DNA from: a virus
Lineage: Duplodnaviria > Heunggongvirae > Uroviricota > Caudoviricetes
Virus record (IMG/VR): IMGVR_UViG_3300043451_000039
Span: 128,001 to 174,396 of that record
Direction: 5' to 3' (one strand)
Length of the DNA: 46,396 bases
The notes under the pieces were generated by a model. That model saw nothing but the letters and a program-made list of their open reading frames with translations, was not told where the DNA came from and searched no databases. The position numbers and the translations under genes are program-made. Shown piece by piece: positions 1 to 46,396 of this stretch; within the stretch, counting starts at the first letter, position 1, and each line of letters opens with the position of its first letter.

Positions 1-210
1 ATACTGGGATGATTGACGGAAACTGTTCAACAGCTAACCACGTATTCGTCATACGATTGTCTATCAACCACATTACGTTCCAACTTATCCAGCGTGACCA
101 CCGTATCCGTCCTAAGACTTCGTTTCCATCTTTCGTGTAACATAGGCACGGCACACTCGGCAGTGTACATCACGATGCTATGTTACCTACTGGCATTGGC
201 AACCCAATAC
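1..210 (-). ncRNA. putative multi-stem structured RNA directly downstream of tRNA-Glu (3' end at window edge)
   Basis: Closing stem GUAUUGGG(210-203)/CCCAGUAU(8-1); 9-bp stem 186-178/145-137; 9-bp stem GAUGGAAAC(130-122)/GUUUCCGUC(23-15); small internal hairpins; no credible ORF. Confidence 0.55.
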
Positions 211-219
211 AATTAAATC

Positions 220-294
220 TGGTACTCGGTAGGGGAGTTGAACCCCTCTTCTCAGGTTGAAAACCTGATGTCCTAACCGATAGACGAACCGAGT
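220..294 (-). tRNA. tRNA-Glu(TTC)
   Basis: Cloverleaf, anticodon arm tcagg-ttTTCaa-cctga, encoded CCA. Confidence 0.95.
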
Positions 295-410
295 AAAGGT
301 GGTGGTTTTTGATATACGACTAGTAAAACCACCAAACTAGCATTTGCCTTATGCAACGTATTTACCGTTGACTTAGAAAGGTCTTTAGAGTATTAACTAA
401 CTAAGACACT

Positions 411-439
411 ATTATACATCATCTATTCATAAAAGTCAA
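411..439 (-). promoter_or_regulatory. sigma70-type promoter internal to the tRNA array
   Basis: TTGACT-N17-TATAAT. Confidence 0.8.
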
Positions 440-469
440 GCGAAATTTGACTATTTTTACAAAATACTT

Positions 470-543
470 TGGAGTAGGTGACAGGAATCGAACCTGCTTC
501 CATGGGTTTGCAATCCAGTGCCCGTCCAACTGGCTCCACCTAC
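470..543 (-). tRNA. tRNA-Cys(GCA)
   Basis: Anticodon loop ttGCAaa, GTTCGA T-loop, U73-CCA; two mismatches in the anticodon stem. Confidence 0.85.
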
Positions 544-546
544 ATT

Positions 547-625
547 TGGTACCCTTGCTGAGATTCGAACTCAGAACAACTTCTCCTTTTGAGAGAGACG
601 ACTTTGCCAATTTGTCCACAAGGGC
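547..625 (-). tRNA. tRNA-Leu(CAA), short variable region
   Basis: tctct-ctCAAaa-ggaga, CCA end. Confidence 0.9.
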
Positions 626-626
626 A

Positions 627-701
627 TGGTGGGCTCATCGAGAGTTGAACTCGAACCTTATCAATTATGAGTTGACTGCACTACCTTTATGCTATAAGCC
701 C
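627..701 (-). tRNA. tRNA with CAT anticodon (Ile2 or elongator Met)
   Basis: gtcaa-ctCATaa-ttgat; paired G1-C72, so not the initiator; A73-CCA. Confidence 0.9.
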
Positions 702-708
702 AACAATA

Positions 709-785
709 TGGTGCGTCTGGAGGGACTCGAACCCCCAACCATTGGTGTAGAAGACCAGTGCTCTATCCAATTGAGCCACAGACGC
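709..785 (-). tRNA. tRNA-Arg(TCT)
   Basis: ctggt-ctTCTac-accaa, CCA end. Confidence 0.93.
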
Positions 786-790
786 AAATT

Positions 791-874
791 TGGTACGAGA
801 GGCGGGACTCGAACCCGCATGTCTTTCAACGGGAGATTTTAAGTCTCCTGAGTATACCATTTCTCCACTCTCGC
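791..874 (-). tRNA. tRNA-Leu(TAA)
   Basis: ggaga-ctTAAaa-tctcc, long variable arm, CCA end. Confidence 0.95.
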
Positions 875-944
875 ATGGCTCCGTCATATTTTTTATTTTA
901 ACAGGGCGAGAACGGAAGCACCCCTGATTAGTCGCGACGCAACT

Positions 945-1032
945 TGGCGGTAAGTATAGGAATCGAACCTATGCGCCCATTTCTGAACGACAGTTTAGCA
1001 AACTGTTGCAATAACCACTCTGCCAACTTACC
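945..1032 (-). tRNA. tRNA-Ser(GCT)
   Basis: acagt-ttGCTaa-actgt, long variable arm, G73-CCA. Confidence 0.95.
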
Positions 1033-1623
1033 TTAATAGTTACCATTCTTGAATCCCACGCTACCACCTTCGTCTTTGATTCTTTGAATCACGTCCTCAA
1101 ACAAGATGGGTCTGAAGTCTGTTTGTTCGACACAGACGCAGTGGTAGCGTGGATCAATGTAGTTACTGTAGATAACTTCTCCAGTATCAGCATGAGCACC
1201 ACGAGCCTTCATTACACGATTTGCGTGTAAGTGCCCATGAATGTTGACACCGAACCTACCTAACGATGCTTCATGAAGTGGTATATGACTTAAGATCATC
1301 CCATTCATTACATGATATGCACGTAACTCACGAAAGTGTTCACGGTATTCATCATCTCTAAAGATATCATGGTTACCACGAATTAAAACTTTATCACCAT
1401 TCAAACGATGCATAATGTTTAATGCTTTGCGATTGATAACAACATCACCAAGATGATAAACCTTATCAGTTGGCTTTACTGTTTCGTTCCATCGCTTGAC
1501 CATTTCCTCATCCATTTCATCTGGATCAGTCCATGGTCTTAACTTCTCACCATCGTCACGAGTGAATCTGCATACACCAGCGTGACCAAAGTGCGTATCG
1601 CTTACTAAAAATACACTTGGCAT
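1033..1623 (-). CDS. calcineurin-like metallophosphoesterase embedded in the tRNA array
   Basis: SDTHFGH, HLGD, GNHD, SH and HGHLH motifs; start trimmed to MPSVFL (GAAAGGA SD) because the longer ORF overlaps tRNA-Ser. Confidence 0.9.
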   Translation of the reverse strand: MPSVFLVSDTHFGHAGVCRFTRDDGEKLRPWTDPDEMDEEMVKRWNETVKPTDKVYHLGDVVINRKALNIMHRLNGDKVLIRGNHDIFRDDEYREHFRELRAYHVMNGMILSHIPLHEASLGRFGVNIHGHLHANRVMKARGAHADTGEVIYSNYIDPRYHCVCVEQTDFRPILFEDVIQRIKDEGGSVGFKNGNY

Positions 1624-1645
1624 ATACATCCTTTCATTATTAAAT

Positions 1646-1739
1646 TGGCGGAGAGCAGAGGAGTCGAACCCCATCCGATTTTAGTCAGAACCCAGTTTTC
1701 AAGGCTGGTCGCAGTACCATCACCGCTGCATTACTCTCC
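1646..1739 (-). tRNA. tRNA-Ser(TGA)
   Basis: ccagc-ctTGAaa-actgg, long variable arm, G73-CCA. Confidence 0.9.
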
Positions 1740-1746
1740 ATAATCT

Positions 1747-1822
1747 TGGCACCCAATAGAGGAATCGAACCTCTACCTCTGCGTTCGTAGCACAGTATGA
1801 TCATCCATTTCACCAATCGGGC
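1747..1822 (-). tRNA. tRNA-Arg(ACG)
   Basis: ctgtg-ctACGaa-cgcag, CCA end. Confidence 0.93.
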
Positions 1823-1828
1823 ATAACT

Positions 1829-1903
1829 TGGTGCATCGTGAGAGGATTGAACTCCCGACCTTCTCCTTGTAAGGGAGACACTCTACCGCTGAGTTAACGA
1901 TGC
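1829..1903 (-). tRNA. tRNA-Val(TAC)
   Basis: tctcc-ctTACaa-ggaga, CCA end. Confidence 0.95.
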
Positions 1904-1910
1904 ATATTTT

Positions 1911-1985
1911 TGGTGGACCGTAAGAGAATCGAACTCTTACCTTCGACGTGCAAAGCCGACGTGCTCCCATTATCACTAACAGCCC
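1911..1985 (-). tRNA. tRNA-Ala(TGC)
   Basis: tcggc-ttTGCac-gtcga, G3:U70 identity pair, CCA end. Confidence 0.95.
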
Positions 1986-1991
1986 AAAAAT

Positions 1992-2065
1992 TGGTCTCGG
2001 TGGGAAGAATCGAACTTCCGACACATGGTCCCAAACCACGAATTTTACCACTAAACTACACCGAG
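1992..2065 (-). tRNA. tRNA-Pro(TGG)
   Basis: cgtgg-ttTGGga-ccatg, C1-G72, A73-CCA. Confidence 0.95.
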
Positions 2066-2066
2066 A

Positions 2067-2140
2067 TGGTGCCCCATGACAGAATCGAACTGCCGTAACC
2101 TGATTACAAAACAGGTGTAATACCATTATACTAATAGGGC
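2067..2140 (-). tRNA. tRNA-Thr(TGT)
   Basis: cctgt-ttTGTaa-tcagg, CCA end. Confidence 0.92.
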
Positions 2141-2190
2141 AAAACGACATACAACTTATCTCATTATACTCCGCATGTCAGGGAGAGGCA

Positions 2191-2264
2191 TGGTGCTCAG
2201 TACAAGAATTGAACTTGTAATAAACGCTTATCAAGCGTCCGTTATACCATTTAACTAACCGAGC
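2191..2264 (-). tRNA. tRNA-Ile(GAT)
   Basis: gacgc-ttGATaa-gcgtt, CCA end. Confidence 0.93.
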
Positions 2265-2270
2265 AAAATT

Positions 2271-2346
2271 TGGTGCAACCTGTAGGGATCGAACCTACTT
2301 CAATGGCTCTTCAGACCACCGCTATGACCACATCAGCTAAAGTTGC
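2271..2346 (-). tRNA. tRNA-Phe(GAA)
   Basis: gtggt-ctGAAga-gccat, CCA end. Confidence 0.92.
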
Positions 2347-2347
2347 A

Positions 2348-2422
2348 TGGGGTATCGTATGAGAATTGAACTCATGATGACGGAATCACAACCCGTAGTT
2401 TTACCACTAAACTAACGACACC
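2348..2422 (-). tRNA. tRNA-His(GTG)
   Basis: acggg-ttGTGat-tccgt, G-1:C73, CCA end. Confidence 0.93.
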
Positions 2423-2433
2423 ACTGAAACATT

Positions 2434-2507
2434 TGGTAGGGGCACAGAGAATTGAACTCTGGTTAATAGGTTAAAAGCCTACTACTTTACCACTAAGTTA
2501 TACCCCC
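2434..2507 (-). tRNA. tRNA-Lys(TTT)
   Basis: gtagg-ctTTTaa-cctat, CCA end. Confidence 0.93.
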
Positions 2508-2515
2508 AAAATTTA

Positions 2516-2597
2516 CCATAGTGAAGTACATTGCCTGGACCACGTCAACAGGTATCGGTCATCCCCCTGCAACTAATCACAATGTACTTCACTATGG
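2516..2597. repeat. perfect 18-bp inverted repeat between tRNA-Gln and tRNA-Lys
   Basis: ccatagtgaagtacattg (2516-2533) / caatgtacttcactatgg (2580-2597). Confidence 0.9.
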
Positions 2598-2668
2598 CAC
2601 CCGAGATAAGAATCGAACTTATACTAACAGAGTCAAAGTCTGCTGTGCTACCACTACACCACTCGGGA
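2595..2668 (-). tRNA. tRNA-Gln(TTG)
   Basis: gcaga-ctTTGac-tctgt, G73-CCA. Confidence 0.93.
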
Positions 2669-2702
2669 ACATTGATACGCAAATTTTTAAAGAACTGACG
2701 TG

Positions 2703-2731
2703 ATTATACATTAAGTATTAATCAAAGTCAA
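2703..2731 (-). promoter_or_regulatory. sigma70-type promoter immediately before the tRNA array
   Basis: TTGACT-N17-TATAAT. Confidence 0.8.
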
Positions 2732-2764
2732 GCGATAACCTTACACGATGGTAGGGATTACCTC

Positions 2765-2803
2765 AAAAACAAAAAACCCCGAGACTTTCATCATCGGGGT
2801 TTT
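2765..2803 (-). terminator. intrinsic terminator of the putative attenuator
   Basis: AAAACCCCGA-N11-UCGGGGUUUU followed by UUGUUUUU. Confidence 0.85.
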
Positions 2804-2828
2804 GGGAAACAAAGTAGGTTGTTACACT

Positions 2829-2966
2829 TTACTTTCCAAAACCCCCAGTATCATACTCAATCGCTAAAGTTGCTGGTGTTCCATTAAACTGTGAGCGTGA
2901 GCAAACCCAACCACTATTAAGCGGTAGATGTTTATTCATCGTTCTGGATATGTTTAATGTTTTCAT
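2829..2966 (-). CDS. 45-aa putative leader peptide MKTLNISRTMNKHLPLNSGWVCSRSQFNGTPATLAIEYDTGGFGK (not in the ORF track)
   Basis: ATG 7 nt after a TATAAT (leaderless); all 20 amino acids present; 3' end overlaps the antiterminator arm. Confidence 0.7.
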   Translation of the reverse strand: MKTLNISRTMNKHLPLNSGWVCSRSQFNGTPATLAIEYDTGGFGK

Positions 2967-2973
2967 AGTAGAA

Positions 2974-3002
2974 ATTATACTACACCTTTGAGTAAAAGTC
3001 AA
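2974..3002 (-). promoter_or_regulatory. sigma70-type promoter of the leader ORF
   Basis: TTGACT-N17-TATAAT. Confidence 0.8.
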
Positions 3003-3074
3003 GCGATATTTTTAATAACCTTACAGTTCGTAGGGTTATCTAATATATAGGAAACTTTCTTAACTGTAGAGCCT

Positions 3075-3103
3075 ATTATAGAGGGATTTTTGATAAAAGT
3101 CAA
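3075..3103 (-). promoter_or_regulatory. second upstream sigma70-type promoter
   Basis: TTGACT-N17-TATAAT. Confidence 0.75.
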
Positions 3104-3106
3104 GTT

Positions 3107-3670
3107 TTATTTTAACAAAGTTGCAACTGCTTCAGGAAGAACAGGAACATCCATTCTTTCTGGATGCCACACGATACCAAAAATTGGTAAGTGTTCATGA
3201 CGGAATGCTTCAATCGTTTGATCTGGCTCATGAATAGCAAGAGGTATCATACCCTTACCAAGTTGCGTGATAGTTTGTCCATGGTAACTGTTAACATTAA
3301 CTTTCTTACCATCCATAACAACTTCATGTTCTGAGTGATCATGAGCAGGAACAAGGTTCCAGTCGATTTGATTCACACCACCAGTCAACTCATTGATAGC
3401 GAATGCGCCATGGCAAACACCAAGAATAGGTTTCTTCTGTTTAATTGCGTGATAAAAAAGATTGTTTTCTGTTATGTTACGGGCAATGCTATCAGAACCA
3501 CCAGATAGAACAAGACAATCGAATTCAATTGTCTCATCTACTTTACCGATATTGCCGTGAGGGATCAATGAATGATTGCCTAAGAAAGAATACCAGCTTC
3601 TCTCTAGGCAATCAAATAAAAAATTATTAGGAGGGATATGGTAATCCCTCTGTGATATCAAAATTTTCAT
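3107..3670 (-). CDS. class I glutamine amidotransferase / peptidase C26 (gamma-glutamyl hydrolase-like)
   Basis: LSGG, GVCHG nucleophile elbow, NSYH, WHPE. Confidence 0.9.
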   Translation of the reverse strand: MKILISQRDYHIPPNNFLFDCLERSWYSFLGNHSLIPHGNIGKVDETIEFDCLVLSGGSDSIARNITENNLFYHAIKQKKPILGVCHGAFAINELTGGVNQIDWNLVPAHDHSEHEVVMDGKKVNVNSYHGQTITQLGKGMIPLAIHEPDQTIEAFRHEHLPIFGIVWHPERMDVPVLPEAVATLLK

Positions 3671-3688
3671 AACAAATTGTAAAGTTAA

Positions 3689-4480
3689 TTACAGTTGGTT
3701 TGGATTAGCAGTAGCTGCTTCTTTACCATTGAACGCAACGCAAAGGTCACGATGTGGCTCGCCATATGCTTCCAACATGATTTGTTGAACTTCTGGAGAC
3801 GCAGTCTTGAAATCACCTAGTGATGTGCAAGAGCATTCGAACAAGTCCCAAACCATTTCTTTAACATAAGACATACACTCAGCTTGTGCTTCTGGAGTTG
3901 TTACCAACTTCTCAAGCATCAAACGACCGATATTGCTGTGGAATTTCTCGTCACGAGCAACGCGATCATAACGCTTCTGGATGAACTCATCGCCAGCAAC
4001 TTTAGCCATAGTCTGCCATACAGAAGCAGCACGACCTTCAGCCATATACTGGTACAAGTGCATCATGATTGGGTTCTCATGTGCTTCGTATTTTTGAACT
4101 AAAGAAGCGCCCATACGAACGTCTACTTTACCGTAAGTTGCCCAGATTTTCTCTAGGTCTGGCTTCTCGCCTGTTAGGTGCTCAAGAACTTCGTAAACGA
4201 TACGGAAGTGCTCAGCTTCGTCCCATGCTTGCTTAGAAAGCAAACGGCACTCTTCTGGATCAGTAAGGGCTGGGAGTTCAGAAACTTTCTTTGAAAGTTC
4301 GATCATGTTCATACGTTCGTTAGACAAACGGATGTGGAAGAAGTTTTCCAATTCTTTCTTTGATGGCTTTGCAGCGAAGAATTGTTTAGTTTGGATTTCC
4401 GCTACTTTGTGTAGAGGCATGAACGATTCCCATAGGTCGTCCATAAATTCTTTTGCTGGCTTTGCAGTAACTGCTGTCAT
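3689..4480 (-). CDS. ferritin-like diiron carboxylate protein (paralog A)
   Basis: Ligand pattern E(RMN)...DEAEH...E(GRA)...DEKFH. Confidence 0.85.
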   Translation of the reverse strand: MTAVTAKPAKEFMDDLWESFMPLHKVAEIQTKQFFAAKPSKKELENFFHIRLSNERMNMIELSKKVSELPALTDPEECRLLSKQAWDEAEHFRIVYEVLEHLTGEKPDLEKIWATYGKVDVRMGASLVQKYEAHENPIMMHLYQYMAEGRAASVWQTMAKVAGDEFIQKRYDRVARDEKFHSNIGRLMLEKLVTTPEAQAECMSYVKEMVWDLFECSCTSLGDFKTASPEVQQIMLEAYGEPHRDLCVAFNGKEAATANPNQL

Positions 4481-4541
4481 TTTGTTTTCCTTTAAGTATA
4501 AAAGTTAAAGTGTTATCAGGGCACACCTCGTGCCCCTCATT

Positions 4542-4549
4542 TATTTATA
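4542..4549 (-). promoter_or_regulatory. T4-type late promoter
   Basis: Exact TATAAATA, followed by a GGGCAC/GTGCCC hairpin at 4519-4535. Confidence 0.7.
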
Positions 4550-4561
4550 ATGAAAATTGGC

Positions 4562-5524
4562 TCACTTTTGGCTATTTTTAGATAAAACAGAGTCAACTAG
4601 AGGTTGCCACTGCTTTTCACGGGATTTTACCCAGTTACCCATAGATTTAGGGTTCTGAAGATCGGTTCTTTCTGATAGTAAATTAGTATCAAAAATAGCC
4701 TTTACTTCATCTGATTTCATCGCTTTGGTAAATTCTTTGTTATACCATTCTACAACATCATTTGGTGTTCCTGCTGGGAGCATTAATGCCCACATACCAC
4801 TCACAGATAATCCTGGAACAGCACTATCCAAAGACTGAACATTTGGGAGTTGTTTGATTGGGTTAGAACTTACAGCAATGATAACGATTTTACCATCTTT
4901 ATGTAATGGATATGCTACAGCAGAAGGAACAATCGCAAAACGAACATTACCACCAGCGACATCCATCAATGCATCCATTGGTCCTTTATGGTCAACACGA
5001 ACTACACCATCAACACCTTCTTTAAAGTTTATACGAGCAGATAATGCTTCATAAACTAGACGTGCTCCACCTGATGCAGCAATGCTAACCTTTTCAGATT
5101 TAATTGCGTCAACAAATTTCTTTGGATTATTGATTGTGTCGTTTGGGTGCGCCACTACAACGAATGGGCTTGATGCGACATGCGTAGGATATACAAAACT
5201 ATCAGTAGTGTAACCACGATTACTTGGTACTGATACTTTATCCATAGCAGCAATGCCTGGAACAGAGACGTTTGTTACTGAGTATCCATCTGCTGGTTTC
5301 TTTGATAACTCTTCAGTACCAATAACACCACCAGCACCTGGACGATTAATAACAACAAACTTTGCGCCAGTATTTTGTTCAACTTGTTTAGCCAACACCC
5401 TGAAAGAGATTTCATTAACACTTCCAGGGGTCCATGCCATAATCGCTTCAATCGGTTTAGTCGGCTCCCACGCAAAAGCAGAAGCAGACGCAACCATCAA
5501 TAAACTAATAACGAGTTTTTTCAT
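4562..5524 (-). CDS. Bug/TctC tripartite tricarboxylate transporter substrate-binding protein
   Basis: Signal peptide, WEPTKPI..PG, NRPGAGGVIG, PADGY, PAGTP. Confidence 0.92.
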   Translation of the reverse strand: MKKLVISLLMVASASAFAWEPTKPIEAIMAWTPGSVNEISFRVLAKQVEQNTGAKFVVINRPGAGGVIGTEELSKKPADGYSVTNVSVPGIAAMDKVSVPSNRGYTTDSFVYPTHVASSPFVVVAHPNDTINNPKKFVDAIKSEKVSIAASGGARLVYEALSARINFKEGVDGVVRVDHKGPMDALMDVAGGNVRFAIVPSAVAYPLHKDGKIVIIAVSSNPIKQLPNVQSLDSAVPGLSVSGMWALMLPAGTPNDVVEWYNKEFTKAMKSDEVKAIFDTNLLSERTDLQNPKSMGNWVKSREKQWQPLVDSVLSKNSQK

Positions 5525-5613
5525 ATTCTTTCATCATCCTTATCATAAAATCTTCATCAGATTCATAGTTAAAAGACCACTCCCAAAATTGTTTTAAGAG
5601 CAGTAGTGTTTCA

Positions 5614-6330
5614 TTAAGCAGCCATTTCAAATTTGTAATCATATGCTTCTTCAACCAACTTAGCAGCTTCTGGAAGGAATGTTGTTCCTTTAGCAGAGAT
5701 AGCGTATAAGTCTTTGCGCATTTGGTCAGCCAACTCAGTAGCACGTGCTTGCGCTTCTGGTGTAGTAACCAATTGCTCTAATTTCCATTTACCAATATTG
5801 GAGTGGAAACCTTCGTCACGAGCAATCTTGGCGTAGCGATGGCTAATGAAGTCATCTTCAATAGTCTCAGCCATTTGATTCCAAACTGCTTCTGCGCGAC
5901 CTTCAGCGATTGTTTGATACAATGCTAATGCTAGATCATCAGTTTGCGCTTCATATTTGTCTAATAGACTTGCGCCTTTGTTCTTAATACGAGTTTCCCA
6001 AGATGCTGCTGCAGCTTCTAAATCCACTTCTTCACCAGTGATGTGCTCAATAACTTCTTTAACCATACGGTAGTGTTGGGCTTCATCAAGTGCTTGCTTG
6101 CTTAACAACTGAAGTTCTTCAGTGCTAGTGTTTAGTGGCATTTCTGCGATTTTCTTGGAGATTTCAATTAGATTCATACGTTCATTAACCATACGACCAG
6201 TAAAGTGGTCAACAAGGGTTTCCTTGCTTGGGTTAGATTCGAAGTATGCTTTAACCTGCATTGCGCTGGCTTTAAATAGCGCATCATTGGCTGAAGCCAA
6301 TTCTGCTACGAATTCTTTAGGTGATTTCAT
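5614..6330 (-). CDS. ferritin-like diiron carboxylate protein (paralog B)
   Basis: E(RMN)...DEAQH...E(GRA)...DEGFH; aligns by eye with 3689..4480. Confidence 0.85.
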   Translation of the reverse strand: MKSPKEFVAELASANDALFKASAMQVKAYFESNPSKETLVDHFTGRMVNERMNLIEISKKIAEMPLNTSTEELQLLSKQALDEAQHYRMVKEVIEHITGEEVDLEAAAASWETRIKNKGASLLDKYEAQTDDLALALYQTIAEGRAEAVWNQMAETIEDDFISHRYAKIARDEGFHSNIGKWKLEQLVTTPEAQARATELADQMRKDLYAISAKGTTFLPEAAKLVEEAYDYKFEMAA

Positions 6331-6364
6331 TTTCTTCCCTTTGTGGAATTATTAATGTTTAGAT

Positions 6365-6433
6365 CGCTGGGTTATTTCTAACGCTGGGATTTCTCTCTGT
6401 TAGTAATAATCGCTGGGTCTTCAAGACGCTGGG
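6365..6433 (-). repeat. four CCCAGCG direct repeats in the 5' UTR
   Basis: cgctggg on + at 6365, 6382, 6411 and 6427. Confidence 0.85.
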
Positions 6434-6442
6434 ATATACACT

Positions 6443-6450
6443 TATTTATA
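6443..6450 (-). promoter_or_regulatory. T4-type late promoter
   Basis: Exact TATAAATA. Confidence 0.7.
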
Positions 6451-6455
6451 TAAAA

Positions 6456-7427
6456 TTAATTTGGCTTTGGGAGACTCTTAACATATGGTAACCACTGTTT
6501 TTGTAGTTCTACCATATCCCTACGAACACCCTTTGGACCCACAGATTTTGTATCTAGGAAGATATAGTTCTCTTCCATGAATTTCTTATACTCAGCTGTT
6601 TTTAGGGCTGCAATAAAGTTCTTCTCATACCACTTGGCAATCTCTGGTGGGGTATTTGGAGGCAGAGCCACATTCCAGCATCCATAAACATTTAGACCAG
6701 CCACAGAGTCTTTCATTAGTGGCACTTCAGCAGGGATACCTGCAAGTTTAGTCTCACCAGCTACGCCGATTAACTTAACCTTACCTGTTCCAACGAGTTG
6801 GTTGGCGATAGCGATAGGCATAACACCAAACTCAGTACCAGTCTTACCATCATATTGGGCTACACTTGTAACAGCTGGTACTGGACCTTTGAATACGATC
6901 GGAAGAACCTTCTCTTTGTTACCATTAACATTCTGCATAAAATACTCGAATGCTAGGTAGTGCGCTGAACCACCAACAGCAAAGTTAATCTCACGACCAG
7001 AAGTTACTTCTTTAACAAGTTCAGGAATGCTATTTACATTGCTCTTAGAACTAGCCACAAAAGCCATTGGGCTCTTGCCGATGTTAGTCACCAATGTCAA
7101 ATCCATTGGGCTACGTGTGATTAGATTAGAGAAGTGTGCTTCTGAAAATAAGAAACCACTAACACAAGATGGGATACCAACAGTATAACCATCTGGTGGT
7201 GATTCGAGTAACTGCTTGAGCATAATATTACCATCAGCGCCAGCTTTATTAAACAGAGCGAAGGTAGCCTTACCTTTACTCTCGATATGAGAAGTAATCA
7301 ATCGAGCAGTCACTTCACCACCTGAGCCAGCACTTGTTGGCAACAATACTGTAATTGGATGTTTAGGGTTTGGTTCCCAAGCATTAGCAATCAGAGGGAA
7401 CAATAATAGTAGTAAAAATTTTTTCAA
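6456..7427 (-). CDS. Bug/TctC substrate-binding protein (second paralog)
   Basis: Signal peptide, NKAGADGNI, PPDGYT, FKG, PPNTP. Confidence 0.9.
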   Translation of the reverse strand: MKKFLLLLLFPLIANAWEPNPKHPITVLLPTSAGSGGEVTARLITSHIESKGKATFALFNKAGADGNIMLKQLLESPPDGYTVGIPSCVSGFLFSEAHFSNLITRSPMDLTLVTNIGKSPMAFVASSKSNVNSIPELVKEVTSGREINFAVGGSAHYLAFEYFMQNVNGNKEKVLPIVFKGPVPAVTSVAQYDGKTGTEFGVMPIAIANQLVGTGKVKLIGVAGETKLAGIPAEVPLMKDSVAGLNVYGCWNVALPPNTPPEIAKWYEKNFIAALKTAEYKKFMEENYIFLDTKSVGPKGVRRDMVELQKQWLPYVKSLPKPN

Positions 7428-7511
7428 TTTAATTTATTCCTGTGTTAGTTGGACAATCATACATTTTTCTAAGTTCATTCAATTCTGAGAAGAACTTCTT
7501 AATACGCTCTA

Positions 7512-8528
7512 TCATAGAAAATCACTTCTATACAAACTGGTGCCATCTACCAAATCCATAACCCACTCATGATCAACGATGTGATAATGAGAAGTTTGGA
7601 CAACTTTATTAGCAGCATAGAACTCTAGACCACAATCCTTTAGAAATTTCTTCGAAGCCCACTTATATGTTTTCGGATCTGGCGACAAATACTTTTCTTC
7701 GTATCTACCAATAGACCATTTCTGAAAATCAACAGTGTCATAAAACGCCACGAATCTATCAGCACCTGGAAGAGCACGCTGACGATTCACCTTACCCATT
7801 TGCCATTTAGCATTTAATTCTATAAAAGAAAGATACTCAGGAACAGTCTTAACTGGTTCTCCTGGCCACTTCTCTAACATAGAACCTACCAATCCAACTT
7901 GATCTTTAGAAAGATAATCTTCCCAAGCCATAGTGAATTCTTCTGGCTTCAATGTAAAGTATCTACCATAGAGTTGGTCACCAAGATACCCACTAACGAC
8001 TAACCCCTCATCAAATAATGGAGTCATCAATGGAACTGTTAAGTGAGCCTCTATTCCTCTTGGAACAATATACTTCTCTAGCATATTCCCAGACTCAACA
8101 ATAGAACTGTAGTTACAAAAAACTTTAAGTTGCTTTGGGTCAGCGACTTCCATCAAAGCGAATAATGCTGTTGTGCTATCCAAACCACCAGACCAAGAAA
8201 TGTTTATCTTCTTACCAGTAGCAACTAACTTCTGAGCAGTCTCTAAACAAATCTGTTTGAATGATTTATTAAAAGATGAATCATACTCTGGCAGTGGTTC
8301 ATACTCTGCCATTTTAAGATAGTGTGGGATTGTTTTAGTTCTATCTTGAAACATATCCATGTTACCTTGATGAACCTTAGCAGAACCTTTAATGTCCCAC
8401 TGCTCAAGATTTAACTTTTGATATATCGGTAAGACTTTATCAAAGTGTTCTGATTTATACGGATCCAACTTAGGTGAATCAATAATTCTGTCTTCCCATA
8501 ATCTATGTATAATACAATTTCGAATCAT
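7512..8528 (-). CDS. PP-loop (N-type ATP pyrophosphatase) asparagine-synthetase-like protein
   Basis: SWSGGLDST and SGYLGDQLYG motifs. Confidence 0.75.
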   Translation of the reverse strand: MIRNCIIHRLWEDRIIDSPKLDPYKSEHFDKVLPIYQKLNLEQWDIKGSAKVHQGNMDMFQDRTKTIPHYLKMAEYEPLPEYDSSFNKSFKQICLETAQKLVATGKKINISWSGGLDSTTALFALMEVADPKQLKVFCNYSSIVESGNMLEKYIVPRGIEAHLTVPLMTPLFDEGLVVSGYLGDQLYGRYFTLKPEEFTMAWEDYLSKDQVGLVGSMLEKWPGEPVKTVPEYLSFIELNAKWQMGKVNRQRALPGADRFVAFYDTVDFQKWSIGRYEEKYLSPDPKTYKWASKKFLKDCGLEFYAANKVVQTSHYHIVDHEWVMDLVDGTSLYRSDFL

Positions 8529-8836
8529 TGCCCTAATCTTAATCTAACTGGTAACAAGTTTTCTCGAATACCCCATCGACCATTGTAATCGGTGATGATA
8601 ACATACTCTCTGTTTTTAATAATTCTATCTTTGTTGTCGTGGATATATTTTATTGAATGTGGTGACGCTAATATTAATTTCTCTGGGACCAGAACCTCAT
8701 AGGCATCAGTATGATTTACAAACCCATCTTCTTGAGATGAGTCGTACCAAAAGATGCTTTTGAGTGTTCTGGTGTTCCCATTAATACATGGGTAAAATGG
8801 AATATTCCAAACCCAGCCTTTAATTATCGGTTCCAT
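8525..8836 (-). CDS. hypothetical protein
   Basis: Fills the operon gap and overlaps both neighbours; start trimmed to MEPIIK. Confidence 0.6.
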   Translation of the reverse strand: MEPIIKGWVWNIPFYPCINGNTRTLKSIFWYDSSQEDGFVNHTDAYEVLVPEKLILASPHSIKYIHDNKDRIIKNREYVIITDYNGRWGIRENLLPVRLRLGQ

Positions 8837-9041
8837 ATTTACCTGCATCAACCTTGTTCCATGCACGCTCATGGAAGAAGTATAAAATGCTGTTTACTAC
8901 AAGAGCAAACGATACAACACCTAGACCAACAGCCCATGATCCAGAAGCCAACCATCCACCAACGAAGTTAGTGATAGTTACAAGAATACGCCAAGTAACA
9001 ACTTTACCTAGCGAACGCATTGCTTTTTCATAAAATTTCAT
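8820..9041 (-). CDS. DUF2061-like small membrane protein
   Basis: RSLGKVVTWR...LYFFHERAW. Confidence 0.8.
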   Translation of the reverse strand: MKFYEKAMRSLGKVVTWRILVTITNFVGGWLASGSWAVGLGVVSFALVVNSILYFFHERAWNKVDAGKYGTDN

Positions 9042-9508
9042 GTTTTAATTACCTCTATGTTACATTTAGTTAAAAAATCAAGACCATCAGTATTACGGTA
9101 AGAATTACGGTAATATAATTTACTTATGCCTGCTCCATATATCAATTTAGCACATTGAACGCAAGGAGCATGAGTACAGAATAAATCAGCACCACGACCA
9201 GACTCACCATCACGAGCGAGTTTCGCAATCGCATTTGCTTCCGCATGAATTACCTCATCTTTCGTAACAAGTTTATAGGTTACCCATTCATCGTGTAATT
9301 TATCAGTTTGTTCAGACCAATCACCATCATCGCAATAGATCTTGTGCTCACAGTTATTATCCCAACCAGCAGGTGTTCCATTGTATCCGATTGAGATGAT
9401 GCGATTATCTTTTACAACAACTGCACCAACATGTAATCTGCGAGAACTTGAAAGCTGAGCAAATCGCTCAGCAGTATCCATAAATGCTTTAATCCACTTT
9501 TCTTTCAT
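9038..9508 (-). CDS. cd: dCMP deaminase
   Basis: GYNG, HAEANA, PCVQC. Confidence 0.93.
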   Translation of the reverse strand: MKEKWIKAFMDTAERFAQLSSSRRLHVGAVVVKDNRIISIGYNGTPAGWDNNCEHKIYCDDGDWSEQTDKLHDEWVTYKLVTKDEVIHAEANAIAKLARDGESGRGADLFCTHAPCVQCAKLIYGAGISKLYYRNSYRNTDGLDFLTKCNIEVIKT

Positions 9509-10257
9509 TTGCTAAATCCAAAAGGACATTTACTGTCATTATATTTTAATTTTCTATGGTTAGGATATGACGAGTGTAATTCATATTCAATACGCATTCT
9601 ATGCCAATCTTCAACATCAATAAGATGATGGTGTAATTTTACCCTCTTATCAGAAATTGGAATCATATGCGCAAGAGGGTCACCTGCTTCATAAGAAACG
9701 ATTGAACCATTACGAATGAACATGTTAACATTGGTATAAACTTGATACTTGTAATCAACAACAGCAGACAAGGTTCTAACATTTTGAGCATTATCTGTTC
9801 TATGCCAGTCACACATATTCCATGTAAACTTTACTCCGCTTTTCTCTTTTACTAACCACGGAGAAATAAGTTTAGCATGAGTATATCCCTGATACAATGA
9901 GTCGCCATATTGGACTCTTGGATGATTCTCAACCATTACTGCTTGAAAATGTGAACCAGCAGAAGCGAGAATACAATTACCCTGATCAGTCATTTCAATA
10001 GAGAACTGATGCCAAGCAGGCAGAATAAAACCATTAGCAAATAAATCTGTTATACCATTACACATCTTTATGGTTGGTACATTAGAAACTAATTTACTTG
10101 ATGGGTCTTGACTGGCTTTAACATCAATCTTTTTAGGATATGTTTTTATTGGATCAGGGTAAAATTTGCTTGCCTGATCAATCCTAAAATTATTGTAGAC
10201 TGTAGCGTTGGAAACGAAACAATCTACATGTATAGTTTGTGGTTTAAACCAAAACAT
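9505..10257 (-). CDS. conserved phage hypothetical protein
   Basis: TIKMC..GF.LPAW, KLISPW, GDPLAHMIP, C-terminal KCPF. Confidence 0.7.
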   Translation of the reverse strand: MFWFKPQTIHVDCFVSNATVYNNFRIDQASKFYPDPIKTYPKKIDVKASQDPSSKLVSNVPTIKMCNGITDLFANGFILPAWHQFSIEMTDQGNCILASAGSHFQAVMVENHPRVQYGDSLYQGYTHAKLISPWLVKEKSGVKFTWNMCDWHRTDNAQNVRTLSAVVDYKYQVYTNVNMFIRNGSIVSYEAGDPLAHMIPISDKRVKLHHHLIDVEDWHRMRIEYELHSSYPNHRKLKYNDSKCPFGFSK

Positions 10258-10951
10258 TAGGATCCTCTGCTAATCCTCTCCATGCGACTAATCGTTCAGC
10301 ACTCCAATAATCCCATGAGTCATTGTCAAACTTAGCGAACTGAACATATGTATCTTTCATATCATATGTTTTAACTTTAATCTCATAGAATCCATCATAT
10401 GCTGGTTTAACTGCAACCTCAAACCAATCAGTGCGCTCAGCATCAACATAATCTTCACCAAGACGATCGATGAGGTATTCCTCTGCTCTGGTACGCAAGT
10501 CACCAAACTCGATAATGTCTTCGGGGAGATTTTCAATGCTATCGATATCACCGATATCGTATTCATAATAATCATCGCCAAAATCGTTGCTGAATTGGCC
10601 AGCGTAACCCATACCTGACTCTTGGTAAATGGCTTCTACATTCCAACCTTCTTCAACTAGATATTCATAGAACGCAATTGGTGGTGACCAAGCAGATTCA
10701 AATGAAACCCAAATCTCATTATCATCACGACGCTCATAATCAATAATACTGGCTTCCCATTTGGTACCCCAGTTATTTACTGACCAATCATATTCCCATT
10801 CACCTTTTGGATTTGGGCGAATAGAGTTAAAGAATTCACCAAGAGAACGATGACTTTCTTTATCTCGTTTACCTAGTTCTGCGTCAAGAGCATCAATTTT
10901 AGATTTATCTTCGTGACGCAAAGTCACCACATTGTCGCACCAATTTGGCAT
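10244..10951 (-). CDS. DUF1281/YubB ferredoxin-like domain protein
   Basis: MPNWC.N, NWGTKW, FESAWSPP. Confidence 0.8.
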   Translation of the reverse strand: MPNWCDNVVTLRHEDKSKIDALDAELGKRDKESHRSLGEFFNSIRPNPKGEWEYDWSVNNWGTKWEASIIDYERRDDNEIWVSFESAWSPPIAFYEYLVEEGWNVEAIYQESGMGYAGQFSNDFGDDYYEYDIGDIDSIENLPEDIIEFGDLRTRAEEYLIDRLGEDYVDAERTDWFEVAVKPAYDGFYEIKVKTYDMKDTYVQFAKFDNDSWDYWSAERLVAWRGLAEDPNVLV

Positions 10952-10967
10952 AATATAACTCCATGAT

Positions 10968-11186
10968 TTAAAGGTTTTTTATTCTGTTGATAACTTCATT
11001 TGCTAACTTCATACCCTCACGCTCCATTATGTCATCGAATAGTTCTTCTCTGGCTAATTGGATATTGTTAAGGATAATCATTGCTTCTGCTTCACTCATC
11101 GAGTTCAATATCATTGCGAACTCGTCTTCTTCCAAACTCAAAAGGAATAGTATAAAGTCTCTATCTTCGTCTTCAAGATGGCGCAC
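10968..11186 (-). CDS. hypothetical acidic protein
   Basis: Operonic ORF. Confidence 0.7.
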   Translation of the reverse strand: MRHLEDEDRDFILFLLSLEEDEFAMILNSMSEAEAMIILNNIQLAREELFDDIMEREGMKLANEVINRIKNL

Positions 11187-11604
11187 TTTCTTTGGCTTTC
11201 TTTTCTAATGGAGGAATGAACCCAGCATCAGTTACCAATTTTCTAGTGATCTTTGGATATTTTTTATGTAGCGTCTGGTCTTTTACAGCAATCAATACTT
11301 CTGCTTCTAGTGGATGAACACCCTCAAGCAAAGAGATAAACAATCCCTCACGCTTTAATGGTGTTAAGTCAGCACGACAGAATACATAGAAACGACGGAT
11401 TTCACCAAACAAGTTTGTTGGTGTCATACCTAGTGGCTCAGCAGCAGGTTTAAATGGAGGCTCACCCTCGGGAAGAATCCATTTCTTTGCGGGATCAAAA
11501 GCATATTCGAAAATACCTTTCAATACTGCGTCACCTTTATATTGCTCAATACATTTTGGATCTGCTTGAATATCGTCAAGCATTTGGGTCAAATATTTTC
11601 TCAT
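11173..11604 (-). CDS. conserved T4-like hypothetical protein next to rnh
   Basis: LPEGEPPFKP, REGLFISLLEGVHP.EA. Confidence 0.8.
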   Translation of the reverse strand: MRKYLTQMLDDIQADPKCIEQYKGDAVLKGIFEYAFDPAKKWILPEGEPPFKPAAEPLGMTPTNLFGEIRRFYVFCRADLTPLKREGLFISLLEGVHPLEAEVLIAVKDQTLHKKYPKITRKLVTDAGFIPPLEKKAKESAPS

Positions 11605-12497
11605 TAAAAATCCTCTAGTTCATCTAACAGTAAACGGCATTTATGTTCAATCAAGTAATTCATGATTGCCATTTTATCACCCTTTGGTTTCTTATTTATG
11701 TATGAATCAATAATCTCTTTAGAGACATCTTCAGGAATAAAGTCAAAGTCAACTAGAGTTGCGTTACGATGCCAGTTACGACGCTCTTCATCATTCTTAC
11801 AAGCAATGAAACCATTATCAAAGAATTCTTGAAGTCGTTTTGCGCTCATAGGTTTCTGGCGCTCACCTTCTATGAACACATTATCTTTACTTAGAATGTT
11901 TGGAACACCATCACCAGAGTCGCCTTTTACGATATGTTCAATTTTATGTTCAATGATTTCCTTCTTGGTTGCAGTGATATACTTCTTCTGCATTGGAGAC
12001 CATTGCTTAACATTCGGATATAGCTGAAGTTGTTTGAAGTCTTTGTCAGAAGAAAGGATAAGAATCTTCTGGGATTCTTCAACCAAACCTTCTCGAACAA
12101 GTTCATTCTCTTGAGCATACTTGGTAAGGACAGCGATAATATCATCTGCTTCAGCACGATCTACGTGCATAACTTTGTATGGAAAATATGTGTCAAGGTC
12201 AGTGCGCATCTCTGAAAGAGTATCAAAGATTAGACCCCAGTCAAGATCGGATTTCTCGCGATTAGATTTACGCATACCCTTATAGAACTCAAAGAATTCT
12301 TTGCGCCAGTATTTGCGACCATCACAACAGATAACTACATCACCAAACTCTTTGCCATATTTTTTCTTATATGACTTAATTGTGGACAATGTTACATGAC
12401 GAATGAGGTTCTTGACCTCGGATTCTGTTCCCTTCAACTCACGCTGAAATGTCAAAATGGCTGCGAGAGCAACCTGAGAATAATCAATTAGAATCAT
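11604..12497 (-). CDS. rnh: T4-type RNase H (5'-3' exonuclease)
   Basis: ILIDYSQ, YWR..YK, EADDII, SSDKDFKQL, GDSGDGVPN. Confidence 0.96.
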   Translation of the reverse strand: MILIDYSQVALAAILTFQRELKGTESEVKNLIRHVTLSTIKSYKKKYGKEFGDVVICCDGRKYWRKEFFEFYKGMRKSNREKSDLDWGLIFDTLSEMRTDLDTYFPYKVMHVDRAEADDIIAVLTKYAQENELVREGLVEESQKILILSSDKDFKQLQLYPNVKQWSPMQKKYITATKKEIIEHKIEHIVKGDSGDGVPNILSKDNVFIEGERQKPMSAKRLQEFFDNGFIACKNDEERRNWHRNATLVDFDFIPEDVSKEIIDSYINKKPKGDKMAIMNYLIEHKCRLLLDELEDF

Positions 12498-13114
12498 AAT
12501 GTCCTTGGGTCTTTGTAATTTAGAAAATGCGTAATACAGAATCTACCAGCGCCTTGAATGTCAGGCATTGATACTTTATTAACTTTGTGTGGTGTGCAAC
12601 TTGGAAAAATTAATGCTCTATTGTTTAAACAATCAACGGTAAGTTTCTTATCATCAATTAATGATTCTAGGACTAACTCACCACCAGTAAATTGTTTTGG
12701 TTCTTTGTAGACCCAAATAATAACTGTAAAAATAGCAACATCAGTATGAGTTTCATAGTAGTCACCATCAGTATAGTATGATAGCAAAGTACTTGAATCG
12801 TTTATTGTTCTAAAAATTCTATACAAAGAATTATAACGCATCATCTGATTTTTTAAACCATCGCTGCGAATAGTATTATAATCAAACTCTACAATCTTAG
12901 AAGAATTCTCATCAATAAATGCTCCATGATTACTTTTTAGTAATTCATTATTCACACCAGTAGCTGATGCAGTATTTTCTGGTGTTGATAGAAGTGGTAT
13001 TAGTGATTGACATTCATTAAGAACCACATTTAGTTGTTCTTCTGAATAGAAGTTATCAATAACAACTATATCAAAACCATCTGCAACATAACTAACCTTT
13101 AACTGGTGATCCAT
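12494..13114 (-). CDS. 2OG-Fe(II) oxygenase (prolyl-4-hydroxylase-like)
   Basis: YY..GDYY..HTD, FTGGEL, FPS...H.V, R; start trimmed. Confidence 0.88.
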   Translation of the reverse strand: MDHQLKVSYVADGFDIVVIDNFYSEEQLNVVLNECQSLIPLLSTPENTASATGVNNELLKSNHGAFIDENSSKIVEFDYNTIRSDGLKNQMMRYNSLYRIFRTINDSSTLLSYYTDGDYYETHTDVAIFTVIIWVYKEPKQFTGGELVLESLIDDKKLTVDCLNNRALIFPSCTPHKVNKVSMPDIQGAGRFCITHFLNYKDPRTL

Positions 13115-14250
13115 CAAAATGCCCCGAGCAAGATACACTCTTCATTAATACGACCATTCGGTTGAGAAGGTTTTGTCTTCAATGTCTTCATGGCACTATT
13201 CAATGCACGCTTACCCATGGATAATCCCTTAAAGAATTCTTCTGGTTTGCGTAGCGTAAATGCCTTTGATTCTTTAATATCAAAGCCAATAATTGTTGTT
13301 CCCTTAACAGATAGCGTAGTACCCTCTGCTTTGTAAACACCAACACGACGATACTTGGTATTGTAAAACCAAACCTCACTAGAACCAATTATAGTTGAAG
13401 GTTGAATAGATTTCAAGTTTAATTCTGCAAAGTCCTTCATGTATTTCATCTTAGCAACCAATTTGGCTGGAGAAACTTCTTTGCGTTTACGAGGAGCACG
13501 ATTGGCTTTTGCAGTTTGAACCATCTGGTTACAATCAGCAATAATAATTTCAATGAAGGTAGCAAACCTTTTGAGTTCTCGTTTATTAAAATTGGAGTAA
13601 CCCTCAACGAGTTGATCATCTTCACCCTCGATGGCTGCACTAATTTCCATCAAACGATCTACATAGAATTCACCAATTCGTTTGGCGATTGGACCAGCCA
13701 CTTGATTGGCCAATAGGTAGTTCTTTGTGGAGAAGTCAGACTTACAATCATTTAGAACAAAGTCATCAATTGCGCCTTCAATTTCACCAGCAAGTTCATG
13801 GGCTTTATCTTCCATGCGTTGTTGAATTGAAATTACATTAGAAGGTAGTGCTGCTTTTGCGGCAGCTGCGTCTTTAATATCCTGTTTGTCTTGAGACTTT
13901 TGACGCTTAGTAATCTGAGACTTTAGGAATTCTACACGCTCATTAAAATAGTTCTGCTCTTTCTCTTGAAGTTCAGAACCGATATCCATCAAACGAGCAA
14001 GAATGCCAGCATGACGGAAATGGTATTCGTCAACCTTAAGAAACTCTACTGCAGCTTTCTTGTCAGTCTTAGCGTAGTGGCTGATGAACCACTTCTTCTT
14101 ATCCTTATCATCATTGTTTGAATTGTAGTAATTCAACATGTACATAAGGTCACGCTGGTAGGTATCATGGCTGAGCACACGCTCATCACCTTTCATAAGG
14201 CGATCTGCTTTTTCAATTGCTTGTTTGCGTTTTGCGGTATTCACAGCCAT
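13114..14250 (-). CDS. conserved T4-like hypothetical protein
   Basis: C-terminal YNTKYR..VKGTT..TLRKP..NGRINE pattern. Confidence 0.8.
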   Translation of the reverse strand: MAVNTAKRKQAIEKADRLMKGDERVLSHDTYQRDLMYMLNYYNSNNDDKDKKKWFISHYAKTDKKAAVEFLKVDEYHFRHAGILARLMDIGSELQEKEQNYFNERVEFLKSQITKRQKSQDKQDIKDAAAAKAALPSNVISIQQRMEDKAHELAGEIEGAIDDFVLNDCKSDFSTKNYLLANQVAGPIAKRIGEFYVDRLMEISAAIEGEDDQLVEGYSNFNKRELKRFATFIEIIIADCNQMVQTAKANRAPRKRKEVSPAKLVAKMKYMKDFAELNLKSIQPSTIIGSSEVWFYNTKYRRVGVYKAEGTTLSVKGTTIIGFDIKESKAFTLRKPEEFFKGLSMGKRALNSAMKTLKTKPSQPNGRINEECILLGAF

Positions 14251-14262
14251 GATATAATCCTA

Positions 14263-14448
14263 TTATTTTGAAGAGAAAGAAAGTCCTTGACCACTAACAA
14301 CTGCACCAAGAATCAATGCAGCGCACCATGTATCAAAGGTCAGCGGAATTGCCAACGCAGGGAACAAGCAATTGAGTGACCAGATAGTAGCAACTGGACC
14401 AATAAAAATAAGAAACGCAATAAGCGCAATAATCAAAATAAATTTCAT
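14263..14448 (-). CDS. small membrane protein
   Basis: Two hydrophobic segments. Confidence 0.65.
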   Translation of the reverse strand: MKFILIIALIAFLIFIGPVATIWSLNCLFPALAIPLTFDTWCAALILGAVVSGQGLSFSSK

Positions 14449-14741
14449 AGTGTAAACTCCACTTTAGTTACTGAGTCCCAGCGGAAAGATCTCCACTCGG
14501 TTTTGTCAAGGTCAAAGACCCGAACTGCGGATCCAGAAGACGTGACAGCTGAGCCTTCGGTCTTAGGGATTTTGTCTGAAGGGATTTTTCCTTCAACGAG
14601 GGTACAACGCATGTCTCGTAGTGTCCCGTCTTTTTTGGTGAAAGTAACGCACAGATCTTTGACTTTGTCATCGTGGAGAACTCCAAGTGTCCAGGTTTTA
14701 AATTCTTCAAACTCTTTATCATCCTTGAATACTGTTTGCAT
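14445..14741 (-). CDS. WYL-like SH3 beta-barrel protein
   Basis: VTFTKKDGT.R.M.CTL...VFD..K.EWRSFR. Confidence 0.8.
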   Translation of the reverse strand: MQTVFKDDKEFEEFKTWTLGVLHDDKVKDLCVTFTKKDGTLRDMRCTLVEGKIPSDKIPKTEGSAVTSSGSAVRVFDLDKTEWRSFRWDSVTKVEFTL

Positions 14742-14961
14742 TATCTAACTCTTTCTTCATATCATTAATAAATGGACCAAAGAAGGTAAAGAACTCTTTG
14801 GTGTCATAGAAAGTTGTATAACCAGTGTTACTGATTTCTTTACCTTTCTCATCGATCAATACTTGTTTGATCGTAAATTCAATCAAGTCATAGGTATGAC
14901 TCTTAACTTTGACAGTTCGGGTCAAACCATCACGAACAATTTCATATTCATAATCCATCAT
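14719..14961 (-). CDS. hypothetical protein
   Basis: Operonic ORF. Confidence 0.65.
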   Translation of the reverse strand: MMDYEYEIVRDGLTRTVKVKSHTYDLIEFTIKQVLIDEKGKEISNTGYTTFYDTKEFFTFFGPFINDMKKELDNANSIQG

Positions 14962-15085
14962 GTGTCTTTCTATGTTTCGGTTGACGAGTGTACTTAACCT
15001 TCGACTCCACTACACGCATGCGGTATTTGGGAGTCCTTAAATCCTTGGCTACAAGGTTTTTAGGTTTCGAAGGTTTATTATACAT
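14948..15085 (-). CDS. 45-aa basic protein resembling ArfA (not in the ORF track)
   Basis: MYNKPSKPKNLVAKDLRTPKYRMRVVESKVKYTRQPKHRKTHDGL; fills the gap exactly. Confidence 0.65.
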   Translation of the reverse strand: MYNKPSKPKNLVAKDLRTPKYRMRVVESKVKYTRQPKHRKTHDGL

Positions 15086-15094
15086 CTCTTTCTC

Positions 15095-15316
15095 TTACAA
15101 AGCAAATTTCTTTAAAACATCATTGGCTTCTTTGCAGTTACCAACCAACTCATCCATCTCAGCAAGGATAACCATTTGAGATAGAGCCTCAGCCATCTTG
15201 CGATCTTCAGCTGATAGGTTGTTCAAGTATTCTTCATACTCTTCGTAGGAATAAAGTTCCCACATCTCGTCAAGCATTTGAACTTGTTTTTCAGTCAGGT
15301 TATCAATTTGAATCAT
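15095..15316 (-). CDS. hypothetical acidic protein
   Basis: Operonic ORF. Confidence 0.7.
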   Translation of the reverse strand: MIQIDNLTEKQVQMLDEMWELYSYEEYEEYLNNLSAEDRKMAEALSQMVILAEMDELVGNCKEANDVLKKFAL

Positions 15317-15804
15317 TCAAAATCTCCATTTGGCATAACAATCCCAGACTCAGACACCCATCCGTTTGTCCATGATGGTTTCTCATCTGAGTCATAGGTC
15401 AATCCGAGAGCCTTCATCATAAAGTGTTTCACTCGCAAATTAGGCATACGGAATCTTTCAGTTGGAGTAAATCCCATCATAGAACCCACTTCAACAACAG
15501 CACCGCTACGGCAAATACCAGCATGGCAGTGAACCAGAACATTCATAGAATTATCCAACGCATGCTGCAAGAGTCGAACCAACTCATCGGCTTGTTCTTG
15601 AGTAACAAGAACTTCGTCAGGAAACCCATCATCAGCGTCTAGAAACTCGAACTGATGTATTTCTTTGAAAGAATGTTTCGGCTCTGGGAAGAATGTAGCA
15701 GGATCCGCAATTTGGATCAGCATAGCATTCTCACCCATATCTGTGTGGTGACCATTCCTCACTGCATCTCTACTCACATTTTCAATCCAACGCATTACAT
15801 TCAA
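15313..15804 (-). CDS. Cys-based (PTP/dual-specificity) phosphatase
   Basis: VHCHAGICRS = HCX5R. Confidence 0.88.
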   Translation of the reverse strand: MNVMRWIENVSRDAVRNGHHTDMGENAMLIQIADPATFFPEPKHSFKEIHQFEFLDADDGFPDEVLVTQEQADELVRLLQHALDNSMNVLVHCHAGICRSGAVVEVGSMMGFTPTERFRMPNLRVKHFMMKALGLTYDSDEKPSWTNGWVSESGIVMPNGDFE

Positions 15805-16103
15805 CCTTGAAAAATATTAGACCAAGTCATCAACTTGTTCAGCTTCTCGTTCTTTGCAGTCATCACTGCGGATTCACTGATAACACCATTGTCAATCAGC
15901 AAGTCAATCATACACATCAAGTCACCAATTTCTTCCTCGAGGTGTTCTCGATTATTAATCTTAGTAACAGGATGTTCATCTTCCATACCAAACCGAAATA
16001 CCTTGCTAATTGCTTGGCTTACTTCGGCGCATTCTTCTTGAGTGATCAATAGGATTTCACTATCGATCGCATTCTTTTGTTTCATCATAGCAAACTTATT
16101 CAC
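15801..16103 (-). CDS. MazG-like NTP pyrophosphohydrolase
   Basis: EECAEV...LEEEIGDL. Confidence 0.85.
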   Translation of the reverse strand: MNKFAMMKQKNAIDSEILLITQEECAEVSQAISKVFRFGMEDEHPVTKINNREHLEEEIGDLMCMIDLLIDNGVISESAVMTAKNEKLNKLMTWSNIFQG

Positions 16104-16248
16104 TTGTTACCTCATTCCATCTTTCTTCAACAACTTCATTCACCCAACTACAAGGCACTTCCAAGTAATTGGCAATTTCTTCGCATGACCACTTGGTTGT
16201 GTCCAAGTAGTAGTTAATCTGTTCCCAAAGATCTTTCATTGAACTCAT
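16096..16248 (-). CDS. small HTH-like protein (not in the ORF track)
   Basis: MSSMKDLWEQINYYLDTTKWSCEEIANYLEVPCSWV...; GAAAGG SD; downstream of a promoter. Confidence 0.55.
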   Translation of the reverse strand: MSSMKDLWEQINYYLDTTKWSCEEIANYLEVPCSWVNEVVEERWNEVTSE

Positions 16249-16277
16249 ATCAACCTTTCATCAAACCCGACATGGTT

Positions 16278-16306
16278 ATTATACTATGTGTAAGAATAAA
16301 AGTCAA
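16278..16306 (-). promoter_or_regulatory. sigma70-type promoter
   Basis: TTGACT-N17-TATAAT. Confidence 0.8.
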
Positions 16307-16307
16307 G

Positions 16308-16454
16308 TTAATCTTTAGGTTCTATTTCGATAGAAGCGATAGGGGTTTCACAAACCGACTCCATCCACTCCGAAACGACCGAAGCGACCTCAGACGCAGG
16401 GACTTCATAACCATAAGTGAACCCGAGTTCATCCGTGACTTTCACTATAAACAT
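16308..16454 (-). CDS. 48-aa acidic early protein (not in the ORF track)
   Basis: MFIVKVTDELGFTYGYEV...; GAAAGG SD; has its own promoter. Confidence 0.55.
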   Translation of the reverse strand: MFIVKVTDELGFTYGYEVPASEVASVVSEWMESVCETPIASIEIEPKD

Positions 16455-16478
16455 AGACAACCTTTCATTTATACAATA

Positions 16479-16507
16479 ATTATACCCCTACTTGCAATTA
16501 AAGTAAA
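16479..16507 (-). promoter_or_regulatory. early-type promoter
   Basis: TTTACT-N17-TATAAT. Confidence 0.75.
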
Positions 16508-16566
16508 GCGAAATGTTGGAATCCCCTCAGGAATTGAGGGGATTGTAAGTTGTTAATACTAAAGGT

Positions 16567-16785
16567 TTAATTATTCGGAAACAGGGGTTCTATGAAGTGT
16601 TCCTGAAACATTCGGTCAAACTTACGCCCAAGAGAAGGATGCAAGACAATCAGCATCTGAAAGGTAATAAAGATAGCAAGTGTACAAATTAGCCAGAGGG
16701 CTGACATCAATGGAACTGTAACCAATGCAAGAGCCCACGCTAACAACTGACACATTTTTAATAGAATTTTTAATAGAGATCTCAT
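16567..16785 (-). CDS. small membrane protein
   Basis: Long hydrophobic stretch; start trimmed to MRSLLK (ATGA overlap). Confidence 0.55.
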   Translation of the reverse strand: MRSLLKILLKMCQLLAWALALVTVPLMSALWLICTLAIFITFQMLIVLHPSLGRKFDRMFQEHFIEPLFPNN

Positions 16786-16925
16786 TTCACTGCCCACGCC
16801 ATTCCCATTTGTCCAAGAGACCATCCAGCAAATGCTAATGCCATTCCGATCTCACCTTTTAAAAATTGATCAACTGAACTTGCAGCGTAGATTAACCCTA
16901 TGATTAACATTCCAGTTGTGCTCAT
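16782..16925 (-). CDS. 47-aa membrane protein (not in the ORF track)
   Basis: MSTTGMLIIGLIYAASSVDQFLKGEIGMALAFAGWSLGQMGMAWAVK; abuts both neighbours. Confidence 0.55.
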   Translation of the reverse strand: MSTTGMLIIGLIYAASSVDQFLKGEIGMALAFAGWSLGQMGMAWAVK

Positions 16926-17576
16926 TTAGTTCTCCGTTAGTTCATTTACAAAATTCAAAAGTAGTTTGTGGTGTCTTCCACCAGAGTAGTATTTATTTAT
17001 GTATTGCCATGGTTCTTTGAACCAATATTCTGGCGCTTCAGGATGACAACCTATTAAACCAACCCTACCTTGTATGATTGCCATTGGATCGTCATTAGCA
17101 TATTTAGCGATTGTTTTAAATTTTGTTTCATCACCAACCAATGCGCATCCATCATAAAAATACATATCCTCTTTTTGATTCTTCCATGTGACTGCAGCTA
17201 CGGTAGCGTAGCTGCGTTTGATATCAGAGTTTGGACGCTTAATGTATTGCTCAGCTACGACACCATCAAGTATATCAAAGTACCTGCTTGAAGCCCAATA
17301 AGCACCCATGCAAATACCAAGATAGTGGCCACCATCAGAAATGAAGTTCGCAATTTTATTCGATCTTCTTCTATTAAAGAAATTAGGAAAGGTGTCGCTA
17401 TCGCCAATACCCCCAGGAAAAGCGATGACGTCAAGATTATCAAAAAACTCAGCGTCATCTAATTCTTCCTCTTGAAATATTCTTATTTGATAGTCAGAAG
17501 AAAGAGCATGCACCATTGCATATGCACAATCCTTAGAACATTCAGGATGGCGCATAAACAATGCGAGACGCTTCAT
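16926..17576 (-). CDS. BPL_N-type class I glutamine amidotransferase-like protein
   Basis: FPGG, YLGICMGAY, HPE. Confidence 0.85.
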   Translation of the reverse strand: MKRLALFMRHPECSKDCAYAMVHALSSDYQIRIFQEEELDDAEFFDNLDVIAFPGGIGDSDTFPNFFNRRRSNKIANFISDGGHYLGICMGAYWASSRYFDILDGVVAEQYIKRPNSDIKRSYATVAAVTWKNQKEDMYFYDGCALVGDETKFKTIAKYANDDPMAIIQGRVGLIGCHPEAPEYWFKEPWQYINKYYSGGRHHKLLLNFVNELTEN

Positions 17577-17584
17577 TTTTAATA

Positions 17585-18412
17585 CTATTCACCTGAGCCA
17601 CCACACTTAGCACGCTTTGCTTTTGTCAAAGCACCATAGTCAACTGGCCATTCGGCTCCAGGTTGGATTTCAATAGCGCCAGCTGGGTAACCAAACTTAA
17701 CACCTGATTCACGTTCGATATTAGCAATTGGAGTACGATAAGCACGTAGGTCGTTGCCTAAGTTTGGATATGGAGCAACATGAGGGAATCTCCATCCAGC
17801 AACTTCATTAGTTGCGTTATTGATAACAATTTTATAATAACCATGTGGAACAACTACACCATTGCCGATAGTTTTATCAGTAGCGCCATACATACCACCA
17901 ACGTATATAGTAAACACCTGATTGCGTTGAACTGTCCAACCACGAACGCTTGTCTCTAGTAATTTCCAGATTCCACGATTCAAAGATCCTGCTTGAGGAT
18001 ACATATTTGTCATCAAAAAACTTTCGTACTCCACTTGCTGGTCCCAGCTCAAGTCTCCATCAGGAGCAGCGTGACCTTTGTCGTAACCAGTGCCAGCGTA
18101 ATCATCTGGACGAGCACCACCTTGAACTGATTGATCAGCGGCAAATGCGTTAGTACGAGCAACACAACCAAGAGCAGCTTGTGGTGTTAAAGTATAGGCT
18201 ACGTATTTTGGGATTTTAGCTGGCGCATCATAGGCAACAAGATATGCTTGACGGCAGATTGGGGATACTGGAGTTGCTGTTTGAGCAAAACCGTATGGGC
18301 TATGGATTATACAATTATTAACTGGTTCTGGAGGACGTTGCGTCCACGCTTGCGCTTCATAAGCAACTAATGACCAGACTAAAATATTTAATGCGATTAA
18401 GAACTTTTTCAT
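17585..18412 (-). CDS. secreted DNA/RNA non-specific endonuclease (NucA/EndoG family)
   Basis: Signal peptide, GYDKGH, F.MTNM.PQ...LN.G.W..LE. Confidence 0.93.
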   Translation of the reverse strand: MKKFLIALNILVWSLVAYEAQAWTQRPPEPVNNCIIHSPYGFAQTATPVSPICRQAYLVAYDAPAKIPKYVAYTLTPQAALGCVARTNAFAADQSVQGGARPDDYAGTGYDKGHAAPDGDLSWDQQVEYESFLMTNMYPQAGSLNRGIWKLLETSVRGWTVQRNQVFTIYVGGMYGATDKTIGNGVVVPHGYYKIVINNATNEVAGWRFPHVAPYPNLGNDLRAYRTPIANIERESGVKFGYPAGAIEIQPGAEWPVDYGALTKAKRAKCGGSGE

Positions 18413-18442
18413 TCACCTCTCCTATGTTATGATCTATTTAGT

Positions 18443-18574
18443 TCATAAATCTCTATGTGTATGTCTCCTGCAAGTTTTAAGATAACTTACTTTACCACTT
18501 AATGAATAAACCTGTCTCCAGTTTTTACAACCAGAGACAGGACACATAGGTCTTTCAAGTAGATTTGGTATCAT
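18443..18574 (-). CDS. 43-aa Cys/His-containing protein (not in the ORF track)
   Basis: RPMCPVSGC...KTCRRH; start overlaps the upstream stop. Confidence 0.45.
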   Translation of the reverse strand: MIPNLLERPMCPVSGCKNWRQVYSLSGKVSYLKTCRRHTHRDL

Positions 18575-19071
18575 TACTTTGCTAGTGGATTATCTAGCGC
18601 ACGTTGAATCTTTTTATCTACACCTTGATCAAGTTGTTTTAATTCTCTACGAACTTCGTTAACGTCCTGAGAAGTTTCGCGAGCAGTAGTCTTTTGGCTA
18701 CGCTCAACTTGCTCAACTGTGTTTTCTAAACGACGAATATCTTGTTTCAAGTCATTCTTAATATCTTGAGTGTACTGAACAGCCTTCTCAGAATTTAGAA
18801 CTGTTAATTCCATTTTCTTGTTTAGTTCAGACAAGTCTGGAGCAACGTATTCAGAGATACGCTTCTTCATAGACTGATAGTCTTTGTAAACTTCGAATGC
18901 GCCATATAAGCCACCCAGTGTTGATGATACAAGTGTAAATGCTACCATCAACTTGGCTGGAGTAAATTCATACCCACCAATACTGATAACAGTGTCTTTA
19001 CTTGCGTACTTCTTCATTGCCTCTTCGGCTTGGTCAATCTTTGCGTTGACGTCTTTAATATCTTCTGCCAT
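18574..19071 (-). CDS. membrane-anchored coiled-coil protein
   Basis: One TM segment followed by heptads. Confidence 0.75.
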   Translation of the reverse strand: MAEDIKDVNAKIDQAEEAMKKYASKDTVISIGGYEFTPAKLMVAFTLVSSTLGGLYGAFEVYKDYQSMKKRISEYVAPDLSELNKKMELTVLNSEKAVQYTQDIKNDLKQDIRRLENTVEQVERSQKTTARETSQDVNEVRRELKQLDQGVDKKIQRALDNPLAK

Positions 19072-19072
19072 T

Positions 19073-21004
19073 TTATTTCCCTAAGTTATATTGTGAATCA
19101 ACTAATTCATTGTGTAATCTATCTGTGCCTGTCCACATTCTTAAGTTAGCACGACTATCAATATTTTTCTGGTTATTATAAACAGTGAAAGGTTTGTAAC
19201 CAGCAACATCTGGTAACATTGCTTTACCATATGCATCAAATCCAGGTGTGAATCCCATTGCTTGGATAACTACATTCTGAATTTGCTTTTGCGATTCCAT
19301 ATCAGCAACCTTACCCATTTCATTAGCAAGATTCTTACCTTTTTCTACTGCCTCTGCTCTTGCTGCTGCCTGTCTACGTTCAGCAAGTGCTTCACGAACA
19401 GTCGGTTGTGCTGGCTTAGAATCACCACCCTGTGGACCTTGCGCCATTTGTTGCTGTGGACCACCACCTTCTGGTTTTTTTTCGCTACCTTCTGGTTTAT
19501 TTTCTGGCTTTCTACCACCTTCATTTTTACTTGCTGGTGCTTGAGCCATTGGTGCTGCAGCTGGTGGAGGTGCTTGAACCAATTGGACTGGTGCACTAGG
19601 TGCAGCAGCAGAGTTTGTTGTAGGTGCTGGTGGTGCAATTGCTTTATCTACGTTAGTATCACCTGTCTTTGAAACACCAGTTGAAACTGAACCATCACTG
19701 CTTATTGTAGTTGAAGCAGATGTAGTAGATTGAGTAGTTGATGTTGGTGCTGGTGCAGTAGAAGCAATAACACCAGCGGTAGCGACAGTTGAAGCAATAC
19801 CTTGCTGTTCAAGTACCATCTTTTTAGCGTATGCTTCACCATAGTTAGGGCAAGTGCGATCATACAATCCATTCAGAGAACATTGTTGAGAAAAATATGC
19901 TTGAGCATAACCTGGACATGTAGTTGAATACAATTGATTTATTGTGCACTGTTGGTTTAAGTATGCAGCAGCATATCCTAAACAATCAGTGGCATACAAA
20001 GCATTTATTGAACACTGTTGATCATGATATGCTTGAGCATACCCAAGACAGTCAGTCGCAAATAGAGGATTGATTGAACACTGCTGATCGTGATATGCAG
20101 TGGCGTAACCTGGACAGTCTCTATTGTAAAGTGGATCTAATGAACATTGTTGATTAAAGTATGCAGTGGCGTAACCTGGACATGACGGATCGTATAACGC
20201 ACTGACTGAACATTGTTGTACGGTATAAGCTGCTTGATAACCAGAACAAGTAGGAGATGATAGTGGGTTGATAGTACACATATCAACAGCACCAGTTCCG
20301 TCAACCGCAGCCCATGTCAAACCAGTAGTTGGAGCAGTAAATCCTGGTCCATGATAGTACTGGTAATATTCACCATTGGCAAGGTTACCAGTCATACCAG
20401 AAGTTACGACGTGACTTTGACTAACAAAAGCACTACCAAATTTTACATTTAATGCACCACTTTGACGAATATTGATTTCAAATGTATTTGAGTTGTTTGT
20501 GCCAAATTGTTTAGTACCATACCAACCATATGTCATAGAATTCTCAGTACCTTTATACCAAGTAGCATTACCTGTTGTATCAATCAAATCAGTCCAGATA
20601 CCAGCAATCATATAATTGTATCGTGGATCTCTAAGAGTTGATAGGTTTTGACCACCACAGCAACCAGCACCTGGAATACTACCATTGAAACTTACAAAAC
20701 CATTGGATGACATCCAAGAGTTGGTAAAGTTTTGTCCATAAAATGGGAATGTAAATCCAAGTGGAACATTCGCCATATTATCATCACCCAATCTTAATTG
20801 AGTTGCACCAGCTGTTCCAGCAATATTCTCTAGTGGTAATGCAGCTGTGCCAGTAGCTACCGTAACAGAAAGATTTGAACCACCTGGAATTGGGATGGAT
20901 GTGAGTGTTCCAGTGCCATTATTGATTGGCACTACTGAAATTTGCGCTTGTGCTACTGAGAAACTCAGCAGAAAGCCGAGTAAAAGACCACCCAGTTTTT
21001 TCAC
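19073..21004 (-). CDS. secreted protein with NIDO-like domain, Cys-rich repeats and a low-complexity tail
   Basis: Signal peptide; LGFTFPFYG..SSNGFVSF..WTDL; 7 tandem 22-aa QCS.N.LY...CPGY..AY repeats. Confidence 0.8.
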   Translation of the reverse strand: MKKLGGLLLGFLLSFSVAQAQISVVPINNGTGTLTSIPIPGGSNLSVTVATGTAALPLENIAGTAGATQLRLGDDNMANVPLGFTFPFYGQNFTNSWMSSNGFVSFNGSIPGAGCCGGQNLSTLRDPRYNYMIAGIWTDLIDTTGNATWYKGTENSMTYGWYGTKQFGTNNSNTFEINIRQSGALNVKFGSAFVSQSHVVTSGMTGNLANGEYYQYYHGPGFTAPTTGLTWAAVDGTGAVDMCTINPLSSPTCSGYQAAYTVQQCSVSALYDPSCPGYATAYFNQQCSLDPLYNRDCPGYATAYHDQQCSINPLFATDCLGYAQAYHDQQCSINALYATDCLGYAAAYLNQQCTINQLYSTTCPGYAQAYFSQQCSLNGLYDRTCPNYGEAYAKKMVLEQQGIASTVATAGVIASTAPAPTSTTQSTTSASTTISSDGSVSTGVSKTGDTNVDKAIAPPAPTTNSAAAPSAPVQLVQAPPPAAAPMAQAPASKNEGGRKPENKPEGSEKKPEGGGPQQQMAQGPQGGDSKPAQPTVREALAERRQAAARAEAVEKGKNLANEMGKVADMESQKQIQNVVIQAMGFTPGFDAYGKAMLPDVAGYKPFTVYNNQKNIDSRANLRMWTGTDRLHNELVDSQYNLGK

Positions 21005-21007
21005 GGG

Positions 21008-21490
21008 TTAGTCCTTGCTCTTAACTTTCTGAGGTGCTCTTTCTGGATTAGCTGACCAAAGTTCTTTGGCAGACTCACCGATTTTGCCATCGATTGGGCA
21101 TGGAGTTCCAGCGTTCATCATAGCAGAGAAAACACGTTCGTCTTGACACATGATAGCAACTGCTGCTACTTTCATACCCATATCATAAACACCACGAGCG
21201 AGTTTTAATCGTTCGCAGTTTTTATCGGTCATCGTGCCACCCATGGAGATACCAAGGATTTGAGTTTGAACTGCGCCAGATGCAGCAACGGCACAAACAT
21301 CAGAATTGATGACAGTGATTGCTGGGGCTACTGCTGTTGGTGGAGGAGATTTAACAGTTGTTGTGCTGCTAGATGTAGAGTCTGTTGTAGATCTACTAGT
21401 TGAGTCAGTGACGATTGGGTCTACCGCTAATGCGTTTGTTGCTATTAAGGCAGTGATACACACTGCCGAAAGTTTTTTGAAGATTGCCAT
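21008..21490 (-). CDS. secreted Cys-containing hypothetical protein
   Basis: Signal peptide; D.NCERLKLAR..GMKVAAV..MCQD..AGTPCP. Confidence 0.75.
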   Translation of the reverse strand: MAIFKKLSAVCITALIATNALAVDPIVTDSTSRSTTDSTSSSTTTVKSPPPTAVAPAITVINSDVCAVAASGAVQTQILGISMGGTMTDKNCERLKLARGVYDMGMKVAAVAIMCQDERVFSAMMNAGTPCPIDGKIGESAKELWSANPERAPQKVKSKD

Positions 21491-21593
21491 CTTTTATCCT
21501 TTTAAACACCTTGTGGGTGTACGTTATAATTCTTACACAATAATAACAGGATTCAAAAGTACTACATATAGTTCAACAATAATCAGGGGTTTA

Positions 21594-22151
21594 TTAGAGA
21601 GTTATGGGAATCCATAACCAAAGTGCTTGTGACATTAATAACGCACCAAGCAAACCAACACCAATACTTGCTTTATACATTCTAGTATTTACGGCAAGAA
21701 TAGATGCTGTCAACAATACAATGGCGATCTGTAGTAGACTACCAGCGTATGTATAAAACGGACTGCGACTTTTAGCAACTGTGCGCTCATCTTCGAGTTT
21801 ACGTGCTTTAGCCATTAATTCTTTTTTACCTTCACCAGTTGCTGGATCAGATTCATAACGATCAATTTTCTTCTGTAAGAATTCAGCCTTCTTAGTATCC
21901 TTACGGAATTGAGCATCATCTAATGATTGTTCAGCCAAAGTTTGTTTGATAGACTTGGCTTGATAAAATGCCCAAGTATTATTGGCTTCAATAGTGTTGT
22001 TTAAAATCTTGCTAGAGTTAGAGCCACCAACTAATGTGTTGATTGCTAGTAATGCTGCTAGGACACAGATTACTAAACCAGCTTTATCTTTGATTTGAGC
22101 CTCACGCTCGCTACGTGATAATGGTTTAACTTCTTTGATTTCTTCTGCCAT
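21594..22151 (-). CDS. DUF4337-like membrane protein
   Basis: WAFYQAKSIK, LLQIAIVL; 3 TM segments. Confidence 0.8.
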   Translation of the reverse strand: MAEEIKEVKPLSRSEREAQIKDKAGLVICVLAALLAINTLVGGSNSSKILNNTIEANNTWAFYQAKSIKQTLAEQSLDDAQFRKDTKKAEFLQKKIDRYESDPATGEGKKELMAKARKLEDERTVAKSRSPFYTYAGSLLQIAIVLLTASILAVNTRMYKASIGVGLLGALLMSQALWLWIPITL

Positions 22152-22186
22152 TTTTAATCCACCTACATGTTATTATAGTTATGTAA

Positions 22187-23302
22187 CTATTTAGTATTTT
22201 TGTCTTGTAGTTCTTCTACTTCTTTTTCAATGCTTTTTACCTCTGGTGCTCTAAAAGTATCGGCTACCTTCTGTAAAAAAGACTTAGTTTTGACTGGGGT
22301 AATTTCTTCTAAATGACGACCTAGTTCTCGTCTATTGTACAAGAGAGGCTCCCACTCTTTATTATGTTCTTCCACTTGAATATCTAAATCACCTTCTTCA
22401 GAATCAGTTTGAACTTCAGGAACTTCTTCTTCATGATTTGATTTAATATTTGCTTCTTCCCAAACTGGAACTTCATCTTCTAACGAGATTTTAATTGGTT
22501 CTGGCTCAGGTTCTTCTTCAACTACAGTATCGTCTTCAACTGGTAAAACTTTAGTTTTTTCTTGACGCATTTGCCAGTTAGCAGCAATTAATAATAAAAC
22601 GGCAAGTGGGTCAAACACTGACACAATTAAGATGATAACCCAACGAACTGCTTTTTCAAGCACATCCGTTTCTGGATTATCACCATAAATTAATGCAGCG
22701 ATATATTTTATTGGACCGACTTCTGCTTCGACTTTGCGGACTTCGCTGGCGATTGGCGCACGTTCTTCGTTGTACTTGGCGACTTTGGCTTGCGCTTGAC
22801 CGATTTCGTTGAGGATTCTGGCTCGGTCTTTTTGCTGACCTCTACGGATGGCGATTGCTCGATCGGTGCCGTTGGCGTCTGTGGTTCTTGAGATGGTTTG
22901 ATCAACTTGAGAATCGAGTTGAGAAAGTTCTTTACGGCTTGCATTAATGTTCTCCTTTTCGGTTTTAATTTTTTCATCAATCAATGCCAACTTTGCGGCA
23001 ACGTCGCCAGTAGGAATTGCTTGATCAAGATGAGCCTTTGATAGATAACCAAAAATGCCCATCGATGTTAACATCATCAAGATAATCAAAGCAACAGTAA
23101 AATATGATTTCAATAATACTGGTACTTCTTTCCAATTACGGTACAACCAAGACGCAACAACTAACTTAGATGCTTCAAGCAAACTACCCATGATGAAAAT
23201 GGGGATGACTGCCGATGCGAAGATGGCAACCAAACCCATAACTGAATAGTAAGCAGCACAAGCAGATAACCCTAATGCTGTTGCGAATAGTAAATATGTC
23301 AT
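22187..23302 (-). CDS. membrane protein with coiled coil and acidic tail
   Basis: N-terminal TMs, EVGPIKYIA, FDPLAV. Confidence 0.8.
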   Translation of the reverse strand: MTYLLFATALGLSACAAYYSVMGLVAIFASAVIPIFIMGSLLEASKLVVASWLYRNWKEVPVLLKSYFTVALIILMMLTSMGIFGYLSKAHLDQAIPTGDVAAKLALIDEKIKTEKENINASRKELSQLDSQVDQTISRTTDANGTDRAIAIRRGQQKDRARILNEIGQAQAKVAKYNEERAPIASEVRKVEAEVGPIKYIAALIYGDNPETDVLEKAVRWVIILIVSVFDPLAVLLLIAANWQMRQEKTKVLPVEDDTVVEEEPEPEPIKISLEDEVPVWEEANIKSNHEEEVPEVQTDSEEGDLDIQVEEHNKEWEPLLYNRRELGRHLEEITPVKTKSFLQKVADTFRAPEVKSIEKEVEELQDKNTK

Positions 23303-23724
23303 AATTTGTTTTTAATATGAGAACCATGGACTCGGACAGAAATTTGCCCATTATAATAGTCATCTGATTCTAATACTTTCCTCCCGAACTGTTCACGTGC
23401 TTCCACGTAAGAACATTCTGCTTTAGATTTACAAAAGAAAAGAATCTCACGGAGAAAGTTTTCTTTTCCGAGAGACTCTACATCTTTATTTAGTTCCTCA
23501 CTTGAGCCATAATAATCCATCCAGTCAGAGTCAACCTTTGACTTGATTTTCTTTTTCTTCTTAGTGCCATTTTTAAGAGTAACCATTTTATAGGTGGTCT
23601 TAGAAAACTTGGCTAACTTCTTACCGATATACTTGCGATTGGTGGCTTTGTTCGTAATCAAATAAACAAAGCCAACACAATCTTCAGGTAATTCTTCAAC
23701 GATTAAATTATTAAATGTCCACAT
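23299..23724 (-). CDS. GIY-YIG endonuclease (T4 endonuclease II/Seg-like)
   Basis: GFVY...KYIGKK, YYGSS, YYN. Confidence 0.85.
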   Translation of the reverse strand: MWTFNNLIVEELPEDCVGFVYLITNKATNRKYIGKKLAKFSKTTYKMVTLKNGTKKKKKIKSKVDSDWMDYYGSSEELNKDVESLGKENFLREILFFCKSKAECSYVEAREQFGRKVLESDDYYNGQISVRVHGSHIKNKL

Positions 23725-23734
23725 AGTGGACTAT

Positions 23735-23884
23735 TTATTCGTCGTCAAACTCTTCCTCTTCGTAGATATCTCCAGAGCAAACAGGGCAGTAAACGATATC
23801 GCTTAGTTGGTGGTCATCACCCTTTACTGTAACCTTACCCTCTGCTCCACATTCATTACATTCAAAATGTTTTGTGATTGCCAT
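23735..23884 (-). CDS. 49-aa zinc-ribbon protein (not in the ORF track)
   Basis: CNEC...CPVC plus acidic tail; coupled to the nrdB stop. Confidence 0.7.
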   Translation of the reverse strand: MAITKHFECNECGAEGKVTVKGDDHQLSDIVYCPVCSGDIYEEEEFDDE

Positions 23885-24876
23885 TACGCTGCCTTTCCCC
23901 AAACATCATTCCATGAACCAGACAACGCACCTTTAGCATAGTCAGTTACTCGGTTCTCGAAGAAATTGCCATGAACTGGCGCATTGATCATCTCCTCAAC
24001 CCATGGCAGAGGATTCTTCTTAACTTTGAAGATACCTTTCATTCCCAATGAGATTAGGCGACGATCAGCAATGTAGCGAATGTATTGTTTAACATCAGTT
24101 GATGCTAAGTCACGCATATCACCATTGGCATAACACAAGTCAATAAACTTATCTTCAAGTTCAACCATCTTTTCAGCGATAGAATAGATCTTGCTCTTAA
24201 GTTCGTCATTCCAAATCTCTGGATTCTCTTTGATAAACTCTTTGAACAAACGAATCATATTCTCAGCATGCATCGTTTCATCAACAATTGACCAAGTAAC
24301 GATCTGCCCCATTCCCTTCATAATACCATGGCGAGGGAAATTAAGCAACATAATAAAAGAACTAAAGAGCTGCATCCCCTCAGTAAAAGCGCTAAACACA
24401 GCGATATGAGTAGCAGTACTAGAAAGTGTCCCATTGCGACTAGAAAGGTCAGTAACATAGTCATGCTTATCCCTCATTTCTTGATATTCGAGAAACTCGT
24501 TATAAGTGGACTCAGGCATACCGAGAGTTTCTATCAGATGTGAGTAGGCAGCAATGTGCAGTGCTTCACGAGCAGCAAAGCCCATGAGCATCATTCTTAC
24601 TTCAGGTTGTGGAAAATAAGGTAGATAATTATTAACATAACCACCAGCAACGTCAATGTCTCCCTGCGTGAAGAATCGGAAGATGTTGGTGAGGAATTGT
24701 TTTTCTTCATTTGTTAGTTTCTTTTTCCAGTCTTTTACGTCTTCCATCATTGGGACTTCAGTATGAAGCCAATGCGCCTGTTCATGTTTCAACCATGCGT
24801 CATACGCCCATGGATAGTTGAAAGGTTTGAAGTACGTGCGTTGATCAGTTAGTTTTGATTTTGTTTTTGTAATCAT
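23884..24876 (-). CDS. nrdB: ribonucleotide reductase class Ia beta subunit
   Basis: D, EALH..Y, EG, DETMH, NFFE.RVT.Y. Confidence 0.97.
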   Translation of the reverse strand: MITKTKSKLTDQRTYFKPFNYPWAYDAWLKHEQAHWLHTEVPMMEDVKDWKKKLTNEEKQFLTNIFRFFTQGDIDVAGGYVNNYLPYFPQPEVRMMLMGFAAREALHIAAYSHLIETLGMPESTYNEFLEYQEMRDKHDYVTDLSSRNGTLSSTATHIAVFSAFTEGMQLFSSFIMLLNFPRHGIMKGMGQIVTWSIVDETMHAENMIRLFKEFIKENPEIWNDELKSKIYSIAEKMVELEDKFIDLCYANGDMRDLASTDVKQYIRYIADRRLISLGMKGIFKVKKNPLPWVEEMINAPVHGNFFENRVTDYAKGALSGSWNDVWGKAA

Positions 24877-24877
24877 T

Positions 24878-26677
24878 TTATCCCTCGCATGCTAAGCATT
24901 CGTTAGCATCCCCTGTTAATGCGTGTAAGTCAATCTCTTTAATAACTTCACGTTCGATTCGTTTTGAAACTTTGTCAGCCTTCGCGATCTTATCAGAACG
25001 GCAGTAGTACATAGTCTTCAAACCTTGCTTCCATGCTTGGAAGTGAACAGCATGGATATACTTGATGTGACTATCTGGTCGGAAAAACACATTCAATGAT
25101 TGGGCTTGGTCTATATATACTTGCCTATCTGCTGCGTGTTGGACGACCCATCGCTGGTCGATTTCCATAGAAGTCTTGAAAACATTTTTTGTCCACTCGT
25201 CCATCCAATCGATGTGCTGAACGCTACCATCATTCGCAATGATGCTCGACCATACTTCATCTGCCCAACCCTCTTTATGATTGACTGCTTCTTTTTGGAT
25301 GATTCCATCTAGATACCTGTTCTTGTTTAGGTGAGAACCCGATAAAGTATCCTGGCGATAAGCATTGGCACGATAAGGTTCAATAGAAGGACTAGTGTTG
25401 CCCATAAGAATGGAAGAAGAAGCATTGGGAGCAATAGCCATAAGATGACTAAAGCGATTACCAGTACCCACTGCATCAGGCGCTTCACCTCGTTCCAATC
25501 CCAACTTCTTGTTCGCTTCATCTAACTTTCCTCTTACATAAGCAAAAATTTGTTTATTCTTTCCTACTGCTTGTGGGCTTTCCCATGGTAGATTGTTTCG
25601 CTGTAGAAAAGCATGCCAACCCAAAGCCCCGATACCAATGCTGCGCTCACGTAGGGCAGAGTACTTTGCACGCTTAATGGTGGAAGGAGCATGATCAATG
25701 AAATACTGAAGAACATTGTCAAGCATTTCTGCAACATCAGCAAGAAATAGAGGATCGTTTTTCCAGTCATCATAATATTCCAAGTTTAAAGAAGACAAAC
25801 AACATACTGCTGTTCTCTTTTCGTTAGTCGGCAAAATAATTTCTGAACACAAATTAGATTGATGAACCTTTAAACCTTTATCCTTCAACCATTGTGGCAA
25901 CTTACGGTTTGATTCATCAATGTAGTGAATATATGGTTCACCAGTCTGCATACGCATTTCTAGAATACGCTGCCATAATTCTTTGGCTGAAACTCTTTCA
26001 CGAATTTCATTTGATGCTGGGTCAATTAAATCCCAACCATCATCAGCATGATCATCAACCATACAGCGTTCAATAATTTCCATGAATGCGTCAGGGATAT
26101 TAATACCATGATGCATGTTTAGAGTGCGCATGTTCTGGTCGCCCGTAGGCTTACGCATCTCTAAGAAGTTGATAATATCAGGATGGCTAATGTCAAGGTA
26201 AGCAGCATAACTACCTCTGCGAGTACGACCCTGGCGGAATGCCAAAGAACTTGCGTCGTACATTTTGAGGTGAGGCATAACACCAGTAGATTTATCATCT
26301 GCTGAACGAATACCAAAACCAATACCAACCCCACCACCAAGCATAGATAGCCAATTAGTTTCGCTAAGATTATCAACTAAACCCTCCGAAGTATCTTCAA
26401 TGTAGTTAAGGAAACATGATATAGGCATACCACGCTTGCTGCGACCAAAAGAAAGAATGGGAGTAGAATAACTGAGCCAATGCTTACTACTGTATTCATA
26501 GAGTCTCTGCGCATGCTCTTCATTACTCCCAAAGGTTTTAGAAACAAAAGCGAATCTCTCTTGAGGACTCACTTCTTCATCTTTCATGTAACTTTCTTTT
26601 AATCTTAATTTACCTAGTTCATCAAACAAACCATCACGTGTGTAATCTACTTTTATGCCATGCACAATGTCATTCAT
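24878..26677 (-). CDS. nrdA: ribonucleotide reductase class Ia alpha subunit
   Basis: SCF, SNLCSEI, APNASSS, YY, C-terminal CLAC. Confidence 0.97.
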   Translation of the reverse strand: MNDIVHGIKVDYTRDGLFDELGKLRLKESYMKDEEVSPQERFAFVSKTFGSNEEHAQRLYEYSSKHWLSYSTPILSFGRSKRGMPISCFLNYIEDTSEGLVDNLSETNWLSMLGGGVGIGFGIRSADDKSTGVMPHLKMYDASSLAFRQGRTRRGSYAAYLDISHPDIINFLEMRKPTGDQNMRTLNMHHGINIPDAFMEIIERCMVDDHADDGWDLIDPASNEIRERVSAKELWQRILEMRMQTGEPYIHYIDESNRKLPQWLKDKGLKVHQSNLCSEIILPTNEKRTAVCCLSSLNLEYYDDWKNDPLFLADVAEMLDNVLQYFIDHAPSTIKRAKYSALRERSIGIGALGWHAFLQRNNLPWESPQAVGKNKQIFAYVRGKLDEANKKLGLERGEAPDAVGTGNRFSHLMAIAPNASSSILMGNTSPSIEPYRANAYRQDTLSGSHLNKNRYLDGIIQKEAVNHKEGWADEVWSSIIANDGSVQHIDWMDEWTKNVFKTSMEIDQRWVVQHAADRQVYIDQAQSLNVFFRPDSHIKYIHAVHFQAWKQGLKTMYYCRSDKIAKADKVSKRIEREVIKEIDLHALTGDANECLACEG

Positions 26678-26694
26678 ACTTGCCCCATTTATTA

Positions 26695-27363
26695 TTATTG
26701 TTTTGTTAATTCTTTTGCTAGAGGAAATACCTCAGCAATTACCTTTGCACATTCAAGTGCTACTTCTTGGTGTTCCTTTTGTGTTCCATTGCCAGAGCGG
26801 AGTTCAATAAAGTGAATCCAGCTGCGCAATGTACCATTCATGTATAAGCGAGAAACAGTAAGTCCTTCTGGCAGTACTGCTCTTGCTTGCTCTTTAGCAA
26901 TTCCATTTTGGATTGCCCAAGCATACGCTTCCTCAGCTTCTTTGATCACTCGCTTTTGTCTTTCTTCCCACCAAGCAGCCAATGCTAGATTTGTATTCTC
27001 AACACTATTTTGACGATTCTTCGTATCTTGGAGTCGGGCTTCCCTAAGGACGAAAGATAAGTCTTTTGTTGGATCAGCATATCGTTGGCTGAATTCTTGA
27101 AACGAGAAAGAGCGGTGACGCAAAATCTGTCTTGCGATGTCACGAGTAGTTTCAATTTCTAAACACGCACTGACCATTTCTAATGGTGACCAGTGTTGAT
27201 GTTTAATCAAATACTTAATTAACTTCTCTGATGTATCTGTGTTGAACTGATTGCTTGGATTACTAACACGAGCGCAGAACGCAATTAACTCCTGCACATC
27301 CATCAAACCCTCACCATACATTTCGGTAGAGGGTTTGCTATAACTAATTAATTTCACACGCAT
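26695..27363 (-). CDS. thyX: flavin-dependent thymidylate synthase
   Basis: RHRSFSFQEFSQRY. Confidence 0.97.
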   Translation of the reverse strand: MRVKLISYSKPSTEMYGEGLMDVQELIAFCARVSNPSNQFNTDTSEKLIKYLIKHQHWSPLEMVSACLEIETTRDIARQILRHRSFSFQEFSQRYADPTKDLSFVLREARLQDTKNRQNSVENTNLALAAWWEERQKRVIKEAEEAYAWAIQNGIAKEQARAVLPEGLTVSRLYMNGTLRSWIHFIELRSGNGTQKEHQEVALECAKVIAEVFPLAKELTKQ

Positions 27364-27365
27364 TA

Positions 27366-27959
27366 TTAAATCTCAATTTTGGTAGACGCTTTAAGTTTAT
27401 CTTCTTCAGTAAAGTTGATAGAAGCGCCAGTCGCTGCATAAGAAGCTGTATAAGCAGACAATGTTTGCATTGAGTCGTAGATATTACCACGAGCAATGTT
27501 CATAGTCTTACCAGCCATAACACCAACTGAACCAGAAACTGTTTCAACAGCATCAAAGTTTGCGCCAAGGAACAGAACTTCCCACTTCTTATCTTCAAAT
27601 TGTTTAACACGAGCCTTGATAGCAGCTTGTGTATATTCATGAGAAGCATTCTCATAACCATCAGTCATAACAACAAGAACAGTTTTCTTGGCATTATCTT
27701 CTTCGGCTTGAGTCATAATCTTACCGCATGAATCATAGAGAGGTGTGCCACCACGAGGTTGAACTTCTTCAGTAGTTACAGCATCCCATTCCTTTGCTTT
27801 ACAATCGCGAATAACATCGTGACTGATAGAGTCAAATACAGCAAGATGAACTTTATCAGACATCTTTAGGGTATCAATATAACCATTGATAGAACCAATC
27901 GCTTCATCCCAGAGTGACGCCATAGAGCCACTACGATCTAACAAAATATATACATTCAT
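27366..27959 (-). CDS. vWA domain protein
   Basis: DRSGSM, TPLYD, TDG.EN.S; start trimmed. Confidence 0.88.
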   Translation of the reverse strand: MNVYILLDRSGSMASLWDEAIGSINGYIDTLKMSDKVHLAVFDSISHDVIRDCKAKEWDAVTTEEVQPRGGTPLYDSCGKIMTQAEEDNAKKTVLVVMTDGYENASHEYTQAAIKARVKQFEDKKWEVLFLGANFDAVETVSGSVGVMAGKTMNIARGNIYDSMQTLSAYTASYAATGASINFTEEDKLKASTKIEI

Positions 27960-27970
27960 TTTAAAATCCT

Positions 27971-29002
27971 TTAAATCTTTTTCCATGTGGAAAATCTAAG
28001 TTTCGCCTCAATACCCGTGAAGGTATTTGTATTTATCAACTCGACAATCTCATCAGGTGTCATTTTACCATCTAAAATCATTTCGTTAATATCTTTCTGT
28101 TCAACATGTTCGGGAAACATACAAACAGAATAACCTGCCTCAATGTTCTTCTCTAAGAATTTAGTAATCTCTTTAGAGCGAGGCTCATTGTCCATTACGA
28201 TTGTTGCGTTAGCAAGCAGCCTACGAATAGTAGGGGTATCAAAACTTGCTCCTGAAACAGCCACTGCATTCGGTAGAAACAGCGAGTCAATTGGTCCTTC
28301 AACAACATAAATGCGTCTTCCATAATCAATGCGATCAAGTCCATAAATCTTCTCCTGTGTTTCATCAACCTTAATGGTATAATACTTAGGTTCTTCTTTA
28401 CCATATGCCCTGCCTTGAAAAGCAAAACATTTACCTGCTGGTGTAAAGTATGGGATGATCATTCGTGGATGTTCATCTTGAATTGGCTCTTGGAACTTAG
28501 CAGTAACTGAGTTAGTGAATGCTTTGAACTTCGGAGCAAAATACAAAAGATTCCATTTATCTTTTGGAATCTTTCTTTTAACTACATACTGAACCGCAGG
28601 GTGTGTTAGTGGTAGTGTGTCTAACCGAGACAAACTTGAGAGGATATCATCCTCAAGCAATTCTTCTATTTTAGTTTCTAGTGTGACGCTTGTTTCTTTA
28701 ACGTCTTTGTGATCATGATGCTTTGATGCGCCAGCTTTGTAGCGTTCAAGAACATATTCATCATAAAGTTTAGAATCAACATACTTGATAAGGTTACCAA
28801 GATTAGTGCCATAATTACAGTTGTGACATTTCACGAACAAGTCTTGATTAGTTCGGTAGATATATCCACGAGCCTTTAATTTGTTCTTTGAAGAATCGCC
28901 ACAAACTGGACAAGAGAAATTCCAAAGATAGTCTTTCTTTTGTTTAAAGTTTCGGAGACGACCTCCTAAAATACCTGCGTATTTTGTATCAATGTATAAC
29001 AT
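27971..29002 (-). CDS. DNA primase (T4 gp61)
   Basis: CPVCGDS..CHNC zinc finger, EGPIDS, D.EPR, KDIN; start trimmed to MLYID. Confidence 0.96.
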   Translation of the reverse strand: MLYIDTKYAGILGGRLRNFKQKKDYLWNFSCPVCGDSSKNKLKARGYIYRTNQDLFVKCHNCNYGTNLGNLIKYVDSKLYDEYVLERYKAGASKHHDHKDVKETSVTLETKIEELLEDDILSSLSRLDTLPLTHPAVQYVVKRKIPKDKWNLLYFAPKFKAFTNSVTAKFQEPIQDEHPRMIIPYFTPAGKCFAFQGRAYGKEEPKYYTIKVDETQEKIYGLDRIDYGRRIYVVEGPIDSLFLPNAVAVSGASFDTPTIRRLLANATIVMDNEPRSKEITKFLEKNIEAGYSVCMFPEHVEQKDINEMILDGKMTPDEIVELINTNTFTGIEAKLRFSTWKKI

Positions 29003-29025
29003 AATAAACTCCACTCATAAGGTAT

Positions 29026-29054
29026 ATTATACCCCATAAGTGATTGCAAAGCAA
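29026..29054 (-). promoter_or_regulatory. early/middle-type promoter for the primase-thyX-nrd genes
   Basis: TTGCTT-N17-TATAAT. Confidence 0.6.
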
Positions 29055-29056
29055 AA

Positions 29057-29380
29057 TTATTTGCCGAAGATTTTACTTACAACTTCTAAGTGTCCGATTA
29101 GGTAACCGCAAACAATTGCGCCACCAACGATCATCCAACGCCATCTCTCAAGAATATCAACACGACCTTTAACTTCGTCCATTGTGGACTTAAGAGTATC
29201 ATGCTGCGCTTTGTCAGATTTTGCAAGTGCATCAATCTTCTCGTCTAACTTATCCATAATCTCACGATTACCTGTAGTTATACGAGAGTGCAGTTCTTTA
29301 ATGTCTTGTTTGACATCTGCCACGTCTTCTTTGATACCTTCTACTTGCGTTTCCAATTTGGCTATTCTCTCAGAATCCAT
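29057..29380 (-). CDS. coiled-coil protein with C-terminal TM segment (lysis-associated?)
   Basis: Heptads then one TM; follows the spanins. Confidence 0.7.
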   Translation of the reverse strand: MDSERIAKLETQVEGIKEDVADVKQDIKELHSRITTGNREIMDKLDEKIDALAKSDKAQHDTLKSTMDEVKGRVDILERWRWMIVGGAIVCGYLIGHLEVVSKIFGK

Positions 29381-29381
29381 T

Positions 29382-29645
29382 TTACTTTACCGACTCAAAT
29401 ATTTGTTTTTGGGATTTGTACCAATCGACCCAAGTATCAACTTTGATACGGCATTCGTGGTATTGTGCGTAATTGTCAGTAACAACTTTCAGAACTTCGC
29501 TCAACTTGGTAGTCTCGCTAGTTTGTTGTAAGTCAGGACATGATTCCATAAGTTCAGCGGGAACTTGTGGAAAATTTCTTTTAACTGGTGTAGCTACACA
29601 ACCAACTAATAATACTAAAGGTAGAATTAATAAAAGTTTTTTCAT
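29382..29645 (-). CDS. o-spanin (Rz1-like lipoprotein)
   Basis: Lipobox LVGC, Pro-rich, extra Cys. Confidence 0.8.
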   Translation of the reverse strand: MKKLLLILPLVLLVGCVATPVKRNFPQVPAELMESCPDLQQTSETTKLSEVLKVVTDNYAQYHECRIKVDTWVDWYKSQKQIFESVK

Positions 29646-30091
29646 TTCACAACCTTTGGTGATTTCGCAGCGTCATTAATAATAGTAATTGCTTCTGGGA
29701 TGACTTCACATTTAACATCCATTTTAGCAGCTTCTTTGATTATCTTTTCTTGAACAACTATCTTAGTATCAGTAACAACCTTAACTCGGTCAACATATAC
29801 TTTCTGAATAGCAGTATTTGTTTCTTTAGATTGTTGTTCAGCAACAGAAACTTTGGCTTCTAGTTCCCTAACTCTTTCACGCCACTTCATTTCTGTTGAG
29901 TATGCGCCAAAGAAATATACTCCAGAGATTGCTAAGATAGAACCTGTTGCTTGTATAGCAAGGCGATATGGTTTAGCAGCTGGGAATAGGTTAAGGAAGA
30001 AGCTGAACGCAAACATTGCGATACCAGAAAACAATATCACAACGATGGCGAAATATAACAAGCTGTCAGGCAGCAATGACAAGAGCCACAT
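29642..30091 (-). CDS. i-spanin (Rz-like)
   Basis: N-terminal TMs, coiled coil, C-terminal Cys; overlaps the o-spanin. Confidence 0.75.
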   Translation of the reverse strand: MWLLSLLPDSLLYFAIVVILFSGIAMFAFSFFLNLFPAAKPYRLAIQATGSILAISGVYFFGAYSTEMKWRERVRELEAKVSVAEQQSKETNTAIQKVYVDRVKVVTDTKIVVQEKIIKEAAKMDVKCEVIPEAITIINDAAKSPKVVK

Positions 30092-30092
30092 T

Positions 30093-30626
30093 TTATTTAA
30101 TCTCTTTAAGTGCTAGTGGTGAACGACGAGCCATACCAATGATTGGTTTCTTTTTGCTCTTCGGATCTATCTTAGGTTCTTGTGTAGCAACTGGACCAGA
30201 AGTGTTATTGGTTGGTGCACCACCAACTCCCATACCATCTTCTTTTAAATACTTACCAACTAGAATCTCTTCTTCAACTAAATGAACATTAGATTCCATA
30301 ATCTTATTGAACTTTGCCTGCATTTGGGATGTAGTTCTTGAACCACTTTCATAGTGTTCCTTAACTAACCAAAGGGCAGCAGCCATACTCTTCAAGCGAT
30401 TGTCACCACCTGGAAGTTTAGCAAGCAATCGTTTCATGTTAAACACTAAACGATTTAAATAACTATATGCGTTACGCTCAGCATCAGTAGAGAACTGATT
30501 AGATTTGCGTAAGTTGTTGCCGTGCGCATCAATGATACCGAGTTTGAATGCTTCGGTTTCAGTGAAGGGTTTTACTAACATCGCAATAATTTTAAATGCG
30601 ATAATGTTGTCTACAATACGGCTCAT
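30093..30626 (-). CDS. conserved T4-like hypothetical protein
   Basis: AFKLGIID..G..L..RLVFNMKR. Confidence 0.75.
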   Translation of the reverse strand: MSRIVDNIIAFKIIAMLVKPFTETEAFKLGIIDAHGNNLRKSNQFSTDAERNAYSYLNRLVFNMKRLLAKLPGGDNRLKSMAAALWLVKEHYESGSRTTSQMQAKFNKIMESNVHLVEEEILVGKYLKEDGMGVGGAPTNNTSGPVATQEPKIDPKSKKKPIIGMARRSPLALKEIK

Positions 30627-31003
30627 TAAATTTTCCTTAGAGTTGAGATTATTGTCTCATCCAATACAACTTCAGATAACTTGATTCCATATTCTGGAAT
30701 CTCTTCAGGCATCCTGTCAAGGTAAACCAAGAAGGTTACCAATGCGTCCCAACAACTTTCGTCTACTTTAAAGAAAAGCATCTTCGTAGTAGCATCACCG
30801 AAAAGATTATAAAGAACAATGATATGGTTTAAGATTAATCGTTCTTTTAGATCGCCATTGTTTTTGTATCTAGAAATTAACTTCTTTAAATATAAAAACT
30901 TTTTTAGATCGTCTTCGAATTCGCTTAAACTATAACACTGAGTGTTATCATAATGATGCATAGCATGTAGCAAAAAATTCGATTCATTTAACTGTTCATT
31001 CAC
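30626..31003 (-). CDS. conserved T4-like hypothetical protein
   Basis: Y.N..C....EF.DDLK..LKERLILNH. Confidence 0.8.
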   Translation of the reverse strand: MNEQLNESNFLLHAMHHYDNTQCYSLSEFEDDLKKFLYLKKLISRYKNNGDLKERLILNHIIVLYNLFGDATTKMLFFKVDESCWDALVTFLVYLDRMPEEIPEYGIKLSEVVLDETIISTLRKI

Positions 31004-31024
31004 ACCATAATACCTTCAAGAAGT

Positions 31025-31047
31025 GAAGGGGGACCAACTCCCCCTTC
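31025..31047 (-). terminator. possible terminator hairpin
   Basis: GAAGGGGGA-N5-TCCCCCTTC with a weak U tract. Confidence 0.45.
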
Positions 31048-31062
31048 TACATAATCTATTTA

Positions 31063-32058
31063 TTAATTGTCTGCGAATTGAATATCGTCAGCAGCGTCGC
31101 CGTTGATTGAACCACCAGCAACTAAAGTTTCATAGAACACACGACCAGCACGACCGCCAGTACCAACAGTACGACGAACCCAACCAGTGTGAGTAACTTG
31201 AGTACCACCTGCGCCAGAACCTAGTGCAGCTTGAACAGTAGCAGTAGTTTCATCTAGCAAGTCAAAGTACTGAGCATTGTTACCAGTGCCAGTCAAGTTG
31301 ACAGCAGTACCAGCAGTTGCGTTTTCAGCAGTAGTTGCTACTTTGAAAGTATTATCGCCAGTAACGATAGCATAGTAAGTAGTGCCAGAAGTTAGACCAG
31401 TAAGAGTAGTAGAACCACCATTGCTGTAGCGAATACGATCACCAGTTGCTAAACCATGACCAGTGTAAGTGATAACTTCAGTAGAAGTGCTTACGCCAGA
31501 AGTTGGGATAGTGCGACGTGGCACATCAACATAAACATCTGGAATAGCAGAATATGCGCCAGCACCAGTAATGGTGATAACACTAACTGAACCACCAGAA
31601 ATAGCAGCAGTAGCTGTTTGCGTACCAGAAGCGAAAGTTACGTTTGGAACTTCTTTGTAACCAGTACCAGCGTTAACAACAGCAACTTCAACTACGTCAT
31701 TGCTACCTTGATAAACTTCTTCAACGTCTACGCCGAATACTTTGCTAGAGTTACCAGATGCGCCGATACCACTGTCAGTAGATTCGTGAGCAACATAGGC
31801 TGGCTTCTCAGATAAAGTATATGATGAACTAGAAACAGTAGTAACAGTGCCGTTACCATTGTTTGTACCCATGATTACTTTAGCAGCTGTGTCGCTAGTA
31901 ATGTCAACGATTTGATACTCAACACCACCAGCTTTGATAGTGTTACCAACTTTTGCTTGAGTAGTAAAAGCAGTGCTAGAACCAGTAACTACGCCAGTAT
32001 CGGCGATGCTGATAGTTCCGCTAGCAGTTTTACTATCTTTATTTCCCCATAGTGCCAT
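31063..32058 (-). CDS. virion structural protein (Thr/Gly-rich, beta-rich)
   Basis: MALWG N-terminus, H.GWV..R...ETLVA C-terminus, HGL.TGD...Y module; TAAATA late-like site upstream. Confidence 0.7.
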   Translation of the reverse strand: MALWGNKDSKTASGTISIADTGVVTGSSTAFTTQAKVGNTIKAGGVEYQIVDITSDTAAKVIMGTNNGNGTVTTVSSSSYTLSEKPAYVAHESTDSGIGASGNSSKVFGVDVEEVYQGSNDVVEVAVVNAGTGYKEVPNVTFASGTQTATAAISGGSVSVITITGAGAYSAIPDVYVDVPRRTIPTSGVSTSTEVITYTGHGLATGDRIRYSNGGSTTLTGLTSGTTYYAIVTGDNTFKVATTAENATAGTAVNLTGTGNNAQYFDLLDETTATVQAALGSGAGGTQVTHTGWVRRTVGTGGRAGRVFYETLVAGGSINGDAADDIQFADN

Positions 32059-32094
32059 TTTTATTCTCCTTGAATTTGGACTTTTATTTATTTA

Positions 32095-34437
32095 TTAAGA
32101 TGCAGCTTTTGGCTGACGACGCTTATATGAACCAACGCTTTGACCAATCTTACGACCAGCAGCTTTCTTTTCTGGTTTCTTCATATCGTCTTTAGTTTCA
32201 AAAGCACCTTCTGGATCTTCATAGCTGGCGCCATAAGATTTACCTTGAATCTTGCGTGATGGTAAGTCTGCCATTTTAATCTCATCTAATGATTCAGCTT
32301 CTTCCTTGCGCAACATAGCGAAGTCTTGAGAATCTAACTTATTATTATGATTCTTGTCCAACTTCTTTTGTTTACCAATTAGTTTCTCATCTAGTGATTG
32401 TAAGAATTCTTTATAAGATTTCATAGTTTCCTCTTTTTTAACTTTTGTTTTTTTGATTTCTGGATCGGGTACATGGTACTCATCATCTTCACGTGGGCGA
32501 CGACCGAAACCAGTACGATTGTCTTCATAGCGTTCTTCTACCTTTTCAACTTCCTTTGGTCTATAATACTTCATAAACTTTTCGAAGTCTTTCTTGATAT
32601 GCTCATGGTCATCTTCTTTGCCAGCTAACTTAGCACCAAAGCCAGAATCCAAATAATGTTTAACAGTCTTGTCATCACCATCAGTTAGGTTCTTAACATG
32701 AGCGTGTAGTTCTTCATACTTATCATCAGCAGTAGGGACAGTTCCGTGATAGCCAGCACCTGGGTTACCAGTAGATGCTTCATGAACTTCACCACGAGAA
32801 ATAGCACGACCAATTGCTTTGTTCATTTGCTGTCTATTTTTATGGCCAGTATCAGCTGGAGTCATACCTAAATCTTGATTAACACGTGCACCTTTAGAAG
32901 CAGCCATTAGGTTTTTATAAGTCTTATTGCGACGAGCCTGTTGTGACTTCTCATCAAGGGCTTCTACTTCTTCTTTGCAAGTATTAGTTGGGTGACCATT
33001 AATTGGCTTGCTCTTTTCTTTATGAGCCTTATGTTCTGGTGTACCTTTAATATATTTGCGAGCAATAGTTGGCGCAACTGGAGCCTGTTCTTTAACAGTT
33101 TTCTTTTTAACTGTCTCAAACTTCTCATGATGTGGTTCTTCACCAGCAGCATTTACTTTATCAATGTCAACAGTTTTCTTTTCTTCACGAACTGTATTTG
33201 GTTCATTCTGTCCTTGGAAGAATTTAAACCCTTTGATTTTCTTGCCCATAGTTGTATCCTTTGCAGTTGATGCTGTTGGAGCAGAAGTTTGAGTATCAAT
33301 CTTGTCTGTTCCATTTGGTTGTTCAGTGCCCTCTTTAATACTTGCTTTAGCGGCCATGTAAGCGCCAATAGCCATCTTGCGTCGTTCTGCTTTAGATTTG
33401 TTATTGAAGCGAGGATTAGTTGACTTGATGAAGTCATTAATATAAGCACCTGCGCCCATGTCTGGATGTAAAGTTTCAGTCATATGCTTAATCTTAGCAT
33501 GACGTGGGTGCATAGGTTGATCTGGGTCATGTAGACCACTAGAATTACCACCCAGTAATGCAGCAACTTGATCTTTGAAACGCTTTAATTGTTTTGTTCT
33601 ATCGTCTTGTTGATCAACAGTTTCTTCCTTAACTGGTTTCTTCTCAGCTTCTTTACGCTCACGCTCAAGACGTTCTTGTTTAGCCATCTTTGACATTCTC
33701 TTGTTGAATGATGGTTTCTTCCAGTATGGAGTTGTTTCTTCTTTAATATTCATACCTTTACGCACATCGTGATACATTGCGTCCTTATGTTCTGGTTTCA
33801 TTTTAGATGGAGCACCAGCATGGAATGCTTCTTTATTACCAGAAGCAGCATGCTCACGCATTTTGCTAGCAGAGATACCAGTAGTACCTTCTGAATCTGG
33901 ATCACGTTCACCAGAAGAATGAACAGTAATCTTCTTAAAGTTATAGTGACCATGAGCAGAATCTTTACCATTATACTTATGAAGTAAATTATGCATCTCT
34001 TCATGGCGGTCAGAACCAGCAACTACGTGTAAGTGAGTAGCGCCAGCCTTGTGTGCTGCTGCGGCATGGTGGAGGATTGTTGGAGCCTCTTTGCTAGCTG
34101 AACTAACATTAGTTTCAGGGAATGCGTTCTTAGCATGTTTAACTTTTTGATCACCACTTAATGGGTTTTTCTTAGCGTCTTGGCTATGAGAAACAACAAC
34201 ATTGTGTGAGGCGCCATGTTCTTTAGCAACTGAATGAACTTTATTAACAACAGCCTCATGACCAGAAGTAATCGGATTCATACGACCAAACGCTAATACA
34301 TGATGTTTGTCAGCGCCAATTGGTTTTGTTGCTTCTTCTTTCACACAGCTCCCGTCAGCGCATGGTTTGGTTCCAGGTTTACGCTTGTAACCTTTCCAAC
34401 AATCGCATTTTTCTTTTAGTTCTTTATATGTTAACAT
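32095..34437 (-). CDS. HxGH nucleotidyltransferase (cytidyltransferase-like) domain plus long modular tail; likely internal head protein
   Basis: FGRMNPITSGH, VAGSDR, ISASKMR; many (L/I/V)xE sites. Confidence 0.8.
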   Translation of the reverse strand: MLTYKELKEKCDCWKGYKRKPGTKPCADGSCVKEEATKPIGADKHHVLAFGRMNPITSGHEAVVNKVHSVAKEHGASHNVVVSHSQDAKKNPLSGDQKVKHAKNAFPETNVSSASKEAPTILHHAAAAHKAGATHLHVVAGSDRHEEMHNLLHKYNGKDSAHGHYNFKKITVHSSGERDPDSEGTTGISASKMREHAASGNKEAFHAGAPSKMKPEHKDAMYHDVRKGMNIKEETTPYWKKPSFNKRMSKMAKQERLERERKEAEKKPVKEETVDQQDDRTKQLKRFKDQVAALLGGNSSGLHDPDQPMHPRHAKIKHMTETLHPDMGAGAYINDFIKSTNPRFNNKSKAERRKMAIGAYMAAKASIKEGTEQPNGTDKIDTQTSAPTASTAKDTTMGKKIKGFKFFQGQNEPNTVREEKKTVDIDKVNAAGEEPHHEKFETVKKKTVKEQAPVAPTIARKYIKGTPEHKAHKEKSKPINGHPTNTCKEEVEALDEKSQQARRNKTYKNLMAASKGARVNQDLGMTPADTGHKNRQQMNKAIGRAISRGEVHEASTGNPGAGYHGTVPTADDKYEELHAHVKNLTDGDDKTVKHYLDSGFGAKLAGKEDDHEHIKKDFEKFMKYYRPKEVEKVEERYEDNRTGFGRRPREDDEYHVPDPEIKKTKVKKEETMKSYKEFLQSLDEKLIGKQKKLDKNHNNKLDSQDFAMLRKEEAESLDEIKMADLPSRKIQGKSYGASYEDPEGAFETKDDMKKPEKKAAGRKIGQSVGSYKRRQPKAAS

Positions 34438-34438
34438 A

Positions 34439-34726
34439 TTAGCAATTCCATTTTCTTAATGCTAATGCTTTACGAGTTGGTTCACCATTAGGTTTCTTCA
34501 TTGGACCTTCAACACCAGACATTCTAGCGCAGAATGATTTTCTACGATTGGCAGCTTTGCTACCCTTCTTTAACTTAGATGGTGGTGTAGTGACTGCCAT
34601 TTTTAAATGACCACCAGTCTTACGATTGTAAGCGTCAACACCTTTCTGTGTTAAACCACCCTCAGAACTTTTATATCCTTTGGCATCGATAGCACGCTCA
34701 GTAATGTATTCTTTGAAAGATAGCAT
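34439..34726 (-). CDS. small basic conserved phage protein (DUF6321-like)
   Basis: GGLT.KG, RRKSFCARM, ALRKW.C. Confidence 0.75.
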   Translation of the reverse strand: MLSFKEYITERAIDAKGYKSSEGGLTQKGVDAYNRKTGGHLKMAVTTPPSKLKKGSKAANRRKSFCARMSGVEGPMKKPNGEPTRKALALRKWNC

Positions 34727-35907
34727 TATTTTCTTACCTTTAATAAGTTGGCTTTGGCGAACTCAGCACGATTTACTAATTTAGTTGGCTCATTCTTATG
34801 TTGAACAACGAAACCTTCTGGCTTCGATTTCTGTCCTTCGATATGATGCTCAAGACCACCTTCGTGTGTTTCTAAATGTTTTACTAATGTATTCTTTGCT
34901 TGATGCAACTCATTGTGCATATTCAACAGATTACCGTAGTGTTCTTTATTCTTTTCTACATGCTCAACATGGCTGGCACCTTCAGCCTTCTTCTTGGCTT
35001 GACCTGCTTCTGACTTTAATTTACCAGCTGCTTTATCAAAGTGTCCTTGAACATGTTTCTGGAAACCTTCAGCAGATGGCTTATCGCCAGTACGAACAGT
35101 TGAGTTAATATAAGTTGCTAGATGACCACCTTCGCCAGAATGGCTTGGGTGAACAGCTGAATACATTTTGCTACCATGAGTATCATGGATTTTCTTAGCA
35201 GCATCCATATGGCTCTGGAATTTCTTTTGAGCATCAGCAGGATAACTAATCTTGCTTGTGTCATGAGAAGCAGACTTTTGATACACGTCTGGATGTTGTT
35301 TGAAACCTTTGTCGCTTTCTAAAGGTTTAGCGTGCATAGAACCTAAGTCCTTGCCGTGATATTGAGTATGTGTAACAACACCAACATGTGAATCTTTTAC
35401 TTTCTTGGCTTCATCACCATGAGCAGTATAGGTAATAGTGTTTGGTGTGAAAGAAGCAGTACCTTTCTTTTCATCATGATGCACGTCAGTCTTAGAGTGC
35501 ATCAAGTCACCTTGGTAAACGCCAGTCTTTGGAGCAACCTTTGGTAAATGAGTAAGGGCAGCTTTTAGTTTATCAGCAAGACCTGGAGCATGACCATGGT
35601 GCTTGTCAATATCTTCATGAGAGTAATTAATCTTTGGGTTTTTATTGAACGCTGATTTAGAAGCAACGAAAAACTTTTTAGTTTCTGGATGGTGCCCGTA
35701 AACAACAGCAGGTGAACCATCATACTTCATAGAAAGACTACTATCAGATTTACCAGCCTTCATATGCTCGTGGGCTTGAGTAAGTGCACCATGAGCATGT
35801 TCGAAACCAGCTGAGCCATGCATCAATGGACGATCTTCAGCATGATGAATGTGCTTTAATTTAGCACCTTCGTCTTCTTCTCTTAAGTATGTTGCGAAAC
35901 TCTTCAT
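34726..35907 (-). CDS. RNA-ligase-like covalent nucleotidyltransferase (DUF6267-like)
   Basis: KYDG (motif I), YQGDL (III), PEGFV (IV), TKLV (V). Confidence 0.75.
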   Translation of the reverse strand: MKSFATYLREEDEGAKLKHIHHAEDRPLMHGSAGFEHAHGALTQAHEHMKAGKSDSSLSMKYDGSPAVVYGHHPETKKFFVASKSAFNKNPKINYSHEDIDKHHGHAPGLADKLKAALTHLPKVAPKTGVYQGDLMHSKTDVHHDEKKGTASFTPNTITYTAHGDEAKKVKDSHVGVVTHTQYHGKDLGSMHAKPLESDKGFKQHPDVYQKSASHDTSKISYPADAQKKFQSHMDAAKKIHDTHGSKMYSAVHPSHSGEGGHLATYINSTVRTGDKPSAEGFQKHVQGHFDKAAGKLKSEAGQAKKKAEGASHVEHVEKNKEHYGNLLNMHNELHQAKNTLVKHLETHEGGLEHHIEGQKSKPEGFVVQHKNEPTKLVNRAEFAKANLLKVRK

Positions 35908-35910
35908 TGT

Positions 35911-36357
35911 TTATCCAATGTTCTTTGCTGATGAACGTAACCACCAGCCATGCTTTTCGTGGGTATCAATTCTATCAGCGATAAAATTAGCAATACCTTG
36001 TTTATTATTTTTAGTAGCAATAGCGAATACTTTATTTAGGCTGTTGATCACTTCTTCGTTTGCAGAAAGAAGGCTACCTAGAATGTCTTTCAAAAGGATA
36101 ACTCTAGTTGTTTCTTCATCAAGTGTTTTATATTTAAACAATTGATCTAAACTCACTGGAGGGTAGTCACCAAGTTTACGAATGTTTTCCGCAATTGGAT
36201 CAATAGAATTATAAACATCTTCGTAAAGGTCACCAAAGAAATCATGGTACTGAGTAAACTCAACACCTTCGATATTCCAATGGAACTGATGTGCTTTATA
36301 ATACATTACTGTTGCATTTGCTTGGAGCACTTTTAGTGCCACTACTAATTCATCCAT
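35911..36357 (-). CDS. dps: Dps family mini-ferritin
   Basis: HWNI.G..F...H..F..LY......D..AE, HEK..W. Confidence 0.93.
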   Translation of the reverse strand: MDELVVALKVLQANATVMYYKAHQFHWNIEGVEFTQYHDFFGDLYEDVYNSIDPIAENIRKLGDYPPVSLDQLFKYKTLDEETTRVILLKDILGSLLSANEEVINSLNKVFAIATKNNKQGIANFIADRIDTHEKHGWWLRSSAKNIG

Positions 36358-36359
36358 GA

Positions 36360-37355
36360 TTACCCTTTAAATAGTGGATCGTATGGTTGCTGAAAATCAA
36401 TCACTGGTTGTGGCTGCTCAGCGTTTTTACCACCTGTTTTAAGTTTACTTTTAAAAGATTTTAACTTTTTCTTTTCTTCTTTAACTTCTTGCTTCTTTGG
36501 TTCTTCTTTTTTACCAGCAATTAGTTCAAGTTCTTTACGCATACGATCTCGGCTTGCATCACTTTTAGCACGCTCACGATCCCATGCACGCTGTAACTTA
36601 ACAGCAGCACTCATGCGTTTAGTTTCGTCAAGGTAGTTAACATTGTGAATCCACTTTGTTACTAACTTGTCTTCTTCATTTCTTAGTAATAGATGATTGG
36701 ATCCACGCTTCACAATTTCGTATACTTGTTCTTCTGACTCAACTATATCACCAACATTAAAGATCTCACCACGGAAATACTGTTCACGGAGTTCGTCTTT
36801 AACTAATTTAATTTCTTCTTTGATTGGCTCTAAGTTGAAGCCAAGTCTAACATCGTTCATCAATCTACGAGAATCAATCTCACGAACTGATGATGGTAAA
36901 TTCTTTTTAAACTCTTCGTATAAACCCTTAACAGCAAACTTACAGATACTGTCGTCGCTATCTGGATCAATATCACCAGCGGATACAACTGTGGCTTCCT
37001 TAAGACTTTTCTTCATGGAAGCCACTTTATCTGCGCTGACAACTACGATAACATTGCGATAGGTTTCTTTTAATTTAGATACCATCTCATTAATGTTATC
37101 CGAGTAACCAACAAAATTGGTGTTCGGAAATATCAGGTTCAGATACTGAAGTTTCTTTTCTACTACAAGAGGATTCTTTTTGGCGTCGCTTAGATCGGAC
37201 GCATAGATTACGTGGCTTGCATTCTTTTGCTCAGCCAGTTTTTTGACAGCCTTAATTTGAAGTTCGTGTCCGATAGTCGGAGGGTTAAACTTACCACAGG
37301 CTAGAACTACCGTTTTGCTCGGTAACTCTCTTATTAATTGTCTATAATCTTTCAT
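36360..37355 (-). CDS. second, degenerate HxGH nucleotidyltransferase-like protein
   Basis: GKFNPPTIGH, KKNPL; GSDR replaced by SADK; LRE.Y..G.IF.VGD domain. Confidence 0.75.
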   Translation of the reverse strand: MKDYRQLIRELPSKTVVLACGKFNPPTIGHELQIKAVKKLAEQKNASHVIYASDLSDAKKNPLVVEKKLQYLNLIFPNTNFVGYSDNINEMVSKLKETYRNVIVVVSADKVASMKKSLKEATVVSAGDIDPDSDDSICKFAVKGLYEEFKKNLPSSVREIDSRRLMNDVRLGFNLEPIKEEIKLVKDELREQYFRGEIFNVGDIVESEEQVYEIVKRGSNHLLLRNEEDKLVTKWIHNVNYLDETKRMSAAVKLQRAWDRERAKSDASRDRMRKELELIAGKKEEPKKQEVKEEKKKLKSFKSKLKTGGKNAEQPQPVIDFQQPYDPLFKG

Positions 37356-37389
37356 TTTAATCCATCAATTAAGTAGTGTTATATCTTAT

Positions 37390-38799
37390 TTAGTAAACTT
37401 TGTAGTGCACAGAGGAAAAAGCATTCATCTTCTTAGCAGCTAGATACATCTTCTTATAGATGTCTCCAGGGTTTTTGGCAGTCTCTAAAGCGTAAATATA
37501 GTATAACAGAACGACTGCTCTTCGAACTTCATAGTCGCTCATCTTATCATTAATCCCAGACACATTAACAAACTTAAACTTGTTGGCTTCTACGTATTTG
37601 GTGAATCCTTCGTATATCTTAATGTTAGACATAGATTTAATTTGCGCTCCAGCTGAAGCAGCTACTTTCTGAGCCTTCTTCATATCCGAAATAACATTCA
37701 ACATCCCAGGGAATTCCTCATTGAGCATATCTCTAGAGATGGCACCATCCCAAACTTTAGCAGTTTCTGGTTGCCCCTCACCATAGGTATTAAGTTCTCC
37801 AGAAGCACCACGTGGACGGAAACGGAAACGATATGTGATGGTTTCCTTAAATACCTTCATGCTCAATAGAAAGTCAAAGTAAGAATTGCTTACTTTGTAT
37901 TCAAACTTCTTTGCTGGTTTTTGGAACTCAATGCTCTTGATATACTTGGCATCAACTTCAATCTTTGAAATAGTAGCCTTTGGTCCAGCAACTTTCTTAA
38001 GAGAGATACCGATAATATCCTTAGAATCAAACTTCTCTTCAACGAACTTGTTTAAGTCTTCGATACCAGCTTTCTTTGCCAGCAGTTTCTTATGAAGTGC
38101 ATCAACAGCGAGACCAAGTTTTGCAGCATTTGTTTTTTTAACTGCCCAAATATCTGATGGGTTCCAGTTATCTTTGCTATCTGGAAGAACTTTGGCATCA
38201 GTGATTTGATTTAGAAACTCTGGCTTCTTTGGATTGCTATCACGGTAGAAGTCATACTGACCAATGGTGCTCTTTGGCATTACAGTCAGAACAGCATTAA
38301 CAGTTTTCTCGAATGAGTCATGCCAGTCTTTACCAAACTCAAATTTAACTGCTTTGTTGATTAGATCTTTTGCTGGGAATTTCTTATTAGTTGCGTAGTA
38401 TTCTAAACAGAACCTAGTTCCATCTTCTTGCTGAGCAGTTGAAGGTGTCTTAGCAGTGGTAGCATTACCTTCTTCATCGATAACATTCTGAAGGCGACCA
38501 CCTGATTTATAGAGGAAGAACTTATCTGCCCCAACCTCAACCAAATACTTCTTACCTTTTTGATCAGTCACCTTGGCAGTCTTAACTGTCTGAGCAGCAG
38601 CAACAACTACATCAAACGATTTCTCATCAGGCGCTGTTACTTTAATTAAGGCAGTGCCAGCTGGCATCTTTCCATCATCCGTTTCCAGATACATCATGCT
38701 ACTGTATGGAGTAAATTTGGAGATGACAGTCTTCAATGCTGGTTTCTTTTGAACCAACATATCAAATCCTGCTTTACCTTGGAAATATTGTTTTGCCAT
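37390..38799 (-). CDS. PD-(D/E)xK-like nuclease-fold protein
   Basis: TAQQE, WNPSDIW, IGISLKK. Confidence 0.6.
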   Translation of the reverse strand: MAKQYFQGKAGFDMLVQKKPALKTVISKFTPYSSMMYLETDDGKMPAGTALIKVTAPDEKSFDVVVAAAQTVKTAKVTDQKGKKYLVEVGADKFFLYKSGGRLQNVIDEEGNATTAKTPSTAQQEDGTRFCLEYYATNKKFPAKDLINKAVKFEFGKDWHDSFEKTVNAVLTVMPKSTIGQYDFYRDSNPKKPEFLNQITDAKVLPDSKDNWNPSDIWAVKKTNAAKLGLAVDALHKKLLAKKAGIEDLNKFVEEKFDSKDIIGISLKKVAGPKATISKIEVDAKYIKSIEFQKPAKKFEYKVSNSYFDFLLSMKVFKETITYRFRFRPRGASGELNTYGEGQPETAKVWDGAISRDMLNEEFPGMLNVISDMKKAQKVAASAGAQIKSMSNIKIYEGFTKYVEANKFKFVNVSGINDKMSDYEVRRAVVLLYYIYALETAKNPGDIYKKMYLAAKKMNAFSSVHYKVY

Positions 38800-38832
38800 A
38801 TGGATTAATTATACCTTAATCCATTATTTAGG

Positions 38833-39528
38833 TTACGTAAGCCTATTGTATTTACGTTCCCATTTAACAATTTGCTGCATAAGTTTTGGGATAGCAGCAT
38901 TGTTCTTAAAGTCATAGTCAAATGTTCTCAAGAAATAGTGAAGGGTTCTTGAATCTCTATGGCTTTTACAGCGATTCAGAAGAGTCTCAACATCCATGTT
39001 CGGACGTCTAGATTTAAAATCCATTAATACGCAGTGAGCGTATGCTTGAATCTCATCGAACTCAGAGAGGTATTTTCTCTCGTCATTCTTTCTTTTGCTG
39101 TGGGCTTTTTTATATGGAACTACATAGTGGCTCCATTGATCATCACGTCTATCATATTGCATGTAGTGGATGATCTCATGCTGAAGGCAGGTGATTAGTC
39201 TGAACTTGAAATTGTTCCAACTGTTATCAGAGAATGGAAACTTATCGAAGTAGTCAGTGAATATTATAAGACAGCATTGACGCTTCTCAATATCATATTC
39301 ACCTGCGATACTGACACCTCGTTTATATTTCTGAGCCTTAGAAGGTTCTTTGCGCCACTCAATCTTAGTGCGCCACTTCTTAACATAATTACCTAGTCCG
39401 ACAGAATCGTTTCGGTAATTATCTAAGTCTTTCCATATCTTTGCAGGGATGAACTTTGCTCGGAAAGGTACTGAATAAAAATTCAGTAATTCCATCCAGT
39501 CATAATTTGCGTTTTCTAGGTAATACAT
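38833..39528 (-). CDS. HExxH zincin-like metalloprotease
   Basis: QHEIIHYMQ, then Y...DEIQAYA. Confidence 0.7.
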   Translation of the reverse strand: MYYLENANYDWMELLNFYSVPFRAKFIPAKIWKDLDNYRNDSVGLGNYVKKWRTKIEWRKEPSKAQKYKRGVSIAGEYDIEKRQCCLIIFTDYFDKFPFSDNSWNNFKFRLITCLQHEIIHYMQYDRRDDQWSHYVVPYKKAHSKRKNDERKYLSEFDEIQAYAHCVLMDFKSRRPNMDVETLLNRCKSHRDSRTLHYFLRTFDYDFKNNAAIPKLMQQIVKWERKYNRLT

Positions 39529-39548
39529 ATTCCCTAGAAGATACTTGC

Positions 39549-40157
39549 TTAACTAAACTGCTTCTCCAAAAATGCAAGAACCTTCCCCTGCTCCTCTAAG
39601 TTAGTGTTTACAAACTCAGTAATATATGGCATAAGTTCAAAATTCGACATCAAGTTACTATATTTAGTTTCTCGCCCACGTAGGAATTGCTCCGACTGGT
39701 CTGATCCACGATCTTTATAGCGTTGTTCTAGGATATCTTTTGGAGCCTTTAGGAATACCACTACCAACTCGGTATTCTCTAGACCCATACAGAACTCTAG
39801 GAAAGATTGGTTGAAGACTCGGTCGCCTTCGAAAAGGATATTACAGTTATGAGTCTTAATCCATTCCTGTAGGTTTGGTTGGACTGCCATAGAAAGACGA
39901 TCCGTACCAGCAAAGGTTTCACCCTCTTCATATTTACCAAGGATGTATAGATCTCGCTCAGGATTATAGCTGGCTGAGACTAACTTGGCTGGCTCGGTTG
40001 AGATGAATGGTTTGTCTTCCATAAACTTACGGAACAAAGTAGTCTTACCAGTTCCAGGAGAACCACCAACTGCTACAATCTTTCTTGTCTTCATAGGGTT
40101 TGTTACCTTCTCTACTTTAATAGTGTCTTGTGCACCGACTCGCTCAACGAACGCCAT
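39549..40157 (-). CDS. P-loop nucleotide/DNA-base kinase
   Basis: GGSPGTGKT, GTDRLS, FEGDR; start trimmed to MAFVER. Confidence 0.8.
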   Translation of the reverse strand: MAFVERVGAQDTIKVEKVTNPMKTRKIVAVGGSPGTGKTTLFRKFMEDKPFISTEPAKLVSASYNPERDLYILGKYEEGETFAGTDRLSMAVQPNLQEWIKTHNCNILFEGDRVFNQSFLEFCMGLENTELVVVFLKAPKDILEQRYKDRGSDQSEQFLRGRETKYSNLMSNFELMPYITEFVNTNLEEQGKVLAFLEKQFS

Positions 40158-40542
40158 TCTTAATATCCTCAATAAGATTAATCAATTCTTCTTTAGTGAA
40201 TACCCAAGCACGACCACGGAAAGAGTGAGTGAATGTATCTTGCTCAAATTTCTTAGTGTAAGAGATTTTCTTAGTTACATCACGTGCTAGGTTCTTAGCC
40301 ATGTTTTCTTTAATGGCATCAGCGTAATCCACGTTCTGCTCTTTCAATTTAATAAGTTCTTGCTCTTGAACACGATGCTCAACAACAAACTCATTCAAAG
40401 CAAACTGATCAAGAATATCTTGAGTCTTTACTTTTTGTGCTTGACTAATACCAGCAGTATTAGAAGCAGTAGATACCGTGATGGTGCTATTGCTACCATC
40501 AAAACTTAAATTTCCTACTGGGGCTTGTGTAGCGACAGACAT
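40144..40542 (-). CDS. hypothetical protein
   Basis: Operonic ORF. Confidence 0.7.
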   Translation of the reverse strand: MSVATQAPVGNLSFDGSNSTITVSTASNTAGISQAQKVKTQDILDQFALNEFVVEHRVQEQELIKLKEQNVDYADAIKENMAKNLARDVTKKISYTKKFEQDTFTHSFRGRAWVFTKEELINLIEDIKNGVR

Positions 40543-41558
40543 TAAAAATTCTCCAATCCAATTAAAACAGGTTCTTCATCATCAAACATCCATTCAAGGT
40601 TTTCAAGTTTACCAGTATTAACAAAACTTGAAAACCTTTCTTTATCAATACCACGCTTATGGTCTAATCTTAAATCAATCGTTTCATTTCGAGCATCCCA
40701 AAGAACATCCCAATCAATACCATACCATCCATCATTCTCTGCTTTAATAATTTCTTCTGCCTGACGATCAAGGTAGTATCCAAGATAACGACCATGATGT
40801 TCACGAAAGATTTTCTTGAAAGAACATAGGCAGGTTTCCATAGTGAAGTAGTCAATTTGATTTGCTAGTTCTGGAAACCTTTCTCTCATTTCAATGATAA
40901 TCCCCCAGCTAACATTCTCAAGGTATGCATATTCCACTCGATTAAGTTTTCGATCATAATCGTCATCCTTGCCAATGGCCAAAAGTAATCCATTACGATG
41001 AGAACGGGAACCATCATAATCATCAAGCATGAGAGAACTAGGCTCAATCCTAATCCCAGCAGTGTGACGAAGATGCTGCATATAGAACCAAGTAGAATAC
41101 CTACCAAACTTGTGAAGGTTTCCTTTGAGTACGCTCCACAGAGCATCAAAGTTTTGTTTCTCATTGTCTCCGTAGTACGATTCGAGTGTTTCACGCTGAG
41201 TCCTGTTTCCAATAAATTTCTGATACGATTCAAACATTGTAGGTAAATGTCCTTTGTTCCACTTTGTATCAGTTTGATATCTCAATCTCTTATAGTTCGT
41301 AGCATTCCATTGAGTCATTCGATCAACAGTCGCCAATTCATAATCAGGAAACTCATTCATCAATACCCAAGCAGTAGGCAATTGATATGTGTTACCATAC
41401 AACCAACAAAGCCAAAGACGCTGTTCGTCATTATGCTCATATCGTTTGTTCAGATAGTTTGTAGCCCATACAGCTGGGTCACAATCATCATATTTTAACG
41501 ACCAAGCATACCATCGGATAAATGCCTCTCGTCGGTTTTGTTCTAATCTGTAATCCAT
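40542..41558 (-). CDS. alpha-glutamyl/putrescinyl thymine pyrophosphorylase (amino acid:DNA transferase), clade 2-like
   Basis: D.DP, FGRYS.W.Y, ETCLCSFKK, Y.GYY.DR; next to the P-loop kinase. Confidence 0.8.
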   Translation of the reverse strand: MDYRLEQNRREAFIRWYAWSLKYDDCDPAVWATNYLNKRYEHNDEQRLWLCWLYGNTYQLPTAWVLMNEFPDYELATVDRMTQWNATNYKRLRYQTDTKWNKGHLPTMFESYQKFIGNRTQRETLESYYGDNEKQNFDALWSVLKGNLHKFGRYSTWFYMQHLRHTAGIRIEPSSLMLDDYDGSRSHRNGLLLAIGKDDDYDRKLNRVEYAYLENVSWGIIIEMRERFPELANQIDYFTMETCLCSFKKIFREHHGRYLGYYLDRQAEEIIKAENDGWYGIDWDVLWDARNETIDLRLDHKRGIDKERFSSFVNTGKLENLEWMFDDEEPVLIGLENF

Positions 41559-41563
41559 ACTTT

Positions 41564-41592
41564 ATTATACTATAAATCGGAATGAAAGTAAA
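41564..41592 (-). promoter_or_regulatory. early-type promoter
   Basis: TTTACT-N17-TATAAT, 5 nt before the ATG. Confidence 0.75.
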
Positions 41593-41604
41593 GCGATTTT
41601 TGAC

Positions 41605-42156
41605 TCAAAAACCCTCTAAATTGACCCCTATTTGGCTGTTTGCAAGGTCGTAGAGGGTCGTACAGCCCCCCTTACCCTTTCGGTTGACCGCTTTGTTGAT
41701 AGTCGTGTCGGAGTAGTCGTAGTCGCCCTCTAAGAAGGTATCTCCCCCTATACGGAAGATAGATAGCTGGCAACCACTCTTTTGAGCACCCCAGAAGCGG
41801 AATCCTAGACGCTCGTAGAAGCCCACGGCAGACTTCTCAGAGGATACCCTGAAGTAAGTTGCCCCATTGGCTCTCGCTCGTTTTAGCGAGTCCTCGCAGA
41901 GTAATCGAGCCGAACCTTTACCCCTATGTTTTGCAAAGGTATGTAGCAACTGTAGATTGGCTACATGTGGTTTAGTCTTCGAGATTGTAGTAATGATTGC
42001 AGCAGTTAATTCGTTACCATCGAATGCGCCAATACAAGAATCCCATTGCTCTTGCATGTCTGCTTTAGCGACGAACGTCTTTGCGAAGTTATCTTCCTTG
42101 GCTTCAGATATTGCGGCAATGAATTCAGTTCGTGTACAGTTACGCAACTTCAACAT
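41605..42156 (-). CDS. GNAT acetyltransferase
   Basis: HRGKGSAR acetyl-CoA motif, AVGFYERLGF. Confidence 0.9.
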   Translation of the reverse strand: MLKLRNCTRTEFIAAISEAKEDNFAKTFVAKADMQEQWDSCIGAFDGNELTAAIITTISKTKPHVANLQLLHTFAKHRGKGSARLLCEDSLKRARANGATYFRVSSEKSAVGFYERLGFRFWGAQKSGCQLSIFRIGGDTFLEGDYDYSDTTINKAVNRKGKGGCTTLYDLANSQIGVNLEGF

Positions 42157-43015
42157 AGGTTCTTACTTTTTCGCCACGATCTTCTGGATGTTTAGTTTTC
42201 TCCCAACCAATAAACTGAGCCAAGTCCCACTGCATTGGAGGAAATTTATAGTTGTTTGTTGATATAAGTTCAACTACACTTGGTCCATCATTTAATGCTG
42301 CGTCAAGAAAGTCTTGAACAAAACGGAAACATGATTCGAGTTCAGTTCGATCTAATGTTCCACGGAACAGTCTAAACTCTACAGTATCAATATGCTTTAA
42401 AGCATACATGTTAATAGCGAAACGGAATGGGCGACCCATTGATACGCCATCTTTACCAGCAGCATGCATCTTGATGAATGAATCAAAGTCTGTTGCTAGG
42501 TTGATGATGTTATCTGACATGTAGTCAGGCATTGGGCGACCACCATCAAACTTCAAATACATCTTTGCGCCTTTGGCACCTTTCATTTGATTGTGCTCAA
42601 AGAAACCATAAACATGCTCAATAGCAGCAGCTTGATTCTCTTTGATGTATTTTGTTAGACGCTTGAGCGCATCAATATCATTACGTAGATTAGGGACACG
42701 ACAATGTATATGAGTGTGAGCAGTAACGCCAACAGTAGGTGGAGTTCCGTTATCTGAAAAGATTTTCTCAAGTTCAAAATATCTATCAACTTGTTCTTGC
42801 CATGTTCTAGTCGGTTTAGTGTTAATCTCCCCACCGACTGGAGGAGTTTCACCAAGTGGGTCAGCGCAGACATATTTGTAAGGGTCTCTTAGGTTAATAA
42901 TATCTCGTTCTGAATACTCCCAAGAACCGAGTTCTTCTGGAATTAAAAAAGGGCGAGGCACATCACCCCACTCTATTTCCATACCGTATGTAAATTTATC
43001 AGCTGGATAATTCAT
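42140..43015 (-). CDS. amidoligase (COOH-NH2 ligase, glutamine synthetase/GCS fold)
   Basis: TYGMEIE, GGEINT, HTHIH, AIN, TVEFR. Confidence 0.85.
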   Translation of the reverse strand: MNYPADKFTYGMEIEWGDVPRPFLIPEELGSWEYSERDIINLRDPYKYVCADPLGETPPVGGEINTKPTRTWQEQVDRYFELEKIFSDNGTPPTVGVTAHTHIHCRVPNLRNDIDALKRLTKYIKENQAAAIEHVYGFFEHNQMKGAKGAKMYLKFDGGRPMPDYMSDNIINLATDFDSFIKMHAAGKDGVSMGRPFRFAINMYALKHIDTVEFRLFRGTLDRTELESCFRFVQDFLDAALNDGPSVVELISTNNYKFPPMQWDLAQFIGWEKTKHPEDRGEKVRTYVEVA

Positions 43016-43697
43016 AATCTACTTTCTGTAAATCAGGTTTCTTTGTTTTGACAAGGTCAACATTCATTGTCATATTTGAATCGAATGTCAAGTAAGTGTT
43101 CATTGGAACTTCAACAGCTGGCATCTTAATACCTGCTCGTCTAGGAATATCCGCAGTAGAAGTAATTATAACTCCATTCACCAAAGAAGTCAAATATAAT
43201 GGACGCTTACCATTTCTGAAAACAAGAAGGTGTTTATCTTTAAGGGATAACTCACAAACTGCCATAGATGCGTCTGGGTACTCACCAAGAGCATTCGCAG
43301 AATGTAAAACTAATTCAGAATCATTCTTTGTTTCACAAGGATAATTAAATATCTTACCCCAGTTCTCTGGAAGTTCTTGAGTGATAACTCCATTGTGAAC
43401 AATAGAATGTGTTGCGCTTGTCAACGGCTGGTTATACAGTAGATCGCTAGTGCTATATCTACAATGACCAATGAGATAAAGAATGCCGTCATCGTTTACC
43501 ATCTCCTCTAAATTATCTAAATGAACAAATCTATCCGCAGGGACTGCTTCTTTAAATGTAACAATTGTATTACCTTTAATATAAGATAACCCAGTTGCGT
43601 GCATGCCTCGAATCTTTGATTGAAGGAACACATTACGGATGTTTTCAAAATCTTTGGAAGTTGGATTTTGAATCAACGCACCTATAACAGAACACAT
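42999..43697 (-). CDS. class II (Ntn) glutamine amidotransferase
   Basis: N-terminal Cys, RG..ATG, GHCRYST, NQP, HNG, DSE, RPL. Confidence 0.9.
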   Translation of the reverse strand: MCSVIGALIQNPTSKDFENIRNVFLQSKIRGMHATGLSYIKGNTIVTFKEAVPADRFVHLDNLEEMVNDDGILYLIGHCRYSTSDLLYNQPLTSATHSIVHNGVITQELPENWGKIFNYPCETKNDSELVLHSANALGEYPDASMAVCELSLKDKHLLVFRNGKRPLYLTSLVNGVIITSTADIPRRAGIKMPAVEVPMNTYLTFDSNMTMNVDLVKTKKPDLQKVDYELSS

Positions 43698-44293
43698 TAT
43701 TGTAACTCCAATTTAGTCAAACCATTTTCATCACCAATAATCCCAGTAAAGAATGTATTAAATGCTAACGAAATTCTTTCTTCTACTCCAGAATTAATAT
43801 CTACAGAATGTTCAAGTTGTGATGGGAACAACACAAGCATACCCTTTCTAATATTAACCTTATACTCTTTAGAGTTGAACGGATTGTGCGAACCAATTTC
43901 AAAAGAAATGTCACTATCTTTTTTTCTATAAAATTTTATGCTTGGTGGGATTTCTGGGCAGATATAATATACGCCACTAACAATGCTGTTATCGTGACTA
44001 TGTTTATGATGTGCTTGATTAGTAGCATTCCTATTTACCCACGATTGAGTGAACCTTAACCCCACTTTAGTTGACGGACATAAAATGTTATCAATATAAT
44101 TTTGTAGATGTGGTTTGATTCGTTCAGATAAATCTGGCAAAGAGTCAAGAACTTTGGTATCAAGACTATAAGAATTCCCAGAAACATTCATTGATGTTTC
44201 AAGAGAGTTTATAATTTGATATTCCTCTTGGCTCAAATTCCCAACCTCAGCAACATAGACTGGGGTTGGGAATAATGGCAGAATCTGAAACAT
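43697..44293 (-). CDS. 2OG-Fe(II) oxygenase (TIGR02466-like)
   Basis: LFPTP, SWVN, H.H, SGVYY, FPS.L.H.V, RISLAFN. Confidence 0.88.
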   Translation of the reverse strand: MFQILPLFPTPVYVAEVGNLSQEEYQIINSLETSMNVSGNSYSLDTKVLDSLPDLSERIKPHLQNYIDNILCPSTKVGLRFTQSWVNRNATNQAHHKHSHDNSIVSGVYYICPEIPPSIKFYRKKDSDISFEIGSHNPFNSKEYKVNIRKGMLVLFPSQLEHSVDINSGVEERISLAFNTFFTGIIGDENGLTKLELQ

Positions 44294-45657
44294 CAGAAGA
44301 AACCTTCTAGTGATGAAGCATTGGCTTCTGGGTGATACTTATGAAGTTCATCCTTACCAAGTTTCTCTTCACAATAGTCATACCATTCTTTGCTAGTCCA
44401 CATAGATTCAGAAACACCATTCCATAAAGGTTTCCATAGAGGATGTTCTTTGTTTAGTCTACGAGATTCAACAAAGTTGAAACGGCAATCTTCATATTCA
44501 AATGAACCCAACTCAAGCATCTTCTCACGGAAATAACATACCAATGAAACACGCTCGGCTTCTTCATCAAGAAGTTTAATCTCAGTATTGCCGTGCATAA
44601 CCTCGTGGTTATTAATTAAGAGCAAGTCACCTGGACGCACATTAACAGCAACACGATATTCTGGAGCAATCAAGTAACCACCAGAGTAGTTACCATTGTT
44701 AGACAACACCAACAAGTTAGACAAGCCAGAATCTAAATCACCAGCATCAAAGTGTGCGGCAGTGCGGAATGTTTTGTTGACAGTGATAGTTGTGAACGGA
44801 GTTCCAGGAACCAAGAAACGTGGATCTAGTTTCTCTGCTGCTTTCATTTGATTAGCATAACGCCATGGCAATAGATCCTTGAAACCTTTGGCAAGAGTTT
44901 GAAGGAATGGGAATGCCATTTGGAACTTCTCAAAGTTGTCACGTGTATAAGAAGTAGCACGACCATATGGAATACGTGGGTAACGATCGAACCAGCCAGC
45001 GATACCAGAGTTAACAGCAGTGCCGTAAGTAGTGGTACTGATCATCTTCATAACTTCTTCAGTAGCCTTTGCTCGTTCTTCACGGCTCATAGGTTTAATT
45101 GAATCAACCCATGCTTCAAAGTCAAACTTACCACGGAAACGAGAGATAACCCATACATTGTTCTTACCACCGCCACCTGCCATCTTCTTGTCAGTTTCGG
45201 TAGGATACTTATTGCGAACTGTATCAATAACATCTTCTTCAATCAAAGCAGAGTTACGATTCTTGATCAAGGCAGTGATCATCTCATCTTGATAGTTGGT
45301 AACCCACTCACGACCATCAGAGGTAGCAATGATACCATCTTTAATACCAGAAGCAAGTCCACGATTCTCTGTTCGAATCGCTGCTTCACGCAGACCAGCA
45401 TATGCTGCGTCTTGTTGTTCTTTGCTGAAGTAGTTCTTGCGGAACTTGAAAACAATTCTACGCTCATCAGAACCTGTGGCGCAATTTGCGCAATCTTTTG
45501 GAACATCACAATCAGCTTGGGTTGCTAGGTCGCAGTTCGGTGGTGCGTAAACATCACAATCTTCTTCCACAAGAATATCATAATGAGATTCATCAACAAA
45601 TTTGCCCAACAAATGTGAACAATCAATTTTCTTTTCGGCTACAATTACCTTTACCAT
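44293..45657 (-). CDS. TET/JBP-family 5-methylpyrimidine dioxygenase
   Basis: FTTITVN..FRTAAHFDAGD, GDLL, HGNT, RVSLVCYFRE. Confidence 0.85.
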   Translation of the reverse strand: MVKVIVAEKKIDCSHLLGKFVDESHYDILVEEDCDVYAPPNCDLATQADCDVPKDCANCATGSDERRIVFKFRKNYFSKEQQDAAYAGLREAAIRTENRGLASGIKDGIIATSDGREWVTNYQDEMITALIKNRNSALIEEDVIDTVRNKYPTETDKKMAGGGGKNNVWVISRFRGKFDFEAWVDSIKPMSREERAKATEEVMKMISTTTYGTAVNSGIAGWFDRYPRIPYGRATSYTRDNFEKFQMAFPFLQTLAKGFKDLLPWRYANQMKAAEKLDPRFLVPGTPFTTITVNKTFRTAAHFDAGDLDSGLSNLLVLSNNGNYSGGYLIAPEYRVAVNVRPGDLLLINNHEVMHGNTEIKLLDEEAERVSLVCYFREKMLELGSFEYEDCRFNFVESRRLNKEHPLWKPLWNGVSESMWTSKEWYDYCEEKLGKDELHKYHPEANASSLEGFF

Positions 45658-45666
45658 TTCTCTCTC

Positions 45667-46395
45667 CTAAAACTTAAACCCACTGAAACCTTCTGCTCTT
45701 TGTCGCTTGCCAAATTCACTCTTGTCAAACATAGGCACATCGTCTTTATCTTGACCAGAGTCAGACAAACCTACCTGAGCGGATGCTTCAACATCATATA
45801 ACTTCATCTTGGCTCTATCGATACCAACAACGAAACGCTTATAGAATCCTGGATCATTGTAACGATTCTTTAATTGTTTAACAATGATTTGATTCAATTG
45901 CTCAAGTTCTTCATTTGAAACTAACGCAAACATAAAGTCAGCAGTGGCTGGTAATCCAAACGATTCAGAAGTATCTTCCAAACCTGGATCGCTATTAGTG
46001 TATCCACTTCGAGTTGTTTGTGTGGCTGAAACAATTGGAACATTATATTCAACAGCCAAACCTCTTAACTCTTCAGCGATACTCTTAATATATGTATAAG
46101 AGTTAATACTTCCACCTTGCTTCATACGCTGACTTGAACAAATGTTTAGATAATCAATGAAGATAATATCAGGAATAAACTCACGCTTCAACTTCAACTC
46201 TTCAAGCAATGCTCTGAAGTGACCAGCATGTGCGCCAGCAGTTGGATATTCTTTGACGATTAGTTTGCCCTGAGTTTTCTTAGAAATCTTTTCAATACGA
46301 TTGTCGAAGATATCTTTGTCGATAACCTTCAACTCATCCATGGTCAAGTTCAATAGGTTCGCATCGATACGCTCAGCGATACGCTCTTCAGCCAT
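45667..46395 (-). CDS. replicative helicase (T4 gp41), C-terminal part; 5' end outside the window
   Basis: KEYPT, IDYLNIC, AEELRGLA, SATQ, SESFG, KNRY. Confidence 0.97.
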   Translation of the reverse strand: MAEERIAERIDANLLNLTMDELKVIDKDIFDNRIEKISKKTQGKLIVKEYPTAGAHAGHFRALLEELKLKREFIPDIIFIDYLNICSSQRMKQGGSINSYTYIKSIAEELRGLAVEYNVPIVSATQTTRSGYTNSDPGLEDTSESFGLPATADFMFALVSNEELEQLNQIIVKQLKNRYNDPGFYKRFVVGIDRAKMKLYDVEASAQVGLSDSGQDKDDVPMFDKSEFGKRQRAEGFSGFKF

Positions 46396-46396
46396 T

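Follow-up and report, generated by a model that had tools for sequence, protein, structure and literature searches.

In the leaders of amino acid operons, such as trpL, hisL, leuL, pheL and the multivalent thrL and ilvL, a short ORF comes first, and the position of the ribosome on this ORF picks either an antiterminator or an overlapping terminator. A ribosome at the stop codon masks the 5' strand of the antiterminator, and the choice is kinetic despite the greater stability of the terminator. Classical attenuators depend on tandem codon runs. T-box riboswitches also couple tRNA charging to terminator read-through via an antiterminator, but they bind one specific uncharged tRNA directly, without translation. 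Another group of ribosome-mediated attenuators senses translation stress, namely bmrB-bmrCD (PMC4191407), the vmlR leader (PMC9226507) and the toiL uORF (PMC12121999). These systems respond to ribosome-targeting antibiotics and control resistance or toxin genes; a stalled leader ribosome favours the antiterminator or blocks termination, so that they are on when the ribosome lags, and the signal is impaired translation rather than one metabolite. Finally, mycobacterial leaderless polycysteine short ORFs are amino-acid-responsive attenuators of downstream genes (bioRxiv 10.1101/834739). They sense a single amino acid via runs of Cys codons, act on operon mRNAs and are not known from phages. For 50 years, it has been asked why phages encode large sets of tRNAs. 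Recent studies argue that these serve as replacements for host tRNAs that are lost through degradation or tRNA-targeting defences (PMC10264068, PMC11464382, PMC11555353). A full-text literature search revealed no case in which phage tRNA genes are described as controlled by a leader peptide.

The element described here is located at the head of a phage tRNA array and is probably, though by no means certainly, a ribosome-mediated attenuator whose default state is on and which monitors the overall capacity for decoding and exerts feedback on a complete tRNA set. With the leaders of amino acid operons, it appears to share the leading short ORF, the choice between overlapping hairpins according to ribosome position, the masking of the antiterminator 5' strand by a ribosome at the stop codon, and a kinetic decision against the relative stabilities of the two structures. 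Unlike these leaders, it encodes all 20 amino acids, mostly once each and without single-residue runs, lacks the 1:2 anti-antiterminator, so that an untranslated leader would result in read-through, is predicted to start a leaderless mRNA, and precedes tRNA genes rather than genes for biosynthetic enzymes. The predicted response to a lagging ribosome, with impaired translation as the signal, is that of bmrB, vmlR and toiL, but none of the three shows selected complete amino acid coverage and none controls tRNA genes. Leaderless short-ORF attenuation would be common to this element and the mycobacterial polycysteine ORFs, and the coupling of tRNA charging to read-through would be common to it and the T-boxes. 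The region 2500-3200 contains no T-box motif and no non-tRNA Rfam family at threshold, the best match being PyrR with 23 bits against a gathering score of 54.

The window, that is, the whole analysed stretch of 46,396 nucleotides, forms the final 46 kb of an IMG/VR phage genome that is 174,396 bp long and carries terminal repeats. By its proteins, this phage belongs among the T4-like phages, as distant kin of Stenotrophomonas DLP_6 and Caulobacter Cr30. The putative regulated genes begin with tRNA-Gln(UUG), which is followed by 16 more tRNAs in the window (220..2668, minus strand; ARAGORN). An earlier note, made from the sequence alone, had placed 18 tRNA genes behind the element; ARAGORN finds 17 downstream within the window, and the full array of 27 tRNAs, all on one strand, extends past the window start. 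The array covers all 20 amino acids and includes one tRNA with a CUA anticodon beyond this set. The element itself represents a conserved family found on >140 IMG/VR phage contigs. No homologue of the leader peptide is present in the nearest cultured phages (Stenotrophomonas DLP_6, Caulobacter Cr30 and phage C48C1), which were chosen by a helicase-like protein with ~41-46% identity, and the 37-tRNA array of DLP_6 has no comparable switch at its head.

The leader promoter, P2 (2974..3002, minus strand), consists of TTGACT (3002-2997), a 17-nt spacer and TATAAT (2979-2974). Seven nucleotides (TTCTACT) separate the -10 hexamer from the ATG (2966-2964), the A of which is the eighth nucleotide after the hexamer, and the P2 mRNA is predicted to be leaderless or nearly so. 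This arrangement, together with its coordinates on the minus strand, is as described in the earlier note, which also listed two further promoters downstream of the terminator. Both are present: P3 (2703..2731, minus strand) is absent in about a third of the relatives, and the other one is located at 439-411. A third additional promoter, P1 (3075..3103, minus strand; TTGACT-17-TATAAT), lies upstream, conforms to the consensus and is conserved in relatives L004-L010. In transcripts from P1, the leader ORF would be preceded by a ~105-nt 5' UTR that lacks a Shine-Dalgarno sequence. In this phage, P3, and possibly P1, would be expected to bypass the attenuator. Just upstream of the -35 element of P2, there is an inverted repeat, AACCCTAC-N5-GTAAGGTT (3017..3037, minus strand), which may act as a weak terminator or insulator, or as an operator. 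Other promoters of the genome, P3 among them, are preceded by a similar repeat.

The leader ORF (2829..2966, minus strand) comprises 45 codons and a TAA stop codon (2831-2829). It contains all 20 amino acids, the twentieth of which, Asp, is reached at residue 39, and uses 34 distinct sense codons, every item being the same as in the earlier note when read on the minus strand. The synonymous codon sets are also those listed there (Leu TTA/CTA/CTT, Ser TCC/TCA/AGT, Ile ATA/ATT, Arg AGA/CGC, Thr ACA/ACG/ACT, Gly GGT/GGA/GGG and Pro CCG/CCA), but the suggestion that these sets sample isoacceptors is not supported, as the codons match the phage tRNAs no better than ordinary ones do. The possibility that leader codons were chosen to fit the phage tRNAs was rejected, with 727 of 897 codons readable compared to 708 expected (81% vs 79%, a comparison uncorrected for relatedness).

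Several observations bear on the translation of this ORF. In ~67 distinct contexts within the family, the ATG is located 6, 7 or 10 nt past a -10 hexamer, and in ~9 contexts, an AAGGAA Shine-Dalgarno sequence 6-9 nt upstream of the ATG takes the place of the leaderless start. The presence of this minority argues for a translated ORF; moreover, selection on amino acid content, for which evidence is given below, would be meaningless in an untranslated frame. Leaderless ORFs of 63, 70, 168 and 338 aa are opened by four other consensus promoters of the genome. From these sequence features, we infer that the leader ORF is translated.

The region contains three hairpins, the first of which, hairpin P, is absent from the earlier note. 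It is located inside the ORF (2905..2929, minus strand) and spans codons His13-Trp20 (HLPLNSGW). Because RNAalifold yielded no consensus on the ORF codon alignment, this hairpin was tested sequence by sequence. Its stem covaries among family members (CCACU/AGUGG, CCGUU/AACGG, CCAUU/AAUGG), a shifted variant (CAGCUAC/GUAGCUG) is present in one subfamily, and the native sequences fold with -6.4 kcal/mol compared to -3.15 kcal/mol for synonymous-codon randomisations. Hairpin P is possibly an RNA polymerase pause hairpin. A second ORF-internal candidate, CACGC...GCGAUUGAG, taken from the leader fold, was rejected (z=0 relative to synonymous randomisation).

The second hairpin is the putative antiterminator (2796..2845, minus strand), which is the minimum-free-energy structure of the leader (z = -3.6). 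In its outer part, GGGGUUUUGG (2845-2836; arm 2) pairs with CCAAAACCCC (2805-2796; arm 3), as proposed in the earlier note; the inner stem adds a further 10 bp and includes the stop codon. The 5' strand of the antiterminator thus consists of the last five codons, the stop codon and 6 nt beyond it, and the 3' strand ends in CCAAAACCCC. The third hairpin is a predicted intrinsic terminator (2765..2803, minus strand) with a GC-rich, covarying stem in which AAAACCCCGA (2803-2794) pairs with UCGGGGUUUU (2782-2773), followed by a U tract that reaches 2765. The 5' arm of the terminator is common to the antiterminator.

Both structures are preserved in the family. The terminator is conserved in all members, and its stem covaries (CCCCGA, CCCUCUA, CCCUCG, CCCUCUG). 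The expected covariation between the arms of the antiterminator and the terminator is manifest in compensating variants that change the encoded C-terminus: the arm 2/arm 3 pair is GGGUUUUGG/CCAAAACCC in leaders that end in GGFGK, GGGUUUGG/CCAAACCC in those with the C-termini EGLDKK and GGLASR, GGGUUUAAGAAA/UUUCUUAAACCC with RGLRK, GGGGUGGGAU/AUCCUACCCU with EGWDG and CGAGGG/CCCUCG with GARDV. Changes of A to G are accommodated as G.U pairs in the helices of both the antiterminator and the terminator. The family mean energy of the antiterminator is -19.4 kcal/mol, compared to -14.5 kcal/mol when the interior is shuffled, and that of the terminator is -17.6 kcal/mol. In the terminator-anchored set, the terminator 5' arm is 78% sequestered by the last 2-7 codons in the nascent transcript, against 44% in shuffles.

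The effect of the ribosome was explored by folding transcripts that end at arm 3, with a ribosome modelled as masking <=13 nt beyond the first base of the A-site. In the leader from the window, arm 3 is fully sequestered with the A-site at codons 2-37 and is free from codon 39 to the stop codon, and averaged over the family, the transition likewise lies at -3 to -1 codons from arm 2. For the full transcript at equilibrium, the terminator together with the inner stem wins, and masking does not tell the two states apart. Given that the terminator is favoured at equilibrium, the choice must be kinetic; the decision in the trp leader is likewise kinetic. Ribosome-free folding results in the antiterminator. 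Hairpin P and arm 2 do not overlap, which means that a trp-like 1:2 anti-antiterminator is lacking, and in the absence of translation, read-through is to be expected, that is, the switch would be on by default. Of the features of classical leader-peptide attenuators, the overlapping terminator and antiterminator and the maskable strand are present, whereas the tandem runs and the 1:2 hairpin are not.

The genomic context of the family is highly uniform. The arm pattern (GGGTTTTGG...CCAAAACCC...GGGTTTTTT) matches 104 IMG/VR contigs, and two scans that do not specify arm 2, one anchored on the 19-mer that precedes tRNA-Gln and the other on the terminator, yield ~45 further contigs that carry the element. 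Among 5.8 billion proteins, a profile search identified 54 protein clusters, all metagenomic. In relatives found via the neighbouring amidotransferase gene, the promoter, the ATG offset, the small ORF, both hairpins and tRNA-Gln are all kept; more remote amidotransferase relatives (<60% identity, L012-L036) have no tRNAs nearby and are uninformative. A scan of genome contigs detected one true family member, 2 kb long, in a Saccharibacteria MAG bin, along with two chance matches; this allows no host inference. Among the pattern-derived elements with >400 nt of downstream sequence, tRNA-Gln(UUG) is found 50-541 nt downstream in 87/87, and no tRNA is present upstream of the element or on the opposite strand in any of these 87. 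The second set shows the same context with tRNA-Gln first, the only exception being L180, where the first tRNA is tRNA-Trp. Thus, in related phages, the element heads a tRNA array, in agreement with the earlier note; the arrays behind it consist of 20-31 tRNAs. In 33 of the 87 elements, nothing resembling a promoter lies between the terminator and the first tRNA (with a gap of <=60 nt in 29), and the leader promoter would there be the only visible route into the first tRNAs. It follows that the terminator cannot simply mark the end of an unrelated gene.

Complete amino acid coverage is rare by chance, as borne out by the comparison with random ORFs that had been proposed in the earlier note. 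With the amino acid composition of the phage proteome, the probability that all 20 amino acids are present is P=0.012 at 45 aa, 0.004 at 40 aa and 0.0014 at 36 aa; under a uniform composition, the respective values are 0.086, 0.036 and 0.013. Among the 210 ATG-ORFs of 36-46 codons in six frames of the whole 174-kb genome, the leader alone has full coverage. A single leader taken alone is a 1-in-100 curiosity, and it is the comparative data that decide.

The prediction that broad coverage would be conserved despite divergence of the peptides held, with homologous leaders keeping 19-20 types by relocating residues. In the merged set of 131 distinct leader peptides (33-47 aa), 20 types are present in 91, 19 in 39 and 17 in 1; among the 74 pattern-derived peptides (36-46 aa), 59 contain 20 types and all contain at least 19. 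Because the peptides are homologous, the null models were made to keep homology. When alignment columns are shuffled, complete peptides number 8.0 on average and 16 of 74 at most, compared to the 59 observed. The tree-aware simulation, which uses the observed residue profile and a fitted rate for each column and starts from a complete peptide at the root, retains on average 10.2 complete peptides and never more than 31 of 74 in 1000 runs; in the same simulation, at least 19 types are present in a mean of 35 peptides versus 74 observed. The divergent homologue L158, with 41 aa and different arms, also contains all 20 amino acids.

Relocation of individual residues is apparent from the alignment. 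Cys is present exactly once in 93% of the peptides but is spread over 7 alignment columns, in contexts as different as IVC, LSC, NCGW, SCGW, WTC, WNC and VVCKH, and also LPCV; a single His and a single Tyr are found in 99% and 100% of the peptides, in 5 and 6 columns, respectively. Compensating relocations, whereby a residue lost at one place is carried at another, were detected for Cys, His, Tyr, Gln, Glu and Val. That Cys, His and Tyr are found essentially once each but at shifting positions indicates that coverage itself is under selection. Val is missing in 24/131 leaders, including one whole Val-less clade, and Cys in 13/131. Pairing of Val-, Cys- or Gln-less leaders with arrays that lack the respective tRNA was rejected since the arrays of the Val- and Cys-less leaders keep tRNA-Val and tRNA-Cys. 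Coverage is always complete ahead of the arm 2 codons. The sole Asp codon is always positioned two codons before arm 2, and Glu and often Tyr codons are also near; in the masking model, with its +13-nt footprint, a ribosome stalled at Asp would already mask much of arm 2, so that Asp would represent the edge of the sensing window.

It appears about equally likely that the leader is, or is not, a 'pangram' sensor, that is, a single frame of 36-47 codons that is kept complete and monitors the whole aminoacyl-tRNA pool, with the array transcribed only when decoding slows. An attenuator that reports only general ribosome availability or transcription-translation coupling, as opposed to the supply of each aminoacyl-tRNA, would share the on-by-default architecture without an anti-antiterminator and would be compatible with single codons that form no runs and are unmatched to the phage tRNAs; furthermore, leaderless initiation itself responds to the state of the ribosome. 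Such an attenuator, however, provides no reason for the selected full coverage that is kept by relocations far beyond the tree-aware nulls, and we consider this explanation unlikely.

The peptide also shows conservation of a different kind, with P15, W20 and R24 kept at fixed positions. This could be expected if the ORF were a small-protein gene in its own right, equipped with a promoter and a terminator, with the tRNAs transcribed from other promoters or by incidental leakage and the long hairpin only stabilising the 3' end of the mRNA. The location of P3 downstream of the terminator in the window is compatible with such a gene, and so is the annotation in metagenomes, where 'hypothetical protein' is the sole label among the 54 related clusters, with no named family or Pfam domain for the 45-aa product. 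However, much of this positional conservation is explained by hairpin P: the conserved HLPL..GW block coincides with a covarying RNA hairpin, although the positional conservation of HLPL..GW..R, together with the nucleotide-level conservation of CGC, GCG, GAG and GAT, is accounted for only in part by this structure. The C-terminus varies freely while the RNA pairing stays. An independent gene would also not be expected to stay confined to the heads of tRNA arrays, away from which the element is never found, or to lack, in a third of the members, any promoter between its terminator and tRNA-Gln, and a folded, functional 40-mer needs no rule of one of each amino acid. Taken together, these features make an independent small-protein gene quite improbable. 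A nascent-peptide arrest leader of the TnaC, SecM or Erm-leader type, in which a ligand- or factor-dependent stall would set the terminator choice, might be suggested by the invariant Pro, Trp and Arg at fixed spacing, residue types that recur in known arrest peptides, but is very improbable considering that the synonymous substitutions in the Leu, Pro, Leu and Gly codons follow the base-pairing of hairpin P, that arrest peptides need not hold all 20 amino acids and that there is no similarity to known leader families.

Under the preferred reading, a translation-sensing attenuator of the tRNA array, transcription from P2 would start at or within ~3 nt of the AUG, and a 70S ribosome would translate the 45-codon leader, with hairpin P perhaps pausing the polymerase and thus keeping the two machines coupled. 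The last five codons, the stop codon and the few bases that follow would form the 5' strand of a ~20-bp antiterminator whose 3' strand, CCAAAACCCC, is at the same time the 5' arm of the terminator. A ribosome that arrives at the end of the ORF in time would mask the 5' strand, the terminator would fold, and the transcript would end at ~2765-2771. A delay at any of codons 2 to ~38, or failure of a ribosome to load, would allow the antiterminator to form first, resulting in read-through into tRNA-Gln and the rest of the array. With every amino acid present in the leader, mostly once, a shortage of any charged tRNA could delay the ribosome; the possible causes include starvation, host shut-off and tRNA-cleaving defence systems. 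In the 'pangram' version of this mechanism, the trigger could, for example, be the loss of host tRNAs after shut-off or the action of anticodon nucleases, such as PrrC, PARIS and retron effectors. From the arrangement of the hairpins and the coding content of the leader, we infer which way the switch acts and that it responds to a shortage of tRNAs. As the amino acids are represented by one or few isolated codons, sensitivity to a single codon is doubtful. Given that every amino acid has a tRNA in the array, the circuit would act as a homeostat that stabilises decoding capacity by negative feedback.

If this interpretation is correct, these would be the first tRNA genes under translation-sensing attenuation, and the leader would be the first attenuator built for all amino acids at once rather than for one to three. 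As a compact reporter, the element could then also be used to follow global decoding capacity. It would follow, moreover, that selection can act on the amino acid inventory of a peptide as opposed to its sequence. Should the 'pangram' reading hold, the phages of this family would possess a self-correcting homeostat of translation capacity with a built-in counter-defence trigger.

Several of the related phages share a leader ORF in which one amino acid is consistently missing. The entire clade that comprises the loci L165, L166, L170, L176, L186 and L187, from related phage contigs, and their relatives has leaders without Val, with the C-termini EGLDKK, GGLASR or GGLAST, and tRNA-Val is still encoded in the respective arrays. 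In this clade, both arms of the antiterminator hairpin are one base pair shorter, in step (GGGUUUGG/CCAAACCC).

At five other loci (L141, L142, L148, L150 and L157), the leader is absent from the array head, which retains the conserved 19-mer and tRNA-Gln. The tRNA is abutted there by a divergently transcribed gene; given this arrangement, the lineage has either lost the attenuator or never acquired it. In Stenotrophomonas phage DLP_6 (locus L164), a tmRNA-like sequence (L164:1045-1260; record ~102,844-103,059) is located immediately ahead of the 37-tRNA array; it contains GGGGAUGCCCAGGUUUCGACGGGG, and one frame in this region ends in ANDDSFAPMAIAA, similar to a tmRNA tag.

Promoter P1 (window 3075-3103), located 100 nt upstream of the leader promoter P2, is conserved in relatives. 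Over the stretch down to ~3017, P1 would yield an untranslated RNA of ~60 nt reaching an inverted repeat; alternatively, it would produce transcripts that include the leader ORF and evade the attenuator because they lack a ribosome-binding site. The inverted repeat has the form (A)ACCCTAC-N4-6-GTA(A/G)GGTT. Several consensus promoters, among them the leader promoter and P3 (the promoter downstream of the terminator), carry it directly upstream of their -35 element (window 3017-3037 and 2735-2755; genome ~110521, 19887 and 9499, in the whole-genome record of the same phage, G000:C1). In some relatives (L151), the repeat is followed by a T run. The role of the repeat may be that of a terminator or insulator, or else that of an operator.

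At additional consensus promoters (TTGACT-17-TATAAT), an ATG located 5-6 nt downstream is the start of a real ORF (338, 63, 168 and 70 aa). One of these promoters, at window 41592 on the minus strand, drives the ORF 41558-40542; the others are at genome positions 106191, 103526 and 93767. Two consensus promoters outside the window (G000:C1 ~116038 and ~9499) are each followed after 6 nt by near-identical 8-codon mini-ORFs, MKVEKDLK and MKVEKDPK, which may encode additional leader peptides.

The array also includes, just below the window start (G000:C1:127373-127449), a tRNA with the anticodon CUA, labeled 'Pyl' by ARAGORN, that is amber-suppressor-like; the L045, L083 and L107 arrays contain such tRNAs as well. 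Their presence may hint at TAG recoding or read-through in the phages that carry them. Furthermore, given the several consensus promoters with a real ORF 5-6 nt downstream, the early genes of this phage seem to be expressed regularly from leaderless mRNAs.

Follow-up and report, generated by a model that had tools for sequence, protein, structure and literature searches.

Eight minus-strand ORFs fill positions 39549–45657 of the window (the 46,396-nt stretch of phage DNA analyzed here) and, judging from their sequences, very probably encode a pathway for post-replicative thymidine hypermodification. In gene order, the products are a dioxygenase of the TET/JBP type, another 2OG oxygenase, a glutamine amidotransferase of the Ntn class (GATase), an Amidoligase_2-type ligase, a GNAT, an amino acid:DNA transferase (AADT), a 132-aa protein, and a P-loop kinase. 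Cassettes of this kind have already been published (Lee et al. 2021, PMC8989533; O'Toole et al. 2026, PMC13229309). A sequence-only reading had proposed the same block, with the 132-aa protein as hypothetical; all eight ORFs were confirmed at these coordinates, the enzymes by Pfam and the amidoligase indirectly.

Cassette layout and genome setting

The cassette lies within a complete 174-kb T4-like phage genome (DTR). Adjacent ORFs abut or share 1–29 nt, and the sole gap, 46 nt between the GNAT and AADT genes, contains a sigma-70-like promoter match (TTTACT-17-TATAAT; 41564..41592, minus strand), which is a match to consensus only. The catalytic motifs of the cassette enzymes are intact. A DnaB_C ORF identified by Pfam (45667–46395) lies upstream of the cassette, and the genome also encodes ThyX (26695..27363, minus strand; Pfam Thy1, 4.2e-46), as context for an ordinary dTMP supply.

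The second 2OG-Fe(II) oxygenase (198 aa; 43697..44293, minus strand; 2OG-FeII_Oxy_5, PF13759/TIGR02466, 1.9e-20; phrog_81) has a counterpart at the same place in just 4 of some 40 related loci, with 36–54% identity where its neighbors share 80–90%; by its distribution, it is an accessory rather than a core component. The 132-aa ORF (40144..40542, minus strand) encodes a fast-evolving protein that matched nothing in Pfam, PHROG, or NCBIfam; 23 related loci carry it (37–81% identity), and it is missing in more distant cassettes. Also missing from distant cassettes is a 231-aa neighbor (38833..39528, minus strand), a possible zincin with an HExxH motif that is invariant in alignment. Its AF2 model (pLDDT 83) returned only weak Foldseek rows, to ArdC, SPRTN, and selecase (E 0.2–0.7), and the gene probably lies outside the cassette core.

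A TET/JBP enzyme as the predicted source of 5hmU

The TET/JBP-type 5-methylpyrimidine dioxygenase (454 aa; 44293..45657, minus strand; Pfam Tet_JBP, 7.8e-26) is a predicted thymine dioxygenase in which H302, D304, H355, and R369 are invariant in an alignment of 14 homologs. About 200 aa precede the Pfam domain. The AF2 model, of medium confidence (pLDDT 68.5), matches CcTet, NgTET1, TET2, and CMD1 (E 2e-8 to 3e-4). Because the complete genome encodes ThyX and contains neither a C5-methyltransferase (PF00145) nor a ThyA-type hydroxymethylase (PF00303), gene content supports the prediction that TET/JBP stands in for dUMP hydroxymethylase as the 5hmU source. ThyX and the two absences had been noted earlier for the window, and they hold for all 174 kb, the search of the rest of the genome having found no C5-methyltransferase or dUMP hydroxymethylase; the accompanying proposal that TET/JBP acts on T after replication to give the hydroxymethyl handle draws support from the same evidence.

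Among phage TET/JBP enzymes, those with linked GATase, kinase, and AADT genes have been either proven or predicted to be T-dioxygenases (PMC13229309). Moreover, in three loci from other phages (L090, L091, and L100), orthologs of the GATase, AADT, GNAT, and amidoligase (37–43% identity) adjoin ThyA-like genes, in two of the three together with dUTPase_2 genes, and TET is absent, which argues that the module acts on a 5hmU-derived base.

Kinase and AADT

The P-loop kinase (207 aa; 39549..40172, minus strand, with an ATG 15 nt inside the ORF as the more likely start) is a predicted 5hmU DNA kinase that matches Ploopntkinase3 (PF18751; 5.7e-08, 32.9 bits) and has a Walker A motif, GSPGTGKT, beginning at residue 37. 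The parallel drawn in the sequence-only reading to kinases of characterized 5hmU systems is borne out by its membership in phrog_800 (1.2e-15), to which M6 gp54 also belongs (2e-39), but not by Pfam, as it matches neither PF18748 nor PF18747, the families of the two characterized 5hmU DNA kinases. Pairwise similarity to M6 gp54 and ViI gp243 is limited to the P-loop region.

The AADT (formerly aGPT-Pplase2; 338 aa; 40542..41558, minus strand; ADDT PF18724, 2.2e-19; phrog_3271, 2.4e-54) is the product of the genome's single ADDT gene. Its E241 and C245 align with the Glu and Cys of M6 gp51 and ViI gp247, residues that proved essential (Lee et al., PMC8989533).

GATase, amidoligase, and GNAT

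The stand-alone class-II (Ntn) GATase (232 aa; 42999..43697, minus strand; GATase_6, 9.6e-09) is the predicted ammonia donor. It has weak purF and asnB matches, and Cys2, R80, N102-G103, and D126 are invariant among eight diverse homologs. Next to it is the putative glutamine-synthetase-like carboxylate-amine ligase (291 aa; 42140..43015, minus strand), the only cassette member not called directly: profile searches matched Tet_JBP, ADDT, and Ploopntkinase3, but the Amidoligase_2 match (E = 0.014, 15.7 bits) is under the 22-bit cut-off. Indirect confirmation comes from a feature score of 0.98 to Amidoligase clusters in the ESM Atlas, from PF12224 matches in 13 of 20 diverse family members, and from the homologs P0160 and P0215, which are above the Amidoligase_2 cut-off; G11, E13, E15, E63, N65, H104, R198, E213, and R215 are invariant in alignment. 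Amidoligase homologs occur as fusions to GNAT, 5hmU DNA kinases, GATase, or a TET-associated glycosyltransferase, and the fusions to GNAT plus HMUDK, to HMUD2, and to GATase link this enzyme functionally to the pathway. The GNAT N-acetyltransferase (183 aa; 41605..42156, minus strand) matches Acetyltransf_10 (6.6e-12).

Loci of this kind number more than 70 in IMG/VR. In a small locus sample, ascertained via amidoligase or GATase and with many short contigs, 74 IMG/VR loci contain both GATase and AADT; 33 of these have the full set, while 31 lack the amidoligase and read TET-GATase-(220-aa GNAT-like)-AADT-kinase. Loci L089 and L099 encode amidoligase with a PaMx11-type glycine AADT and a DAO/FAD enzyme but no GATase, and L096 combines amidoligase with an M6-type AADT and PLP and radical SAM genes, GATase being absent from its short contig. 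Since amidoligase is missing from those 31 loci, this distribution suggests that GATase partners AADT, not amidoligase, and that amidoligase and GNAT form an optional add-on. The same distribution, with an FAD enzyme instead of GATase in PaMx11-type loci, favors ammonia as the AADT nucleophile. Thus, the suggestion that amidotransferase, amidoligase, and GNAT together build or decorate the substituent is upheld insofar as the trio does occur with TET and AADT in other genomes, but the three do not behave as one unit, as GATase tracks with AADT across loci.

Probable clamp-binding tails

Several cassette enzymes end in a polymerase-like tail: SSLEGFF in TET, IGLENF in AADT, and VNLEGF in GNAT (kept in close relatives), compared to SSLEDFFG in polB, the TET-type tail being nearly identical to that of the phage's own polymerase. 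Such tails are present on 6 of the 232 genes in the genome, where 0.35 are expected and 2000 shuffles gave at most 3. Across the broader loci, TET (52/77) and AADT (51/71) carry the tail far above background (13/498), and GATase (0/79), amidoligase (0/41), and kinase (0/50) do not. A predicted complex of TET residues 395–454 with the gp45 homolog scored 0.61, compared to 0.18 for the best of three controls; that mark is attained by 51 of 78 solved complexes versus 2 of 108 mismatched pairs. The runs have no less than 94% of contacts in common, with a partner pLDDT of at least 48, and TET 446–454 is predicted to contact the clamp pocket near residues 32–39, 101–107, and 193–212, the same pocket bound by the PIP-like tail of T4/RB69 gp43 (PDB 1b8h). 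Based on the tails and this model, TET, AADT, and GNAT probably dock on the gp45 sliding clamp and so reach new DNA. Here the tail is carried by base-modifying enzymes, not replication proteins, and in the literature searched we found no paper on a gp43-like clamp tail carried by DNA base-modifying enzymes. The gp45–TET prediction may echo the already solved structure of the RB69 clamp-peptide complex (1b8h).

Proposed pathway and alternatives

In the proposed pathway, thymine in finished DNA would be hydroxylated to 5hmU by TET/JBP, and the hydroxymethyl group would be phosphorylated by the P-loop kinase. Cys245 of AADT would then attack C6, expelling the phosphate, and a nucleophile would add to the exocyclic methylene. 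This nucleophile may be ammonia that the stand-alone Ntn amidotransferase frees from glutamine, yielding 5-aminomethyl-dU, to whose amine the ATP-dependent amidoligase could couple a carboxylic acid, probably an amino acid. GNAT may acetylate the remaining amine, resulting in a neutral, bulky, amide-bearing thymine. The TET, kinase, and AADT steps follow from homology to characterized enzymes; those of ammonia, amidoligase, and GNAT are drawn purely from comparative genomics. On the genomic evidence the ammonia-first order is evenly poised, and we lean slightly toward the explanation as a whole, from TET acting on T through to GNAT and clamp docking.

A different order within the same pathway class is rather unlikely: as in ViI or M6, AADT would install a free amino acid, GATase and the glutamine-synthetase-like amidoligase would constitute one glutamine-dependent amidotransferase that converts the appended carboxylate to a carboxamide, and GNAT would acetylate the amine, giving, for example, an N-acetyl-serinamide or glycinamide adduct. 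The GATase and amidoligase genes adjoin with a 17-nt overlap here and in all close relatives, and in the homolog P0215 an N-terminal GATase is joined to the amidoligase, the usual class-II amidotransferase layout; both features fit ammonia supply to the amidoligase and count against the ammonia-first order. The alternative order is also favored by the phrog_3271 assignment shared by AADT and the serine transferase ViI gp247. The substrates of characterized AADTs, all amino acids or putrescine and not known to include ammonia, favor it too and count against ammonia-first. However, the fusion comes from a lineage in which the genes already overlap and may be mere stop-codon loss. GATase would also need another partner in the 31 of 74 loci without amidoligase, and it adjoins AADT in L090, L091, L097, and L100, while amidoligase loci free of GATase have carboxylate-removing chemistry of their own (a PaMx11-type FAD lyase or an M6-type PLP decarboxylase).

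The other alternatives concern the dioxygenase. It may be inactive or need a missing activator, leaving the pathway silent or dependent on a host factor, which we regard as improbable. Related enzymes of clade C1 require a ParB-like partner, and ParB_N occurs neither in the cassette nor anywhere in the complete genome, nor was a homolog found of the GIY-YIG/ParB-like proteins encoded between GNAT and AADT in relatives; O'Toole et al. report that ParB-dependent enzymes had little activity when expressed on their own and that C1 members lacking ParB had none in E. coli (PMC13229309), which counts against the pathway here. Nevertheless, none of the eight ORFs is disrupted, the catalytic residues are invariant, and L006, L017, L055, and L060 share the ParB-less layout. 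In relatives, the ParB-like proteins contain a homing-endonuclease domain of the GIY-YIG type (phrog_314, 1.2e-10), and their genes swap with HNH endonucleases in one slot, resembling mobile elements rather than activators; the clamp tail offers an alternative means of keeping the enzyme on DNA. It is very improbable that TET instead oxidizes 5-methylcytosine and the cassette decorates cytosine, in the manner of the 5mC-dioxygenase systems that Burke et al. 2021 described in phages. TET/JBP enzymes act on 5mC or T, characterized phage T-dioxygenases oxidize 5mC in vitro too, and the nearest solved folds to the TET model are 5mC enzymes, but the complete genome has no dCMP hydroxymethylase homolog and, as noted, no C5-methyltransferase, AADT and its kinase are known on 5hmU only, and the orthologous module adjoins ThyA-like genes elsewhere.

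Comparison to known systems

Lee et al. (NAR 2021/22) described metavirome contigs with TET_JBP, 5-HMUDK, and aGPT-Pplase2 (Fig. 2, sequences 22–25) that also encode an amidoligase and a glutamine amidotransferase, reported as co-associated genes without an assigned function; GNAT likewise has no assigned role in that context (PMC8989533). These contigs, like the present cassette, have TET_JBP in place of dUMP hydroxymethylase, no 5mC source nearby, and kinase followed by AADT; the cassette here, however, lies within a complete genome. The clade C1 thymine dioxygenases (5mYOX) of O'Toole et al. (PNAS 2026) have a ParB activator and are linked to GATase, P-loop kinase, and AADT (PMC13229309). 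Shared with this cassette are a C-terminal extension past the TET/JBP core, GATase, kinase, AADT, and GNAT neighbors, and no neighboring C5-methyltransferase, whereas the TET described here is longer, has no ParB in the genome, and its extension ends in the gp43-like tail.

Salmonella phage ViI (kinases gp243/gp67) encodes a PLP decarboxylase and an HMUD2-type kinase (PF18747) but no TET, GATase, amidoligase, or GNAT; its serine:DNA transferase gp247 is 27% identical to the AADT and keeps the Glu/Cys pair. Pseudomonas phage PaMx11 makes 5-acetylaminomethyl-dU using gp46 (AADT), gp47 (FAD lyase), gp48 (acetyltransferase), and gp49 (kinase): glycine transfer and FAD-dependent cleavage unmask the amine of 5-aminomethyl-dU, the intermediate proposed here, which is then acetylated. 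PaMx11 and the present cassette both combine kinase, AADT, and acetyltransferase on 5hmU in DNA; in PaMx11, however, a dUMP hydroxymethylase supplies the 5hmU. The present cassette has a GATase in place of the FAD enzyme, an AADT of another clade, and an extra amidoligase. The amidoligase-GNAT pair of the PaMx11-like contig L089 is 46–50% identical to the pair in this cassette.

A Conserved Cassette Directly Downstream of the Helicase Gene

The viral record (174,396 bp) has direct terminal repeats and is rated complete; the window is its final 46.4 kb and carries almost all of its genes on the minus strand. Directly downstream of a DnaB/gp41-like helicase gene (45667-46395) runs a cassette (39549-45657) that encodes, in order, a TET/JBP dioxygenase (454 aa), a 2OG-FeII_Oxy_5 oxygenase (198 aa), an Ntn glutamine amidotransferase (GATase; 232 aa), a 291-aa protein, a GNAT (183 aa), an amino acid:DNA transferase (AADT; PF18724, 338 aa), an unknown protein of 132 aa (p132), and a P-loop kinase (207 aa). 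Beyond the kinase lie genes for a 231-aa HExxH protein (p231) and then a 469-aa protein (p469). The cassette ORFs abut or overlap by 1-29 nt, with a sole gap of 46 nt. The ORF map and domain searches confirm both the genes and the coordinates listed in the sequence-only reading.

An IMG/VR scan seeded with the amidoligase yielded 79 loci (56-94% identity), across which the order is kept as helicase, TET, GATase, amidoligase, GNAT, a variable slot, AADT, p132, and kinase. The p132 protein evolves fast and is missing from distant cassettes. The second 2OG oxygenase, between TET and GATase, is found in four relatives only and has diverged far beyond its neighbor genes, and we therefore take it to be an accessory insertion. 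This type of cassette is abundant in environmental T4-like phages, with more than 70 loci from one IMG/VR scan. A megablast search of the cassette against GenBank phages returned no match, and there is no close cultured relative; in cultured phages only TET has protein relatives (41-46%), in Stenotrophomonas phage DLP6, Caulobacter phage Cr30, and phage C48C1, all of which lack the GATase/amidoligase/GNAT part.

Catalytic Features of the Cassette Enzymes

The TET protein scores 90.7 bits against PF12851 (curated cut-off 34.9), and H302-x-D304, H355, and R369, corresponding to the HxD...H iron ligands and the 2OG-binding Arg, are invariant in its alignment. Its predicted model is of medium confidence (pLDDT 68.5), and the best Foldseek matches (CcTet, NgTET1, TET2, and CMD1) are all of the TET type. 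Approximately 80 residues beyond the conserved VCYFRE strand form a C-terminal extension. In the N-terminal part of the protein (44293-45657, minus strand), residues ~42-62 form a variable Cys-rich insert with four to five Cys that some relatives carry and others lack, uncorrelated with the presence of the ParB-like ORF discussed below.

The GATase matches GATase_6 (35.8 bits, cut-off 27) and opens with Met-Cys; Cys2, R80, N102-G103, and D126 are invariant among its homologs, and we take these to be the catalytic, glutamine-binding, and oxyanion residues of PurF-type glutaminases. The GNAT matches Acetyltransf_10 (46 bits, cut-off 23.6) and Acetyltransf_1 (35.4 bits, cut-off 20.7), the acetyl-CoA binding core. 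In the kinase, a Walker A motif, GSPGTGKT, begins at residue 37; the protein falls in phrog_800 (1.2e-15), a PHROG it has in common with gp54 of phage M6 (2e-39). Among Pfam families it falls in PF18751 Ploopntkinase3, with no match at E<0.01 to PF18748 HMUDK_HMUD1 or PF18747 HMUD2, to which a Pfam search assigns the characterized kinases M6 gp54 and ViI gp243, respectively; its pairwise likeness to these two is confined to the P-loop region. The AADT scores 70.5 bits against PF18724 (cut-off 26.2), and in an alignment its residues E241 and C245 coincide with the Glu/Cys pair in M6 gp51 and ViI gp247, shown by Lee et al. to be essential (PMC8989533).

The Tet_JBP, AADT, and P-loop kinase profiles all matched; the sole assignment lacking direct Pfam support is that of the 291-aa protein, read from the sequence as an amidoligase, which reaches 15.7 bits against Amidoligase_2 (PF12224; E=0.014), under the 22-bit cut-off. 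The identification is nevertheless probably sound, as 13 of 20 diverse members of its family match PF12224 (best 7.7e-10) and a comparison of ESM Atlas features places it with Amidoligase clusters (score 0.98). With phmmer it finds the amidoligase homolog P0160 at 1.4e-39, which itself scores 42.6 bits against PF12224, and an exhaustive phmmer search gathered 300 representatives. The family alignment keeps a G-x-E-x-E strand, E63/N65, H104, R198, and E213/R215; a family profile run against PDB sequences found nothing meaningful and no solved relative. Homologs occur fused to a GNAT plus HMUDK, to a GNAT plus HMUD2, to HMUD2 alone, to a GATase, and to a TET-associated glycosyltransferase, and through these fusions the family is firmly linked with the modification of DNA bases.

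Two cultured phages with an amidoligase homolog, Vibrio phage 2.275.O and phage Simon, were considered as carriers of the cassette and rejected, as both lack it. The distant homolog in Vibrio phage 2.275.O (MG592671 332034-333146) lies within a 7-deazaguanine cluster (QueF/QueC/GTP cyclohydrolase I) and adjoins an Ntn "nucleophile aminohydrolase"; in this context, an amidoligase and Ntn pair may serve purine modification too.

Thymine as the Predicted TET Substrate

The whole genome contains ThyX, one TET, and one AADT. Searches across the complete genome detected no C5-methyltransferase and no ThyA-type enzyme, extending to the whole phage what had been reported for the window, and likewise no HMUDK_hel or TAGT glycosyltransferase. 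Lacking a C5-methyltransferase and a ThyA-type enzyme, the phage cannot make 5mC, pre-replicative 5hmU, or 5hmC. Three other phage contigs (L090, L091, and L100) encode orthologs of the GATase, AADT, GNAT, and amidoligase with 37-43% identity over their full length, but there the module adjoins a ThyA-like gene and NT5C, as well as dUTPase_2 in two of the three, and TET is absent. The module thus works on a 5hmU-derived base and, since this phage has no other source of one, TET would supply 5hmU from thymine.

Based on this indirect evidence, namely that the genome offers no source of 5mC or 5hmC and that the downstream enzymes are 5hmU-specific, we predict that the substrate of the TET protein is thymine in DNA rather than 5mC. 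The earlier proposal that TET acting on T provides the hydroxymethyl handle thereby gains support from both the missing genes and the ThyA-linked orthologs. The same argument from gene content was made earlier by Lee et al. (PMC8989533), and thymine oxidation has been shown experimentally for related enzymes by O'Toole et al. (PMC13229309). Outside the window, a 160-aa ORF of the complete genome (G000:C1:97867-98016, minus strand) weakly matches the Tet_JBP profile (E=0.004) and is probably another small 2OG oxygenase.

The GATase Is Associated with the AADT

Across eleven diverse contexts of amidoligase homologs, those with a long-type AADT, as in the window, contain a GATase, often abutting the AADT (L090, L091, L097, and L100). 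The contexts with an AADT of the type found in phage PaMx11 (L089 and L099) contain a DAO/FAD enzyme and no GATase, and one with an M6-type AADT (L096) contains PLP and radical SAM genes, with no GATase within its short contig. A scan seeded with the GATase identified 74 loci with both GATase and AADT; amidoligase and GNAT are present in 33 of these, while the amidoligase is absent from 31, in which the gene order is TET-GATase-X-AADT-kinase, X being a GNAT-like protein of 220 aa. The eleven contexts and the 31 amidoligase-less loci indicate that the partner of the GATase is the AADT rather than the amidoligase. The GATase/amidoligase/GNAT trio of the sequence-only reading does recur beside TET and AADT in IMG/VR, but not as a single unit. 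Minimal cassettes lacking the amidoligase are found in L118, L176, L181, and some 30 further loci of IMG/VR, and their X protein ends in PSLEEFL.

This distribution suggests that ammonia from the GATase, not a free amino acid, is the nucleophile of the AADT in the window. In the simplest reading, the GATase and an AADT of this clade would form 5-aminomethyl-dU directly, and the product of the minimal cassette would be 5-acetylaminomethyl-dU, reached by a route unlike that of PaMx11, in which glycine transfer and FAD-dependent cleavage give 5-aminomethyl-dU that is then acetylated by a GNAT (PMC8989533). In the full cassette, the amidoligase would attach an acyl, probably aminoacyl, group ahead of acetylation. 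Alternatively, the AADT could transfer an amino acid whose carboxylate is then amidated by the GATase together with the amidoligase. This order of events has some support, in that the GATase and amidoligase genes overlap by 17 nt in the window and one amidoligase homolog, P0215, is a GATase-amidoligase fusion, but it leaves the GATase and AADT loci without an amidoligase unexplained. Assigning the GATase to the AADT step, with amidoligase and GNAT as an add-on, refines the proposed step order in a concrete way that can be tested. Hypermodified thymines protect phage DNA against restriction and other nucleases, and the enzymes that make them are wanted as tools for site-directed DNA labeling.

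Comparison with ParB-Dependent Systems and the Variable Slot

The cassette is of a published kind, described by Lee et al. (PMC8989533), who reported contigs with TET_JBP, kinase, and AADT together with amidoligase and amidotransferase, and as clade C1 by O'Toole et al. (PMC13229309). As in clade C1, the TET protein is linked to a GATase, a P-loop kinase, and an AADT and has a C-terminal extension; unlike the ParB-dependent systems of that clade, neither the cassette nor the genome contains a ParB-like gene. The cassette further differs from the published descriptions in its location in a complete T4-like genome, in its accessory second oxygenase, and in the clamp-binding-like tails on its enzymes (see below).

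A PF02195 search of the whole genome found no match, nor did a profile of the relatives' ParB-like slot proteins searched against it. Two candidates for a hidden ParB were rejected: by alignment p231 is instead an HExxH protein, and the first 230 aa of TET have no Pfam match, with the full model aligning to TET folds only. Many relatives encode a 410-490-aa protein in the GNAT-AADT slot (for example, L014:11480-12796, L026:11470-12825, and L072:11474-12796), whereas the slot of the window is empty. These proteins could be either homing endonucleases or ParB-like activators of the dioxygenase. A profile built from them hits the N-terminal, ParB/Noc-type nucleotide-binding domain of Noc (E=0.0013), with a DGNHR motif in the matched region, which is reminiscent of the ParB activators described by O'Toole et al.; they also start with a GIY-YIG homing-endonuclease domain (phrog_314, 1.2e-10), evolve very fast, and are replaced in other relatives by HNH/EndoVII endonucleases. 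On account of this domain, rate, and exchange, we read the slot as a putative landing site for homing endonucleases and do not adopt the activator reading.

Clamp-Binding-Like Tails on the Modification Enzymes

The family-B polymerase ends in SSLEDFFG, and similar C-terminal ends occur on TET (SSLEGFF), AADT (IGLENF), and GNAT (VNLEGF). Polymerase-like tails are present on 6 of 232 predicted genes, where 0.35 were expected and at most three were obtained in 2000 shuffles, and they are conserved among relatives. In a broader sample of loci, the tail was found on 52 of 77 TET and 51 of 71 AADT proteins, against a background of 13 of 498, and on no GATase (0/79), amidoligase (0/41), or kinase (0/50).

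The genome encodes a homolog of the gp45 sliding clamp (L087:1162-1818; E=6e-25 to 1czd). When the clamp trimer is modeled with TET residues 395-454, the predicted complex scores 0.61 (best of three controls, 0.18). Of 78 solved complexes, 51 attain that mark, as do 2 of 108 mismatched pairs. Because a like complex (1b8h) has already been solved, the score speaks for likeness rather than for binding. The separate runs have at least 94% of their contacts in common, with a partner pLDDT of at least 48, and place TET residues 446-454 in the clamp pocket that takes the RB69 polymerase peptide. If the tails are real docking signals, they would account for how post-replicative enzymes locate newly synthesized DNA and for the working of T-dioxygenases that lack ParB. 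A search of the available literature library found no paper on clamp tails of modification enzymes.

We tentatively propose a joint model, which we consider somewhat unlikely to hold in all of its parts. In T4-like phages the sliding clamp would replace the ParB clamp, with TET, AADT, and acetyltransferase riding gp45 via polymerase-like tails and hypermodification coupled to the replication fork; this AADT clade would be a glutamine-dependent DNA aminase, adding ammonia from the Ntn amidotransferase at the exocyclic methylene and so giving 5-aminomethyl-dU directly; and the ATP-dependent amidoligase would form a peptide-like bond on DNA, resulting in an undescribed base.

Two other proteins have comparable ends. 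A 322-aa structural-looking protein encoded outside the window (G000:C1:46751-47719, minus strand) ends in PLEFFLG, which may be chance or mark another clamp client. A homolog of T4 RNase H (11604-12497, minus strand) ends in LDELEDF, the same type of tail as the polymerase. A C-terminal clamp-binding motif is the arrangement of FEN-1. In T4 RNase H itself the motif is N-terminal (PMC3012046).

Neighboring Genes and Variants of the Cassette

The p231 and p469 genes beyond the kinase are lineage-specific neighbors. Downstream of the cassette (32095-38799, minus strand) are encoded p469, a pair of cytidylyltransferase-like proteins of 331 and 780 aa, a ferritin, and a DUF6267 protein; no link of these genes to the cassette was found. 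The p469 protein matches only PHROGs without a functional annotation (phrog_1462) and has no clear kinship to the slot proteins. By contrast, p231 (38833-39528, minus strand) has an invariant HExxH motif with a downstream Glu/His and a confident predicted fold (pLDDT 83), for which searches of the PDB and ESM Atlas returned only weak zincin matches (ArdC, SPRTN, and selecase) and unnamed viral clusters. Speculatively, p231 might act in anti-restriction, or as a zincin protease it might remove AADT that has stalled in covalent linkage to DNA.

In some close relatives (L017:12009-13505 and L021), a 498-aa B12-binding radical SAM enzyme is inserted between AADT and p132, pointing to an additional tailoring reaction that may be a methylation. 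The cultured T4-like Caulobacter phage Cr30 (KF301602 50383-69681) encodes a TET protein 44% identical to that of the window and, within 9 kb, a dATP/dGTP diphosphohydrolase-like protein, an AADT (PF18724, 179 bits), a weakly TAGT-like glycosyltransferase, an inositol-1-phosphate synthase, and a phrog_800 kinase. Judging from this gene content, Cr30 is a tractable relative with a predicted different decoration branch.
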